The position numbers and the translations under genes are program-made. The notes below the pieces were generated by a model that was not told where the DNA came from, did not search any database, and saw nothing but the letters and a program-made list of their open reading frames with translations. Shown here piece by piece: positions 1 to 64,000 of a stretch of DNA of 64,000 nucleotides. Each line of letters opens with the position of its first letter. Positions within the stretch are counted from its first letter, which is position 1. Source of the stretch: Takakia lepidozioides (lineage: Eukaryota; Plantae; Bryophyta). The stretch covers positions 38,378,001-38,442,000 of the forward strand of contig CM060732.1 in assembly GCA_030704615.1 (NCBI GenBank), written 5' to 3'.

Positions 1-3000
1 CTACATCAGGCACCTAAGACATTAGACCTCTTTCTTATCTGCCACATCTGACTGGGACATTCAAAGTTTACGAGTAGTCTAAGAAAAGGACACATTTTCC
101 CTCTCCTCCTTCGCATAGGCATCCAGAACAAGCATCTGACTATTATCTGCAAACACTGAAAGAATACAGAAAGGAGTTTACCACGTAGTAGCCAGGAATG
201 TGGCTGGAATCTTTGCTTGGCGCCTCTGATCAAACAAACACACAAACATCAAGAGTGGCCTCTATTGCATCCAGCAGTTCGCCTCTCGACTGGCATTTTA
301 ACCTATCAATTATCCTGATTATGCAATGCTATATCCACCAAAGATTTGAGACAAGCGACTGCAGTTGGCCCACACAAGCTTGAGAGAGAGAAACATATAA
401 AAAGTGACTAATAAATAAAGAGATCAAGAGCCCACCAATAGTCTTGATGCCTTTCTTGGAGCCATTCTTGCGGCCTGCGAGAGCCTTGTACCGGTCAAAC
501 AACTGGAAGAGTCCTGTCATAGCACCTGGCGTCTCTCCTGTGGGGGGTGAGTTTTCAGGTGTTGAGTATCTGGCCCTAAGCCAGCTTGATAGCACCTACA
601 AGTGCTTGTCAAAGAAACACGGCCTCAAATCCTTCCCACATCCCAGAGGTACTGCTCTCTTGATTTTGAGACAACATATCACCAGGCTGCAAATCCGTCT
701 GGGCCTGCGAGAGGAGCTTTACATTCAACCACTGTTAGCCTTGGGAGTTGACTGTTCATCACTATGCCAAACTACGTTATTTACAAACCAGTTATTGCAA
801 AGATGTGTGGCTTGATAAGCCTAACAAAGCCACCAAAAGTTTCCGTTCCTTTCCCTCATTTCTTCAAAAGCAAACAATTGAAGGCCAAGTCTCGCTGCGG
901 TTCTCACAGAGTGCATATTACACTCCTCCAACCACAGGGTGGTATGGCATTCCTATAGCGAATGAAAGTTTCCTAATTTAACCCCTTGGGAGGATTTCCG
1001 AACAATTCGTGTAAAGGTCTGTTAATGCTCAAACCATTATGACAATTCTTCCCCCCAGGATAATGCGGGGCTTTTTTTTTTGATGATTCCTGACATTTTT
1101 CAGATAATGAGCTTGATCATCACTATATAAGTATCCCCTGAGGACAAGACTTCACTCTGCTGTAGGATAAATTTTGGCAGAAGGCAAACAAGTTATCGGG
1201 GCATGGGAGAAGGTGTTTTCACTGGATTCCTCAAGACTAGCCAGGTGCACTAAGGTCGAAGGCAATTTCTCTGCTGGCTGTGAATAAAGAAGCCGTGTAT
1301 AATCCCAGCTTGCCTAATTGTTTCCAAAACAGGATGGACGTCCATGCTGGTTCGAATATGCTGGTCCCTTTACATGCATCTGATAGAGCTCCTATTTTGA
1401 TTTCCAAAGAGAGGTTGCGCCCAGGAGCTCCATATCAACGAATCTTTGATACGCTTTGCCAGCACATCTGATGCCAGCAATCAATCCTGGACTTCAATTG
1501 CGACATCCAAAGCTATGTTAAATTAGCCGCTGCTGAAGAAGTAACCACAGGCAACAGACATAGTGAAGAACAAGGATAGAGTACTTACAAGGAAAATTTA
1601 CTCGCGCCATTTACAACTCTCCAATGTCCCTACAATCCTAACTCATTTTCAATCTCGAGCTTCTGCGCCATTCGCGTCTGAAGCAGAAGAGTGTACTCAC
1701 GAGAATTCACCCACAATTCGGCTCCAAACTCGCTGCAATCCATCCTTATGTATGATCTCCAGCTCCGGATTATTCCCTGGTGTCTGAAGAAGGATAACGT
1801 CCTCTCGCTGTTTACGAGCACTCGAACGTCGCCGCAATCCTTCCTCATTCTCGATCTCCAACTCCTCTCCAGCTCCTGGATCCCTCGTGGTCAAAGGAAA
1901 CCGTCCCTCAACTGCAAATCTCTCTTGCGATTCGTAATCGCAAACGCTCCAACCTCCCTGCAATCCGTGGATCCGTGGATTCAGCTCCTGGATCCCATTA
2001 CCATCCCTGCCTTTCTTTCGCCGCCAACCAAGGCCCCGTGCCTTTCCCCCACCGGCGTGAATGTACCGTCAACAATCGCTGGCGACCGTTGTGTGGTAGG
2101 CAACATTCAATAGTCGGTGTCACCAGGTAGAAAGAGACTGGCACACCTGCATTTGTTGTGACTATGCCACTTTATCCTTGCACTGTAGTCACCATTAGCC
2201 GATCATCACCATCACGGGGAAGCTGCTCTGTCCACTGTGATTGTCACGCTTCCTCTGCCACAGACCAAAAAGCGCTTGGCTTGTTTCTAATCGCACCACC
2301 TGCCTGGCTTGTGCTCACTCGATCTCTCCACTTCCATTACAGAAGCCCGCAACTTCTCAAACAAATGGCATAGTGCATCCCCCGCAATTGCACTCGCCTC
2401 TTTCTTCTTCTTGTATGCATTGGTTCCCTACTTGAACGCAGAGATCATATTCCCGCCTTAATCTTAGATGCAGTCATTGATGAGTGTCATCATGACATTC
2501 ATTTTGGACAAGGTGACTTCGTCGATACGAATAGAAAGTCCAAGCCATTCGCAAATCAGCTCTCTGCACCTCCTAATCTGCATCCAGTAGGCCCCACTAT
2601 GGGCACTTATAACCTAGAATTCGGTGACTTGACTTGGAGTTTTCTAGTCGCCATCACGCAGGCTAATACAAACGCTAGGATAATTACTATCGTCGTCACT
2701 GCTCTAGCCAAATATAACCTGGCCCTGAATAGGCTTCAGCATCCGAGGATTGCTTGGTAATGTGGAAGAAGACTACATTATCTATTACACTCCTCTCACA
2801 GATGCCCAGGCATCCACTTTAGTCCGAAAGCTTGGAAAGGAACACGGATTACGAATATGCAAATGTTTCTTTGTTGATGTTTGGTCTCCTCCTTCCCCAC
2901 TAACGCATCTTTGTAGAAAACCGGCCATTCTTTGCGCGATTTTTTAAAGCACCACGATAGAGCTATCACAACGTCACCGATGTTTTGCTCCAGTTTTTGT

Positions 3001-4705
3001 CTTTCTGATGGAGCACGAATTCAGAAGCTTCACTCTGGTTGTTCGGGTTGTGGGGATTGGAGTTGGCCAAGGTAAGGGAACAGCTTTGAAGTTTTACATG
3101 GCAACAGTGGAGGACAAACAAACATGAGCTTGCCAGAGCTTGCCAGAGTTTCGTAACTTTGGGATCTAGAGAGCACTTGTTGGATCTCTGCATTGGGAGC
3201 AGCGACTCAGAACATCCATATCTACATCAGCTTTGCTCAAGTCTGTCGCATCCAGTTGATGTGATACTGAAAAGTAATATATAAAGTTTTAGTTATCAGT
3301 TTCCTTCAAGAATGTGGCCATGTTGTATGCTCAGGCAGGACTCCAATGGAGTCCCTGATCAAAACAATATTGTTTAATATGCCGAAGGTTAAGTGTTTTT
3401 CAAACCGTTGGATTTTGAATTTAGGAGTATATATTTGGAAGCCTTAGCGGCGATAAACATTCCCAATCTTTGACTAGATGCTTCAAACAGACAGCCTGAT
3501 GCTTAATAGTCGGGCCACTATAGGTGGCCCTGAACAGTATGGATCAAAGAACATGGTCGAACAGTCCCGGACAGGGACAGTCCCGCTGAGGTGGTTACCT
3601 ACTTAACTCCAGAGTTTAGCTGGGAGGAATCACACAACCAAATTGTTACATTTACAAATCCCACCCTTCACAAGGTCCACTTAGTTAAGAAGCACTATGA
3701 CTTGCCTTACTCCAACCATAACACTTACCCGACTGGTGTTCTTTGGCTAGAAAGGCCATTTTATCCTGTTTCCGGGGAGATGGAGTCCTACTTTACAGCA
3801 CTGTAAGCTAGGTGGACCCTTCAACTCCGATTTTGCAAGCAAACCAGCACAACCTGAAGGTGGGTGCCTTACATGTTGTTGCATGTCAATTGACCTATAG
3901 AACAATTGACCCACCTGTTTAAGCCACAATCTGGACATCAAAATTGGAGTCCCTGAGAACTACTAAGTAGAAACTGACCAGGAAGAGAGGAAGTGCCAGT
4001 CCCAACATAGCTTTTGCGTTCACCAGAATCGGATCATTCATCAGCAACCCCTGGGCACAATAATAGAGAGACCTCCCCTGAGAAACGCATTGTGGTTACC
4101 GGAACTATGCGCACGTCACAGCACTTTCCGGCAATCTGTGGTGCAATAACAATCTGACGAAATTCCAGGACCACCTTTCTTACCAGAAACCCCCTGCGTC
4201 TGCATTGCCGAATCTTCCGTTTCTATACTGGAGGTTACGGAACTCCTACCTTGTTATCCTCTTCAGCACTTACCTCGAGAGCTATCCTTGTGCCGATCAT
4301 CCTGGGGTCTCTTCCTGGGAACCTGGTTCGTGACATGCCCTCACAAAATCATTTCCAGTGATCGATTCCCCCTAACTCAAAACAGCAAACTTTCCAAAGA
4401 CTAATGATCACTGACATTGTCAGTCGGGTGGTTCGACTCACTTGCAAGCCTCTTAAGCCTAAGTTCAAACGCTCAAACCGGCCAGGCAAACTCCTATTCC
4501 AACCTGTAGAAAACAAGAAGCAGAAGCAGATGACAAGATGATGGATGGAAATAGACGACATCTTTGAGTGCCACACAGGCATTCTACGCTGGATCCTGAA
4601 CAGAACCTTTTCGCCCATCAGCATTCTGTCTTGGGGAAACCTACACCAAAGGCCAACACCTGATTGGGTTCATGACTTTACACAAGACCATTGAACTGAA
4701 GAATC

Positions 4706-4797
4706 AACACTTTGCAGGAAAGAAAGTGGCCAGTCCTCCTGAAGGTGAACGAACACTTTGCAGGAAAGAAAGTGGCCAGCCCTCCTGAAGGTGAACG
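4706..4797. repeat. Tandem duplication, 2 x 46 bp
   Basis: AACACTTTGCAGGAAAGAAAGTGGCCAG(T/C)CCTCCTGAAGGTGAACG starts at 4706 and 4752, one mismatch. Confidence 0.9.
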
Positions 4798-5119
4798 AAC
4801 GAGAGACGGTCCCTCTGCTCGACAGCCAAGGAAGATGCCAGCTGGAGTGCGGTGGTAGTTGCCTCCCGCACTCTCGCTACACGTTGAACAGTGTACGCAA
4901 CAACAATCTGTGACATTTCCAGAGAAAGAAGCTTGCTCCGACAATGAAATTGCTGGGAGTTCCTTGAGATGCATGACCAGAACAAGCGTACACACGTGTT
5001 CATCCACTCCTGAAGCAAGAACAATGTCACGGAGAACTGACCACAAGCTCATGGCTTCTCCATCACTTGATCTACAGTTCAAGATGCTCTCACGCCCTTC
5101 TTCCTCTCTCCTCCTAGCT

Positions 5120-6445
5120 TTATTCCCATTTAAGTTCACACATCAAATCTCCATAATCATATTGAATTTCACAAATTTCTCTATCTCCCGGCAAGTTTGG
5201 AAGGGTGAGCCATTTGCCTGTAGACAAGTCATAAAGCCTTGCAAGCTGACCAGAAGTATAACCTTCAACATTGGACGCAACTACCAACAGGAAACCTTTG
5301 CATGCGTAAAGCCTCATGAAGAAGCGTGCCCTTGATGGAGGGTCCCCGAAACCGCTACAGCTGTGATCCCTCAATTTTATCCAATTTGGTGCACCCTTTT
5401 GGCGTTGGAACTCTGTAATACAATACTCTGGTATCAAATACCCAGGGTTCTCCGTGTCCTCACGTCCCTCCTCGTGCAGGACAAACAAATGACCCTTCAC
5501 CAGTGCACAACTTTGCTTAGATGCTCCTTGTAACGGATTGTCGCTAAGCTCAAGCAGTTCTCCTTCTTGACAGTCATACGCACAAGGACCATTGCAAATC
5601 CCGTCAAGAACGTCTTCTACCATATCCCAAACGTATTGATAGCCAAAAACGAGATCCGGAGACCAGTCTGCCCTGGTCCACTCTCCAGTCCCAGAGTCGA
5701 AGAAGTCAGCTATCAGACCGCTTTCGAGTTGACCAACAACTAAGACTTTGTAGGTTTTCTTATCGTCACTCATGATGAGTTGCACCATCTCGAGCAGGAC
5801 CATGCTCATACCGTGTAGAGGAAGTGCCACCCAATCTTGTGTTAAGGGATTGCACACAAGAATGCGCACGGGATTCTTCTTCTCCCTTGATGTGCAAACG
5901 GAACACACCAACCCTCCATCACACGCACTCATTGTATCAACACGTTCATCAAGGACACCAGAATAGATTTGAAAGGCATGCCATGTGTTATGTTGGACAT
6001 CGAAGACATTAACCCAGAAGACCCCATCCACATTGTCATCTTCTGTGACGAGTGCAAACAACTTTGGATATGCATCTGCACATACCAACTTGAAGTGCGA
6101 GTTTCCTGCATTCAGGTTCCTATGCCATTCTCGCGAAAGACATCGAAGGCGATTGATTTGAGGCAATGGCAGACGTGCAAAGACAAGCCGCAACAGCTCC
6201 TCTTGCAAACCGCTCCATACAGTGGGGTCCATCGGCGCTGCATGTTCTGAACATGAATCTCCACATGTGGTTCGTCCCTCCACTGCAACTCTACTCAACC
6301 CCCTTGTTTCAGTGCAGACAAGGGTTTTGCCGCAAGGATAATCACTTTCTGAAACGACTACATGTTGTGCTGCAAATTGGAGGATTTTTCTTAACCCTGG
6401 AGCTTCTCGGGTACCTGCTATCAGATCATCAAGCATATCCCGCAA
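5120..6445 (-). CDS. F-box protein with C-terminal FBA/Kelch-like propeller region, apparently single coding exon
   Basis: 441-aa ORF with F-box signature MDPTVWSGLQEELLRLVFARLPLPQINRLRCLSREW, then SACDGGLVC...ILVCNPLTQDWVALP typical of plant F-box associated domains. True start uncertain; may be the Met of MDPTVW (~6232). Confidence 0.85.
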   Translation of the reverse strand: MRDMLDDLIAGTREAPGLRKILQFAAQHVVVSESDYPCGKTLVCTETRGLSRVAVEGRTTCGDSCSEHAAPMDPTVWSGLQEELLRLVFARLPLPQINRLRCLSREWHRNLNAGNSHFKLVCADAYPKLFALVTEDDNVDGVFWVNVFDVQHNTWHAFQIYSGVLDERVDTMSACDGGLVCSVCTSREKKNPVRILVCNPLTQDWVALPLHGMSMVLLEMVQLIMSDDKKTYKVLVVGQLESGLIADFFDSGTGEWTRADWSPDLVFGYQYVWDMVEDVLDGICNGPCAYDCQEGELLELSDNPLQGASKQSCALVKGHLFVLHEEGREDTENPGYLIPEYCITEFQRQKGAPNWIKLRDHSCSGFGDPPSRARFFMRLYACKGFLLVVASNVEGYTSGQLARLYDLSTGKWLTLPNLPGDREICEIQYDYGDLMCELKWE

Positions 6446-6971
6446 GGCACAAGCAACCTGAAGATAGTTTTGGCTCCCTTCGCCACTTGCATTTGCTTCA
6501 GAGCCATCAGTGGCATCAATGTCTGCTATCTCATCTCCGCGCTAACCTCCTCTTTGGTGACTTACACCAAAAAAAACTACCCAAGGAGGTTATCGCAAGA
6601 AGAGACGTTTATCACAATCTATGGGCCCACCTGACGGGATTCAAACTACAAACATAAGGAGGAATAAATCAGCTCCCAAGAATAGTAGAATGTCATTCCT
6701 TAAAAACAACGGCTCCCCCAGTGAGAGAACGTTCCTTCTCTAACTGCATTTTAGGGTAACAGAAAGTACAGTACTCTAAACACTCGTTACCAACTCCCGA
6801 AGCCGCGACATCCATCGCAGGCAGCGAGAGAGAGACGATCAAACAGAGCTTCGTCCGACATTCAGCATATTCCAGGACGTCAGTACCCCAGCATATGGAC
6901 GAATGGTTGGAGCTGCATGGACGTTGCCCACCATCGTCCGTCAGTGGAGACGTGGCAACATTTACGAAGAG

Positions 6972-9142
6972 CACGTGGGTCAGCTGCACTAACACCGGTA
7001 ACGACTCCGTCAGCGAAGTTAACGGAGGTGTTGACGGACTCACATTGCTCCTAATTCGCACGTGCTCGTGGAATCTCTGGAGTACTCCACGACCTTCCCG
7101 TATTTACGGTATTCCCCGCGGCTACAGTAAGATAGATGAATGAAATTCGGAGTATGTGGATGGAGCCGCACATGTACGGATGATCGTACATTCATTCGTC
7201 CATCTTCATCATCCTCTTTACCTACTTTCCTACCTACCGCTCACATTCCATCCGACTTTCGCTCACTATATAGCCTTACTCCTAGTGGATGAATGCCATC
7301 TCCAGCCGGTGGATTCATCCACTCGAGATACCATACGATATATCTACAGAGGCATGTACATGTATGGTAGTGTAAGAATGTGTCAGGATCATAACGTAAG
7401 GGAAAAGTTCTCTTTCGACTTTACCCGACTTTAAGTTCATTTCAAGTACATACGAGGAAAAAAGTAACCCAGACAATAACTATGGGTGAAGATATCAATA
7501 TCGTACACAAATTTAATAAATAATAAATAGCAGATAATTTTATCCAGATATAGTATATCATGGATACGTATCAGCCATAGTACATACGTACATTCAAGTA
7601 GCTATAGCGACAAATATAGATCAACACACTTGCTCCTCACTTTGTTCACCTATCTTTTACACAGAAGGTTTATCCGTATATTTCCACCTTCTCTTTCCTC
7701 TTTTAATTTTCATTTATTTGTCTGTATTTTCAATAAAAAGGCAGCGGACGAGTCAACTTCGGAGCACAGAAACTCATCAAATATATATATATATATATAG
7801 TCGGATGAGAGTACGTTTTTCATTTAAGATTCGCGTGAATCTTAGATGTTTACTGTTTGAATTCCTTGTTTCCGAAAAGAAAGAAGAGAAAAGAAATAGT
7901 AGAGAACCTCACTCATAGCTTTTACGCATCCTTTATTTAATAAGATAAATGGAAAATAAAAACCTGAAAAAGTACTGAACTTACGTTACAGACACCACGT
8001 GTCAGAAGCTAAGCAGAAGAGTAACTTTGACGTCTACGTAGGTAGTCAGTGAAGTATACAGAAATTTAAATAGCATGAGTTACCAAATCTGATATAATAC
8101 ACCGCATTAATGGATGAGCGATTAGGATGAACAAATGTCAGAGCGGATGACCTCCGTGATTGGAGGAGGCCGTCTAATATTAGGTCGTGTAAAAATAACG
8201 ATAAGCAGGCACGACAAAGCGACGGATGTCGATCGCACCACGTGGCGGCAGCCCACCCGAGTTGTGCCGGCACATGAAAGCAATGTGGGCGGCCGCCACG
8301 TGGTGAGAATCCCCATGCGGTATAGCCACGTTCTGCAACTGGCAGGGCAGTATTGCCATTATTTTAGGACAGGGAATTTGAGCTCAATTTCTCCGGGCAG
8401 CCGCGAGAACTCTCTGCATTTAACTCCTCAAATCAGACAAAATCTTTACTATATTTATTTTCTTATCCGACTGACTAATGGGTTCCAAGGTTCCAAGCCC
8501 CTTTAACGCTAAGTATAACTCCTTCGAGAACATGGTGGACCCGACCCACGATTTGTTCCCTGCATCGCGGGAAACATATCGTTGCATAACTTTAATATTT
8601 TCCACATCTCCTTTCGAAGTCGGCGCCGGCACAAATACTTTGAAATGGTCGCAGAAACTAAGAAATAATACACAATAACTTAGAAATATCTGCAAATATT
8701 TCTGGGTCAAAACTAAAACGAGTTCCCATGGAAACAAAAAAAGACCTCTGACCCGGCATAATAGCGGGTACATCGTAATAGCCGCCCAGGGAAACAGGCC
8801 CGTGGTTATGACCGTCGGGGATGCGTGACACGTGGGCATCCGACGGGGGCGGTGGGGCAGGTGTTAGTTACCGGCATACTTACCCTAATCGGAACTAGTT
8901 AGTTCCACGATAACCTTAATCAGTTTAGTTAGCGGCATTGGCAGCGGGTGGCAGATAGTTAGTGAGTGGGTAGTGGGTTAGTGACACACTACCCCACTAG
9001 GTCGGTAGAGGTTAGTAATATGTGGTTACTAGTAACTAGTAACTAGTCAGGAAGAGGGAGGCTTTGTCTCTCTCGCAGGAGGGAGAGGGAGGCAGGACGG
9101 GCAGCGCGAAGAGAGGGGGTGGAGGGGCATGCAAAGCACGTG
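6972..9142. promoter_or_regulatory. G-box (CACGTG) cluster in the divergent F-box/TIFY intergenic region
   Basis: CACGTG at 6972, 7059, 7996, 8239, 8297, 8829 and 9137, plus CACGTT at 8327. G-boxes are the bHLH/MYC and bZIP sites known from JAZ promoters. Confidence 0.6.
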
Positions 9143-9719
9143 CGCGTAATGGCTCATCTTCCTGCAGCTTGTGCAGCTTGTAAAGTCTAGAGAGTGAGCT
9201 GCGAAACTTGGTCTGCGGCTTCGCTGCATGTTTTTTGACAATATTCAAGGTCTCTAGAGCAGCAGTAAGCATGCAGAGGTGATAAGAAAGGTGGAGAGAG
9301 AGAGAATTGCGTCCGGCACACACTTGCTTGGTCTCTCATCTGTGCTGCATTACACCCTTACCTATTATACCCGTTGGTGTCTGTCTGTCTGTCTGTCTGT
9401 CTGTCGGTGTTGTTCAATCTGTGAACCACCTCAGCTTCTTGCCGAAATCTTCGGTTGCACTCTTGCTCCCATTAGGTCTGTTTCTGTGTCCCCGACATCG
9501 GCTCTAGGTATCCTGCTGGGAGTTTGGAGATCGATTGGAGCTGGGGTCTGTCTGTCGCTCTTTTCATCAAGGCTTGGGGTCACTCTAGCATCTAATCCGT
9601 CAGTTGAATCATTGTGGGACTCGCCTTTTTGAGCAACTCTTTTGTAGAGTTACGTAACTGTGTGGTTGGAAGAGAGTGGGCACGAGCGAACTGGGTGAGA
9701 CGGCTCCCCTAGAGCTACT

Positions 9720-12700
9720 ATGGCTAGAGAGCCGGTGGTAGCAATGGATTTTCTGGGCCTTGGCAAAAGCCTGGTTGATAGAGAGACGGACATTAGTATG
9801 GAGGCCGAGAGATGCAAACTGGTGAAGCCGATCCCAAGCATACCTGAGAAGCTGGGTTTGGGAGCCATGTCGAGGAGCGTGCACCTTTCGGAGAGCGAGA
9901 GAGCTAGTGAGAGAGAGAGCTCCATCTCTCGGCTGCGGCAAGGTATTTTGGAAACCTGTTTTATTCCTGCAACAGCGTTAGGATTTGTCAGCACGAGCCA
10001 TTTTAGTGTAGCTTCTCTGGACTGGTTTACTGTACCAGGTTTCTCCAAGTTTCATACCAGGGTTGTCTACAGCTACCTGCTGTGAACTGAAACTACTCCA
10101 GTGGCTTTTGTGAAAGGGTTTTATTAGGTTCTTTTTGGACTCTGGGAGCCTTCTCGCACCTGTCTTGGGACAGAAACTTGACGAGATCCTACATCTGTAG
10201 CTTCAGTTGTGTGATCCCTGGTTGAGCTGTTCTACTGTAAGGTTGGTCCTTGCAGTCCCGGTCTTCTGGGATGAAGATGAAGATTGCAACCGGGTCTATG
10301 GAGTTTAGGGAGTCGACTGGTTTTATGTGGGAGTGCACGTATGTGCATCCGTGTGAGGGTCCTTGACGGTAGTCTTTGGACCTTAGCATCTCACTAAGTC
10401 TATTTCTGCAGGTGTTTTGCCCTCCCTGTCAGGAAAGGCATGGGGAGGAAGAGATGAGGAGATGGAGGGTGGGGTGACCACAAAAAGTTCAGAGAAACCT
10501 TCTCTTGAGAAACCCTTGGAAGAGCTCACAGATGCAGATATAATGCAGCTCACCAGGGAGGATTGCCGCCGCTACTTGAAAGAGAAAGGTGCCCAGATTG
10601 CCTTGCTTACCTTGATTGTGATGTGCTTCTTGTAAGTCTCCTTGATCTGACACTAGCCTCACCAGACCAGGGGGAGGCTGGGTGAAAGATGGATCAGTGG
10701 AGCTCTATAAGCAATTGGGTCTTTAGTATCTTGAAAGTCGGGGTGGACAGGGTGACTCTTAGAGTGAACTCCTTTTGACCCTTACTGGGTTTTATGTTTT
10801 AGCAGGCTTTGCGTCCTTATTCTTGTTGGCTGAAATAGTTTATTTGTCTTCCCCTGTGTGTTGCTCAAGGTATCTGAATCTGTGCCAGCTTAATGTGGCG
10901 AGCATTCTCTCCTAATTGAATTCATTTGAGAAATGGCACATTGCACTGAGTAGGATGTTCTGAGGTCTTGAGGGTGTTGAGAGAGAGAAGAGGGCATCTA
11001 AGTCGCGACACCCTTTGAAGTATGTTGACCTCTCCTTTGACTCCCCCATGTGGACAAGTCTCACTTTGTGTTAATGGTTCCTGGACAGGTATGCAGCGTC
11101 CCCCATGGAACAAGCAGCAGGCCATCCAGCAAGTTTTCTCCCTTAGAGGTCTTTCTGACCCCCGAAGTGAAGAAATGAAGGTTGCTGGCAAAGCTGGAGG
11201 ATTGTCTCCCAAAAGAGAGTCTAACGAGGCACCCATGCATATGAACTCTCCATCCTTGTCTGCTTGGGAGCATCCTACTGCCAGTCCTGCTACTGCTGCC
11301 GTAAGTTGTGGCTTGTTTTTTTTTTTTTTTTTTTTTTCCGTTTGCACCGCTATTTACAGAGTTGACGTTCAAATTTAGGTGGACGATAATGGGTTGTGTA
11401 TTGTTATGTTTCCCCCATTTGCTGTTGAAGTTTATGTATGTTTTCTATGCTCTCCTTTGCTCCATGCATTGGTTGGCCCACAAAACTTATCAACAGATGC
11501 ACACTGCTTTGTATTCACTTCAAGTATCTTGGCTGATTCCAAGCAGGTGTCAAAAGATGGCCGGCCTAGCCATGAGTGGATTCATGAAGCAGCACAAGCC
11601 AATTTCAAGGCTTTGTATGCAAATGGCTTTCAGGCACCAAAGATGGTGCAAAACTCTGCCTCCCAGCCCTCTACTTTCATGGTAGATGCACAAGGAGGTG
11701 CCCATCCCTCAGAACGCACGGGTCCAGATTCCCACCTTTCTCTCACTATCCCTTCAACACAGCAAAATCCACCTTCCGCAGCCCAGGGGGCTGGATTTGG
11801 CTCCCCTGTACCCATTCTACCTACCGACTAGGAAAGGGATTTTCAGCGCCAGAAGTAGGGCAACCCATGGCTGGCCAGCGACTTCCTCAAATTCAACATC
11901 CTGCTCAAAATGGCAACCCACAAGGCACTATGTTACCCAGGTAGACTTCTGCACTCCTTCTGAAATTTGTTGTTTCTCTACTGTGTGATAACTTTTCACT
12001 GATTTGAGCTGCAATTCATGAATTCCCAATTTCGAGCAGGGTTCATAAGAAGGTGCTCTTTTCCCTAGCTGTTTTCCGCTGGGATGTAAACATTTGTCTG
12101 TTGGATGGAACAGACATGCTCAGGCTGGTGCAGTCGGCAAGCGACCCACAGCGCAGCTCACAATCTTCTATTCAGGCATGGTCAATGTATATGACGACAT
12201 TCCTATTGACAAGGTGAGGACTATGGTACTTCTTGGTGTGTATGAACAGATTTGAAACTCTGGAGGACATGCATCCATTGATGTTCTGCTCTTGGGAAAG
12301 ACGTACATTTCTGTGTCCTGTGGTTTCTCTGTGCCCTTTGAGTAAATAATCGTGAGGAGTCATGGCAAAGGTTTGATTTTTTGTATCTTATCTTCTGCAG
12401 GCCCAAGCAATCATGCTTTTGGCTGGTAGTGGAAGCTCCTGGTCTTCCAGCTACATGAATCCCCCTTCAAGTGGTGTATCCCGTCCAGTTTCTGCCCCCT
12501 TGGCAGTGCCCTCATCAAGTGCTGCTCCAGTCACTACTGCTGCACAAACTGGCAATACACCATTGGCTGGCCCCGCACCCCCTCTCATACCAGCAATAGT
12601 TGTCAATGCCCTTCGACAGCCAGTGGCCAGAAATCTTCTGACTGGTGAGCTTCCCCATCTCTTTGCCTTCAGAGTGCACTTTGTTGAGCACAAATAGCAT

Positions 12701-13536
12701 TTCCAGCAAGAGGTGGGAGGATTCAGCATGTCTGTTTTCAGTACATCTCTGATTCATTACCCTTCTTGTATGCCAGAGTTGCATCTTGACTACAATGCAC
12801 AACATAGATTGCCATGCATGGCTTGTGTGGAGTGGGACCAGGTGCTGATGGTTGTTGTCTGTTCTGTGCATCAACAGAGCTACCACAGGCAAGGAAGGCA
12901 TCTTTGGCTCGGTTTTTGGAGAAACGGAAAGACAGGTATAGGAACACTTGCAAGTACTGGGAAGAATGTAGATTCTGTTTTTTCATGTGCATTTCTTAGC
13001 TTGTTTTTTTCCTTGAATTCTGATATGTCGATGTATTTCTTCTTACCTCCTTATGACTACTTGCTATCTGTGCCTTCGCTGATGTTTGGAACCTGACAAG
13101 TTCTTGGTGGACCTCAATTTCCAGGGTCCGAGGAAAGGCACCCTACCCTTTTATCAAGAAAGAGGGCTCCACCACCACACCCCGTGACAAGTCCCCAAGC
13201 CCTCCTCGCACTACGACACCCACACGGTCTCCATCACCATCACGCACCCAAGGATCCCAGCAACAGCAATTTTCCTCTCCTACCCGAGGACATCAACCAT
13301 GCACATCAAGTGGCAGTGAGCCCAATTCGCCAACAAGACCTCCGCGTACCCCTCCACTCAAAAGCATTTCTGAAGAGAAATCTGCTGCGACGGTTGGTGG
13401 GAGGGATTTTGAGAGGGAGAGGGGCCATGCCTCTATGGACCAGAGATCTAGATCTCCTTCCACAATGTCTCCCCGAGAAGACCGGACTGAGGCAATGGAT
13501 GAAGATCCAGCAACCTCACCCATACGGACAAGATAA
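9720..13536 (+). CDS. TIFY-family repressor: N-terminal DFLGL motif + PPD domain + TIFY/ZIM + canonical Jas motif + Ser/Pro-rich tail (PEAPOD/JAZ-like)
   Basis: In-phase GT-AG exons: 9720-9942 (MAREPVVAMDFLGLG), 10412-10588 (LEKPLEELTDADIMQLTREDCRRYLKEK), 11089-11300 (GMQRPPWNKQQAIQQV), ~11547-11940 (internal splicing ambiguous), 12114-12213 (AQLTIFYSGMVNVYDDIPIDK), 12401-12644 (AQAIMLLAG), 12878-12935 (ELPQARKASLARFLEKRKDR), 13125-13536 (VRGKAPYP...stop). Confidence 0.9.
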
Positions 13537-14101
13537 CAGTGACTAACAGTTGGATCGGATGGGTTGGGGTGTACTTATCAAGTTTAGTCTTATTAAATTG
13601 ACATACACATACCTGTAAATATCCTTGCTGAGCCAACTGGATGGCCAAGCACAGAGGGAGGGTGCCAATGACTTTCTGAAAGGCAACTGGCCTCTTGCAT
13701 ACTGTAGATTAGAACCTGTTGATGACACCAGCTTTCTAGGTATGGATGCTGTTTGGAAACAGTAACAGAATTCTTGAACAATAAAGACATGTAGGGCCAA
13801 AACCGAACTAGGATGGAGAAGTATTGTGGTTTTTGAAGGTGAATTACCATTGAACTCACTTAACGAGTGAATGAGTTGCACCATTGCAACTCGATTTTGA
13901 ACTTAGGATTGTCATGACTTGTCAAGTCTACGTTGTTTTATTTGACTTCACTTCTCACTTCACCCTAAAGCTGCTCACTCTCGAAGCTGCTCGACAAGCT
14001 TTCTCCATTCTAGTTGGACCCATGGGAGGAAAAACAAAGCATCTCTCCCTCTCCTGTTCCCGTGAACCCAAAGGAAGACCTGGCTTGAGATTGGTATTCC
14101 G

Positions 14102-14601
14102 TAGGCACTAGACACCAAATCGATGGTAGATTAATAAGAGGCTAGTCGGCAAGGTCACTCCTGCTCGTTGCAACTTGCCAGGATTATTGACTAGGGTAGA
14201 ACACCCTATGATCGTTCATCTACAGATGGCGGAAGATCTAACGGTGAATTTTTGTAGTTTTTACCCCGGATAAATTGATAAGATGCCCCACATCTGGGGC
14301 ATCCCAACACATTTGAAAGTGCATGATTTCATGAAATCCACACAAAGTTATGGGTTTTCAAAGTTGAACCAATCCAAATGCTTGTGTGAAGTTTGAGCCC
14401 TATGACCACTCATATTTCTTGGGGTTTCTATCAAACAACTGTTTGCCAAGTGGCAAAAATGAGCAGTCTTGGCCCAGCCATGGTCGCTCATGCAGGCTTG
14501 ACCCAAGCAATTATGAGGTGAACGGTCATAGGGTGTTTTACCCTAGCCTTTTCAACCAAATCTTGCAGAGATTGGCTGGAGTGACCATCGAAAAGTGCCT
14601 A
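14102..14601. mobile_element. MITE-like non-coding element with long imperfect inverted termini
   Basis: 14153 GGTCACTCC...CTAGGGTAGAACACCCTATGATCGTTCA matches the reverse complement of ~14517-14586. Outer TAGGCACT...TCGATGGT also pairs with ACCATCGA...AGTGCCTA. No clear TSD. Confidence 0.55.
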
Positions 14602-16210
14602 TACAAGTAGATTGTGATAACTCATGCCGTCATCCCCAAATTAAACCACACGAGGAGAAGACAAACAAATCCTGGGGCGATCTCTTCGCAGCTGCTGCAA
14701 CTTGTGAGACACTGGGTCCTCATTGACCCAGCCTGCTTACAGATAACCACCATGTGCCACCAGAATCACGCTGCCACTGCTTCTTGAATCTTGTCCATAC
14801 AAAGTCTTGCTTGGGGGGGGGGTGCAAATGATAACTCGTGCTGACGGGCCCACACCCTACTCCACATGGCCTATTCCTCCCAACATCTTCCAAAGCACGC
14901 CACAGGACTCACCAAGCACGCCACACCCTGTCGGGAAGACGAAGACGACGATGAAGCCCACCGAAGCACGTTCCCTTTGCTTCAAACTTCAAAGCGGGCC
15001 TCTAACTGCATCCCACATCGACACACAAATCTACGGGTATTTCTTACACAAAAGTACGGGTATATTATACCCACATATGTATGTACCTATTTTCTATATC
15101 ATACATACGTCATCGATGATCGTGATATACAGTAGGCTTACGTAAAAAAACCACGTGCGTCCACTTTTGGAAAAGTCACAAAAGTGGGCCAAAAGGAAGT
15201 CTGGTTGAGGGAAAAAGTAACTCTGGTTAGCTACAGGCTTTTTTGTCCAAATATCTACCCGTAAATTTTCTGGCGGTGAATCCGGAGTTACCGTCCACCC
15301 CATTTCAGATATCCCGTGTTATCTACGCTCCTGACATCAAAGTCGGCTCTCCTTTCTTTCGTTAGCATGGATGAATGAAGCGAAGATGGATTGGAGTAAG
15401 GATGGATGAATAGTGCTGATAATGCAAAAGGGCTTCTGTCTCATGCAAGCGAGTGGGATAAATGTACAGTGAATAATATCTCGCCGCGTAGCTGTGCACG
15501 TGCTGGAATATATGTATGAGATAAAGTATTTGGAATGTATACGCTTTTGTGTACGTATGTAGATACTTAGGTACCTAGTAGGCTTAGGTCAAACACGTGT
15601 TAAACGTCCAACTAGAATATTGTGCCAGTCTTATTTTTCCTTTTTGTTTTTAAAATAAAACAAATGCATGCCATTCATACAAGCCCTGCCCTCCAGTAAT
15701 TATGAATAGATCGTAAAAATATGCAAGATCACACAGTGTTTATTAATAAATATCACGGTAACAGGATTTGAGCCCTGAATCACCCGCTGGCAGGCAGGGT
15801 AATATCCTCATAAGCATGCACAAGAAGTTGAACTCCAAACCTACAGACCATGACATTGTTCATCCACGGCATGTCATTCATTACAAATATAAACAGAATA
15901 TTCTGGTGGGCACTGTATCGATCGAATTGGAAGAGTAAATCGAAGAAAAATAAATAAAAAAATGTGTAAAGCGTCAAAAGCGGGGCTGAACCCATTACGT
16001 AGTTATGCCTTGAGAAGGCAAGGCCGATAAAAGGCACATCGCAGTTCAGCTGGTAAGTGCACAATGTGTCGCCTTGGTGGTTCGGGGTTCAAACCTGCTT
16101 CCCTGCCCTGTGCCGTTGCCTGTTCGTGGATGTTGTTCGTCCTGTGTGCCTCCGTGGCCCATAAATGAAAGGGTTTTTTTTTTTTCTAAAATAAAAAATA
16201 ACAGGGGGAT

Positions 16211-16775
16211 TGTAGCCCTGGTTTCCCCCCTCCCTGTGGAGCTGGGATTCCTTCTCACCTTCCTTTTCGACTTGGATGAATGGAGGAGGGATGCGCCCCG
16301 GATGATTTAGGGATGGATGGAGCCTGGATGAAGTCTGGATAAACTTACACCTTGCACATAAGGATGAGCTAGCAACAGCTGATGTCTTTATTAGGTGTTG
16401 TCTTATTCTAACAGCTAGTTTAGGATAGATTAGGATGGATCTGGGTGATCTGGCTTCTTTCTATGGCTATGCTGGAAGGGCATCAGGCTGGCCTATATGT
16501 AAATGCCACGCGACACTAAGATTAGATTACGACCTAATACTATTTAAGCTCAACTGCCGTGGCAGTGGAGGTGGTGGCTTTTGGGTCTTACACGAGTATA
16601 CGCTTGGTGTAACGGTGTGCTTGGGTGTGAGGATGAATGCGTTTTGGAAGTCCGACTCTATTGCGTCCTCTTCATGAGATTCCGTCTTCTCTGCCAGGCC
16701 CATCTATCGACTATATTCCCCAGATAGGATTAAGTCCGGTAGAGGGAGGGGAACAAACCCACAGCGCCGAAATCA
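16211..16775 (+). repeat. 5' LTR
   Basis: Ends AATCA directly before the PBS. Aligns with 55561-56102 from 16235. Possible true start TGTAGCCC at 16211, after a purine-rich run. Confidence 0.85.
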
Positions 16776-16793
16776 TGGTGGAGATGCGGGGTA
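16776..16793 (+). other. Primer-binding site complementary to the tRNA-Ala 3' end
   Basis: TGGTGGAGATGCGGGGTA is the reverse complement of TACCCCGCATCTCCA+CCA, the 3' end of plant cytosolic tRNA-Ala as recalled. Confidence 0.85.
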
Positions 16794-16985
16794 ACTAAAA
16801 ATCGTTAACAGAGGATTTGGCTCGTACGAAACACCTGAGAGCAGTAGATTGTGTACGAGGGATCTTGCATGATTGAGGGGAGAGGTAGTGGCAAAATGGT
16901 GGCTGTATGTCATGCACAGAGAGAAAGAAAGAGAGTTTGTCTGCTCGAGCTTTTCTGTGTTTTGAGAGTTTCACAAGTGAGCACT

Positions 16986-17243
16986 ATGGCTTCCAGTTCT
17001 GAGCGTGGTTGGTTTGAGCTTGATCAATTCGAGGTCACGCGCTTGAGACAGACCCAGGCGTTGGAATCTCGCTACATTTGTGAGCTTACACGCAACCTGT
17101 TGCCTGAGCAACTGGTGTTTGTCGATTATCCGGAGGGAGAATCTATTCTATGGCCTGAGCTTCCGCTGGACACGCCCTCAGAGTTCTGGGCCAAGACCTT
17201 TGAGGAAACTGCACGCAAAGAAGCTTGCAAGCCCATATACACT
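16986..17243 (+). pseudogene. Gypsy gag, 5' part (interrupted by CACTA)
   Basis: ORF MASSSERGWFELDQF...KPIYT follows the PBS and runs into CACTAC at 17244. Gag-like text resumes at 50481. Confidence 0.65.
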
Positions 17244-18167
17244 CACTACAGCAAATGGGGGGGGTTTGCGACGCCAGCCGCGCCCCCATGCCCCACGCGG
17301 CGCCGAGCGTGTGACGCCAACCCCGCGGAGCGTGTTTGCGACGCCGGGCCGTCGCAGCCAAACCCCGCGGGTCGCCACCTGGCGCCGGGGCTAGGTGGCG
17401 ACGCTTGGCCGTCGCATAGAGTGATGAAGGGCAAATGGCAACCCTTCCGTGCGACGCCCCAGCGTCGCCCTCCAGCGAAGGGCAAAAGGCAGCCCTCTCT
17501 GGCAACGGCTGGTCGTCGCACGCCGAAACAAAAAACTCTTTCTTGCCCTTTCTTTCATCGCAGCCCTTTCTTGCGACGCTAGGCCGTCGCGTCGTAGGGC
17601 AAAAGGCCCCTACGACGGCCGGGCATCGCAAACTGCCCGGCTGCCCTATTCTTGGAAAACCAAAAAACAGTTCACAGTTTGCGACCCCAGGCCTGATAAA
17701 TCCATTCAGAAAATAAGGTCGCAGTTGGCGACGGTTGGCCGTCGCCGTTTGCGACCCCCGGCCTCATAAATCCTAAAAACCGCGTCGCAGGTGGCGTCGC
17801 ATGAGGGTCGCAAGCAGCGACAGCAGGGCTTTCTAGGTTTAGGTTTAGGGCATTTGGGGGTTCTTAGTTTTTTTTTTTTTTTCATATGGTACTGGGGTAG
17901 GGTGTTTGTTTTTCTTTATGGTTTAGCTTGTTGTTGTGGACCTTCTTGTAGATTGTGACATTCATTTTGATAATTCTCTTGATACCACATCTGTATGTGT
18001 TGCTCCAACATATTTATTGTCTCTGCCTTCTTTCTTGAAAGACTACCAGCCACAGCCATATTTGATCAATCATAGAAATAAAGTACAATATGCATGTACA
18101 TGTACAATCAAACGAAGGGATGGGTCCAGTTCGGTGCGAGAATTGTTATGTAGCTTTGATTTTGTGT

Positions 18168-21100
18168 CTAATCAACTTGAACATCATCATCCGGAGTCTT
18201 TTCATCCTCATCAAGCTGCAAGTCTTCTTGGTCATCGAAGTCATCGTCATAAATGGCCCGGCCCTCAAAAGACACCTCCGAATCATCCTCCACCTCGTTG
18301 TCAATGGCCGTGTCTTCGTCTCCTTCTCCAACATCCGTATCTTCTAGAGCTTCATCATATAGGGTCCAGGATGCATTGTCCGGGGCGTCATCATTATCTT
18401 TTACCCCCTCTACCCAACCTCCATCATCAGCATCATTATGACTAGTCTCTTCGTCCACCGCAATTGCCTCACCCCATGGAGATCCGAGACCATGATAGAT
18501 ACGTCTTCCTCTTGGCTGAGCATGCACAACCACCTTCCAATTCCCCCCTCTTGTTTTGTCATCAGAGAAGAAAACTTGCTCCATGTCTGAAGGCCGTGAA
18601 TAAGGCTCATCGGAGGGACGATGAGTAGGGTTGAGCCTATCTGCATTGACGCGCATGAAACCACAATCATCTTGCACTAGTGTTGCGGAGGGCCCCACAA
18701 GATATGGCTGGAACCACCTTCCCTTGAAGAGAAGAGGCCGGTACCTTGTATACTAAAGTTGGAGTATGCTCTCAAGCTCTCCAATGTACTCAAGTTTGCT
18801 CATAGCAGGTCGTGTATCTCCCTTGCATGCCCCACATGGAGTCTTGCCAATATGTGGCACACAACCAGAATCAAAGGTTGTTTTGCGCTTCATGTCAAGA
18901 GCACGAATGCGGAAATGACGACCGTGAACCCAAACCGCCGTGTATGAGGTCACGAATTGAGATGGGCCCCTTGCAATGTCTTGCACCAAATCTGAAACTA
19001 CCTCTCCTTGAGCAACGGCGTCATAAACTGAAGTTCGAATCCACTGTTGGAATGAACTTAGAGGCTACAATTCCATGGGCAAATTTTGTGAAGGAACATT
19101 CCGGCGGCCCGCTCCTCGTCGTAGGCGTCTAGTAACCGGCCTTGGATGGTTCCGCCTCCATGCAAGCATCTCCTCCTCTCGTTTCTGAACAAGATTATTG
19201 TATCTTGTCTCCCACTCATGTATGGATGGGGTGTTCTTCAGTATGAAGTCATGCGCATGCTCAATCACCAAGGTCGGCAATTTTACCCTCTTTGATTTTT
19301 TGGGCAAAACGATGTCATTGGTTCGTGCAACCTCCTCTTCCTTCCACATCCGAGGGGCTTCCTCATCCACCCTTGCCATGTACTCCGTGCAATAGAACAT
19401 AGCTTCTTGCAACGTATACCCCTCCGTCATGCTACCCTCCGGGTGCGCCATTTGTCTTACAAATCCTTTCAAATTCTTCATATAACGCTCAAGGAAGTAC
19501 ATCCACCGAGAATGAACGGGGCCGGCAATCGAAGCCTCTTCCACTAAGTGCACTTGGATGTCAAAGAAGGAGGGAGGTGCATTTCCAACATATACATTAC
19601 CTCTGACGCCTCCTTCTTCATGCGTGGAAAATCTGCTTCTTCCAACTCTTTGGAGCAAATCCACCGGAACAAGCCTCCCAATCTATAGATTGTCTCACAA
19701 ACCTCGGGAGTCAATGTCCCACGTACTGCAATGGGCAAGATGTCTTGCAATAGATTGTGGTAGTCATGAGACTTCAAACCATGGCCCCCGTCTTCTTCGC
19801 TAAACTTCGTACGGAGAGATGACCCATAACCAGTTGGTGTTCGGACAGCACTTATGGTGGTTATCACTTTCTTGTATTCCTCCTTTGTCCATTGCCAAGG
19901 TGCGCGCCTATACTTCCACCGTAAAACACCCTTTGGGTCCACACCATTTTGTTCCGCCCATAGATGGCGCATGCGACCCTGCTCCTCAAGCTCCTTTCTA
20001 ACACCGAGAGAATCTCCTTTTGCAGCCACTCCCTTCTTTGCCGGCGTGCCATGAAGAACCCGAAAAAGGGACGAGCAGACATTTTTCTCAATATGCATAG
20101 GATCTAGAAGATGGCGAATCTTCAGGTCCTACATATATCCCCACCCACAAAGACTTACACAAAAAAATTTACGTGAAAGTGACAATGCAACACATACCAA
20201 ATGTGCAATATTACATGCATGCATAGGGATATTGACGGTCTTTTTGTGGAATATGTACCGCCCAATATGGCAACTCGTAAAAGATTGAAAGTCGTTTCAT
20301 GCCGGGCACGTCCGTTTCACCGACCGTGCCCACATGGGCCTCCTTCCATCGATCCTCCCAAAACTGCCCGGACGGTGTCATAGGGGGGGGACGTACTTCC
20401 TCTTTGCCATCAAACAAGTTTTTTTCTCTTCTTCTCCATCGATGGCTCATAGGAAAAAAATTTGCGGTAGTTGGGATACACCATCTTGTGAAGATGGCGG
20501 GAGCTATGTGCATCAAGATCATCGCCACAATGCAAGCATGCATGGTACCCTTTGGTGCTTAGCCCCGAGCAAACAGTTAGTCATGTACTACACATCCCAC
20601 CACATTAGCAAAAACAAAAAGTTGTCATGTGCATGGCCCATAATGTCATCTACCCCACTACGGTGCACAAGACTGTCGCTGCTACTTCAATCAATCCCAA
20701 TCCTCATCGATATTATCCGGCATTGACAAGTGAATGTACGCAGGTTGTTCATGGGGAACATAATATACCTGGATAATCATGCATTGTCCAAAGCAAGATG
20801 TCTCTCATCTGAAAAGGGTCAAGTGAAGCATCCAATGTCGAGACCCCCCTCCATAGCTCATTAAGTTCATCAACAAGAGGTCGCAAGTACGTGTCCATGT
20901 TTGCCACTTGTTTGTTCTCTATGAGACATTCATATCATTGTTTCAATGCTCCACCAATATGCAAATTATACTACAAAATGAATTACACGTCTTACTCCAT
21001 GATTATGTCACTCATCAATCTTGCATCCGAATTGCGTCAGAGATCAGAAGTTTAATGTAAAGTCTAAGGCAATAATGAACATGAAATGAGTACACTCACC

Positions 21101-22394
21101 TGGCACAATGGCAGCCAACATGATATGGCCTTTTTTAATTGAAAGATACGGAGGGATGTTGTAATTCACCATGGTCACCGGCCAAGTGGAATGACTACAT
21201 GACTGGACAGAGAATGGGTTGACCCCATCCGAGGAGAAGCCGAGGTGGACATGTCGTGGCAAATGCCACATCTCTTCAATATGCTTCCATGCTTGTGAAT
21301 CTTGTGGCCCGCACAACTTTTATCCGGGGGGCTCCGATGCGAGGCGTGCCATCTCATGAGTCTGGCCAATTCGGGGCTTCGGTACTGTGCCCTCAATTGC
21401 GGGATGATCGGAAAGTAATGCATTTTCTAGGATGAAATACCCCACACCCCCCACATGTAATCATCCCATTAGCACACATAATACAACACCCTTATGTCTT
21501 TCCCTTTATGCAGACTCTCCTTCATTTGGGTGTGAATGGTCAAACCAAACGTCGCTCCTTCCACTCCTCACTCACTCCTTCCAAAACCACAATCAGATCT
21601 TGCATGAGTACTACTCTCTAAACCCTAAACTTTGTGGAATACACTTTACATACATTGAAAAGATTAAATAAAGTAATCTCCCATGCGAGGGGGAATGGCG
21701 CTTAAACCTTGCGTGGTACTTTTTTCCCTTGGACATCATCCCGATATCGATCTTTCTTGCACTTTGGGCGCTTGCTGAGATGCGAATCCTCTCCGTAGTA
21801 TAGGGTTTTATCACATGGACATGCATGAAAAATCTTATAGCCCATCCCCACAGAGTCCAAGACTTCGCGCGCCTCTTTCCGCGACCGTGGCATCTTGGGT
21901 TTCAAGTGTGGAGCAAGGATATAGTCTGCAATAGTTTGCATTATGGCAGACATCCCAACATTACTTATGCCAAATCGAATTTGAAGATTGAGCAAAAGTA
22001 AGATTGTTGAAAGTCGACTCACTTTCGCCCCTTCGTACAAGGGAGTTCTCGCCTCCCTCTCCATGTCATTTGAGGGGGCCATTTCAGGATCATCGATTGG
22101 CCGGGTTCCCTCTTCATGGGATGCATCAGCGCCCACATGATGCATTAAGAGATCCTCCATGGCTTGCACATCCTCCTGGTTAATTCCATGCTCATTGTTG
22201 TTGTCACTGTCACTATCAGTGTCATCGTCATCATCGTCCGGTACCGTGGGGGCGGCGTCTCGCCCACAGCTCCCGCCTGATGTACTTGGGTTGTTTTCGG
22301 ATGGGGTGCCAAGAGAAAAGACCGGGAAGGGATGGACAAAGTCCTGATACGAACAAATGAACATAGGAACATATATTATAATGTGTCCTTGCAA
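18168..22394 (-). pseudogene. CACTA TnpD/Tnp2 transposase (Transposase_21, DUF4218, DUF4216-type regions), intron-containing and frameshifted
   Basis: Motifs in order: HACPCD...KCKKDRY; HYFPIIPQL...LMRWH; DSQAWKH...SDGVNPF...STWPV..NYNIPP; MHIEKNV; LKSHDYH; GPVHSRWMYFLERYMKNLK...PEGSM; EPY...EQVFF...WKVV; acidic tail. Confidence 0.92.
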
Positions 22395-23422
22395 CCATAC
22401 ACTTCATTATAAGCGAAATGCAAACAACAACCTTCAATGTGTGTGTGCATCAAATATGTCATTCAATAATTACATGTATGTGCGCAACGTACACGCATGC
22501 AAAGTTTCAAACCCAAACAAAATCATTTGCACCCCCAATGACGCATTCACCCTATCAACCAATTTTTGTTTATTAATATGAAAGAAAATCCTCTCATGCC
22601 ATTGCACCCAACAAACGGATGTGGCTCAAGCTTCATTTTTTCCTACATGTGCTTAAATATGTGTGCAACACCTGTACAAAGATCCAGCAGAAATTTTATT
22701 TAAAATTAATTTTTTTTTTAAAAAAAATTGCCTCCCCAACGACGCACTCACCCTTGCACCAATTTTGAATTAAATCGAATTTAAATGAATTTAAAATAAA
22801 TATTTGCATTTAGAAAATATATGATTGCGGTTTTGAGGGGCGTAATGATTTTATTTTTAGCTCTCTATTTTGTTCTGTGACATCGGGCTTTGCACCACTA
22901 CATCCATGCAAAAAACAGGACAAAAAAAAAATGGAAAAAAAAATAAGTGTGTTTCTAGGGTCACTTTTGCAAAACTCTCTATGAAGAGTGCATGAAGTTG
23001 AAGATAAATCAACTTTGGAGTGCAAATGAGAGAACAAAATCTGGTTACGGGTCCAAATGACTTTTGTTTACTCCCAAATTTTGCACGCACATTGCATATG
23101 CTATCATTAAGCATATGGCTTGAAAATGGAATAAAAAAAAAATCATCTGCAAGTGAAACACAATTTTTCGTCTCTATGACACGTAACTACGTTCAACACT
23201 AGAATGACCCATTGAATCAACTTGGTTCAAGCTCATATTTGGTCCACATGTGCATAAGTATATTTAAATCACATATGCAAAGATGCAACCCACACGAGCA
23301 ACAAGAAAAAATTTTACATCAATCGATTAATTGGATGTATACAAAGTACATTAGAGAAATATCTACAATGCCCCTCTACGCGATCCCTGTCTCAAAGGAA
23401 CCATATTTCTATCATACACATC

Positions 23423-25070
23423 TCACTCACGCTGTAATCGGAGGTCCCAATCATCCCGGGAGAACTCGTATGATGCAAATAGTTCGCTGCCAGCCCTAAC
23501 AGTCCTACTAGCACATGTCATCACAAACATGTGCATCCCCTTACAGTATACTGACATATGACCACAAAAGCTCTCATGCCCATCGCTTTGCTCGTTACAT
23601 TTGTTCTCCTAGGATGACCAAAAGAACTATTGACCAGCCCAGCAACATTGCCGAAGATGTCGGGGTCACCATCACAAAATCTGATCTCAATGGGAGACAA
23701 CCCCCGTCTACGTACATCATGTCCGTTGACACACAAAATGTAGGGTAGGATGTATGGGGCTTCGAGGCGTAATGTACGGAACTCCGCAGAGGTGTAATAT
23801 GGACCGTAGTAGGGAAACAAGTCCACCATGCTGTTTCTCCGAGGAGGAACCACAATATCATTGACCGTGAATAAACCCTGACCCATAGCAGGGTCTGTAG
23901 CGGCTCTCACAACATACTGTCTCCCCCAATACTTGAACTCCACATTTTCTCGAATAGGGGTGGGAGGGTCGAGATGATTCCCCCAACAACGAGGCTGGAC
24001 GGTCCTCAGTAACATAGTCATATGCGCTTCCCATTGGGGGTGAGGATCCGGCTCAGGCCGCCCAAGCCGAATGGGAGGAAACCTAGGGCGAAGCCGACCC
24101 CTCCTAGGGGTTCGAGGGGCACATGCACGTGGAGGTGGAGGTGGAGGTGGTACTGCTGGCGGAGGAGATGAAAGTGGAGGTGGTTGAGGATGTAATGTCG
24201 GAGGTGCAGCCAGGGGTACAACGTCCGGATCAGGTACTACCGGAGGTGGATCAAGCATAGAAACAGACGGGGGGGGGGGGGGGGGAGGCCACAATCAGGG
24301 GGACCGCCTGAGGAAACTGGAGGGGGAGGTGGGCCTGCTCGTCGTCGGCCATAACGCCTACGACACCTACGATACCCCTCGACCCTACGCATCTCATCTA
24401 CGTGCTGCTGGGGGAACGAACTGGTCACATCGGGCACATGCTCTGGCACAAATTCTGCAAGTAGACCGGCGCGAAATGCCTCCTGTGCAATGTGATTGCG
24501 AGCTTGGGCATCAAGTCGTGGCTGCAATGTGCGTAGTGAACGACGCATCGATACTTATGTCGTAATTTTGATTCATGTATGCTTACCAATCATACTATAT
24601 TATTAGATAAACCTAAATGTACCTTAAATGAATGTTTATGAGAGGGATGGGAAAAACACTCACCTTTGCCGCATCCGCAATCTTGTTCTTCTTGTAATGT
24701 TTTTCGACAACATGCGGTCGCCGCCTCGGTGGTCTGGTGGCGCCCGGCGGTATCCGTTCCCAACACTTAGTGCACCAAAACTCAATCCTGTCGGGGGGGG
24801 GGGGGGGGGGTCAAAGATGGACGTGGTTGGACGGGGTGGCCCGCGAGGGGGCAACCCGCGGCGCGCCCAACTCGATCCTGGAGTGTCAACATCCTCCGCA
24901 TCACCTGAAATTTGGCCTCGGTCCCTTCTACGATTGTGTCCAACAGCCTGTATTGGATCAGGTGCAATGGGTGGCTCCTCGCCACAAAAAATGATTGCTC
25001 TAGGGCCACAATCGATATGTGGTACTACCTCCCCATCCTCGAGGGAGACGGGTCGATGTTCCCTCACCAT
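23423..25070 (-). pseudogene. Pro-rich protein with C-terminal SET (lysine methyltransferase-like) domain, inside the CACTA element
   Basis: GQGLFTVNDI...PYYGP...YILC...DGD...GNVAGLVNSS...NV, then after one frameshift (~23598) HMFVMTCASRTVRAGSELFASY; stop at 23423-25. These match the SET motifs GxGLF, NxS and GxELxxxY. Splice donor at 24663. Confidence 0.75.
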
Positions 25071-25379
25071 CCCATCCTAATTAACACACACCACCAACAC
25101 TTTCATTTCTCAAAAATCGTTGGCAGAAAAACCCTATGCCTCAGCCTCGGGGCTTTCAAAATTGGTAACCAAAGGCGGAGCATCCCTATGGTGCTAGAGC
25201 CCAAGACAATAAATCCTTCCTCTCATTCTATCTTCAGAATGCCCACACCATGGAAAAATTTGTTGAGACCCAGCACTTTGCGATTATCATATTGAACCAC
25301 ATTTTGGGTATGTGAATCCTAATTACACCGTCTATACTTTTAACCCCAAGACCCACAACCAAAACCGCCAATCCAAAAC

Positions 25380-25765
25380 CCAGCACCATAAAGAAAAGCA
25401 AACACCCTAACCCAGTACCATATAAATTTATTTAAAATAATTTAATTTTTTTTATTAAAAAAAACACTAAGAAACCCAAAAGGCCCTAAACCCTAAACCC
25501 CCAGAAAGGCCGGCCGTCGCCTCCTGCGACACCCTCGCGTCGCATTTGACGACGAGTTTTTTTGAGTTTTTTTACTTGGGGGTCGCACCCCGCAACGGAC
25601 AGCTGTCGCGGGGGGCGACGTGTTTTTATATTTATGGGGCCGGGGGTCGCAAGAAACGACGGCCAGCCGTCGCAAATTTCATTTTTACATTTAAAAAAAA
25701 GGGCGGGCGTAGGCGTGCGACAGCCGAGTGTCGCACGTAGGCGCCGCGCCTTTTTTTTCCCCTAA
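25380..25765. repeat. Internal copy of the CACTA subterminal region, inverted relative to 17.7-17.9 kb
   Basis: AAACACCCTAACCCAGTACCATAT...CCCTAAACCC...GGGGGTCGCAA is the reverse complement of ~17690-17910. Lies between the divergent SET(-) and TnpA-like(+) units. Confidence 0.7.
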
Positions 25766-26195
25766 GTGCTTGAAGCATTTTTTTCCCCTCCCGTTTTCGT
25801 TTGTTCTTTGGGAGAGAGGTAGTTCAGAGAGTGGGGTTTAGGGTGGAGGAGAAACACACCTGCTGCTGAGCCCGAGGTGGTCGCAAAGCCCTAAGGAGTT
25901 TGCCCCAACGCTGCTCCAACGCCCAAGGTAAGCACCGCCTCCTCCCTCACTTTCTGTCTTGCTTTCTTGCCCTAAGCACGGGCTGATGTCTCTCTCCCCT
26001 CTGTGGTAGGAACGTCGCGCAAAGGCGCGACCTAACGAGCTGAAGAGAGAGAGAGAGCCGTGGTGAGCGGAGGAGAGACGCCCTGCAGCGGCGGGGACCC
26101 GCGCCGTTGGCAGCCGCGACAGCACCGCAACAGCTCGTCGCGCCAGCTCGCTTCAAACACCAGCAATAGCAGCAGCCGCAGCATCAGAGGTACGT

Positions 26196-26832
26196 CAGGG
26201 AAATTGCACTATCCCTTTCCTTTATGCTTTTGTTTACTGTTCAAAGGTAGTTTTCCTGCCCTGAGTTTAAATTTAGGTCTGGTGCCAAGAGTGGGATAGA
26301 CCCTTGAGCGCATCCATGATGTCCTCCCCCATGTCACAGACTGGAAACAGGTTCAGGGAAGTTTTCTTTGTAACTTCATTTTCATCGGACAATTTTCTGG
26401 TAACAGACATGGCTTTGGACACTACACTCTCTAAGTCAGGTTTATCGAGCAAGGTCAAGACTTGCGGGTCCAGATTCAGATCCTTGAGAATCTCTTTTAC
26501 TCTCTTCTCCAGGGCTTACCCTGTTTGACATGGCGGTCCTGTTGCCAAGATATAGAGTCGATTAACTTAGGATATATTGCAGCTGAACGCACCATCTGAC
26601 CTTGAATTTAGGATGTCGGGAGCTTAAAAGAGAGCAGCACAGAAGAGAGAGAAGATATTCATGTCATGTCAAGACATGGACAAAACCCACTAGGGTCATT
26701 GTCAATTAAAGACATAAACAACCCAAAACAAGGCACCATCTAACATTTCCATTCTTGTCATAGCTTCCCATGAATTGACATCACCCAATCAGTCATGATA
26801 AAACAGGGTAGGAGGGCGGGGTTTGTTCATGT
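26196..26832 (-). mobile_element. Conserved non-coding module plus non-LTR (LINE) ORF2 C-terminal fragment, copy 1
   Basis: Reverse complement of 39060-39800 (LLDKPDLESVVS vs LLDKSDLEAVVS); module also matches 43140-43325. Confidence 0.7.
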
Positions 26833-26843
26833 AGGGGATGCAA

Positions 26844-29822
26844 GGGGGATTGCTAAACCGTGAGCAGAATCCGTGAGCAGAAAATTCCGCAAGTAGAATT
26901 CTGCTCACGCTTCTGCATGTGCTCACCTATAACCGCGGACACCTATTCGGCCTAGAAGACCTATTACTGCGGGTTGTGTCTAGTATATCATGCATACTTC
27001 ATTCATCGTTATGGATGAATGATGGATGAACGATGGATGAATGGGGGATGAATATATGTTCGACGAATGGCACATGGATGAATGTAGTTTGTGGATGAAT
27101 GCAAAACTAAGATGCATTTTTGAGTAGTGGTTGCTAAATCCACCTAGCTCTAGAGTGAACCTCTGCCCACTGGTGAGGGTTGTGATTGTCCTTTCACTAG
27201 GTATCAGAAGTCGACATAGTTGCTGACACACAATTGCAAAGAAGGTGGAGAGGCCATTTGGTGCTTCAAACTAAATAGTTTAAAAACTGCAGATTCATTC
27301 CGACAAAGAATATTCTATGCTACTGGAGTCGGCATCCAAAATGAAGGCAAAACTGTCTATGAAGACACTAACCCTGCTTTGCACAAAATCCTTTCTGTTT
27401 AAAAGCACAGCAGGGGAGAAGAGAGGAGACTAAATTCCGAAGCTGCAGCCTCCGCATAACACGGCAATTTAAAATCTGCTTTCAGACTTGGGAAAAATTG
27501 CGGGTTTGCAAAGAAAGGGAGGAACCGTGGCGACCTTGGGTTCCTGTACACACACACAAACAATGTAAGTCCACATACATTCTGCTGGCCCAACTTGTGC
27601 AGGAAAGATGGAAATAGAAGGATGCGCCGTCGTGTCAGCGAAGTGCCACAACTGAATTAGCACTTACTCACATGAGAAATCGGAATCAACATCCAGAGCA
27701 TTGGGCTTTTGCAGATCCTGCTCCATAACAATGTTCTCAGTCTGGGTCGAATGCGATGAACCCCCAGACAGAGGTGCGATGACTTGAGAGTAGAGCTGCT
27801 CGTCCCACTCCATCCCAAAAGATCCCCAAATGGCTGCAATTCACTCTCAGGATTAAGGTGTCGTCAACGACATCTTAATCCAGGCACTAAGAGGCAGGAC
27901 TCCATAACTGATGTTGGCCCTTTCAAAAAAAATTGACCATGTAAGATCCTCATTCATGGCAAACTCATCCCAAGAGGGCATGGATTTAAGGTATCGTCAA
28001 CGACACCTTAATTCCATCTCTCAAATAGCAATCAAACAAGAAAATGGCACAACACAGAACAACACAAGACTACATTGAAATTGAAAGCAGAGGTGCAGAG
28101 TTGAGGCCACCTTGAATCAAACGGTATCCAAGGTTGAGAGAAATGCTCACACCCAAATCTAAAGAAGGCAGAGAGGTGAACTCGTGCTTTATAAATAAAC
28201 ATTTCAAAACACGTACTGGGAATTAAGATGTCGTTGACGACACCTTAATCCCCAGCACCTGCACACACACTGCCTTACCGCCAAGGCTTGTTCGCCGTCA
28301 GATTTTTTCGGGTGAATTTTTTTGGGGTTTTTGATTTTTCCATGAATTGTCATATGCCAACTCGTACTGGGAATTAAGATGTCGTTAACGACACCAGCAC
28401 CTGCACACACACCGCCTTACCGCCAAGGCTTGTTCACCATCAGATTTTTGTGGGTTGAAATTTTTTGGGTGAAATTTTTTGGGGTTTTTGGTTTTTCCAT
28501 GAATTGTCATGTGCCAATTCGTATTGAGAATTAAGATGTTGTTGACGACACCTTAATCTGGCACATTCAGGGGGCAAATAAAATAAAATAAAATAAAACA
28601 GATTTTTATTTTATTTTTGTAAACTTGTTGGGAATTAAGATGTCGTTGACGACACCTTAATCCCCCACCACTTGCACACCGCCTTACCGCCAAGGCTTCT
28701 TCGCCTTGAAAGTTTTTTGGGTTGAAATTTTTTTGGTTAATGTTTTTGGGAAAAACAATTCAGGGGTTTTGGTTTTTCCGTAAGCTCTCATGTGCCAACT
28801 CGTATTGGGAATTAAGATGTCGTTGACGACACCTTAATCCCGAGCACCTGCACACACACCATGGTTCATTCATGTCGTTCATTTTTCATCCAAAGTCATC
28901 CAACATTCATCCATTCATTTTTTCATTCATCTCCAAACCATTCATCCGACAGCTTTTCATCGCACATTCGTACCATATGGTCGTCACCCATGAAGGATTC
29001 TTCCGTCGGATGGGGTGGAGATTGTGTCCGTACAGTGTAGTTTTTGTCCATGACAATAGGCCATCTTCTTCCCTCAGTTGTAGGCTCCCATTCACTAATC
29101 TGCTCACGCTTAAGGGATTCTGCTCACGTTTACCACTTAAAGCGTGAGCGTGCTCACGTGAACTGCTCACACGGTAGCTACTCTCTTGCAAATGAGACCA
29201 GTCACTCTTCATGGATCCACTTTGTTCTAGTAAACCCAAACCTTTCTCCATTTTTGGGCTTTTACATATATATATATGGTGAAATTCCCATGTCCAAACA
29301 GGGCAAGGGATTAAGATGTCGTTGACGACATCTTAATTTGTGCTTCCCTGGGCAGGATTACAACTCCCTCCTATGGTTTTTTCCAGGCAAGATTTTTTTT
29401 CTTGCAACGATTTTCATGGGTTCATTTCTCATGCTGAACATGCGATTTAAGATGTTGTTGACGACACCTTAATGCCTGGTCCCTGCGCTTGCTGATCCCT
29501 CACGAGACATGCTCATACAGTCGTCCATAGTCCCCATCTGGACAACTTTTCATCCGTGCTTCATCCAACGTTCATCCATTTCACTTTTACGTCCATCCCA
29601 AATCCATTCATCCGTGAATGTTTCATCGTGCATTCGTGCCACTTTGTCGTCATGAAGTCTGTCTGTCTTCGGTCCGATGGAGCGGAAATTGCATCGTTGT
29701 AGTGAAGTTGGCGTCCACGACAATAGGCCCACTTGTTCCCACGGTTTTGGGGTCCGCATCAAAAATCTGCTCACGCTTCGGGGAATCTGCTCACGGGTTC
29801 TGCTCACGGCTTTGTTGCCCTC
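26844..29822. mobile_element. Non-autonomous hAT-like TIR element (~3.0 kb)
   Basis: 8-bp direct repeat GGATGCAA at 26836-43 and 29823-30. Imperfect TIRs (GGGGGATTGCTAAACCGTGAGCAG vs GAGGGCAACAAAGCCGTGAGCAG) with repeated CGTGAGCAG subterminal motifs. No transposase ORF. Confidence 0.75.
27850..29473. repeat. Array of nine ~30-bp palindromes (ATTAAGATGTCGT-NN-ACGACACCTTAAT)
   Basis: Copies at ~27850, 27982, 28219, 28370 (partial), 28528, 28631, 28808, 29308 and 29446. The first two are in the opposite orientation. Confidence 0.9.
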
Positions 29823-30224
29823 GGATGCAAGCATCTTGAACACCCGAGATCCGGCCATCTTGGCCAATGAATCATTTGTTCATGTATGGGACAAGATAAG
29901 ATATTGTTGTCCCTGTGCAGGCTGCAACGCCTTTTGGTTCAGCCTGTACACATACCAGCAGCCTACCATTTCAGCCATTAATTATGGCAGGTCATGCATC
30001 AGCCAAGGCATAAGGACCAGCCTGCAGTTTGTCAAAATCTCAGTATGCCACCAAGCAGTCCAACTTGAGCAAGATGAAATAGATTCCATATCATTTGTAT
30101 TCACCCCGAGACATGTGATCATACAAGGTATCAAGGGAATGTGAATGCAGCCTGTCAAATTGCAGGTTCAAGACTTGTACCAACAAGCAGCATGAACAGC
30201 CGAGATCCAGCCTCTTTTGTATAT

Positions 30225-33200
30225 CACTAGAAGAGAAACCGGCTTTTTCCACGGCTCTGCCATCTCACACCTGGCACATTCCACGGCTTTTATCATGGGT
30301 CTGTAGACTGAGCCAAGGTGTGGGTCTAAATATGCCCTAACTGTGGGGTGTCTCACATGTGGTCCACACCCCAGGCAAGAACGGTGTGAAAACAGCCATG
30401 ACCGTGGCAGGGGTTGGCTTAGTTTACATGGCATGTTACACACCTGTGTGAAATGGGACCATACAATTATTTCCACTGATTGTGGTGTATGGGTTTAGTT
30501 AGTACTCCGCTGCAAATGGAATAAATCATGAACTTCAGAAATCTGCCCTCGGAAAGACGAAGAGGTGGTCGTCGCATTTTGCAATGTAAACCGAATGCAA
30601 TGCAAGCTTAACAGTCCTCATATTATGATTGAAGGGAGTCAAATTAAGTGTGACCATATCAGTGCAGGGACATAAATATGAATCATTCAACATTGTAAAA
30701 TGAAAACAAGGTAGAGCTAGTACATGGTACCTTTAAACTTGCTGCAGAGTGCAAAAGGTTTAAAGATCAAAGTGCAAAAGGTTTAAATTTTTTTGCAAAA
30801 GTTGCTTGTAGGGTTTGCAAAAGGTTAATTTTTTTAAAAAGTTGCCCATCCCGGTAGCTGTGAACAGAGGGTTGGGACTTAGAGCGCGCGAGCAGGAGGG
30901 AGAGAGAGAGGGCTGGGACTTAGAGCAGCGAGTGGGAGGGAGGGCAAACATGGGAGGCCCGCAGTTGGAGCAACCTTCGCATCTAAAAAGCAAGCAACCC
31001 GACAAACGCTAGGGTATGTGTGCGAGGACTAGGTGTCGGCTGAGAGCTCGCCGTTCTGGGGAGAGTCAGCTTGGTCTTAGGTCGAGGACAATGTGGTGAG
31101 GGCACCTTCTTCTTCGACCTATTTCAGCCTGTTTTGCGCTCTCATCAAACTCAGCCTTAAATTTGTAGCACGGAGCAGAGCTGGCATGAGTTTTTAAAGA
31201 TTATTCACGATGGGACAACCGCAATCGCAAGGTGTGGCTTTTTCTTAATGTACGATGTAAAGAAGTTTGTCCATCCTGCAAATGTCCTGTTAGTACCGTG
31301 CTTTGGTATCCTTCCTGATGTTTACAAGGTTCTTGGAAGAGTCAGCTTGGTCTTAGCAGGCCGTGCTTCAATTTCTGCCCGTTCAGCTGCACCATGGTGG
31401 TTCTCATAGACCAATCAGACATTACTTGACTACAGACACAAGCAGCACACACAAGAGGTTCTCTTAGGTTCATGGTCAGTCAAATCCTCCATGGGTCATG
31501 ACACAAGGTCGAGGACAATGTGGTGAGGGCACCTTCTTCTTTGACCTATTTCAGCCTGTTTTTCCCTCCCATCAGACTCGGTTGATAGAACTAGGCAGCG
31601 GTAACGGAGGCACCTTCTTCAATACATTTCAGCCTGTTTTCCTTGTTATCAGAGTTGTCCCTAATTTTCATGTTGAATTCTGCAAGTTAGCTCTTGGTGG
31701 ATCTATGGTACAGGGGGTTTTGAAGTGATTTGACATGTTACTGCCTATGTAGCAACAGGAAAGTATTGAAAACAGATAACAGAAACTAAGAGAAGCTCTG
31801 GAATGAAGGAGCAGGGATAGAGTGTGGGTTGAGATTCATCGAAGCGGGTCGGATTTCAAGCTCCAAATCACCTATGATTCCCTGTGGAAGGATAGCTACA
31901 AGAAACCTGCATGGGTAGATGGTCAATTGGAAGCCGCGGCAGCAACGGCACAAATGATCAAATCAGGCACCTCAACCATGACCACAACTCTGGAAGAGGA
32001 TCAAGAGAGGGAGTCCACAGTGCCTGTTCTGGCACTCCTGGGCATGTCAAGATGCTTTGTGAGGTAGGTAGACTGAATGAGGCTCTACAGACTTTAAACC
32101 AATGAGGAATTTCAGCAAATTTAGATAAGTATGTCTGTCTCTTGCTTAAGTGCATCAAGAGGAAAGGTTTGGAAGCTGGAAAGCAGGTGCACACTCACAT
32201 TATGATCCAAAGTGGACTCACGCCAACTGTTTTTCTCCTCAACACCCTTGTCAACCTGTATGTTAAGTGCGGGAGCATCATGATGCTCACCAAGTTTTCA
32301 ACAGAATGCCTCAACGATATTTGATCTCATGGAATACAATGCTGGAAGGATTTACCACGCGTTGGTGTTTGTGTTTGCAAAAGCGTGTGCAAGCGTGGGA
32401 CCTCTGGAAAATGGGGGAAAGGGGGCACCTTCTTCAATAGCACAACGGCTACAAGTGGGTAGATGGTCAATTGGAAACAGCAGCGGCAGCAACACATTGA
32501 TAGAACAAGGCACTAGCTAGGATCGATAGCTACAAGAAACCTGCATGGGTAGATGGTCAACTAAAGGCAGCAGCTGCAATGTCACAGTTGATAAAATCAA
32601 GCACCTCAACCAAGACCACAGCCTCTGGAAGAGGATCAAGAGAGGGAGTCCACAAGCCTCTTCTGGCACTTCTGGGCATGTGAAGATGTCTTGTGAGGCA
32701 CGCAGACTGAAAGAGGCTCTACAGACTTTAATTTAAACCAAAGAGGCATTTCAGCAGATTCAGAAACGCATGTCTGTCTCTTGCATAAGTGCATCAAGGT
32801 GAAAGCCTGGAAGTTGGAAAGCAGGTGCACACTCACATTATCCAAAGTGGATTCACGCCAAATGTTTTTCTCCTCCACACCCTTGTCAACATGCATGTTA
32901 AGTGCGGGAGCATCATGGATGCTCACCAAGTGTTCAACAGAATGCCTCAACGATATTTGATCACGTGGACTATCATGTTGGCAGGATTTACCAAGCATGG
33001 GTGTGGTAGGAATGTTTTGGAGACCTATGAGCAAATGATGGGGGAAGCGATTTAGCCCAACCACATCACGTTTGTAGCGTTTGTAGTGTGCGTGCAAGCC
33101 TGGCAGCCCTGGAAAAAGGCAAAGAGGTGCATGGTGACATCGTGAGATCTGGAATCCTACCAGATGTCATCCTGAATACTGCCCTGGTGGACATGTATGC

Positions 33201-36200
33201 CAAATGTGGGTGCATCGAGGATGCAAAAGGGAGTGTTCGACAATATGGCTGAACGAAATGTGGTGTCGTGGAGTGCGATGCTCGCAGGGTATGCACAGTA
33301 GGGGTGCGGGATGGAGGCTTTGGAGACCTATGAGCAAATGATGGGGGAAGGGGTGAAGCCCAACCACATCACATTTGTGTGCGTTTGCAGTGCGTGTGCA
33401 AGCCTGACAGCGTTGCAAAAGGGCATAGAGGTGCATGGCGACATCATCAGAGCTAGAATCGTACCAGATGTGATCCTGAATAATACCCTGGTGGACATGT
33501 ATGCCAAATGTGGGAGCATCGAGCATGCAAAGGGAGTGTTCAACAATATGGCTGAACGAGATGTGGTGTTGTGGAGTGCGATGATTGCAGGATATGCACA
33601 GCAAGGGCGTGGGATGGAGGTTTTGGAGACCTATGAGCAAATGATCTGCGAAGGGGTGAAGCCCAACCATGTCACATTTGTGTGCATTTGCAAGCCTGGC
33701 AGCCCTGGAAATGGGCAAAGAGGTCCATGGTGACATTGTCAAAGCTGGAATTGTACCCAATGTCATTATGAACTCTGCCCTGGTGGACATGTAGGCCAAA
33801 TGTGGGAGCATTGAGGATGCGAAGGGATTGTTCAACACTATGGCTGAACGAGATGTGGTGTCGTGGAACACGATGCTTGCAGGGTATGCACAACAGGGGC
33901 GCGAGATGGAGGCCTTGGAGACGTAAGAGAAATTGATGGGGGAAGGGGTGAAGTGCAACCACATCACGTTTTGTATGCGTTCGCAATGCTTGTGCAAGCC
34001 TAGCAGCCCTGGAAAAGGGCAAAGAGGTGCATGGTGACATTGCCAAAGCTGGAATTGTACCAGATGTGATTCTGAACAATACCCTCGTGGACTTTTATGC
34101 CAAATGTGGGTCCATCGAGGATGCAAAGGCAGTGTTTGATAAGATGGCTGCACATTCACGGGATGGAGGCTTTGGATACCTATGAGCAAATGATGGGCAA
34201 AGGGCGACAATTTGGAGGTTGTGATGGCTGCATATGTGTGGGGAAAAGAAGCGAAGGGATAGAGTGTTTCAGGCACAAGATTACTTATGATTCCCTGTGA
34301 ATCAATAGCTACTAGCAACCTGCATGGGTAGATGGTCAACTGGAAGCTGCAGCAGCAACAACACAATAGATAAATTCAAGCACTGCTAATGAAGGCACCT
34401 TCTTCAACACATTTCACCTTGTTTTTCCCTCTTATCAGAATCGGCCCTGAATTTTCATGTTGAATTCTGCAAGGTGCTGGTTGAGTAAACCTTTGATAGT
34501 TTGGAGTGACTGACTGATATTGCCAATGTGACAACAGGAAAGTATCCAGAAACAGGTAACAGAGACAAGGAGACCAGGAGATGTGGAATGAATACTTTTC
34601 TGACCCCAGTCAATGGTGGGACAATCGAGGCAAAAGGTAAATGCCTGGATTACAGAGAGTAGCAAATGCAATTGAGCATAGGAACTAATGTGATAAGTTG
34701 AGTTGGGTGTTTCCTAGAACAATTCTAGGCTTTCATTGTCAGTTGCTAGCAGCACAGAAAGGGTGAATGCATGATTTGTGCAGAGGCATGGATAGCTGAA
34801 GGAGCAGGGATAGAGTGTGGGTCCAGATTCATCTAAGAGGGCCAGATTTCAAGCTCCACATTACCTGTGATTCCCTGTGGATCAATAGCTACCAGAAACC
34901 TCCATGGGTAGATGGTCAACTGGCAGCAGCGGCACAATTGATATAATCAGGCACTGCTAATGAAAGCATCTTCTTCATTACATTTCCCTCTTATTAGAAT
35001 CGGCCCTAACTTTCCATGTTGAATTCTGCAAGTTAGCTGGTTGAGTGAATCTAGTTTGGAGTGGCTTTGACATGATACTGCCAATGTGACAACATGAAAG
35101 TATCCAGAATTAGGTAATAGAGACGAGGACAAGCTGTGGAATGAATACTTTTCTGACCCCAGTCAATGGTGGGACAATCGAGGCAAGAAGGTGAATGCTT
35201 GTTGGATTATAGAGAGTAGCAGATGCAATTGAGCATATGAACTAGTGTGATAAGTTGAGTTGGGTGTTTCCTAGAACAAATCTAGGCTGTCATCGTCAGC
35301 TGCTAGCAGCAAGGCAAGGATGTATGCTTGATTTGTGCAGAGGCATGGATAGCTGAAGGAGCAGGGATATAGTGTGGGTCCAGACTCAGGAGTTTCCGCC
35401 TTGGCAGGTTGCTCAGTGACCTTCCCTGATAGCTTTGGAGTATACTGAGTGTCTCACAATGCAATGTTGGTTGGTGCATCTTATGCAGGAACTTGGAAAA
35501 CAAACAAATGTCGTTTTTTGGAGCTTTAGGCTGAACCTCTGTGCTGGGCTGCATTGTGCAACCTGGCCTCTGCCTCAGACTTAGACTCAGATCTTTGATC
35601 TCAGACTCAGACTCAGACTCAGACTCTTTGATGTCAGACTGAAGTGTATTTGGGCACTGAAGCACTTATGTAATTTTGAATTATCGTTGCATCTGCTCAT
35701 TCTATCTGTTTGTTCTGGCCATGCTTAGTCAGTTCTTCATGTCATGAGCAGGTTGTTGCTGTGATGCTTTGGAATTGTGTTTAGGTGTCTTTAGATCGTG
35801 ATACTGACCACAAGCAACCTACGGTGAACTGTGGTATCCTCCACATTTATGTGGAATGTCCTACAACGTAGGTCATAGTATATTTCACACCCGCTATGGT
35901 CTTCTCCATAGTTATGTGGAATGACCTACAGTATAGGCAGTAAAATACTCCACACCCACACCAAGAGTTGCTCCAAAATACGCCACGTGTTGCCCTGACA
36001 AAAATACACGTGGTGCCCATACCGTTGCCCAGATGTCGTCAAGCCATGGTGACAGGCTGTCGCATAATTTTCCCGTAGGTGTGGACAAGTCCACACCCTT
36101 TGTACGTCTAGGATCCACGTGGCGGTGTTCGCCAAAGCACACATCGCCCGTGGAAAAAACCATTCACCCCGTGAAAAAAGCCACCTCTGGATTCAGCCAC

Positions 36201-36359
36201 CCGTGGACTTTTCCACAGGGCCACCCGAGAGCCAGGCCGTCCACGGGGTGTCCGAAAGCACTAGTCGTTTCTTACACCCACGACAGGTGTGGATTGCGAC
36301 TGATTCCAGAGCAAAAAGTGTGGAAAAAGCCGTGGAAAAAGCCGGTTTCTCTTCTAGTG
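30225..36359. mobile_element. Pack-CACTA: non-autonomous CACTA carrying host gene fragments
   Basis: Perfect ~30-bp TIRs CACTAGAAGAGAAACCGGCTTTTTCCACGG / CCGTGGAAAAAGCCGGTTTCTCTTCTAGTG. 3-bp TSD TAT (30222-24, 36360-62). CCACG/CGTGG subterminal repeats. No transposase. Confidence 0.93.
31822..35190 (+). pseudogene. Captured, internally duplicated PDF-motif + PLS-class PPR gene fragments
   Basis: Repeated NTLVDMYAKCGSIEHAKGVFNNMAERDVVLWSAMIAGYAQQG and GVKPNHITFVC with stops and frameshifts. SDFKLQITYDSLW...PAWV at 31849, PDFKLHITCDSLW...PPWV at 34842, WNEYFSDPSQWWDNRGK at 34584 and 35137 followed by GT donors. Confidence 0.88.
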
Positions 36360-37434
36360 TATAGAAAACCAGATTGCAGGTCATAGGCCTGATGTCATGA
36401 CAGATCCAAAACTGTAGGTAGGATCCCACTGCAGCTTACCATCCTCATCCTTCAAGAGTTCCATGCTAAGACATGCAAAGAGCACCTTACTACGATCCAG
36501 TACACATCAGAAGTAGGCCTGAAAAGGAGCAGGGCAGTACCCTACCAGGTTGCCGCCTTAAACTTCAAGGCCACCAGGTCCATAGATACCCAAAACCGCC
36601 AAAAACATACCACCAAAAACCAGATCCTCTTTGGCCAAAAGAACTTACAACCTAGCTTAATAATCCACAGGCTTTGCTGTCAAAGATCAAAAGGTAGGGT
36701 ATGGTTTGTATGCAAGCCTCAAGAAACAGGCTAGTCAGGCTGAGCTACGCATCGGCGGCAGAACGACAAAGGCCAGAACGCAGGCTGTAGCATGTCAAGC
36801 CAGGGGCAGTCGGGTTGAAATCGGGGCTACAGGCAGCAGCCACCTCAGCACACAAACCCATAGGTCTCCTCAACCCATATCCCAATCTGCATGCTCAAGA
36901 AACTTCAAAGTAGGTGAGGATCCTCACCTGGTCCCATCACAAGCCCCCACAAAAACCAACAGGTTAGTGAGGATTGTGGAACCTCAGGTGAATCACAGAC
37001 CCTCACACTTGTCATCGATGTCAACTAAGAAACTCAAAAGCAAGAGAAAGAGATAAGAACAAGAGAATCCCTAAACTCCAAAGGCGCCTTAAGCGATTGG
37101 GGAAGATGGTTATGCGCCATCACCACCCGCAACAAGCCGCCTCCACAAAGCACATAAGCAATGAAGCAAAGCATGCACAATCGCAAGGCACTAGAAAGGA
37201 GGGAGAGAACTTCCCATCATAAGCATCCTTGCTAAGCACAGAAAAAGCCAGAGGAGGGAAGATGCCACTGCATTCATAGCGGTGTTTCCCGCTGCAAGAG
37301 AGACAAGGCGCCGCCTTCGCGCCCCCCTAGGCGCTCGTCCAGCATGGGTACGACACCACAAACGGGGCAGCCACCGAAGCACGTCCGCCATAACACTCTC
37401 CTCGCGAGCTCAGAAGCACATTGCGTGCTTCTAC

Positions 37435-37892
37435 TCAGTTACCCCCCCCCCCCCCCCCCCCACCTTCCTCTATTTCTTTTTGTTTCCTGATCTCTCCCTC
37501 TCTCTCCCTCTCTCCCTCTCCCTCTATAACTCTTTGGATTTCATCTGGCCTTAACCTTTTGAGGTTATTTAGTTTTTCATCCCAACCTTTTTCATCCAAA
37601 TTTGGATGATATTATTATAGGATGATGAAACTTAATGTACAGAAAGCTTGATTTACCATCTATTTCTTTCATCTAAACTGGATGAACTACATGAATAATG
37701 GTAACCTATTTTAAAATCCAAGTGAATAATAAAACTACCATCATAAATGATGGCAGTTATTAAACCTAAGCCTATACCATAACCCTAAAAGATACATTTC
37801 TATTGGATGTCATCCATTGACAAAATGCTTCTCTTGATAAAATGTGATTTTTCATCCACCCTGGATGAGAAATCGGGAAGTTGTGCCCTAAG
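37435..37892. repeat. TTCATCC/GGATGA-rich dispersed repeat, copy A
   Basis: Starts TCAGTTAC+poly-C, ends ...GCCCTAA. Same architecture as copies at 40152, 40831 and (inverted) 46740-47210. Confidence 0.6.
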
Positions 37893-39059
37893 CAGGCCGA
37901 CACATTTCACAGCACTGAACCCGTGCTTCAGTGAACCTTGATGATGCGCCGTATAAACCTGCTCCTCTGCTGCTACATGGTACTCGTGATGGCTGGTTCT
38001 TGGATGCGCATTGGTGGTTAGGCAGATTCCTCTCTGGCAGACGACAAAGCGGTGATCGCTTTGATCAGAAACTCATGGTTCTTTATTTTGCAGCGGCGCT
38101 TTTACTCCTTGTTGGGAAGTACTATATCCCTCTTTATCTACAGATTACATGTTGCTCTCTCTTTGTGTATGAGCCATTCTCTATCTGTGAACGCTTCTAC
38201 TCTGATTGCGTTCTGTGGAGACGATCTATTGGACGCCATGACGCAGGGCATACCACAAACACTCAAGGTTTTTTGAGTTTACCCTTGCTTGAATTATGAT
38301 TTGTACATGCTTTAGAATTCAACACTGACATTGGATAGCAACTGTGAAGACCTGCCACTCACTTGCTGCATCCTCACTAACACACATCGCTATGTGGTGG
38401 TTTTTGGGACGGGCACAGGTGAGGGTCTTCACTTGTCTTGATTTCTTGAAGCTTGCAGCTCCTGTTCTTGCAAATGTGGATTCTGCTGCTGCCTATGCTG
38501 CTGATGCCATTTACTGTTTCAAACTGCCTCCATGCCGCTTCAGACCTGCTCCAAGATGGCTCCAATGAGGATCTGCTTCTCTCCTTACCCCTGTTTTTGG
38601 TTTTTTACAACCACATTTGCATGTGTAGGAGTTAAACTATGAAGGGTACAAGGATACAAAATAGCAGTTATTACTCTGACTGCTTTGATACTTGGCTCTG
38701 AAATGAAACTTCTTGGTATGACTCTGATGGATCAAAAGGATAGGCTTTGATAGATAACACACATTCTTCAAGGCCCTCATATCATTTTGGTCTCATGGCT
38801 TGATAACAAACAGGGGTTTCTGAGCTGCTCTTTCACCTTGGTAGAGCTATTTTATGAGGCCTTAAAATACCATTCCAGGCCTATACCTGCTTAAGGGGGC
38901 TCAACCCTGTTGTTTCTTCTTCCTTTTTAAGAATCTTGCTTGTATCTTGGTTCTAAAAACATCAACTTCAAACCAAACCTGCAATCTGGTTTTTGAAATG
39001 AGTTTGAAATGAATTTTTGAGATGATGATGCATACCATGGTGCTTTCATGATATGAATG

Positions 39060-40125
39060 ACCTGGAATCCCACCTCCCACCCTGTTTTTTCAGAGACCCT
39101 GAAATGTAATGGGGTATTCAAATGAGATTGTAAACATGAAAGGGAATGTTAGATGGTGCCCTGTAAAGGGCTGTTTTGTCTTTCAATGACAATGACCTTA
39201 GCGGTCTTGTCCATGTCTTGACATGACATGTATATCCTCCCTCTCTTTCGTGCTGCTCACAAAAAAAAAAAACCACAGAGGGAAAGAGGGGGTAGAAAAA
39301 GTTAATAAGAGAGAGGGAGAGGGAGAGAGGGAGACTGAGGGAGAGACGGGGCAACAATGAAAAAAAATGGGTTGGGGGGGGGGGAGGTCAGATGGTGGGG
39401 TCAGCTGCAGCATATGTCCAACACCAGATATCATAAATTTATCGACTCTATATCTTGGAAACAGGATCGCCCACCGACCTGTCAAACATGCTAAGTCCTG
39501 GCAGAAGACAGTAGAAGAGATTCTCAAGGACCTGGACCTGGAACCGCAAGTCTTCATCCTGCTGGATAAATCTGACTTAGAGGCTGTAGTGTCCAACCAT
39601 GTCTGTTGCCATGAGATTGTCTGATGAAAATGAAGTTAGGCAAAAAACTTCCCTGAACTTGTTTCCAGTCAGTGGCATGGGGGAGGACATCTTGGATGAC
39701 CTCAAGGGTCTGCCCACTCTCGGCACTAGACTGAAATTTAGACTCAGGGTAGGAAGCCTACCTTTGAACAACAAACAGAAGCAAAGAGGAAAGGGAGAGT
39801 GCAATTGCCCATTGTGTGGGCAATATGAAGACAATACTCATTTTCTGATACACTGTCCGGGGTTCTCTCACCAAAGAGACGCTCTCTTCAAATCTATCAA
39901 GGGAATTGTGCATGTACCTCTGTTTACTAACTTTGAAAAAGTCGAGGCTGAGCCAAAAGCCCAGCCCCTTCTGAGGCCTAGTTTTTGGGCGTCTCACACA
40001 CATCAGATTGATGCTTGTGTGAAGGGATTTGTAGAGGATATCTAGAAAACCCGGATTAATTCTATATGTGAAGGTAAGTCTTACTACCAACGTCAGCCCC
40101 TGACAGAGGTAGGATCTGTCCCTTT
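39060..40125 (+). mobile_element. Conserved module plus LINE ORF2 C-terminal zinc-knuckle fragment, copy 2
   Basis: TRLKFRLRVGSLPL...CPLCGQYEDNTHFLIHCP...R, the CCHC motif that follows the RT in non-LTR elements. No RT upstream in this copy. Confidence 0.75.
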
Positions 40126-40151
40126 TGTTTCCCCAAGAGAGGGGGCAGTTG

Positions 40152-41573
40152 CTCAGTCACTCTCCCCCCCACCTTTTTTTTTTCCCTTTGTTGCCCCCTG
40201 ATGTCTCCCTCTCTCTCCCTCTCTACTGGGAATTGGCAGTTTGCTATCAGTGTTGACTTCTTGTTTTCTCATCCTCTATCAGGCTTTTTCATCCATACCG
40301 GATGAGCCACCAGGATGGACACTGAATTACCTCTAGGATGGTTCTTTTGGCCTTTTCATTCCTCCTTTATTGACTCTCATCCATACCGGATGAGTCACCA
40401 TGGAAGAAAAGAATTACCTCTATGGAGGTTGCCAACAGCATCCTGTTTTTCCATCTGTACCGGATGAAAAACTACCAGGGTGATAAATTTTCATTCCTCT
40501 TTTATTGACTCTTTTTATCCATACCGGATGGTCTGGTGAGGAATGATAGAATTACCTAGATGGAGGTAAGACGCTGCCACGGATGATATTCCCTACTTTT
40601 TCATCCTGACACAAGTGATCTGTCTATGGATGATGTGATTATGGCCTGGAATTGATCTTTACTACCCCTAATTATGTTTAATTACAGTGGAAACCCTAAC
40701 CCCTACCCCAAAACCTATTTTTGACCTTGCTGCGGATGAAATCCGTCAAGGTATACGGATGCGTCCTATTGTTTTTCATCCACGGATGAATAATCGAGGG
40801 ACAACCCTATGTCGTCTCTCCCGCTGTCAGTCACCCCCCCCCCCTCCACCTTTTTGTTTTTTCTTTGTTGCCCCCTCTCTCCCTCTGTCTCCCTCCTCGG
40901 AATTGGCCGGTTGCATCAGTGTTCTTTTCATGATTTTCCATCTATACCAGATGGACTCTAAAAGGTGTTTTCGCCCGACTTGTAAAGGTTTTCTATCCAT
41001 ACCGGAAGAATCACCTGGGTGGACACTAAAATACCTTTAAAAATGACCTATAATTTTTCATTCCTCTTTTATTGACTTTCATCTATATCAGATGAGGCAC
41101 CAGAGAATAAGGAATTACCTCCGTAGGGGTTATGACACTGGCATCCTATCTATAATTTTTCCATCCATGCCGGATGAAAAATACCAGGATTTGAATTCGT
41201 TTTATTCCTCCTTTATGCCTTTTTTTCCGTACTGGATGAGGCTTTCTCTTAAGGGATGACGAATTATCTGTTAGGATGAGAAACCGCTGCCTTGGATGAT
41301 GTATACTACTTTTTCATCCTGCTGATGGACCTCATCCAAATAAATGAACCTATTTATTTTTTCATCTGAACCGGATGAAAAAAACCAGCTTATGATGGCC
41401 ATGGAGAATTTTTTAATTACCTTTAATTATTGCTAATTAAGGAGTGAAACCCTAACTCCTACCCCATAATCTACTGTTTAAACCTAGCTAACGGATGACA
41501 TCCGTCGGGTTTTTGAGATAAAGGGTATTGATTATTCATCCTGTGGATGAACAATCAGGCTCTGCCCTAGGGT
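40152..41573. repeat. Two tandem TTCATCC/GGATGA-rich repeats (copies B and C); copy C flanked by a 17-bp direct repeat
   Basis: Both start TCAGTCAC followed by a C-rich run. GTCTCTCCCGCTGTCAG at 40814-30 and 41574-90. Confidence 0.65.
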
Positions 41574-43451
41574 GTCTCTCCCGCTGTCAGCTGCACTCCT
41601 CGTGCTGCTGAGTTCGCGAATTATGGCGTCTGAGCTCTGCTGCTACTCTGTCTGCTGCTTCATGCCGGACGAGCTCCTGGGGATGCGTAATGGCGGCGTC
41701 TTGTCTCTTCTCACAGGTGGGAGAACCCGCTGTGATGGCATCGTCCCTTTTCCTCCTCTGACTTTTATGTTTCGCAGCGACGCTTGGGTGGGGAAGTATA
41801 TCGCTCTCTCTCCCTTCTTAAACCTAGCATTTGTATGCTTCGCTTCTCCTTAGCTGTGCTGGAGGTGGCGTGTTGGTGGCGATGGCGCAGAGTTACCTTC
41901 CCCAATCGCTCAAGGTGAGGATCCCTACCTACTTTGAATTCTCTTGAGCTTGCAGATAAGGATGTGTGCAAAAGGAACATACTGTTGCTGCTTGCAGCCC
42001 CGATTTCGGCCCGCTTGCTCCCGGTTTGACATGATGATGCTTGCTTTTGACTTATCTTTTGCTACTGCTGAAGGAGCACTTCGGCCTGACAGCCTTGTCT
42101 CATGCAGCACTGCATGTGAATCCTACCCTGTATTGAATCTTTGACAGCTTTGCCTGTGGATTTTTAGACTAGGTTCTCATTTTTTTTGGCCTTAAAAGAG
42201 GATTGATGGAGTAAGGGAAAAGTCATAAGTGGCTGTTTGGCTCTAAGGATGAGGAGACCTGAGTTTTGTTAAAGAATACAGCCTGATAAGGCAATGACAG
42301 GCCGTTTTCAGACCTGGATTTGTTGTGGAATGGAGCATAGTGAGGTTATATTTGCAAAACATGGCATTAGCCTCATGTGAAACAGTGACGGTAAGCTCTA
42401 AAGGACTTTGGCCAGTGATTAGTTACTTTATTTTGCCATATGAACAGCCACCTGCATTGTAGGAATTATCTTGGCCAAGTGGGCTTGGTCTTGGGCACTC
42501 AAATTGTATGTGTGTCCATATCTGGATGCTGTGACAGGGCAGGCCTTTCTTCCATGCCAAAATGCCTTACATGATGCATATCTTGGGGCAACTGTATATG
42601 ATGAAGAATGAAGTCGCAGTCAATCTTGTCATGCCCAAAGTAATCACTTGGTTGCATGTTTGGAGTCTGATTTACTGCAGGCTGGGCCAGCAAGAGTCCT
42701 ATGTGCACAGGTCCTGAATATATACAATGACAGGCTGTTCTTACATACCCAGAAGGCCTTGCACGATGCATGCTTTGGGGTGCTTACATTTGGCCAAATG
42801 TGAAGCTGCAATATGGCTTGCCATGCCCAAGAAGTGTATTTGGTGGCAGGCCCGAAGTGTAATTAATTGCAGGCTGGTCCTTCCTGCTGCCGGTGTGAAT
42901 CCTGAATGTGTTGTAGGGCAGGCTGTTCTTACCTACTTTGCATACTGCTTGTCTTGGATCACCTCAAGGTACTTGTGTATACATATCTTGGATCTGTAAT
43001 GTGGCAAGATGTTCTTATATGCCCATGATATCTTACATGGTGCATATCTTATGGATAACTATGGATGATGTAATCTGAGGCTGCAATCTGACTTATATTA
43101 TGCAAGTGGGTTACTTGGGTACATGACATGAATCTGATTATGAACATACCCCGCCCTCCCACCCTGTTTTATCATGAATGAATGGGTGGCGTCACTTGGT
43201 GTGTTATGACAAGACTGGAAATGTTAGATGGTGCCCTGTCATGGGGCTGTTTATGTCTTTAATTGACAATGACCCTAGTTGGTCTTGTCCATGTTTGACA
43301 TGACATGAATATCTTCCCTCTCTTCCTTTTCCAGTGTACTTAGTGGTTTCTGTACACACTATCTACCGTCTTCCTTTCTGGTTATTTCAGTGCCAAGCTG
43401 AGTTACTAACAGAGATTCTTATGTACTGGCAGTTGTCCAGCATAGAACCTC

Positions 43452-45435
43452 TTGGGTGGGAAGGATGACGATCAAGCTTTCTTGGTGTATCAGTCCCTGA
43501 CCTCCACCAATTCCAGCAACGCTGGATGCCATAAGTCACCCCAAAGGACTTCTTTCGCCACCATGCAAGGGCTGGATTCTGAAGTTCTGGAGAATTCTCC
43601 GACCCTAAACATCTTGGAGGACAGCTGCAGACTGATTGAAACCCACGCCCATGGTAGGAAATTCATTACTCATGCGGCAAAACCTGCCCCCTTGGGATTC
43701 GTACATATGCTATACCCCAACCGAGGTATGGAATGGTTAAGCCCTAAAAACATGATTAAGGAAGCAATGATTACTCATGGCCAACATGACCTTGCTCTCC
43801 TTGTTGATGAGATTGTATTTGGTTGGACCTATCATAAACAATGCAGTACTGAATTTTACCAGCCTGCTGTTGTTTTCCGTGATTTCAAATTCTTGCAAGA
43901 TCTGATTATGTCACCAGAATGCATCTGTGACAGCACAAACATGTTCCGTACGTTTGGTGATGAGGCTACCAAAACAGAGTTCCATCTATCTGGCTCTGTG
44001 CCCAAACAACATGTACGTACCATGGATCTTATTATCATCAGACATGACCGTTTGAAAGCAATGTTCACCTAGGTATGAATCACATTCCTCTCAAACGCAC
44101 ATTGCTGAAGGATGTGGTTGAACAAGTCCACTCTGCTTTTTTCATGACATGTAATATTCTACAAGTAGATACTTGTGAGGATTGGGTTTCACTTTGCAGC
44201 TTATGGCTGAAAAAGTCATGTTGGGACCGACTGAAACAAAAAGCCAGCAGGCGTAACGGCCGTTTCAATCACCATGAAATAAATTCTTTTTTAGTGTAAG
44301 AAGCACGGGATGAACTAGCATGGCTTCTTTCTCACCTGTACATGTCTGGACTTGACAAGGCTAACAACAATGTATGTTTTATGTGTGTGAAGCACATAAG
44401 AACTCAAGCATACCACCGACTGATGGGTAAAGATTTCAAACCCTATTATGAAAATGAGGTATGGTTGTCAACTGATTTTGCATTGGTAAGCATTTCTGAA
44501 GATTTACAGAAGTTGCTACCTGAAATACCAGCAGTGGCATGTAACCTCCCCTACATGATGGGAATTTACAAACTACACAAAAAGAAGTACCGCTGGATTA
44601 CCGATGCCCAAAATTATATTTTCAGCGAACTTGCTTGTCTATTGACACGTGCCACCATGGACCTATTGCCTCTGGTAAAGGAATGGGTCAAGGCACGACT
44701 TGATACTTATGAGAATTTTTTCAATGTGTCCACTTCCATGTACTAGATAATAGACAACATCTCTGATTTTACTTTGAATCTACCTGCAAAGATCCATGAC
44801 GTGTTTGTTGCTGACATCACTCAATGCTACGAAAACATACCTTTGACAGGTGAAGATAATTTGGGTGCCGCCATCGAATACGTGGTTCAGATTGCCTTCC
44901 GGCAATACCACATTGCCCACCCTCGATCCAACCACTCACTATGGATTCCAGCCAGGAAAGACACCTTCGGGAAATGTAGGTGGGGACCCTCCTCGCCTAA
45001 AACTGGTATGTGGATTGAGCTCTCTGAAGCTAGATTGCTTGGGCTCCACAGGTGGTTGATGACTCACTGCTTTGTTGCTTTGGGAGATCGGGGTTGGCAA
45101 CAAGTTTCTGGCATACCCATGGGTTTTTCATGTTCTCCTCTATGGTGTAACATTTACTTCTTGTCCTATGAACTGAGATTCATCCTCCGTTTGGCTGCTC
45201 TAGGACAGTTCTAGCTTATGGCTAAATTCAAATCAGCCTTCCGGTACATTGATGACATATGCTGGTTGAATGTTGGTGATGCTAAGCAATTTCTTGATCC
45301 TTCTACGGACAGAAATAGCCTAAACCCATGGTGGGTTTACCCACTCAATGTAGTGGAAATTAAACCAGAGTTATTAAGATCCAAGGATGATACACCTTAC
45401 GCTGGTCTGGAAGCTTGTTTTATGAATGTACAGAT
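43452..45435 (+). pseudogene. Penelope-like retroelement reverse transcriptase (Naiad/Chlamys-like), degenerate
   Basis: CICD...HVRTMDLIII...; DKANNNVCFMC; LPYMMGIYKLHK..YRWI; ADITQCYENIP; QVSGIPMGFSCSPLWCNIYFLSYE; FRYIDDICWLN. Broken by in-frame stops. Confidence 0.8.
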
Positions 45436-45852
45436 CAGGAAAGTGAGAGTGCAAAGGGAGAGTGCAATTGCCCGTTGTGTGGGCAATCTGAAGACAGTAC
45501 TCATTTTCTGATACACTGTCCGGGGTTCTCTCACCAAAGAGACGCTCTCTTCAAATCTATCAAGGGAATTGTGCCTGTACCTCTGTTTACCAACTTTGAA
45601 AGTCTTAAGGCTGAGCCAAAAGCCCAGGCCCTCCTGAGGCCTAGTTATTGGGCAAATCACACACAGCAGTTTGATGCTTGTGTGAAGGGATTTCTAGAGG
45701 ATATTTGGAAAACCCAGATTAATTCTATATATGAAGGTAAGTCTTACTACCAACGTCAACCCTTGACAGAGGCAGGTTCTGTCCCTTTTGTTTCCGCTCA
45801 AACTGGGCGCGGGGTCAATGGCCACAAGGCTACGGCAAACAACGTCTTATGA
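45436..45852 (+). mobile_element. LINE zinc-knuckle fragment, copy 3, joined to the truncated PLE RT
   Basis: KGECNCPLCGQSEDSTHFLIHCPGFSHQRDALF, nearly identical to 39790-40125. Confidence 0.8.
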
Positions 45853-45854
45853 GT

Positions 45855-47210
45855 ACAATCTTTTTAACTTTTTCTGCACCCTCTCTCCCTTGTGGTTTGT
45901 TTATTTTTGTGAACAAAAAAAAAAAAAAAAAGGGAAGATACTTTTTTTCATGTCAAGACAAAGACAGGACCCCTAGGGTCGTTGTCATGAAAGAATAAAT
46001 AGACATATCAGCCACTTAACAGTGGCACCATCCATCAATCATCAAGCTTAGAAAATCCAGAATAACATCCATGCACAGTAGTGTGTTCATGTCAGTATTA
46101 TTCATAATCCAGAGAGTATGCCACTGATGCTAATTGCCCATCAGTCAAGATCATGATACACTTACATAGGTCTGGGTGGGATGGCGGGTACTTGGCCATA
46201 TTTTGGCCTTGATGTGTTGCAGGTCATATAGTCATACATATTTACTGTCTGCAAGCTGTAATCCAAGCATACTTACTAAAACCCCATGGGTGTCATGGAG
46301 GGTTTTCTTAAAAAGAAATGAGCACTTGGATATCATAGATTTAAATACCTTGCTTTGCCAGTATTTGTTTAGACTGGTGTGCAGTACAGCTTGCCCCCAC
46401 AGGGGATGTGGATATGTCTGGTAAGTTTTCCAGAACACCCCTATACCTTTATTTCTTGCTACAGCTGAAAATCAAAGCTCATGACACAACAAGGTAAATA
46501 TAAAGGACTGCATACACATCCTGTGACAGTTATATGCTACTGTCAGTATACCCTTCACATCATTCCACATTTGACCATGTCATTATACCATGTCCAGGGG
46601 GTATTTCCACTTGACCACCCTGGCTGCCTCAAAAACCAGTTACCATTTATATTACTGCCATATTTCAGTGTCAGCCGAATAGCCACAGGCAGAAACTTCA
46701 TCATACCTGGCCTAAGCATCTAGCTAACAAAACATCCGCCAGTCTGTCCGCCTGACGGACGTTGTCCGTTTCTCATCCGTGGAAGATGAAAGACATCGTG
46801 CTTTCATCCTGTCTTGCACTCAACGGATGTAGTCCGTATTTCATCTAGGTTAGATGAAAAAACATGTGGGGTTTTTTTACCTGTCTTGCCCTGTATTTAG
46901 GTCCCGTCAGATGAAGTCCTTTTTTTCATCCAGGTTGGATTGAAAAAATAGAAACTGACGGGAGTTTTGCAACTCACAGGTTTTTTTAGTGAAGAAATAT
47001 TTCACTAGGAATTTGTTTTAAAAAAAATCATTTTGGATAAAAAACATCCAAAATTCCCTGCAACCCAATTTTGCAATTCTTTTCCAATTTCCTCAAAAAT
47101 GGAAGTCGGGACAACAATTCCATAAGCCCAGTGTCCAGAGGGAGAGAGAGGGAAACCAAAAAAAAAAAAAATGGGGGGGGGGGGGGGGTGGGGGGGTGGA
47201 GTGACTGAGC
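45855..47210 (-). repeat. Inverted copy of the module (45855-46035) and of the TTCATCC repeat (46740-47210)
   Basis: 45855-45990 matches the reverse complement of 39180-39310. GGGGGGTGGAGTGACTGA at ~47190-47208 is the reverse complement of the repeat start. Confidence 0.6.
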
Positions 47211-47405
47211 CCGTGGTGCTCAGCAGCAGCTGCTGGTGCTCAGTTACTTCCCCCCCCCCCCCCCCCCCCCAACCTTTTTCTTTTCTCTTTGTTGCCCCCT
47301 CTCGAGACCCCGAGCACTTGCTACTCTCAGCCCCCGACATGCTTGGTTTTTTTTTGTTTTTGATCTGGAATGTAGAGGTTGTTTCCTAATGAGGCCAACT
47401 TGTGG

Positions 47406-49520
47406 GTTTGCATGACATGTGCCAGCTTATGGGAAAGAGAAGAAGTCCCCTGCCCCAAAGAAAGGGGTGGACAATCCGTTTGCTCTGCCGGCACGTGTGA
47501 CGCGCCAGGGCGTCTCACGGTTAACCAGCCCGTCGACAGCCACAGCCGGAGGGCTCGTCTGCCCCCGAGGCCAGTACCCCCCCTCTTGTCCACACCCCCG
47601 GCCACCAAGACGGGTGAAATGTACCTTGGCAAGCACATCACCCGTTCGGGGGCCCGGTATGGGCACCTTTTGGATGTCACCCCCATAGCGACCCCTTCCT
47701 CCGCAGCAAAGGCTGCACTTGCCAAGGCCCAACGTTAGGTTCAAGGGCCTTTGAAAGCCTCCATTGCCAGCCCATTGTTGTCGATGAGGGAGGAGGAGAC
47801 GAGGAGGGCCAATGAAGTGGCCAAGATAGTGAAGCGCCTCGAAGAAGTCAAGCCGGGTGAGGGCTTCTACCCTGATACGCATTTGGGGGGGGGGAGGGGT
47901 GAGGAGGAGGTATGGGCCGGTTCGGAGCAGCCTAGTGGATCCAGCGACACCGCCCCCTGAGCCTGAGCGGTCAGCAAAGAAGGGCCTGGACTACGGGGCG
48001 CCGCTGCCGGCTATGCTCCACATCTGGAATCTACTTCCAGTGGCGCTCCGGGAGGGGATAGAGCGGGCACATCCGGCAACAGGGACTCCTCCCACATCGG
48101 GTGACACCGGGGGCAAGTCGGACAAGCTTGCAAAGGTACAACTGTCGCACCTTGTTCCATGATTTATCCTTTCCTTTGCATGCATGATTTTCTTGTTGTT
48201 TGTTTCTTTTTTTGAATTTGGAGGGGTTATTTGTCTTCAGGAGGCAGCATTGGTGGTCATTTGTCTCAATGAGGGAGAGCAGGTGTTCATGAAGGACCCG
48301 AACACCAAAGATAAGAGGCCTCAATCTCCCGAGATCCCTTTTACCATCAATGAAGGGGCTGCCGAAGAGAGAGGAGAGAGGGAGAAGTAGCGGGGAAGGG
48401 GAAGGAAAAGAAGAAGAAGAAGAAGAAGTCCCATCGAGAGGAGGGGTGAGTGTGCATGCGGGGAGGGCAGTGGGGTAACAAAGGAGCAGGGGAAGGAGGC
48501 TACAAAGAAAGGAGAGGGTGGGAAGAAGAACATGGCCTTGGCGATACAAGATGTGGAGTTGGCAAAGATCGTGGTGCCACCGGTGGAGGTGAATCGCCAT
48601 GGTGACCCCTGCGGTGCGTTCTGGGAGGCTATGAAGAAGCCAGCCTTCGAACTCGCATTGAGGTGGTTCCCTTTGCACATCGAGTAGGCTGATCAGCACT
48701 TTGGCACGAAGCGGGCGTATGCCCGTGAGTTAGACCGCCGGTTTCCGGGCAATTGGAGTGACACAAGGGTGATGGAGATGGTGGGGCGAAACTTGAAGGA
48801 CAGGAGGTACCGTGTCAGACAGATCATTCGGAGGGCAATGGAAAAGGGGGCCATACCCAAACCACCTTATGGAATTACACAGGTTGGCAAATCCTGAATC
48901 ATGTCACCTTCCATTTGTCGCATGTGCATTAATGAGGTGGATTCGATGCAACGTATGTGTGTAATTCACTAATTGTTGGGGGAGGGGATAGGTATCGGGG
49001 GATGCACTCATTGCGGGAGAGACTGATGCCGCAAACAAGGCCAAATTTGACCGGGCACGCAAAGCAACAACAGTCCGCCTTGACAAGCACGAATCCACAC
49101 ACAAGTGGGGCGTCGGCGGATCCAAGGGTTTTATCTTGCGATTTGTAAGTCGTACTTCCCTATGGATTTTGTTATGTCTTCTTTCTGGCTCCATCATCGC
49201 GAAGAACTGACTTTAATTTGTGGCATATGTAGCAACACGCATTTGAGAGGAAGCCATCTCCGGTACAGTACAACTACGCCAAGGAGCATGGTTGGCAATC
49301 CCTCATGAAGAACATGGCCAACACAGAGGGGATGAGTGCACTACAGGGCACTAGTATGGATGAGGTCGAGGGTCATGGCCAGGGATTGGATGAGAGCTCT
49401 GTGGGACTTAGGGGAACGCCGCCTCATTTACGTGCTCTGGCAAAGGCCGCGGAGTCATCAGGCTCATCGGATAGCTCTGAGTCCTCCACTATGGATGAGG
49501 ATGAGGATGAGGATGACTAG
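47406..49520 (+). pseudogene. CACTA TnpA-like (Ptta/En/Spm-type) accessory protein, multi-exon; probable first exon at ~25850-26189
   Basis: VEVNRHGDPCGAFW...FPGNW...NLKDRRYRVR...PKPPYGIT and AKFDRARKA...HKWGVGG resemble TnpA-type proteins. Acidic C-terminus, in-frame stops, adjacent to the right subterminal repeats. Confidence 0.55.
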
Positions 49521-50480
49521 TCCTAGTCCTTGTAGGACCCAGGGTCAGCCTACTGAACCCTTGTGAGCTTTTCAGCTCATTTCCTGTAAATATATTCCAT
49601 CTTTCCATCTTCCATCTTATTCAGGTGTCGCACCGTCCTCACCCACGATTCATGCTTGCTCAGTTGTGTACCAGCTAAATCAGAGAAATGGAACTGTAAG
49701 GCCTCCCATCCCCAAATACAAAACCAGGCAAAAAACAAAAAACCACCCCCAATTCACCCCCAAAATCAACCCCCAACCCCCCCCCCCCACCAGGCTGCCC
49801 TCGCGACTGCAAGACGTCGCCAATGGCGACATATTTTTTGGGCGCGGGTCGCAAGCCGCGACGGTCAGGCGTCGCAAACCCCATTTGCGGGTGGCAATGC
49901 CCGACACCCCTGCGACGTGTTTTTTTGGTCCGGGGGTCGCAAGCCGCGACGCCCTGGCGTCGCGAAGACCGCCACCCTGCCTGCACCACGTCTTTTTTTT
50001 TGATAAAATATAAAACAACAGCGACACTAGAGCGTCGCAAAAACCCACGCCCGGGCGTGGCGGAGCCCGACTCCTGCTCCCGTTGTTTTTTTGCCACGCC
50101 CAATAGTCGCTTGGCGTACCACCCGGCTTACGCCATGTGTTTTTGGGTTTTAGGATGGGACTCCCGGGCAGGTTAGAAAAAAAAAGGGATGTGACGCCGC
50201 GCCGGCGCTCCCACCAACGCCGTCGGTTGGCGAGCCGCGACGACGAGATGTCACTCGAAGAGGCCCCTGCCATCGGCGCGGATGGCCTGAAAAAGCGACG
50301 TCCGGCAGTCGCGGGATTTGGGGCGGGGGCTCGCGACCCCCATACGTCGCATTTTTGTGACGTCATTTTGTCGACGCCCATGCGATTGCCGGGCGTCGCA
50401 AATTCTGCACCTGCCGCGTGCCCGAAAAGGGCGTTTTCCCGACGCTGCGGCGTGGCCGCGGCGTGGCTTGGGCACACCAG

Positions 50481-51150
50481 ACTTAAAATTTCATTATGGC
50501 GATAGTGTGTGGAAATACTACACTGCTTGCGAACTGCAATCTGTAAGTCAGTTCTAATTGCCTCAGAGAGACCTGCTATTTTGAAACATTGTTTTGTAAA
50601 GGGCTTGCCCCCTGCTGAGAAAGTGTTTCTGCAAAAACAGACTTACACCACTGAAGATGAGATGGTGGAATTGATTGAAGAAAGGTTACGTCTCAAAGTT
50701 GCCAAGGCAGGCCTGTCTAAAGTTACCAACACAAAACACACTCATCTGGCTAGTGATGGTAACTGTGTAGAGCATACTGATGGGGACCTTGGGATGAAAG
50801 GTATTGCAAAAGATCTGGTCCCTTCCATTGTGCATGAGTTGTCATCTTTTCGTAATGAAATCCAAGGAGAACTTCAAGCCTTCAAAACCAAGGTAGGCTG
50901 GAACTCTACAGTCACTGCCAAATCTGGGCCTCAAGGTAAGACCAATGTTGGCATTCATCATGAAGCTAGGACTTCCGTGGTGGCATGCATGATCTGCAAA
51001 TCCACTAAGCATTACACCAGGTGGTGCCCTTACCAATCTGACTTACCTGCTCTGATTGAACAGTTGCAAAGAGACAAAAAACAGAGGGGGTACTTTAAAC
51101 GAACCCGGTCGTCTGTGAGGGTGCCAGATGACCATGGTAAGAACCCCAAA
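50481..51150 (+). pseudogene. Gypsy gag, 3' part with CCHC zinc knuckle
   Basis: LKFHYGDSVWKYY, CFVKGLP, CMICKSTKHYTRWC. Confidence 0.8.
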
Positions 51151-51248
51151 ACGATGGTAAGTGTTGTTCTTTCTCGTGATTTCAAACTCATGCATTCTGA
51201 GGCCTATAAGCGCATTAGTAGGGACCGGATCCACCCAATGATGACACA

Positions 51249-51578
51249 ATGTCATGTGGGCCATCCTTTCCATGTGTTATTGATACTGGATGTACCATAT
51301 CTGCCATTCCACTTAGTACAGTTCGCATTCTTGGATTAAAAATTAGCCCTGCCCATGGCATTGAAGTTACCATAGCTGATGGCACGACATATGAATCCAT
51401 AGGGTTGGTCACCTTGCCTATCCGCATTAGTGGGAAAACTATCTTGCTGACCTGCATTATCACCAAGGGTGAACAAATTTTACTGGGATTGGATTGGATG
51501 AAGGGTGCAGAGGCCAGCATTGACGTCATGAACAATCGTATGTGCCTTCACAATGGTGAGGGGCAACCTTACAAGTAA
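51249..51578 (+). pseudogene. Retropepsin aspartic protease
   Basis: VIDTGCTISAI ... ILLGLDWM. Confidence 0.9.
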
Positions 51579-51613
51579 GTCTAGGCCATGTTACTATTGC
51601 CGCTGGGACCTCT

Positions 51614-52060
51614 ATGGCCAACTATTCTCGTCTCAAGCTTCAAGCTGAGCAGATGAAAGAGCAGGTGGGTTTGCATTATAATTGGGCCAAATTCAGCCAG
51701 TTCCAACCACTTGGTGATAATCTGTACCAATGGCATTTCCCTCCATCAGGTAAGAAGTCTGGACCTCCCTTGCCTGTAGCAAAGAATACCATGTTGCTAC
51801 GTTCTCCAGTTGACTTCATTATCCTAGCCTTTTCTCAGTGCATAGTGCCTACAGGCTTAGCTTTTGCTTGCCCTATAGGTAATTTCCTTGAGGTTGAAGG
51901 CTGGAAAAAACTTACCCTCCAAAAGCACTGTCTGATTGCTTCTGGGGTTTTAGACAGGGGCTTTAAGGGAGAGGTCAGATTACTGGTTGCTAATCCAGAA
52001 CGTATCAACATCAGTGTCCGCAAAGGGTCAGGTCCTTGCTAGGCTCACTGCTTCCCCTTT
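51614..52060 (+). pseudogene. dUTPase-like domain within pol, between PR and RT
   Basis: IVPTGLAFACPIG...IASGVLDRGFKGEVRLLVAN...ISVRKG(Q)VLARL matches the trimeric dUTPase pattern vptGl..p.g, GviD.dyrGei.v.l.N, kG.riAQl. Motif II (RS) appears lost. Confidence 0.7.
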
Positions 52061-52226
52061 GTCTGAGTTGGCCTCTGTTCAGAAAGGCCTCAGTCTTCAT
52101 GATATTAGGCTGGTGGACTCCCTCGTTGACCAACTCCAGGCGTTTGCCTCTCATTCCGGCTCCACTGGCAATGACACGCTTATAACTCCCGAACATGAGT
52201 AACATTTCCAGCAGGTCTTAAAGGAT

Positions 52227-53530
52227 ATGAAAGTGGATGATCGCTTTACTCCCCAGCAAATTAGTTGCCTGCACCTGTTTCTCCATGACAATCTCGACAT
52301 CTTTAGTAAAGGGCCCCATGACTTAGGCCGCACCACCCTTCTGGATCATGACATCATCATGGATGGTAAGCCTATCAAACAACATGCTTATAGGGAGAGT
52401 GTTCGTGAGCGCAAAGTCATTCATGAAGAAATTACCAAGATGCTTGATGCTGGTGTGATCACCCCCTCCATATCCCCTTGGGCCAGTCCCATTGTCTTAG
52501 TGGGTAAGAAGGATGGCTCAACCCGTTTTTGCGTAGACTTTTGGCGTTTGAATGCCATCACAAAGAAAGATGTCTACCCTTTGCCACGCATTAACGAAAC
52601 GCTAGATCAACTCAATGGGGCCACTATCTTCTCTTCATTGGATTTAGCCTCTGGCTTTAGGCAAGTTCCTTTAACTGCTGCTGCTAAGGAGAAAACTGCC
52701 TTCACCTGACCTCTTCCAATTTGAAACAATGTCTTTTGGCCTTTGCAACGCCACTGCTACATTTCAGCGCCTTATGGACATTGTTTAAGGAAACCTTTGT
52801 TGGGAATGTGCTTTAGTTTACATTGATGACATCAACATTTATTCTACAACGTTTGATGCTCATCTTCTGGATTTACAGTTGGTTGTGTGCAGACTTCGTG
52901 CAGCCGGGCTTAAAGTTAACGCCAAGAAGTGTGATTTTTGTATGGAATAGCTCCATTTCTTGGGCCATTTGCTTTCTGCTGCTGACATTCGTCCTGACCC
53001 AACTAAAATCCAAGCTGTGTGGAACTATCCAACTCCTAGAGATAAAACATGTGTTAAGGCCTTCTTGGGCTTGGGTTCTTACTATCGTCGCTTCTGAAAC
53101 ATCCGCCTTTGAGAAGCTCAAAATTACACTAACCTCTGCTCATGTGCTTGCTTATCCTGATTTTACCTTGCCATTTATCTTGCAAACTGATGTCAGTGAT
53201 TTAGCTATCTCTGCAGTGTTGAGCCAGATTCAGGATGGTCAGGAGCATGCCATTGCCTACGCCTCCTGCCGCCTTAATAAACATGAGTGTAATTACTCTA
53301 TCACTGACAAGGAAGGCCTTGCAATTATCTTTGGAGTCAAATATTTTAGGCAGTATTTACATGGTTGTCATTTTACCATTGAAACTGATCATTTGCCTTT
53401 GAAAGCCTTGCTAACTCCTCGTGAACTCACTGGCATATTAGCTCGGTGGGCTCTAATACTGCAAGGCTATGACTTCACCATATCTTACAAGCGTGGGAAG
53501 GATAATGTTAATGCAGATGCTTTGACTCGA
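52227..53530 (+). pseudogene. Gypsy reverse transcriptase and RNase H
   Basis: SPWASPIVLVGKKDGSTRFCVDFWRLN...YPLPRI; YIDDI at ~52819; FILQTDVSD...EGLAII...TDH...NVNADALTR. Confidence 0.93.
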
Positions 53531-53915
53531 GGTGAACCCAAAATCCCTGAATCCTACACTACCTTAAATGATCTAGTCCCTAATGCTGCATGCTCTACAC
53601 CACATGTTGTGCCTGTTTCAGATCCCTTTGCCTTGTGTCATTTGCTGGACTATCCTTATCTTCCTCCAGATCTGCTTGACACTTTGGATCTACTTCAGTT
53701 TAATGTTGGTTGAATTTCCTTTGGTATTGGCATGAATTCTAGTTTGACATCCTACAGTGGGGTCTGGTACTTTCCCTTACCTTAGGACTGCTTATCTTGT
53801 CTTGCATCTGCCTTGGTTTGTTTTCAAACCGCGGGACTGAGCTGCGCCCTACAGTCTGCTTGCCTCCTCATAGGCAGCCAACTGAAAATGAAGTCAGGGT
53901 CACGAAAGGAAGAGA

Positions 53916-54953
53916 ATGGGGGCTGCCACTTTCTTCTCGCCTGCACTAACCTGTTGTTGTGTGGCCATGAGTGATGTAGGCATGGATGATCCATTATACG
54001 ATGCTCTTCTCCATAGGTGCAAAACCGGCACCCACCTTAGTGGCATATCCAAGCTGCTCATGAGGCAAGTCAACTATCACTTACCCAGCCACCGGGAAAG
54101 TGAAGGGAGATCGTTCAGAGTCACTGCTTTGGAAGGTACCTCTGCTGTGGAAGTCCCTTCTAGGTCCGTTGTCCCTACTTTACTCGATTTGTACCATGCT
54201 TCTACTTATGCAGGCCATTTGGGGATTGCTAAAACTGTCAAAAGATTGCAGGAGCAGTATCACTGGAAAGGCTTAGTTAAAGATGTCTCAGCTTTCATTG
54301 CAAGATGTGTGCCCTGTCATGCTAAGACCATCCTACCTAGGACCGAAGCTCCCTTACTTTTGCAGCCAATCCCGGTGACTAAACCATTTGCCAGGGTTGG
54401 CTTAGATCTAGTTGGACCCCTTAAATCCATGTCCAAGGGCCATACGTATCTTGCGGTTGCTACGGACTACCTGACGAAATGGGTTGAGCTCCGACCTCTG
54501 GTTGCTAAGGATAGTGATGAGGTGGTGCAGTTCTTTTTGATAAGGTGATACTTTGTCATGGTTGCCCTCTTGAAATCCTCACAGATCAAGGTACTGAGTT
54601 CTGCAACCAACTTATGGATTGTCTTGTTTAATCTCAACACTAAGCATGCCGTTACTGCTCCCTACAATCCCTAATGCAATGGTTTGACAGAACGATTTAA
54701 CAAAACTATATGCCAGATGCTCGAGAAGAATGGAACACTAATTGATGAATGGGATATTGCCGTGTCTATTCTGCTCTTTGCCTATAGGACTTCTATCCAT
54801 GCCAGTACCAAAATCTCACCTTTTGAACTTTTGTATGGTAGGAAATGTAGAACTCCTTTGCATATCTCCTGGCTGCAGGTATCCGCAACTGAGCCTGAGA
54901 ATTGGGAAGTCTTTTTGCTTTCCATGGATGCTAGACGACGTAGTTTGCATTAA
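53916..54953 (+). pseudogene. Gypsy integrase
   Basis: HHCC finger (YHAS...GHLG...CVPCH); core DLVGPL...TDQGTEF...ERFNKT...YRTSIHASTKISPFELLYGR. Confidence 0.92.
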
Positions 54954-55560
54954 ACAACTAAATCTAACATTGTGTTTGCCCAAGCTGCTCAGGCCAAGAA
55001 TTACAACAGATGTGTTGTGTATTCTGAGTCATTCAAGGTAGGCCAGTCTGTTTGTGTCAGGCTCCAGCCCGGTAAGCAGATATCTAAGGCCAAACGTAGG
55101 ATTGATGGCGCTTACGTTATCTCTGATATTCTTCCTGGCAGGCAGTATGTCTTGCTCCCCCAACATGCTTCTACTCCTTACTTGGCTAGCTCCATTCATG
55201 TTTCGTTGCTTGTTCCATGCACTCTTACTTTTGATCTAACCTGTTTGAATGTTGAGAACTGTCAGGTGATCTTCACCCCCACAGCTCGGACAGCTCGTGA
55301 TCAGACCATGGCATCTTCTTCTTTAGAGTAGTTTTTGCATTTCGTGACAGTTTTCTGTACCAATTGTAGCACTTGGGGTTTTTCTTATGGGATGTTTTGT
55401 CCTCCACCTAGCTTGCGGGGTGAGGTTTTCTTCCCTAGGTTTTTTCATCTCTTGTGTGCCGGGTGTGTAGTTTGTTTTGGCTAGGCTTCGTTTTTGTTCA
55501 TCCTGAGCTCATCACTTGCAGGAGCTCACAGTTTCTAGTGGCCCCAGCAGACTTCACATA

Positions 55561-56102
55561 TGTGGAGCTGGGATTCCTTCTCACCTTCCTTTTCGACTTG
55601 GATGAATGGAGGAGGGATGCGCCCCGGATGATTTAGGGATGGACGGAGCCGGGATGAAGTCTAGATAAACTTACATTTTGCGCATAAAGATGAGCTGGCA
55701 ACAACTGATGACTTTATTAGGTGTTGTCTTATTCTAACAGCTAGTTTAGGATTAGATTAGGATGGATCTGCGTGATTTGGCTTCTTTCTATGGCTATGCT
55801 GGAAGGGCATATGGCTGGCCTATATGTAAGTGCCACGCAATACTAAGATTAGATTACGACCTAATACTATTTAAGCTCGACTGCTGTGGCAGTGGAGGTG
55901 GTGGCTTTTGGGTCTTACGCGAGTGTACGCTTGGTGTAACGGTGTGCTTGAGTGTGAGGATGAATGCATTTTGGAAGTCCGATTCTGTTGCGTCCTCTTC
56001 GTGAGATTCCGTCTTCTCTGCCAGGCCCATCTATCGACTACATTCCGCAGATAGGATTAAGTCCTGTAGAGGAAGGGGAACAAACCCACAGCGCCGGAAT
56101 CA
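55561..56102 (+). repeat. 3' LTR
   Basis: TGTGGAG...AATCA, aligns to 16235-16775. No polypurine tract directly upstream. Confidence 0.88.
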
Positions 56103-57953
56103 GACTTCACATCCACAAGGGCCTGAATTGTGGGATGTCACTCCCTTATTTCATTGTAAAATAATAATAACAATAATAATAATACTTTTCTCCAATTTTG
56201 TCTGTTGTATAGATTTTAATGTTTTCCCCCTTCTTTTAAATTTAAAAAAATAAAATAAACAGTGAGTGGCAGGCTGCACTCTCGGTTTACAGAGAATCTC
56301 TCCCACTCTTGTTTGGAAGTCTCAAATAGTTGCCCAGAATGCAGAATATGCTCCGCGGGATGCGGTGGGGATGCGGTATGAGCACATGCAATGGGCTGGG
56401 GTGATGCCTGACAAGGCCACTCAACTTGAAAGAAAGAAAAAAGTAGGCAATACTGCTCGGTTTGGAGGAACAAGTTGTGAGACCCAGGAAACATGAAGAG
56501 GGGGCTTGTAGTAAAGAAAAACTTTACTCCTCCCATAGGAAGTGTAATTTATGGTGTTGCGGCCATAACCAGAGCAGGCCCTAACGTACCATCAAAGGAA
56601 CAAGGAACATGCACCATGAGCACCATGATCCCAGATCTCTATTAGCTAAGACGACACCCCTGAGTGACGGAATTACTTTCCAAAAAGTACCAGACACCTC
56701 CCAAAAAACAGAGAAAAAAACGGAACAGAGTCACCAGTCGCAAACAACCAGGAATGCCAACTGTACTTGATGAAGGACCACAAGAAGAATGACAAAGAGA
56801 ATTGAAACATCCTTCAATGCTATCGTGTCACGAAGCACTATGACATGAAAAGTACGCTTCTCCTGCCTGCATCAAATCCCAACGAAGTCAACAATGAGGT
56901 GAGTACTCCAAGGAGACACAGGACCTGCTTAGAGGAAAAGTCTCATATGTAGCCAATGGTGAAAAGGAGTGAAGCAAAAGAAACTGGTTCATCCCGTGCA
57001 TGTTTGCAACACAGTGATGCCACATACTAGGTACCCATGATGAACAAAATAGCAGCCATACATAAACTCAAGGCCTCCACAGATAATTTAAAGGTGACTC
57101 TACATCCGTCGCAAAATGCGATCTTGAGCTCACAAGAGAGACACTCCAACGCCAAGAGATCACTACCTCCACAGGCCAGTTCCAATATGCCCTTTCTTGC
57201 CACAACTATAAAGACTACACCAGCTGATAGAAGAAACAGGCAAACCAACTGGTCAAACTCTTGTTACCAAAACCCTCATCCTTATGTCCCTACCTAGAGA
57301 ATGCAATGCAAACACCCAACACCATCTCTGGTCCAACCTCTGCATGGCCTCAGCGCCGGGCCTTGCTTTCACCGCCAATACAAGATCTAGCTATCACGCT
57401 ACTATCCAGCGATAAAAAGGAACCAGTGCAAAATGACAATGGCAACACAAATTCCCACCCCAAACCCCACACTCCCACTGCCCCATACAACAGGCCCCGC
57501 CCTCACTGTCACTGCCGATCAGTGCTCAGGCACATGCTGCAAACGAGAAGCATGGCAAAAAGCACCCTCACCTAACAGAAGTGTTTGCTGAGCTTCTCAG
57601 TCACTGGACTCTGCACAGCTGAAAGAGTGGCCATTCTGCACACACAAAATGTGAAAGCCAACACAACTTCAACTCCAGGACTATATGCCAGGGGTTTGCC
57701 AACACTTTCATGAGTCTCAGCTGTAGACCAATTCTAGACCTTGCGATTCCAAGGGCCCCTAAGTTCTAAGGTTTCCCATGACTTCAGCTATATTCACATT
57801 TGAAATTGTGATCATCACCATTGGATTTAACTACTTGATGTTGCGCACTCACTTCATTCCACTCCAACCTTTTCCTGCAAGACTAGTTAGGAGTCATTAA
57901 TTTGTCACCCTCACCTTAAAGCAAGGCCCTATCTGTCATGCATGTTCCTTGCT

Positions 57954-60227
57954 TCACCAGTAATCCCCACAAGAACAGACTCCATCTTGGACATGGTGAA
58001 AGCGGGTCGCATCTCTCACGACAACTGCTCGCCCAGCAATCTTCGAGATGAATTTGGTGAAGGTGTGGCAGTCACCACACACCCGAAGATTCTTCACAAT
58101 ACGGATAGATGTCCCAGGGGGGGTGCTGATGAGCCCAAAAGCAATGGCCAGCTTCTCACTATGGTGGCCAAGAGAATGTTCCTTTTGCTCCTCCTCCACA
58201 TCATGCAATACAAAGCACGTGTCAGGCACATATCCTGCTTCCTTCATCTGCCCAGCCACTCGCTTCAACTGAGAATGGATCTCCTTGATTTGTGGATGCA
58301 ATTTATCTTCTACAAGAAAAGAATGCAACTCATTGTTGACCTCAATGCAGCTGCACCCTGGCTCCTTTCGAACACCTCTCCCCTTCATCATTTTCCTCAC
58401 CTTTGATTTGTCATCCCACCTGCCAGCCGCAGCATAGATGTTCGACAGCAGCACATAACTGGAAGGGTCCTGTGGATTCTTTCTATTAAGGCATTTTGCC
58501 GCATGCTCTGCTAGCTCCACGTCACTGTGCATTCTGCAAGCACCAAGCAAGGCACCCCACACTCCAGCATCAGGTTCAATTGGCATTTTGTTGATGAGGT
58601 TCTCTGCCTCATCCAATCGCCCTGCACGGCCAAGAAGGTCTACCATGCAGCCAAAGTGCTCCACTGTAGGAGTGAGGCCATGATCTTTAGTCATGGAATC
58701 ACAGTAGTGATAGCCTTCATCCACTAGGCCCACATGGCTGCATGCAGCGAGGACAGATATAAACGTGATACCATTTGGTTTCAAGCCTTGCTGTTGCATT
58801 TGTTCAAATAGTTTCAGGGCCTCCCTACCACATCCATGCTGGGCACATCCTGCAATCATGGCGTTCCAAGAGACCACATCTCGATTAGCCATACTGTCAA
58901 ACACTTGACGTGCATCCTTCATGCTGCCACACTTGGCGTACATGTCCACAAGGGTATTATCCAAATTAATATATGACATAATTCCAACTTTGATGATGTC
59001 GGCATGGACCTCTTTCCCCTTTTCCAGAGCTCCTAGGCTGGCACACGCATTGAGGGTGCCAATGAATGTGACCCTGTTGGGCTTTACCCCTTCCCATTGC
59101 ATTTGTTCATAGATCTTGACAGCCTCCCTACCATACCCATGGTGAGCATATCCTGCAATCATCGCACTCCATGAGACAACGTCTCGCATGTCCATATTAT
59201 CAAACACTTGACGTGCATCCTTCATGCTCCCACACTTAGCATACATGTCAACAAGGGAATTCACCAAGTTGATATGTGATGCAATTCCAGCTTTGGTGAT
59301 GGTAGCATGGACCTCCTTGCCCTTTTCCAGGGCTTCTAGCGTGGCACATGCATTGAGAATGCAAATAAATGTGACCATATTGGGCGCCACTCCTTCCCCT
59401 TGCATTTGCTCATACATCTCAAAAGCCTCTGCACCACATCCAAGCTGAGAATAGCCTGCTATCATGATGTTCCATGAGACAACATCCGGTTTACCCATCG
59501 CATTGAACAGTTTATGTGCATCCTTCATGCTCCCGCATTTTGCATACATAGTGATGAGGGTATTCTCCAAATTAATGTATGGTGGAATCCCAGCTTTAAT
59601 GATGTCAGCATGGACCTCTCTGCCTTTTTCCAAGGCTTCTAGGCTGGCACATGCATTGAGGATGCAAATGAATGTGACCCTGTCAGGAGTTACCCCTTCT
59701 TGTCGCATTTGCTCATAGATCTTCAGAACTTCCCTACCACTCCCATGCCTAGTGTACCCTGCCATCATAATGGCCCATGTAAACAAATTTCGTTCAGGCA
59801 TTTTGTCAAATACTTGGCGTGCATCAACTACACTCCCACACTTGGCATACATGTTGACAAGAGTGTTTAGTAGAAAAATGTCTGGCTTGAATCCACTTTG
59901 GATCATGTGGGTGTGCACCTTCTTTCCCTCTGCTAGGTCTTTCATCTTGATACACTCCTGAAAGAGACAGGCATACGAGTTGGAGTCTGCCCGAGTGCCT
60001 TGGTGGTTCAAAATGTGCAGCGCCTCGTTCAATGGTCCTGCTTTACATAGTATCCTCACATCCTCATATCCATCAGAAGAGTTATTGTTGACACCATCCC
60101 CCCATCCTGCTGTGGAGGTACTACTCCCAGAAGTCCAATGTTTGACAGAAACCTGTGCCTGATTCAGCCCTGCCATCCTGCAGAGTTCAAAACTCTTAGT
60201 TGCAAACTTTTCACTGAAAGCTGGCAT
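57954..60227 (-). CDS. PLS-class PPR protein with E/E+ and DYW deaminase domain (organellar C-to-U RNA editing factor)
   Basis: Intact 757-aa ORF with P-L-S repeats, PG box (EPGCSCIEV), HSEKLA, CGDCH and terminal CSCGDYW. Confidence 0.96.
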   Translation of the reverse strand: MPAFSEKFATKSFELCRMAGLNQAQVSVKHWTSGSSTSTAGWGDGVNNNSSDGYEDVRILCKAGPLNEALHILNHQGTRADSNSYACLFQECIKMKDLAEGKKVHTHMIQSGFKPDIFLLNTLVNMYAKCGSVVDARQVFDKMPERNLFTWAIMMAGYTRHGSGREVLKIYEQMRQEGVTPDRVTFICILNACASLEALEKGREVHADIIKAGIPPYINLENTLITMYAKCGSMKDAHKLFNAMGKPDVVSWNIMIAGYSQLGCGAEAFEMYEQMQGEGVAPNMVTFICILNACATLEALEKGKEVHATITKAGIASHINLVNSLVDMYAKCGSMKDARQVFDNMDMRDVVSWSAMIAGYAHHGYGREAVKIYEQMQWEGVKPNRVTFIGTLNACASLGALEKGKEVHADIIKVGIMSYINLDNTLVDMYAKCGSMKDARQVFDSMANRDVVSWNAMIAGCAQHGCGREALKLFEQMQQQGLKPNGITFISVLAACSHVGLVDEGYHYCDSMTKDHGLTPTVEHFGCMVDLLGRAGRLDEAENLINKMPIEPDAGVWGALLGACRMHSDVELAEHAAKCLNRKNPQDPSSYVLLSNIYAAAGRWDDKSKVRKMMKGRGVRKEPGCSCIEVNNELHSFLVEDKLHPQIKEIHSQLKRVAGQMKEAGYVPDTCFVLHDVEEEQKEHSLGHHSEKLAIAFGLISTPPGTSIRIVKNLRVCGDCHTFTKFISKIAGRAVVVRDATRFHHVQDGVCSCGDYW

Positions 60228-60459
60228 TGATACATTTCAAAGCAAAGCTTCAGGGTACAATCATCCCTTCAAGCCCACAGGCTTCTTATAACTAGAGTTA
60301 ACCAATTTAGTGCTGTCATCTACTTGGAGGAAGAAACTGTTACAATTCCATCTCTTTCGCTTAAACCCTTCAATCCTCATAAAAACAATACCTGCAGTAT
60401 TCTCTGCATGGTGCTCCATTGTGTACTTTGACATTACAACCATCACCAGATTGTGCTCG

Positions 60460-60789
60460 CCCTTGCATCATGGCAGCAAGATCTGTTTTCACCCAAGGAG
60501 GGTTTGCCCAACTTTCCATCCAAATAACCTCCTTTGTGCACATATGTTAGAAGTATGGTGATCTTGGGCTTCTCTGTGGAATCAAACAATGAGCAGCTGA
60601 GCTTCAGCTGTGGTTCAAATGTAACGTGCTATGACCACCAAAACTCCAGCAAACAGACAAAGCAACCTTATATATCCAGAACGAGGATAGCTTCACCTTG
60701 TCAAACCTCTTGTCCCACCACTGTGAAGGATCTGAGAAGAACTCCTGCCGCCGCTGCTCTATGGTCTGGGCTTGACCTGCGTGCAAGAC
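60460..60789 (-). pseudogene. Two upstream exons encoding an OSB-type PDF motif, 5' of the PPR-DYW ORF; premature stop
   Basis: ~60789-60697 QEFFSDPSQWWDKRFDK|GT; 60573-~60460 AG|RSPRSPYF*HMCTKEVIWMESWANPPWVKTDL (TAA at 60549-47). Confidence 0.7.
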
Positions 60790-63267
60790 CTCCAAGAGCA
60801 TGAGAACTTCACCAACTTCCAAATTGCTACACCAAATTTGATAGCATTTCTGCAAATTCCAATGTGCTGTCTCTCGACCTCATTCACACAGGAAAGATAC
60901 AGGGCATACAACATATCACAGATTTTGCACCACATACCACAGAAGCTCGTAGCGACAAAGCTCCCAATACAAGCCAGGCAGTGGATAATAAGTCTGTTAT
61001 CCATCCACCATCCCATTGTGCTCCACATTGTGTCACGGGAGCTGGAGCTTCACAAGCCTGAAGTCTGCTAATATTGAAGGCTTTCTGAGAAAACCAGAAG
61101 AGGGCAGCCGAGCGGCCCCACATTTCCAACCACGTCATCTGCAACCACCACAATGCCACAATCATCGCTTCAAACAACAGGCAACGACTTCGTACAAACT
61201 TCAGTGCAACTGTGAATTTAGTGCAGGGGAAAACTACACAGCTGTAATTTTCCTACGTGTGCCCAAGGTCTCCTATAGTTATATTGTTCAGCAAGAGGTC
61301 ACCTTCACCAAGAAGGCGTGCATTCAGTACGTGGAAGGACGACGTACCCGATATCAGACTCTTTACTGAGCCTTGCCTGAAGAGAAACTCGGGTTGAAGG
61401 AAATGCGCCTCTCTCGAGAAGGGTGGATTCACGCTCAGTCAGTCTATGAGTACAGGCGTAAGAATCGTATGCCTTTCTTTCAGCTTTCACTGAAAAACTT
61501 GAAGCGCTTAAGAGACAATGCTGTTTTGCACCACCAATATGCCGTGGGCATTTGAAAAGACAAGGTTCAAACGTGTTTTCGAGTTAGAAGAAAGACTCTA
61601 CAATTGCACGTCTCTTCTGATTTCCTCGAGGCTCGGTACGCGTCACGGCCATCATCGAAAAGGTGGTGAACCTGCATCGCGAAGTTGCATACACACATCA
61701 GTCCATGGCCTATCCCGTCAATCTTGTGCAGGATGTGAAGCATTCCGCTCCTTCACCGCATGCAGAAGTCCTGCGCACTGAAGAGAGCACACGTTTGATT
61801 TCCACTTCAAGTGTGTCACTAAACCGTGCTCTGCGCGCGCAGGGAGAGGCCATAGCCAAAGCCCTGCCTTCTTCTTGTTATGAGAAGGCGGCAGTCCTGA
61901 CATCAGGCAGCAGAGGATGGGGCACGCTGTGCAGGGGATATCAGCGTCCAGTTTCAGGATTTCGAGCTTGAGAACCTTGCGAGTGATGGCTATGACGCGC
62001 CCCCATCCTCCTGCGACAACGAGTACAGGTATATAGACATGTACTCTTTGCGTTGTGTTTTTGGGCCTTTGAAAGGTGTGTATGGGAGATGCAGGCTTCT
62101 TTTAGTACTTCCTCCCACTTCTTCCGTTCCTGGCCCACAGCTGGCCCGTTAATCTGCTCTTTGGCTATCAGTGATGGCTATGACATTCTCCCGGCCTCCA
62201 GGGAAACCGAAAGACTTGGAACTTTTTCCTATTCTGTGGGATCCTCAGTTGTGTGCGTCGTAGTGATGCAGGCTTCATTTTGTTTATTTAGTCATCCGAG
62301 TAGAAACCACACCCACTTCAGTGGAACAAGTTTACAGGAACGTGACTGTAACGGACAACCTGGTCCTCCTTAGATCGGCTCCTTGCGTGATTAGATAAAA
62401 CTGATGATGAAAGTCTCTATGTCAGGCACATGCTCCTCTCAGCATTCAAACTGGCACGGATGTGATATATGTGGATGTGATGACCCTGCCAGAGATAGAG
62501 ATTGATTGATACAGTAATATACATTAGGGCAATTAGGATCCGCTGAAGATCTGTATTTAGTTGTGTTGGCATGCAGGCAGAGCATAGACTGGCTTCGGCT
62601 CGAGTGCATGTCAGAGTCTTTGCATTGTTGAGATAGAAGGTCTGAGAGGCTATCTCGTTTTTCAGTTTCTCAAATGGAAAGGACATTTTTCCTTCCCTGA
62701 TTGAAGCTTCTAATATGTTTTTGTAGACTGAGCATGATGAGTTGCTCTGAATTATGACAGTTGGATCTTGTCTGTCCCACCTGCCATGAGTGGTGCTTGC
62801 TGTAGGATCAGTTATCTGCTAACCAAAACAGTATTGAAGTTTGTATGGGCAGCATGTTGAAGATCACCACACTCAAAGACATTAGCGATTTGGATTGATT
62901 GTTGGTCAATCAAGCAGAGATAGCTACCATTAGACAGTGGGATGGTGGATGGATATTAGAGGAATGCTCTAGTTCTGGCCAAGACTAATCGTCCATTGAA
63001 GTTTCAAGACAGGTGGGGCCATGCTGGTGGGATGGCAGATTATTGTCGAAGGACAGAGTTGGGTGAAACAATAGCTGAGGAGGGATGTGAGTGTTGTTCA
63101 CAATCAACCTGGCTTGAAGAGTGGCCTCCCCCAGGACAAGCTTGTTCCGTATGTTCTCAAACTTTGTTGTGCATGACGCAGAGCAAGATGACAGACTTGC
63201 AGAAATGTTACAAATAGCACTCACCATTAAAGGCTGCAGCATTTACAAATTTCTCATGCTCTTGCAG

Positions 63268-63700
63268 CTCTTGCTCACAGATCAAGCAATGAGCATAGAA
63301 CCGCCCTGGCAGGAGTTCATCTCAGATCCTTCACGCTGGCGGGACTACAGGTCTGACAAGGTAATGGTATCTTCATTTGGGACACAAGAGCAACTGAAGC
63401 TCACATGCTGATATTTTGCGGACTGGATGTAATCCAATGTACTGGCTAAGAATGTAAAAAAACAACAATAGTGGATCTTCCCATTGTTGTGAGCAGGTTG
63501 TTCTTCCTTGTGAGCAGGTCATGAAATTTGGCTGGTCAAGGTTGGCCCTTGTTATTTGATCACAGAGAAGTCCAAGAGCACCAGACTCCAGACATAGCTG
63601 CAAGAAGGAGGTCCACTGGATGGACAGTTGGTCAAACCCTGGGGAACATTTGCCTACACAAGGATGCCCTTTGGCTTGTGCAACGCACCCCTGACATTTC
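63268..63700 (+). CDS. PDF-motif exons of a divergently oriented paralogue (may be degenerate; likely continues past the window)
   Basis: 63268-63360 WQEFISDPSRWRDYRSDK|GT; 63566 AG|RSPRAPDSRHSCKKEVHWMDSWSNP. Same intron position as the copy at 60.7 kb. Confidence 0.6.
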
Positions 63701-64000
63701 AGAGGTGCTACCAAAATACAAGACCAATCACAACCTGGTCGTCCTTCTACTGGCAATGTTCACCATGAAGCTCAAGACCAAGAATACAACAGGTGATTCT
63801 CTAAGAATACACGGATTTCAATTTAAACATATGTAGCTCTCACAGTTTAATTCCAACATAGATAACTGCAGCAATTTTTTAACCCTTTCCAGATGTAGTA
63901 CAAGGCCTTTCATCGTGAAGAGATCTATCTTTGAAGTATCTACAAGCTTGGATATATCATGAGATTGAGTGGAAATGTGGGTACTTCAGAGTTTTGCATC

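What the first reader, a model, noticed from the sequence alone, without database searches (positions are those of the whole stretch)
9720..13536. Hybrid PEAPOD/JAZ protein: PPD domain together with an intact jasmonate degron
Seen: N-terminal MDFLGL, a complete PPD domain, TIFY and the Jas motif ELPQARKASLARFLEKRKDRVRGKAPY in one gene model. Established: DFLGL and LPQARKASL are hallmarks of JAZ3/4/9-type JAZ proteins; angiosperm PPDs have a divergent Jas motif without the COI1 degron and are turned over by SCF-SAP; PPDs are mainly described from vascular plants. Inference: an ancestral-state or chimeric repressor that could place a PPD/KIX growth module under COI1-oxylipin control, and a possible intermediate in the origin of PPDs from JAZ.
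Basis: partly seen in the sequence, partly recalled or inferred. Interest (0 to 1): 0.8.

Follow-up and report, generated by a model that had tools for sequence, protein, structure and literature searches.

The report
Moss JAZ repressor with PEAPOD domain
An expressed moss-type gene encodes a jasmonate-pathway repressor, the counterpart of Marchantia's single JAZ, that still carries a complete PEAPOD growth-regulator domain; this looks like the undivided ancestral form of two families that are separate in flowering plants, and the copy in this assembly has a 2-base frameshift.

Summary
Spliced transcript contigs from two studies chain the eight exons, in two overlapping contigs and not in one molecule. 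The PEAPOD (PPD) domain is complete. The 27-residue Jas motif is identical to that of MpJAZ, including the ELPQ loop reported to specify dn-OPDA.

The gene is not a chimera. The closest full-length relatives are the two Sphagnum proteins published in 2022 as "putative PPD orthologues". They have the same N-terminal DFLGL box, PPD, TIFY and full-Jas order, and so does a Diphasiastrum (lycophyte) protein. Fern PPDs have lost the LPQA loop, and seed-plant PPDs have lost the PY as well. The Marchantia "putative PPD" of that paper falls in the same 90%-identity cluster as MpJAZ.

DFLGL and LPQARK are general features of bryophyte JAZ proteins, not marks of the JAZ3/4/9 group.

Caveat: exon 4 of the window carries a net +2 bases relative to both transcripts. 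[quoted passage not shown]

The scan already reported a paralogue 775 kb away (s1-493572). COI1 and KIX binding remain untested.

The parts
6972..9142 (.). Cluster of seven CACGTG G-boxes (6972, 7059, 7996, 8239, 8297, 8829, 9137) in the spacer shared with the divergent F-box gene; candidate MYC/bHLH sites
   Evidence: One search gives the positions; 7 seen against 0.5-0.7 expected in 3274 bp, Poisson P about 1e-6 to 1e-5. Function is inferred only.
9376..9719 (+). 5' UTR (minimum extent; both transcript contigs end about 24 nt upstream of 9400, at the (GTCT)n run)
   Evidence: contigs cover 9400-9940 with 24 further letters beyond 9400. One search shows the microsatellite.
9720..9942 (+). Exon 1: start codon and the conserved N-terminal box MAREPVVAMDFLGLGKSL..LVKPIPSIPE..RESSISRLRQ
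   Evidence: It aligns to Marchantia OAE22702.1 (59% identity), Sphagnum, Diphasiastrum and fern PPDs.
10412..10588 (+). Exon 2: first half of the PPD domain (coding 10504-10587, LEKPLEELTDADIMQLTREDCRRYLKEK)
   Evidence: 57 bits, HMM positions 1-28; joints.
11089..11300 (+). Exon 3: second half of the PPD domain (11091-11159, MQRPPWNKQQAIQQVFSLRGLSD) followed by a linker
   Evidence: 35 bits, HMM positions 30-52. The split codon GGT gives the G between the two halves.
11547..11940 (+). Exon 4: linker with the conserved SHLSLTIPS and GFGSPVP boxes; a single exon in the transcripts
   Evidence: contiguous in both contigs; relatives align in frame 0 up to about 11819 and in frame 2 from 11837.
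11816..11831 (+). Frameshift site. The window reads CATTCTACCTACCGAC and both transcripts read CATGTTCTACCGAC (net +2 in the window). The window frame then ends at TAG 11829-11831.
   Evidence: (tables 3 and 4).
12114..12213 (+). Exon 5: TIFY/ZIM domain core (12148-12213, TAQLTIFYSGMVNVYDDIPIDK)
   Evidence: (PF06200, E=2.4e-10).
12401..12644 (+). Exon 6: end of the TIFY domain (AQAIMLLAGSG) and a Ser/Pro/Ala-rich linker
12645..12877 (+). Intron 6. It is retained in one low-depth contig of X1; read-through would end the protein (..LLTGELPHLFAFRVHFVEHK*) before the Jas motif.
   Evidence: record 3, 12615-12906, depth 24 against about 180.
12878..12935 (+). Exon 7: N-terminal 20 residues of the Jas motif, ELPQARKASLARFLEKRKDR (COI1 degron loop and helix)
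   Evidence: Identical to MpJAZ. The ELPQ loop and dn-OPDA specificity: PMC9894187.
13125..13536 (+). Exon 8: last 7 Jas residues VRGKAPY (13126-13146), the STTTPRDKSPSPP box (13168-13206), SSGSEPNSPTRPPRTPP (13306-13356), the acidic tail EAMDEDP, and stop TAA 13534-13536
   Evidence: The motifs are shared with liverwort, moss, lycophyte and fern relatives.
13537..13900 (+). 3' UTR (minimum extent; the contig runs on beyond 13900)
   Evidence: X1 record 4 and X2 record 6.

Best explanation
This is the counterpart, in an early-diverging moss-type plant, of the main bryophyte JAZ gene (the MpJAZ lineage), in a form that keeps an intact PEAPOD domain. It is an eight-exon, expressed TIFY gene. Its product of about 605 aa has, in order: a DFLGL N-terminal box, a PPD domain, a TIFY/ZIM domain, a canonical Jas motif with the bryophyte ELPQARK degron and PY, and a Ser/Pro-rich tail. 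Shown here: the motifs, the splicing, collinear similarity to Sphagnum 04G/15G, to Diphasiastrum and to the MpJAZ locus, and the graded decay of the degron in fern and seed-plant PPDs. Inferred mechanism: like MpJAZ, it represses MYC-type bHLH factors through Jas and recruits NINJA/TOPLESS through TIFY. It would be destroyed by SCF-COI1 when dn-OPDA-type ligands clamp the ELPQ loop. A G-box cluster upstream may give MYC-driven feedback. The PPD domain adds a second docking surface, which binds KIX8/9 in Arabidopsis; its partner in mosses is unknown. PPD and JAZ would thus be two descendants of one PPD-TIFY-Jas ancestor. The copy in this assembly carries a +2 frameshift in exon 4, which is either an assembly error or a null allele.
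For: Motifs and frames. Spliced transcripts from two studies. PPD specificity of exon 2. Collinear tblastn of Sphagnum fallax BDL97_04G081500 on all eight exons, mean identity 51% and the best of 308 proteins. The same architecture in Sphagnum 04G/15G and Diphasiastrum 03G135200, with a degenerate PPD in Riccia and Calypogeia, and 53 bits for the first PPD half in Marchantia OAE22702.1. OAE22702.1 and Mp6g06230 (MpJAZ) fall in one 90% cluster; Mp6g06230 is MpJAZ. The Jas motif is 27/27 identical to MpJAZ. The E and Q of ELPQ are required for dn-OPDA recognition, and MpJAZ without Jas does not bind MpCOI1: PMC9894187. Shared intron positions (inside PPD after K.KG, after TIFY ..DK, and the Jas split 20+7) in Marchantia. 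Quick tree: one moss clade at 99, with the Sphagnum PPD-type pair sister to the PPD-less long JAZs; liverwort and vascular-PPD clades are separated from TIFY6-type JAZ by a branch at 98. Related moss long JAZs (CpJAZ1/3) are induced by OPDA/dn-OPDA and bind MYC2: PMC8201998. G-box enrichment.
Against: No binding or degradation data exist for this protein. No single contig spans PPD to Jas; the chain rests on a 117-nt overlap between contigs from two runs. The runs are only guessed to be RNA, although six GT..AG joints argue for it. The window's own exon 4 is out of frame, so the reference individual may not make the full protein. The tree is unrooted, is the quick version only, includes the PPD columns, lacks short moss JAZs and an outgroup, and does not contain the window's protein. 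Whether mosses have KIX8/9 or SAP was not examined. The Bryopsida relatives have lost both PPD and PY, so the domain is dispensable in most mosses.
Confidence: 0.75

Rival explanations
1. The window's copy is a real null or decaying allele. In the sequenced individual the frameshift at 11816-11820 truncates the product to about 298 aa (DFLGL box and PPD only, no TIFY or Jas). The intact transcripts come from other accessions, and the paralogue 775 kb away covers the function.
For:: both transcript sets differ from the window by the same complex change (2 bases fewer at one spot, 4 more at another). That is unlike a simple homopolymer error. Five further coding differences are all nonsynonymous (my reading). 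At 13177 and 11760 the transcripts carry the residue conserved in relatives and the window does not.
Against: With 0.3-0.5% divergence also seen in intron 2, five nonsynonymous changes out of five is not significant. UTRs and six of the eight exons are identical to the transcripts.
Confidence: 0.35
2. It is a chimera or artefact: two neighbouring genes (a PPD gene and a JAZ gene) wrongly joined, or a recent lineage-specific exon-shuffling fusion.
For: No single contig covers PPD through Jas. The reading frame breaks between the two halves of the gene in the window.
Against: X1 contig 1 already joins PPD to TIFY and exon 6. X2 contig 6 joins exon 6 to Jas and the tail. The same collinear architecture is annotated independently in Sphagnum fallax and S. 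magellanicum, in Diphasiastrum, and (degenerate) in Riccia, Calypogeia and Marchantia. Intron positions are shared with Marchantia.
Confidence: 0.03
3. It works as a PEAPOD-type growth regulator outside oxylipin control. The Jas motif would serve only for transcription-factor binding or nuclear import, with turnover by another ligase (SAP-like), as in angiosperm PPDs.
For: The PPD domain scores higher against the vascular PPD profile (57+35 bits) than the Sphagnum ones do (81 and 72 bits). Selaginella PPD complements the Arabidopsis ppd mutant (PMC8836299).
Against: All 27 Jas residues are identical to MpJAZ, whose Jas is needed for MpCOI1/dn-OPDA binding. Such conservation of the loop residues E, L, P, Q, A, R, K is hard to explain without COI1. 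PPDs that escaped COI1 (ferns, seed plants) lost exactly this loop.
Confidence: 0.1

Closest known systems
MpJAZ (Marchantia polymorpha Mp6g06230 / Mapoly0097s0021), the single liverwort JAZ and dn-OPDA co-receptor with MpCOI1
   Same: Identical 27-residue Jas motif (ELPQARKASLARFLEKRKDRVRGKAPY). The same TIFY core, the GFGSP box, the TPPR(D/E)KSPSP and SSGSE.SSP boxes and the acidic ..EAMDE.. tail. The same intron positions. The long model OAE22702.1 also shares the MARE..DFLGLGKSL N-terminus (59% identity to exon 1).
   Different: In Marchantia only the first PPD half is recognisable (53 bits) and the second half is degenerate. The standard 459-aa MpJAZ model starts at the Met inside that region and lacks the N-terminus. 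The window's PPD domain is complete.
Sphagnum fallax/magellanicum 04G081500/083800 and 15G007200/006400, the 'putative PPD orthologues' of PMC8836299
   Same: The same five-part architecture, including the full ELPQARK..PY Jas. Closest full-length relatives by tblastn on all exons.
   Different: Only about 51% mean identity, so a different moss lineage. The paper treats their C-terminal motif as a truncated 'Jas*' and does not mention the degron or a link to JAZ.
Arabidopsis PPD1/PPD2 (TIFY4A/4B) and other seed-plant PPDs
   Same: PPD domain (exon 2 part 74-90% identical to Amborella and Ginkgo) and TIFY domain. Jas helix core RKAS.QR(F/Y)LEKRKDR.
   Different: Seed-plant PPDs have the PPD domain at the very N-terminus with no DFLGL box. 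They have E(G/V)P.SRK in place of ELPQARK and a basic tail in place of PY. They are known to bind KIX8/9 and to be turned over by SCF-SAP (from the literature, not tested here).
Arabidopsis JAZ3/4/9-type (TIFY6) JAZ proteins
   Same: DF(L/M)GL N-terminal box, TIFY, and (V)PQARKASLARFLEKRKER..PY Jas.
   Different: No PPD domain. V/A in place of E in the loop, which goes with JA-Ile and not dn-OPDA (PMC9894187). Separated from the bryophyte and PPD groups by a branch at 98 in the quick tree.
Bryopsida 'long' JAZs: Calohypnum CpJAZ1/CpJAZ3, Pohlia, Ceratodon, Physcomitrium
   Same: The same moss clade (support 99). The same N-terminal box (MAREPVAVDYMGVG), TIFY, ELPQARKASLARFLEKRKDR and SPTRPP tail. 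They are OPDA/dn-OPDA-induced and bind MYC2.
   Different: No PPD hit with the HMM (the exon-2 equivalent is lost; only a WN(R/K) remnant remains). PY is replaced by VRKVPVK.
Diphasiastrum complanatum O6H91_03G135200 (lycophyte)
   Same: DFLGV box, PPD at 126 bits, TIFY, and ELPQARKASLQRFLEKRKERALANAPY.
   Different: A vascular plant; it groups with vascular PPDs in the quick tree. About 56% identity over the conserved blocks only.

Membership tests
JAZ subfamily of TIFY proteins | TIFY/ZIM domain (Pfam PF06200) | tested here: met
   exon 5, E=2.4e-10, 40 bits (cut-off 27). The domain continues as AQAIMLLAG in exon 6.
JAZ subfamily of TIFY proteins | Jas motif (PF09425) with a COI1 degron loop (LPIAR(R/K)-type; LPQARK in bryophytes), helix and C-terminal PY | tested here: met
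   Read directly: ELPQARKASLARFLEKRKDR|VRGKAPY, 27/27 identical to MpJAZ, whose motif scores 49 bits on PF09425. A Pfam scan of the window itself was not possible: the motif is split by an intron and exon 7 gives only 18 whole codons.
JAZ subfamily of TIFY proteins | Conserved 'Jas intron' splitting the motif into 20 + 7 residues (Chung et al. 2010, from memory) | tested here: met
   Joint 12935|13125 in transcripts. The split gives 20 residues (E..R) and 7 (VRGKAPY). Marchantia has the same split.
JAZ subfamily of TIFY proteins | No additional PPD or GATA domain (the filter used in PMC6829463) | tested here: not met
   A complete PPD domain is present.
JAZ subfamily of TIFY proteins | Ligand-dependent binding to COI1; binding to MYC; ligand-induced degradation | not testable with these tools
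   Inferred only, from identity with the MpJAZ Jas motif (PMC9894187) and from CpJAZ-MYC2 binding (PMC8201998).
PEAPOD (PPD, TIFY4) subfamily | PPD domain of about 50-55 residues N-terminal to TIFY | tested here: met
   Local HMM from ten fern, lycophyte and unassigned PPDs: exon 2 57 bits (positions 1-28), exon 3 35 bits (positions 30-52). Phmmer hits were nearly all PPD/TIFY4 proteins. Pfam has no PPD model.
PEAPOD (PPD, TIFY4) subfamily | TIFY domain | tested here: met
PEAPOD (PPD, TIFY4) subfamily | Divergent or truncated Jas* without the COI1 degron loop and without PY | tested here: not met
   The window has the full loop and PY. Seed-plant PPDs in the same table do not.
PEAPOD (PPD, TIFY4) subfamily | Binding of KIX8/9 through the PPD domain; turnover by SCF-SAP | not tested
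   No KIX or SAP search was made in this genome. The neighbouring F-box gene is At3g61590-like, not SAP.

The most novel reading that the evidence does not exclude
JAZ and PEAPOD are two halves of one ancestral land-plant repressor (DFLGL box, PPD, TIFY, Jas). Early-diverging mosses and Lycopodiaceae still make the undivided protein, so whatever the PPD domain docks is removed by COI1 on dn-OPDA perception. The MpJAZ locus retains a vestigial PPD half that the standard gene model cuts off. Vascular PPDs escaped COI1 stepwise: the loop was lost in ferns and the PY in seed plants. The PPD domain itself predates land plants, since it is found in a Chara braunii ENTH protein.
Probability: 0.5. Interest if true: 0.7.

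Novelty: new member of a known kind. Interest (0 to 1): 0.5.

Why it matters
Jasmonate signalling trades growth against defence. In flowering plants the PEAPOD/KIX growth module and the JAZ/COI1 hormone module sit on separate proteins. A natural protein that carries both, in a lineage where the COI1 ligand (dn-OPDA) and the degron rules are known, gives a direct test of how the two families split. It also tests whether growth repression by PPD was once hormone-gated. The comparison links two literatures that have not been joined in the papers I could search: the 'putative PPD' of Marchantia clusters with MpJAZ. Finally, it flags that the assembled copy may be a broken allele.

Tried and rejected
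1. Intron rescue of the exon-4 frame break: many GT..AG combinations restore the frame, but the transcripts show one continuous exon with 2 fewer bases.
2. Pfam gave nothing for PPD because it has no such model. Exon 7 was too short to scan.
3. SAP synteny: the upstream F-box ORF is At3g61590/HWS-like, not SAP.
4. The look-up of encoding contigs for Sphagnum P0143 found no record, so no Sphagnum locus or synteny comparison was made.
5. I therefore could not test whether the exon-4 patch is gene conversion or whether the contigs come from a near-identical copy.
6. Paper searches for MpJAZ+PPD, PEAPOD+Marchantia+JAZ, KIX8 in non-seed plants and Chara+PEAPOD found nothing on point.
7. The careful tree did not finish; the quick tree is reported.
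8. TIFY and Jas remnants in the Chara protein: none found.
9. P0039 and P0099, from the exon-2 search, are spurious.
10. Exons were searched by reference and Sphagnum P0143 served as a proxy.
Full report
OBSERVATION. The + strand between 9720 and 13536 holds an eight-exon gene. The exons are E1 9720-9942, E2 10412-10588, E3 11089-11300, E4 11547-11940, E5 12114-12213, E6 12401-12644, E7 12878-12935 and E8 13125-13536. All introns are GT..AG.

These boundaries are not guesses. Contigs of two public runs from two studies (X1 of 2017 and X2 of 2021, each holding about the exonic share of the stretch) lie on the window with exactly these joints. The runs are only guessed to be RNA, but six GT..AG joints in their contigs argue for it. 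X1 contig 1 (1692 nt) runs from the 5'UTR through E1-E6. X2 contig 6 runs from E6 (12528) through E7 into E8 and the 3'UTR. The PPD-to-Jas chain therefore rests on two contigs that overlap by 117 nt, not on one molecule.

MOTIFS.
- The product starts MAREPVVAMDFLGLGK.
- E2 ends with ..LEKPLEELTDADIMQLTREDCRRYLKEK. A split codon gives G. E3 starts MQRPPWNKQQAIQQVFSLRGL.
- A profile built from ten fern, lycophyte and unassigned PPD domains scores E2 at 57 bits (positions 1-28) and E3 at 35 bits (positions 30-52). That is a complete PPD domain, scoring above the Sphagnum ones.
- E2 alone, searched against 1.84 billion representatives, returned 119 proteins at E<=1e-3. Nearly all are PPD/TIFY4-type; the others are a Chara ENTH protein and two spurious rows.
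- E5 carries the TIFY domain (PF06200, E=2.4e-10).
- E7 and E8 give ELPQARKASLARFLEKRKDR|VRGKAPY. The intron sits at the 20+7 'Jas intron' position that I recall from Chung et al. 2010.

The window's exons sum to 1820 nt, which is not a multiple of three. In E4 both transcripts read CATGTTCTACCGAC where the window reads CATTCTACCTACCGAC, a net 2 bases fewer (tables 3 and 4). With the transcript version the frame runs on (..GFGSPVPMFYRLGKGFSAPEVGQPMAGQ.., my translation by hand), giving 605 aa. With the window version it ends ..GFGSPVPILPTD* at 11829-11831. Relatives align in frame 0 up to about 11819 and in frame 2 from 11837, so the shift is in the window.

Five more coding differences are all nonsynonymous: 11641-2 (K>R), 11724 (P>T, X1 only), 11760 (Q>E) and 13177 (T>P). 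At 13177 and 11760 the transcripts carry the residue conserved in relatives. Intron 2 shows 3 differences in 325 nt, so the runs probably come from other accessions. I could not tell an assembly error from a real null allele, because the single run search was already spent.

WHAT IT IS. The best full-length match is Sphagnum fallax BDL97_04G081500 (598 aa). It aligns collinearly to all eight exons at a mean 51% identity, ahead of its 15G paralogue. These two Sphagnum genes are the 'putative PPD orthologues' of White et al. 2022 (PMC8836299; accessions). Both have a DF(L/F)GL box, PPD (81 and 72 bits), TIFY, and ELPQARKASLARFLEKRKDR.RSKGPY.

The lycophyte Diphasiastrum O6H91_03G135200 has the same set, with PPD at 126 bits and ELPQARKASLQRFLEKRKERALANAPY. 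Fern PPDs (Ceratopteris, Adiantum, Psilotum, Pteridium) keep the PPD domain and the Jas helix, but their loop reads E(H/Q)(P/Q)P(S/H/T)RK. Some fern-type rows keep the DFLGL box and the PY; the named Ceratopteris and Adiantum rows have lost the PY. Seed-plant PPDs read E(G/V)P.SRKAS.QRYLEKRKDR followed by a basic tail, with no PY. This is a graded series from a full Jas to the 'Jas*' of the literature.

LINK TO JAZ. The window's Jas motif is 27/27 identical to that of MpJAZ (Mp6g06230). The Marchantia protein that White et al. called a putative PPD, OAE22702.1 (596 aa), sits in the same 90%-identity cluster as Mp6g06230 (459 aa).

In the Marchantia locus, a first exon (L001 6001-6417) encodes MAREAVGALDFLGLGKSL.. 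and ..LEVLTDTDVMHLSQEDCRDYLKGKG. That is the first half of a PPD domain (53 bits). An intron follows at the same place as the window's E2|E3 intron. The standard MpJAZ model begins at the next Met (MHRNTWNKP.., the degenerate second half).

Riccia and Calypogeia show the same layout with weaker PPD remnants. Bryopsida 'long JAZs' (CpJAZ1/3, Pohlia, Ceratodon, Physcomitrium) share the N-terminal box, TIFY, ELPQARK and the tail, but they have lost the first PPD half and the PY. Inagaki et al. 2021 noted a conserved N-terminal sequence of unknown meaning in these proteins. They also showed OPDA/dn-OPDA induction and MYC2 binding (PMC8201998).

A quick maximum-likelihood tree of 38 proteins was built without the window's product. 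It gives one moss clade (support 99) in which the Sphagnum PPD-type pair is sister to the PPD-less long JAZs. It also gives a liverwort clade (99) and a vascular PPD clade that includes the lycophyte (90). All of these are separated by a branch at 98 from TIFY6-type vascular JAZs. The tree is unrooted, includes the PPD columns and lacks several JAZ classes, so it supports kinship and says nothing about the order of events.

HOW IT MOST LIKELY WORKS. The architecture and its conservation are shown. The rest is inferred by homology:
- Jas binds MYC-type bHLH factors.
- TIFY recruits NINJA/TOPLESS.
- dn-OPDA-type ligands glue the ELPQ loop to COI1, which leads to ubiquitination and decay.

Monte et al. 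2022 showed that MpJAZ without Jas does not bind MpCOI1. They also showed that the E and Q of ELPQ specify dn-OPDA, and that this combination is kept in almost all bryophyte JAZ and in some lycophytes (PMC9894187).

Seven CACGTG G-boxes lie in the 3.3-kb spacer upstream, against 0.5-0.7 expected. This would fit MYC feedback, but G-boxes serve many factors. What the PPD domain binds in mosses is unknown.

COMPARISON AND NOVELTY. By the textbook definitions the protein fails one criterion of each subfamily. It is a JAZ with an extra PPD domain, and it is a PPD with a full Jas motif. It is not unusual for its lineage: Sphagnum has two such genes, and this genome has a second one 775 kb away according to an earlier report of this scan (s1-493572). 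I did not see that locus.

LPQARK is the only degron found in moss and liverwort JAZ (PMC6829463), so it is not a JAZ3/4/9 mark. Bryophyte PPD orthologues are published. What I did not find in the searchable papers is any statement that they carry the COI1 degron, or that the Marchantia one is MpJAZ. Subscription papers were not searchable. I file the gene as a new member of a known kind, with a moderately interesting evolutionary reading attached.

SIDE FINDING. The exon-2 search also hit Chara braunii GBG77822.1. This is a 714-aa intronless ORF with an N-terminal ENTH domain, a full PPD domain (aa 429-478, 101 bits) and a partial second copy. It has no TIFY or Jas. If it is genuine Chara sequence, the PPD domain is older than land plants and older than its union with TIFY.

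LIMITS.

Noticed in passing
L002:10001-12145 (Chara braunii BFEA01000278.1; protein P0004 = GBG77822.1): A streptophyte alga has a full PPD domain (aa 429-478, 101 bits on the local HMM) and a partial second copy (353-380). They sit in an intronless 714-aa ORF behind an ENTH domain, with no TIFY or Jas. No paper in the library links Chara and PEAPOD. This would make the PPD domain older than land plants.
   Followed up: partly
L001:6001-6417 and 7316 onward (Marchantia LVLJ01003083.1; P0310, P0233): The standard MpJAZ model (459 aa) starts at the Met just after the intron that splits the PPD-like region. An upstream in-frame exon encodes the DFLGL box and the first PPD half, as in OAE22702.1. 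Whether MpJAZ mRNA includes that exon was not tested.
   Followed up: partly
window 6972-9142: Seven CACGTG G-boxes lie in the 3.3-kb spacer between the F-box gene and this gene (0.5-0.7 expected). Smaller clusters lie at 15152-15599 and 35984-36121.
   Followed up: partly
window 5120-6445 (-): A single-exon 441-aa F-box protein with a kelch/beta-propeller tail, transcribed divergently from the TIFY gene. It is closest to the At3g61590 (HAWAIIAN SKIRT)-type clusters and is not SAP.
   Followed up: partly
window 12615-12906: An X1 contig retains intron 6 (depth 24 against about 180). Translation would stop before Jas, giving a PPD+TIFY protein without a degron. It may also be plain pre-mRNA; an intron-2 contig has depth 6.
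   Followed up: no
window 11641-11820 and 13177: All coding substitutions between the window and the transcripts are nonsynonymous, and most cluster in 180 bp of exon 4. Possible causes are accession divergence, a gene-conversion tract from the paralogue, or local assembly error.
   Followed up: no
window 9380-9410 and 11317-11339: A (GTCT)n microsatellite in the 5'UTR, where both transcript contigs end, and a T-run of about 23 in intron 3, where the read tool skipped a repeat.
   Followed up: no
proteins P0228/P0229 (KC19_VG327800) and P0232 (M758_UG186400): By their locus names, the Ceratodon purpureus long-JAZ relatives lie on the V and U sex chromosomes.
   Followed up: no
window 18168-22394 (-): A run of long ORFs that look like transposon (CACTA-type) proteins downstream of the gene. 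Earlier notes of the scan place CACTA elements at 23423-25070 and 30225-36359. Not examined here.
   Followed up: no

Follow-up and report, generated by a model that had tools for sequence, protein, structure and literature searches.

Organisation of the locus

The window (the whole 64 kb stretch of Takakia lepidozioides DNA that was analysed) contains a PPR-DYW gene at about 60 kb on the minus strand, a second gene with a degenerate leader at about 63 kb on the plus strand and a transposon-like block at 30-36 kb, and all three carry halves of the PDF motif of OSB proteins. The halves were sought by a six-frame regex scan and by HMM scans. The first half, with the pattern W.E[FY]FSDPS.WWD.R..K, occurs at 34581-34636 (+), 35131-35190 (+), 60776-60697 (-) and 63281-63360 (+), and the second half, with the pattern RSPR.PDFKH..LW...NP.WV, at 31849-31944 (+), 34830-34940 (+), 60573-60392 (-) and 63566-63640 (+); neither scan, in six frames, revealed a further PDF-scoring place in the 64 kb window. 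The split motif noticed in a preliminary description of this DNA is confirmed at 60.78-60.39 kb (-), at 63.28-63.79 kb (+) and several times between 31.8 and 35.2 kb (+), and the splice sites are GT..AG throughout. In the six-frame window, the halves score 18.6-39.0 bits (E 1e-10 to 3e-4) with a profile made from PDF-PPR proteins of other species and 11.2-31.9 bits (E 1.6e-8 to 0.047) with an OSB-only profile, i.e. far beyond chance with both. Frames were worked out exon by exon via phase arithmetic, each exon being handled singly.

Exon C of the 60 kb gene (57954..60177, minus strand) encodes a PLS-type PPR array, E, E+ and a DYW deaminase domain, as judged from the ORF list, Pfam and the translation. 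The corresponding ORF (57954-60227, minus strand) is free of lesions and specifies 757 aa in which PPR, E and E+ are followed by a full DYW domain; the protein ends in GDYW and its stop codon lies at 57954-57956. Pfam matches are PPR_2 (2.4e-83, 10 stretches), PPR (1.6e-71), PPR_1 (1.3e-51), E_motif (4.6e-25), Eplus (5e-4) and DYW_deaminase (8.4e-43, over positions 1-93 of 93), and the translation contains HSE and CGDCH, i.e. the HxE and CxxCH of the DYW deaminase. The protein has all of the tandem PLS-type PPR array, the E1/E2 extension and the complete DYW domain ending in DYW, its closest homologues are annotated PPR-DYW proteins, and its layout is that of the PLS-class PPR-DYW editors such as Physcomitrium PPR56 and PPR65 and the Arabidopsis DYW proteins, in which the PPR array is likewise accompanied by E1/E2 and by a DYW domain that bears HxE and CxxCH.

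The listed start codon of this ORF, ATG 60227, falls within intron 2 (60178..60391, minus strand; 214 nt, GT..AG, placed by splice sites and a contig), which separates the PPR exon from PDF exon B and ends with the acceptor CTCTGCAG/G at 60178/60177 (-), where the slash marks the splice site. Intron 2 cuts a codon after base 2 and, by phase arithmetic, its removal leaves exon B and the PPR ORF in frame. Exon B (60392..60573, minus strand; translation, HMM) contains the second half of the PDF and a linker, and reads RSPRSPYF, a stop, HMCTKEVIWMESWANPPWVKTDLAAMM and so on. It scores 38.7 bits (E 1.5e-10, profile positions 32-66) with the PDF-PPR profile and 17.1 bits with the OSB-only profile. 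The stop that the preliminary description placed in this exon is real: TAA at 60549-60547 replaces the K of PDFKH, and the next in-frame ATG is at 60543. Intron 1 (60574..60696, minus strand; 123 nt, GT..AG, phase 0) splits the PDF motif after R..K. The degenerate first half, exon A (60697..60776, minus strand), reads QAQTIEQRRQEFFSDPSQWWDKRFDK and scores 35.3 bits with the PDF-PPR and 20.2 bits with the OSB-only profile; the start ATG of its paralogues is gone (in the paralogues, the loose ends have the consensus ATG AGC AAA GAA CAG CTC TGG) and the first conserved W has become R.

The 63 kb gene begins with an upstream exon that is probably non-coding (63009..63148, plus strand; identical, with 0 differences, to positions 117-256 of contig record 2 of run X1, donor CC/GTATGT). 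As the PDF frame of this exon is closed by a stop, the start codon would be the ATG of the following exon A (63281..63360, plus strand), with which the first PDF half opens. This half, QAMSIEPPWQEFISDPSRWRDYRSDK, has 23.8 bits (PDF-PPR) and 20.6 bits (OSB-only), and its WWDNR has decayed to WRDYR. In exon B (63566..63792, plus strand; 18.6 bits with the PDF-PPR profile) PDFKH is degraded to PDSRH; the exon reads RSPRAPDSRHSCKKEVHWMDSWSNP and then runs into divergent sequence with an in-frame stop, where, from about 63640 on and in another frame, a reverse-transcriptase-like piece is found (MPFGLCNAPLTFQR, RVT_1 E 0.005). Its donor is CAG/GTGATT at 63792/63793. The 63 kb leader is in all a degenerate one with a retrotransposon fragment inside. 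Upstream of the 60 kb and 63 kb PDF exons, tblastn with the N-terminal parts of 75 PDF-PPR proteins revealed no presequence exon; bearing on the same point, a stop codon ends the reading frame of the 60 kb leader, and the upstream exon of the 63 kb gene carries its in-frame stop.

The block at 30-36 kb contains PDF and PPR pieces on the plus strand in several arrangements. A second PDF half (SDFKLQITYDSLWKDSYKKPAWVDGQL) at 31849..31944 scores 21.5 bits (PDF-PPR) and 21.1 bits (OSB-only), resembles 34797-34954 at the DNA level, and runs without an intron, and with frameshifts, into the N-terminus of a PPR sequence. The PPR repeat array that is found there (31938..34204) is broken, gives 35-67% identity over matched stretches in tblastn with the 757 aa protein, and sits inside a rearranged, transposon-like surrounding. 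Downstream of the array, the best-preserved split PDF copy, with exon A, intron and exon B, occupies 34581..34940: exon A at 34581-34636 (MWNEYFSDPSQWWDNRGK) has lost 1 nt at the donor and scores 33.5 bits (PDF-PPR) and 27.6 bits (OSB-only), and exon B at 34830-34940 (RGPDFKLHITCDSLWINSYQKPPWVDGQL) scores 35.6 and 31.0 bits, respectively. A tandem duplicate of exon A follows at 35131..35190 (KLWNEYFSDPSQWWDNRGKK/GT; 39.0 bits PDF-PPR, 31.9 bits OSB-only) and its second half is lost; the DNA of 34424-34831 and 34983-35388 is 87.5% identical. The copies between 31.8 and 35.2 kb are shuffled fragments. The earlier statement that a PDF precedes the PPR repeats within a Pack-CACTA element holds for the one second half at 31.85-31.94 kb, while the complete split copies (34.6 and 35.15 kb) follow the array.

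Splicing of the PDF exons

Two public runs, X1 and X2, which are probably RNA (this is a guess), were available as assembled contigs. In record 3 of X1, positions 60573-60391 (0 differences) are followed directly by 60176-59839, so that exon B is joined to the PPR exon. The PPR side differs at 12 of 338 nt, and the record may be a chimera or stem from a close paralogue or allele. With this reservation about the 12 PPR-side differences and the probable RNA nature of the runs, the splicing of PDF exons to PPR coding sequence that had been predicted is borne out by the contigs, in which exon B (60573-60392) runs in frame into the PPR exon from 60177 on. At the 63 kb gene, the joint 63358->63564 (GT..AG, cut +2) is present in 2 contigs of X1 and 1 of X2, and record 2 of X1 contains 63564-63792 with 0 differences and then a sequence that resembles the PPR region 59778-59919 to about 85%. 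A divergent PDF copy is indeed present at 63.3 kb, as had been described, but it does not stand apart from PPR sequence, since the contigs show its exons spliced onward into PPR-like sequence past the end of the window. Putative transcripts that join PDF and PPR are found in contigs of runs that are probably RNA, and in these the PDF exons and the PPR sequence would lie on one mRNA and, at the 60 kb gene, in one frame, with phases that fit the PPR frame.

An intact PDF-PPR copy is absent from the window; each local PDF copy has decayed, i.e. the PDF module is decaying in every copy that the window contains, and the local data consequently give no sign that the module is needed. This makes the state of the 60 kb gene a question in its own right, as the gene could be a decaying pseudogene and not a functional editor from which the PDF and the presequence were lost. 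The leader has suffered three disabling changes (loss of the ATG, W to R, and the TAA), the spliced form lacks ATG 60227 so that its start would have to be the internal ATG at 60543, with exons ahead of it and no presequence, and the neighbouring copies are all broken. The 757 aa PPR-E-DYW ORF, on the other hand, is lesion-free with a full DYW domain and is covered by contigs, and its chance preservation would be unlikely unless the decay of the leader is very recent. We consider the pseudogene reading quite possible, at slightly less than an even chance. The locus is a small natural experiment, with an intact editor ORF and a decayed PDF leader.

Relation of the motif to OSB proteins

The motif was previously assigned to the PDF of OSB proteins by its appearance, and profile comparisons show that it is a true homologue. 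The OSB-only profile, to which 73 OSB-architecture proteins contributed 138 domains, recognises the halves in the window, within the range given above, as well as the PPR-linked PDFs of other species (median 77 bits). In the reciprocal direction, a profile from PPR-linked PDFs matched 1219 representative proteins, of which the best were proteins with an SSB domain and then 2-5 PDFs, and retrieved SSB+PDF proteins at E 1e-40 to 1e-60. In the alignment, PPR-linked PDFs retain all conserved residues of the OSB PDF. Both groups share the PDF of about 55 residues, W..FF..P..WWDNR..K..P.PDFKHK.T.EALW....P.WV, and both are nuclear-encoded, OSB proteins with presequences and PDF-PPR proteins with putative ones. 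The rest is different. OSB proteins have an SSB-like OB fold ahead of C-terminal PDFs and are without PPR, whereas in PDF-PPR proteins the PDFs are N-terminal, the OB fold is missing and a PPR-E-DYW editor comes next. No SSB match is present in the 757 aa protein or in the PDF-PPR protein P0134, which therefore lack the OSB-family architecture; PDF-PPR proteins are not OSB proteins. A further difference is seen at the gene level, as the PDFs of a Sinapis alba OSB gene (L002) have no intron and the PDF of the PPR genes has one; in this OSB gene, the one examined, the shared PDF intron is absent.

When six pieces of the window were compared with Pfam, no model matched the PDF even with a threshold of E 1, and the PDF profile found chance matches only among PDB sequences (E 0.8 or worse). 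The AlphaFold models reach a confident pLDDT of 88 when the PDF is taken alone and of 93 when PPR repeats are included, and predict a small alpha-beta-beta-alpha unit. A dsRBD-like order of alpha-beta-beta-beta-alpha is unsupported by Foldseek and VIA-align fold searches. No solved fold was matched by the model in these searches, with E no better than 3.5 in Foldseek and Z no higher than 2.9 in VIA-align, so the structure hints at no function.

PDF-PPR proteins in other plants

The notion of a family of PDF-PPR fusions can be upheld: it is a real and recurrent architecture, and PDF and PPR occur together in 96 fetched proteins from seven species of Sphagnum, the jungermanniid liverwort Calypogeia fissa, the lycophyte Diphasiastrum complanatum and the fern Adiantum. 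The annotated PPR(-DYW) proteins of these plants have one to three PDF motifs each, and when a PDF was used as query all 60 of the 60 long proteins were PPR proteins, mostly with DYW. In most of the 96, 40-110 residues stand ahead of the PDF, and the end of the PDF and the start of the PPRs are a few residues apart at most; in moss and liverwort proteins no linker separates it from the 5'-proximal PPR. The 51 homologues from Ginkgo and the 11 from Cryptomeria, whose gene models may miss 5' exons, contained no PDF, and a search with residues 1-120 of the PPR protein found no homologues.

The PDF intron is also shared. At the 60 kb and 63 kb loci a phase-0 intron follows R..K (GAC AAG/GT...AG/AGA), and in a PDF-PPR gene of Sphagnum magellanicum (L001) the intron (GAG AAG/GT...AG/GTA AAT) has the same position and phase. 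In the tree, PPR-linked PDFs cluster apart from those of OSB proteins, and a single clade is not rejected (p-AU 0.52). The shared intron and this clustering argue for a common origin of PPR-linked PDFs. One could object that the co-occurrence is debris, i.e. that CACTA-like shuffling of the kind seen at 30-36 kb has scattered pieces of OSB genes beside PPR genes without any functional fusion, and the stretch at 31.8-35.2 kb is indeed pieced together from duplicated parts of PDF and PPR sequence. This reading is already contradicted by the annotated PDF-PPR layout in four distant plant lineages, by the conservation of both the intron and the PDF-PPR junction, by the separate grouping of PPR-linked and OSB PDFs and by the splicing in contigs of runs that are probably RNA, and we give it hardly any weight.

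No literature linking PDF and PPR was found in our search, outside which lay Zaegel 2006 (the original OSB paper) and Gutmann 2020. A review of P. patens PPR proteins names only RRM, LAGLIDADG, SMR, NYN, CBS and SAP as extra domains, the PDF not being among them. Recent OSB surveys demanded an OB fold together with the PDF (PMC13393729) and would for this reason have missed PDF-PPR fusions. The architecture is apparently conserved yet undescribed.

Discussion

We think it rather probable that the decaying copies in the window belong to a conserved class of PDF-PLS-DYW editors of non-seed land plants in which the PDF is a clamp for single-stranded nucleic acid. Such a class would consist of a presequence, one to three PDFs, a PPR array, E and DYW, and its PDF would be interrupted in the gene by an old phase-0 intron that follows R..K. 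A PPR tract lies on its RNA site with the N-terminus towards the 5' end. As the PDF ends where the first PPR begins, its hold on the RNA would fall immediately 5' to the stretch covered by the PPRs. There it may act as a sequence-independent grip on single-stranded nucleic acid that raises the affinity or the residence time of the editor. The conserved aromatic (W, F) and basic (R, K, H) residues of the PDF are consistent with this role.

The same residues bear on a different proposal, namely that the PDF of PPR proteins does not bind nucleic acid and is instead a protein-protein or folding element that might cap the PPR solenoid at its N-terminus, mediate oligomerisation or the docking of a partner, or direct sorting within the organelle. 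The PDF directly abuts the first PPR helix and is modelled at high confidence together with the repeats, and AtOSB2 is reported to be a tetramer (PMC6963530). But a conserved surface rich in aromatic and basic residues is typical for nucleic-acid binding, and the PDF motif of AtOSB1 alone is reported to suffice for binding ssDNA (reviewed in PMC6963530 and PMC4166229), so we hold a non-binding PDF to be quite improbable.

The PDF might, alternatively, bind organellar ssDNA and thereby place the editor at the nucleoid, where editing would be co-transcriptional; the targets envisaged are the non-template strand of transcription bubbles, R-loops and replication intermediates, and in the extreme case ssDNA would be exposed to the DYW deaminase. 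The PDF is the ssDNA-binding element of OSB1, the PPR-linked PDFs keep all its conserved residues and score as highly with the OSB-only profile as stated above, and Arabidopsis OSB1 and OSB2 are reported to favour ssDNA over dsDNA or RNA (PMC4166229), a preference that a DNA tether fits better than an RNA clamp. Against this, the linker-free position on the 5'-proximal PPR in moss and liverwort would put the PDF on the same strand as the RNA read by the PPR tract, and there is no sign of DNA deamination by DYW domains. Nothing in the present analysis favours the tethering to nucleoids or R-loops, or the aiming of the deaminase at ssDNA, that had been suggested in the preliminary description, and we find the tether unlikely. 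The more specific picture, in which a putative hold on organellar ssDNA (transcription bubbles or R-loops) couples editing to transcription at the nucleoid, or in which the PDF plays the part of MORF/RIP in cis, or, at the extreme, in which DYW reaches ssDNA, is highly speculative and we assign it a low probability.

Returning to the clamp, it is instructive to compare PDF-PPR proteins with other PPR systems. The described layout of PPR-DYW proteins is transit peptide, PPR, E and DYW, and PDF-PPR proteins add to this an N-terminal PDF. The nearest parallels in design are maize PPR4, with its N-terminal RRM, and the PPR-SMR proteins, in which a general RNA- or DNA-binding module is likewise placed on a sequence-specific PPR tract (PMC9459714); these, however, are P-class proteins with RRM or SMR, while PDF-PPR proteins are PLS-DYW editors with a PDF and are found in other taxa. 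The second parallel is functional. The MORF/RIP factors of seed plants are separate proteins that raise the RNA affinity of PLS-type PPR tracts by binding the PPR repeats. Their fold is unrelated to that of the PDF and they act in trans, whereas the PDF is fused in cis, and the PDF may be a functional analogue of MORF/RIP. The taxa with PDF-PPR proteins and the seed plants with MORF look complementary, on small samples (0/62 gymnosperm homologues) and with gene models that may miss 5' exons. At the same time, two observations suggest that the module is dispensable: the PPR-DYW ORF is intact although its leader is dead, and the seed-plant homologues sampled lack a PDF.

In plant organelles, PPR-DYW proteins carry out C-to-U editing as complete machines, and they are under development as programmable RNA editors. 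Our results show that the PDF motif is used outside OSB proteins as well. Sphagnum, a jungermanniid liverwort, a lycopod and a fern together have dozens of editors with a conserved module at the 5'-proximal end of the PPR tract, and 0 of the 62 gymnosperm homologues have it, which makes the module a candidate for a missing affinity helper. Where the editors of bryophytes, lycophytes and ferns work without the MORF of seed plants, the PDF is a concrete candidate for this part.

The PDF motif in the window

The preliminary description had reported a split motif, and both of its halves were recovered by regular expressions over all six frames and by HMM scans of the 64-kb window. The first half (exon A; W.E[FY]FSDPS.WWD.R..K) was found at 34581-34636 and 35131-35190 on the + strand, at 60776-60697 on the - strand and at 63281-63360 on the + strand, and the second half (exon B; RSPR.PDFKH..LW...NP.WV) at 31849-31944 (+), 34830-34940 (+), 60573-60392 (-) and 63566-63640 (+). 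These scans gave no further scoring half anywhere in the window.

As no Pfam model detects the PDF motif, we built our own profiles. Used as a query, the 757 aa protein encoded by the 60 kb gene gave 120 PPR-DYW homologues, about 25 of them with the full motif N-terminally. Profile A1, made from 20 motif-bearing N-terminal regions of PPR-DYW homologues, scored the window halves at 18.6-39.0 bits and matched 1219 proteins when 1.84 billion representatives were scanned exhaustively with HMMER. Most of the top matches are 250-560 aa long and carry two to five motifs beyond residue ~200, and the tested ones have a Pfam SSB domain N-terminal to the motifs (P0149, 4.4e-13; P0171 from Ceratopteris, 3.1e-14; P0131, 1.2e-15), i.e. 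the architecture of OSB proteins (PMC6963530, PMC4166229). Scoring against an OSB PDF profile had been named beforehand as a test, and an OSB-only profile (138 motifs from 73 OSB-architecture proteins) indeed gave 11.2-31.9 bits on the window halves and a median of 77 bits on the PPR-linked motifs of other species. Both profiles thus identify it as a PDF motif, in support of the preliminary description.

According to reviews, PDF occurs in green plants only; P0123, a protein of 730 aa with nine PDF motifs in tandem, bears the name of the dinoflagellate Effrenium voratum, and eight members of its cluster come from two contigs, with further copies from JGI and ENA. Other odd architectures, in angiosperm annotations, are three PDFs ahead of a kinesin motor domain (P0164, Coptis chinensis), thirteen PDF repeats with a weak SSB match (P0121, Kingdonia uniflora) and a 1063 aa protein named ICR2-like with three PDFs and a weak SSB match (P0146, Striga hermonthica). 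Some of these three may be merged gene models.

The 60 kb gene

The ORF at 57954-60227 (-) encodes an intact PLS-type PPR protein of 757 aa with E, E+ and a complete DYW deaminase (Pfam PPR_2 2.4e-83, E_motif 4.6e-25, DYW_deaminase 8.4e-43 across the whole model), and HSE, CGDCH and the C-terminal GDYW are all present. Upstream on the same strand, exon A (60776-60697; acceptor CACGCAG/G, donor GACAAG/GTGAAG) is followed by a phase-0 intron 1 (60696-60574), exon B (60573-60392; acceptor CCACAG/AGA, donor TGCAG/GTATTG), intron 2 (60391-60178) and exon C (from 60177; acceptor CTCTGCAG/G). Exon B stops after codon base 2 and exon C gives base 3, so that splicing leaves exon B in the frame of the PPR ORF, the phase being derived exon by exon. 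The listed start codon of the ORF (ATG 60227) falls within intron 2.

The leader has CAG in place of the ATG found in the paralogues and in the 63 kb copy, the first conserved W of the PDF has become R, and TAA (60549-60547) replaces K of PDFKH; the stop that the preliminary description had placed in this exon is thus real. With these three lesions the PDF leader is dead. Exon B has an in-frame ATG at 60543, downstream of the TAA, which means that a product of ~791 aa is still possible from a spliced mRNA; of the PDF it would retain just the last third, and it would lack a presequence.

Transcript evidence comes from assembled contigs, which carry no strand or expression-level information, of two public runs of the same organism (X1 and X2, presumed RNA) mapped on 57900-63800. 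Contig depth is zero or nearly so in most intergenic bins, which fits an RNA origin of the runs. Contig record 3 of X1 (564 nt) follows 60573-60391 with 0 differences and then goes straight to 60176-59839, a gap that corresponds exactly to the predicted removal of intron 2. On its PPR side there are 12 differences over 338 nt, and the contig may therefore be a chimera or derive from a close paralogue or allele. No joint between exons A and B of the 60 kb gene was found among the matches listed. The PPR exon (57954-60100) matches thousands of contigs at 90% likeness (6456 in X1, with a summed depth of tens of thousands), which shows that PPR paralogues, expressed or assembled, form a very large family in this organism.

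The 63 kb gene

On the + strand, an upstream exon reaching to 63148 (donor CC/GTATGT) has a stop in the PDF frame, and the start would be the own ATG of exon A (63281-63360; QAMSIEPPWQEFISDPSRWRDYRSDK). After a phase-0 intron (63361-63565), exon B (63566-63792) encodes RSPRAPDSRHSCKKEVHWMDSWSNP and then unrelated sequence with a stop. The joint 63358->63564 (GT..AG, cut +2, i.e. 63360/63566) is seen in both X1 and X2. Contig record 2 of X1 (1113 nt) covers 63009-63148, then 78 nt of exon A (80 nt if the two ambiguous joint bases are counted) and 63564-63792, and continues into sequence that resembles the PPR region 59778-59919 at ~85%; the leader at 63 kb is therefore part of a PPR gene that lies past the window end.

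In DNA, the leader at 63 kb is 79% similar to the one at 60 kb, and this similarity ends at 63640. In another frame of exon B, the sequence from about 63640 on (63640-63792, +) encodes MPFGLCNAPLTFQR, which is reverse-transcriptase-like (RVT_1, E 0.005) and occupies the expected place of the end of the PDF motif. A fragment of a retrotransposon is thus now included in a spliced exon.

The 60 kb and 63 kb PDF-PPR genes are arranged head to head, their PDF exons A being separated by ~2.5 kb (60776-63281). Between these, public-run contigs are also found at 61320-61696, 61889-62028 and 62192-62425, and a contig joint 60749-61877 connects opposite strands; these probably represent 5' exons, either of the 63 kb gene or of paralogues.

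The 30-36 kb block

A broken, frameshifted PPR array was located by tblastn at 31938-34204 (+). A PDF second half (31849-31944, +) lies directly 5' of it with no intron between, and exon B scraps are found at 32456-32604 and 34267-34415 (+). Located 3' of the array are a complete split PDF copy (34581-34940, +) and, at 34983-35388 (+), a second, tandem copy of the 5' portion, 34424-34831 and 34983-35388 being 87.5% identical. The preliminary description had put the motif ahead of the PPR repeats, which is true of the 31.85 kb half-motif only, as the complete split copy comes after the array. In the stretch 31500-35400 (+), partial tandem duplications of the 5' part of the gene form a patchwork around the PPR array, consistent with a Pack-CACTA there.

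The PDF-PPR family across plants

With a Calypogeia PDF region as query against long proteins only, 60/60 matches were PPR proteins, most with DYW, from seven Sphagnum species, Calypogeia fissa and Diphasiastrum complanatum. In most of the 96 fetched proteins with PDF and PPR, no more than a few residues separate the end of the PDF from the point where PPR similarity begins, and in most 40-110 residues lie ahead of the PDF, space for a transit peptide. Two PDFs are frequent in lycopod members, the first being degenerate in some, and occur in one Adiantum PPR protein as well. Among the 120 best homologues of the 757 aa protein, PDF is present in Diphasiastrum (15/23), Calypogeia (3/3) and Sphagnum (1/1); the counts are 0/51 for Ginkgo, 0/11 for Cryptomeria, 0/3 for Adiantum and 0/1 for Ceratodon.

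In the Sphagnum magellanicum gene L001, a phase-0 intron separates ...LEK from VNARYPDFKHK, the same place and phase as in the 60 kb and 63 kb genes, whereas the PDFs of a Sinapis OSB gene, unlike those of L001 and the window loci, have no intron. A tree of 110 PDF domains needs three label changes for the PPR-linked ones (shuffled mean 36), 47/50 of which are on one pure side, and the AU test did not reject a single clade (p 0.52). Taken together, architecture, taxa, shared intron and tree fit one old fusion that bryophytes, lycophytes and at least one fern would have retained. The family suggested in the preliminary description is supported by the matches, the fetched proteins, the intron and the tree, and we have little doubt that the architecture is real.

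Full-text searches, with the original OSB paper outside their reach, found no paper linking PDF with PPR or DYW. The 2026 survey of OSB evolution (PMC13393729) does not mention PPR and required OB fold and PDF, which filtered PDF-PPR proteins out, and PDF is not among the six accessory domains in the 2022 moss PPR review (PMC9459714). Public databases already list the proteins, for the most part named 'hypothetical' or 'pentatricopeptide repeat'. Overall, we regard PDF-PPR as a new domain architecture of known kinds.

Fold and possible mechanism

The PDF is modelled with confidence as a small fold (helix 5-14, strands 19-21, 34-36 and 42-43, helix 52/53-60) with a pLDDT of 88 by itself and 93 with six PPR repeats, and no relative was found among solved structures. 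In profile A1 the residues W, F, W, W, D, R, K, P, D, F, H, K, L, P and W are invariant, most of them aromatic or basic. PPR tracts lie on RNA in parallel orientation, with the N-terminus toward the 5' end. A PDF joined without linker to the first PPR would sit on the strand just 5' of the recognised site, and we suggest that it may act there as a sequence-independent clamp on nucleic acid. In the main rival reading, the PDF would anchor the protein to organellar ssDNA at the nucleoid: the PDF of AtOSB1 is sufficient for ssDNA binding (PMC6963530), and OSB1 and OSB2 prefer ssDNA over dsDNA or RNA (PMC4166229). A protein-contact element, in place of a clamp or tether, is the weaker rival.

All PDF copies in the window are decayed, and the window is thus a record of the PDF-PPR family and of the loss of its module, not a working example.
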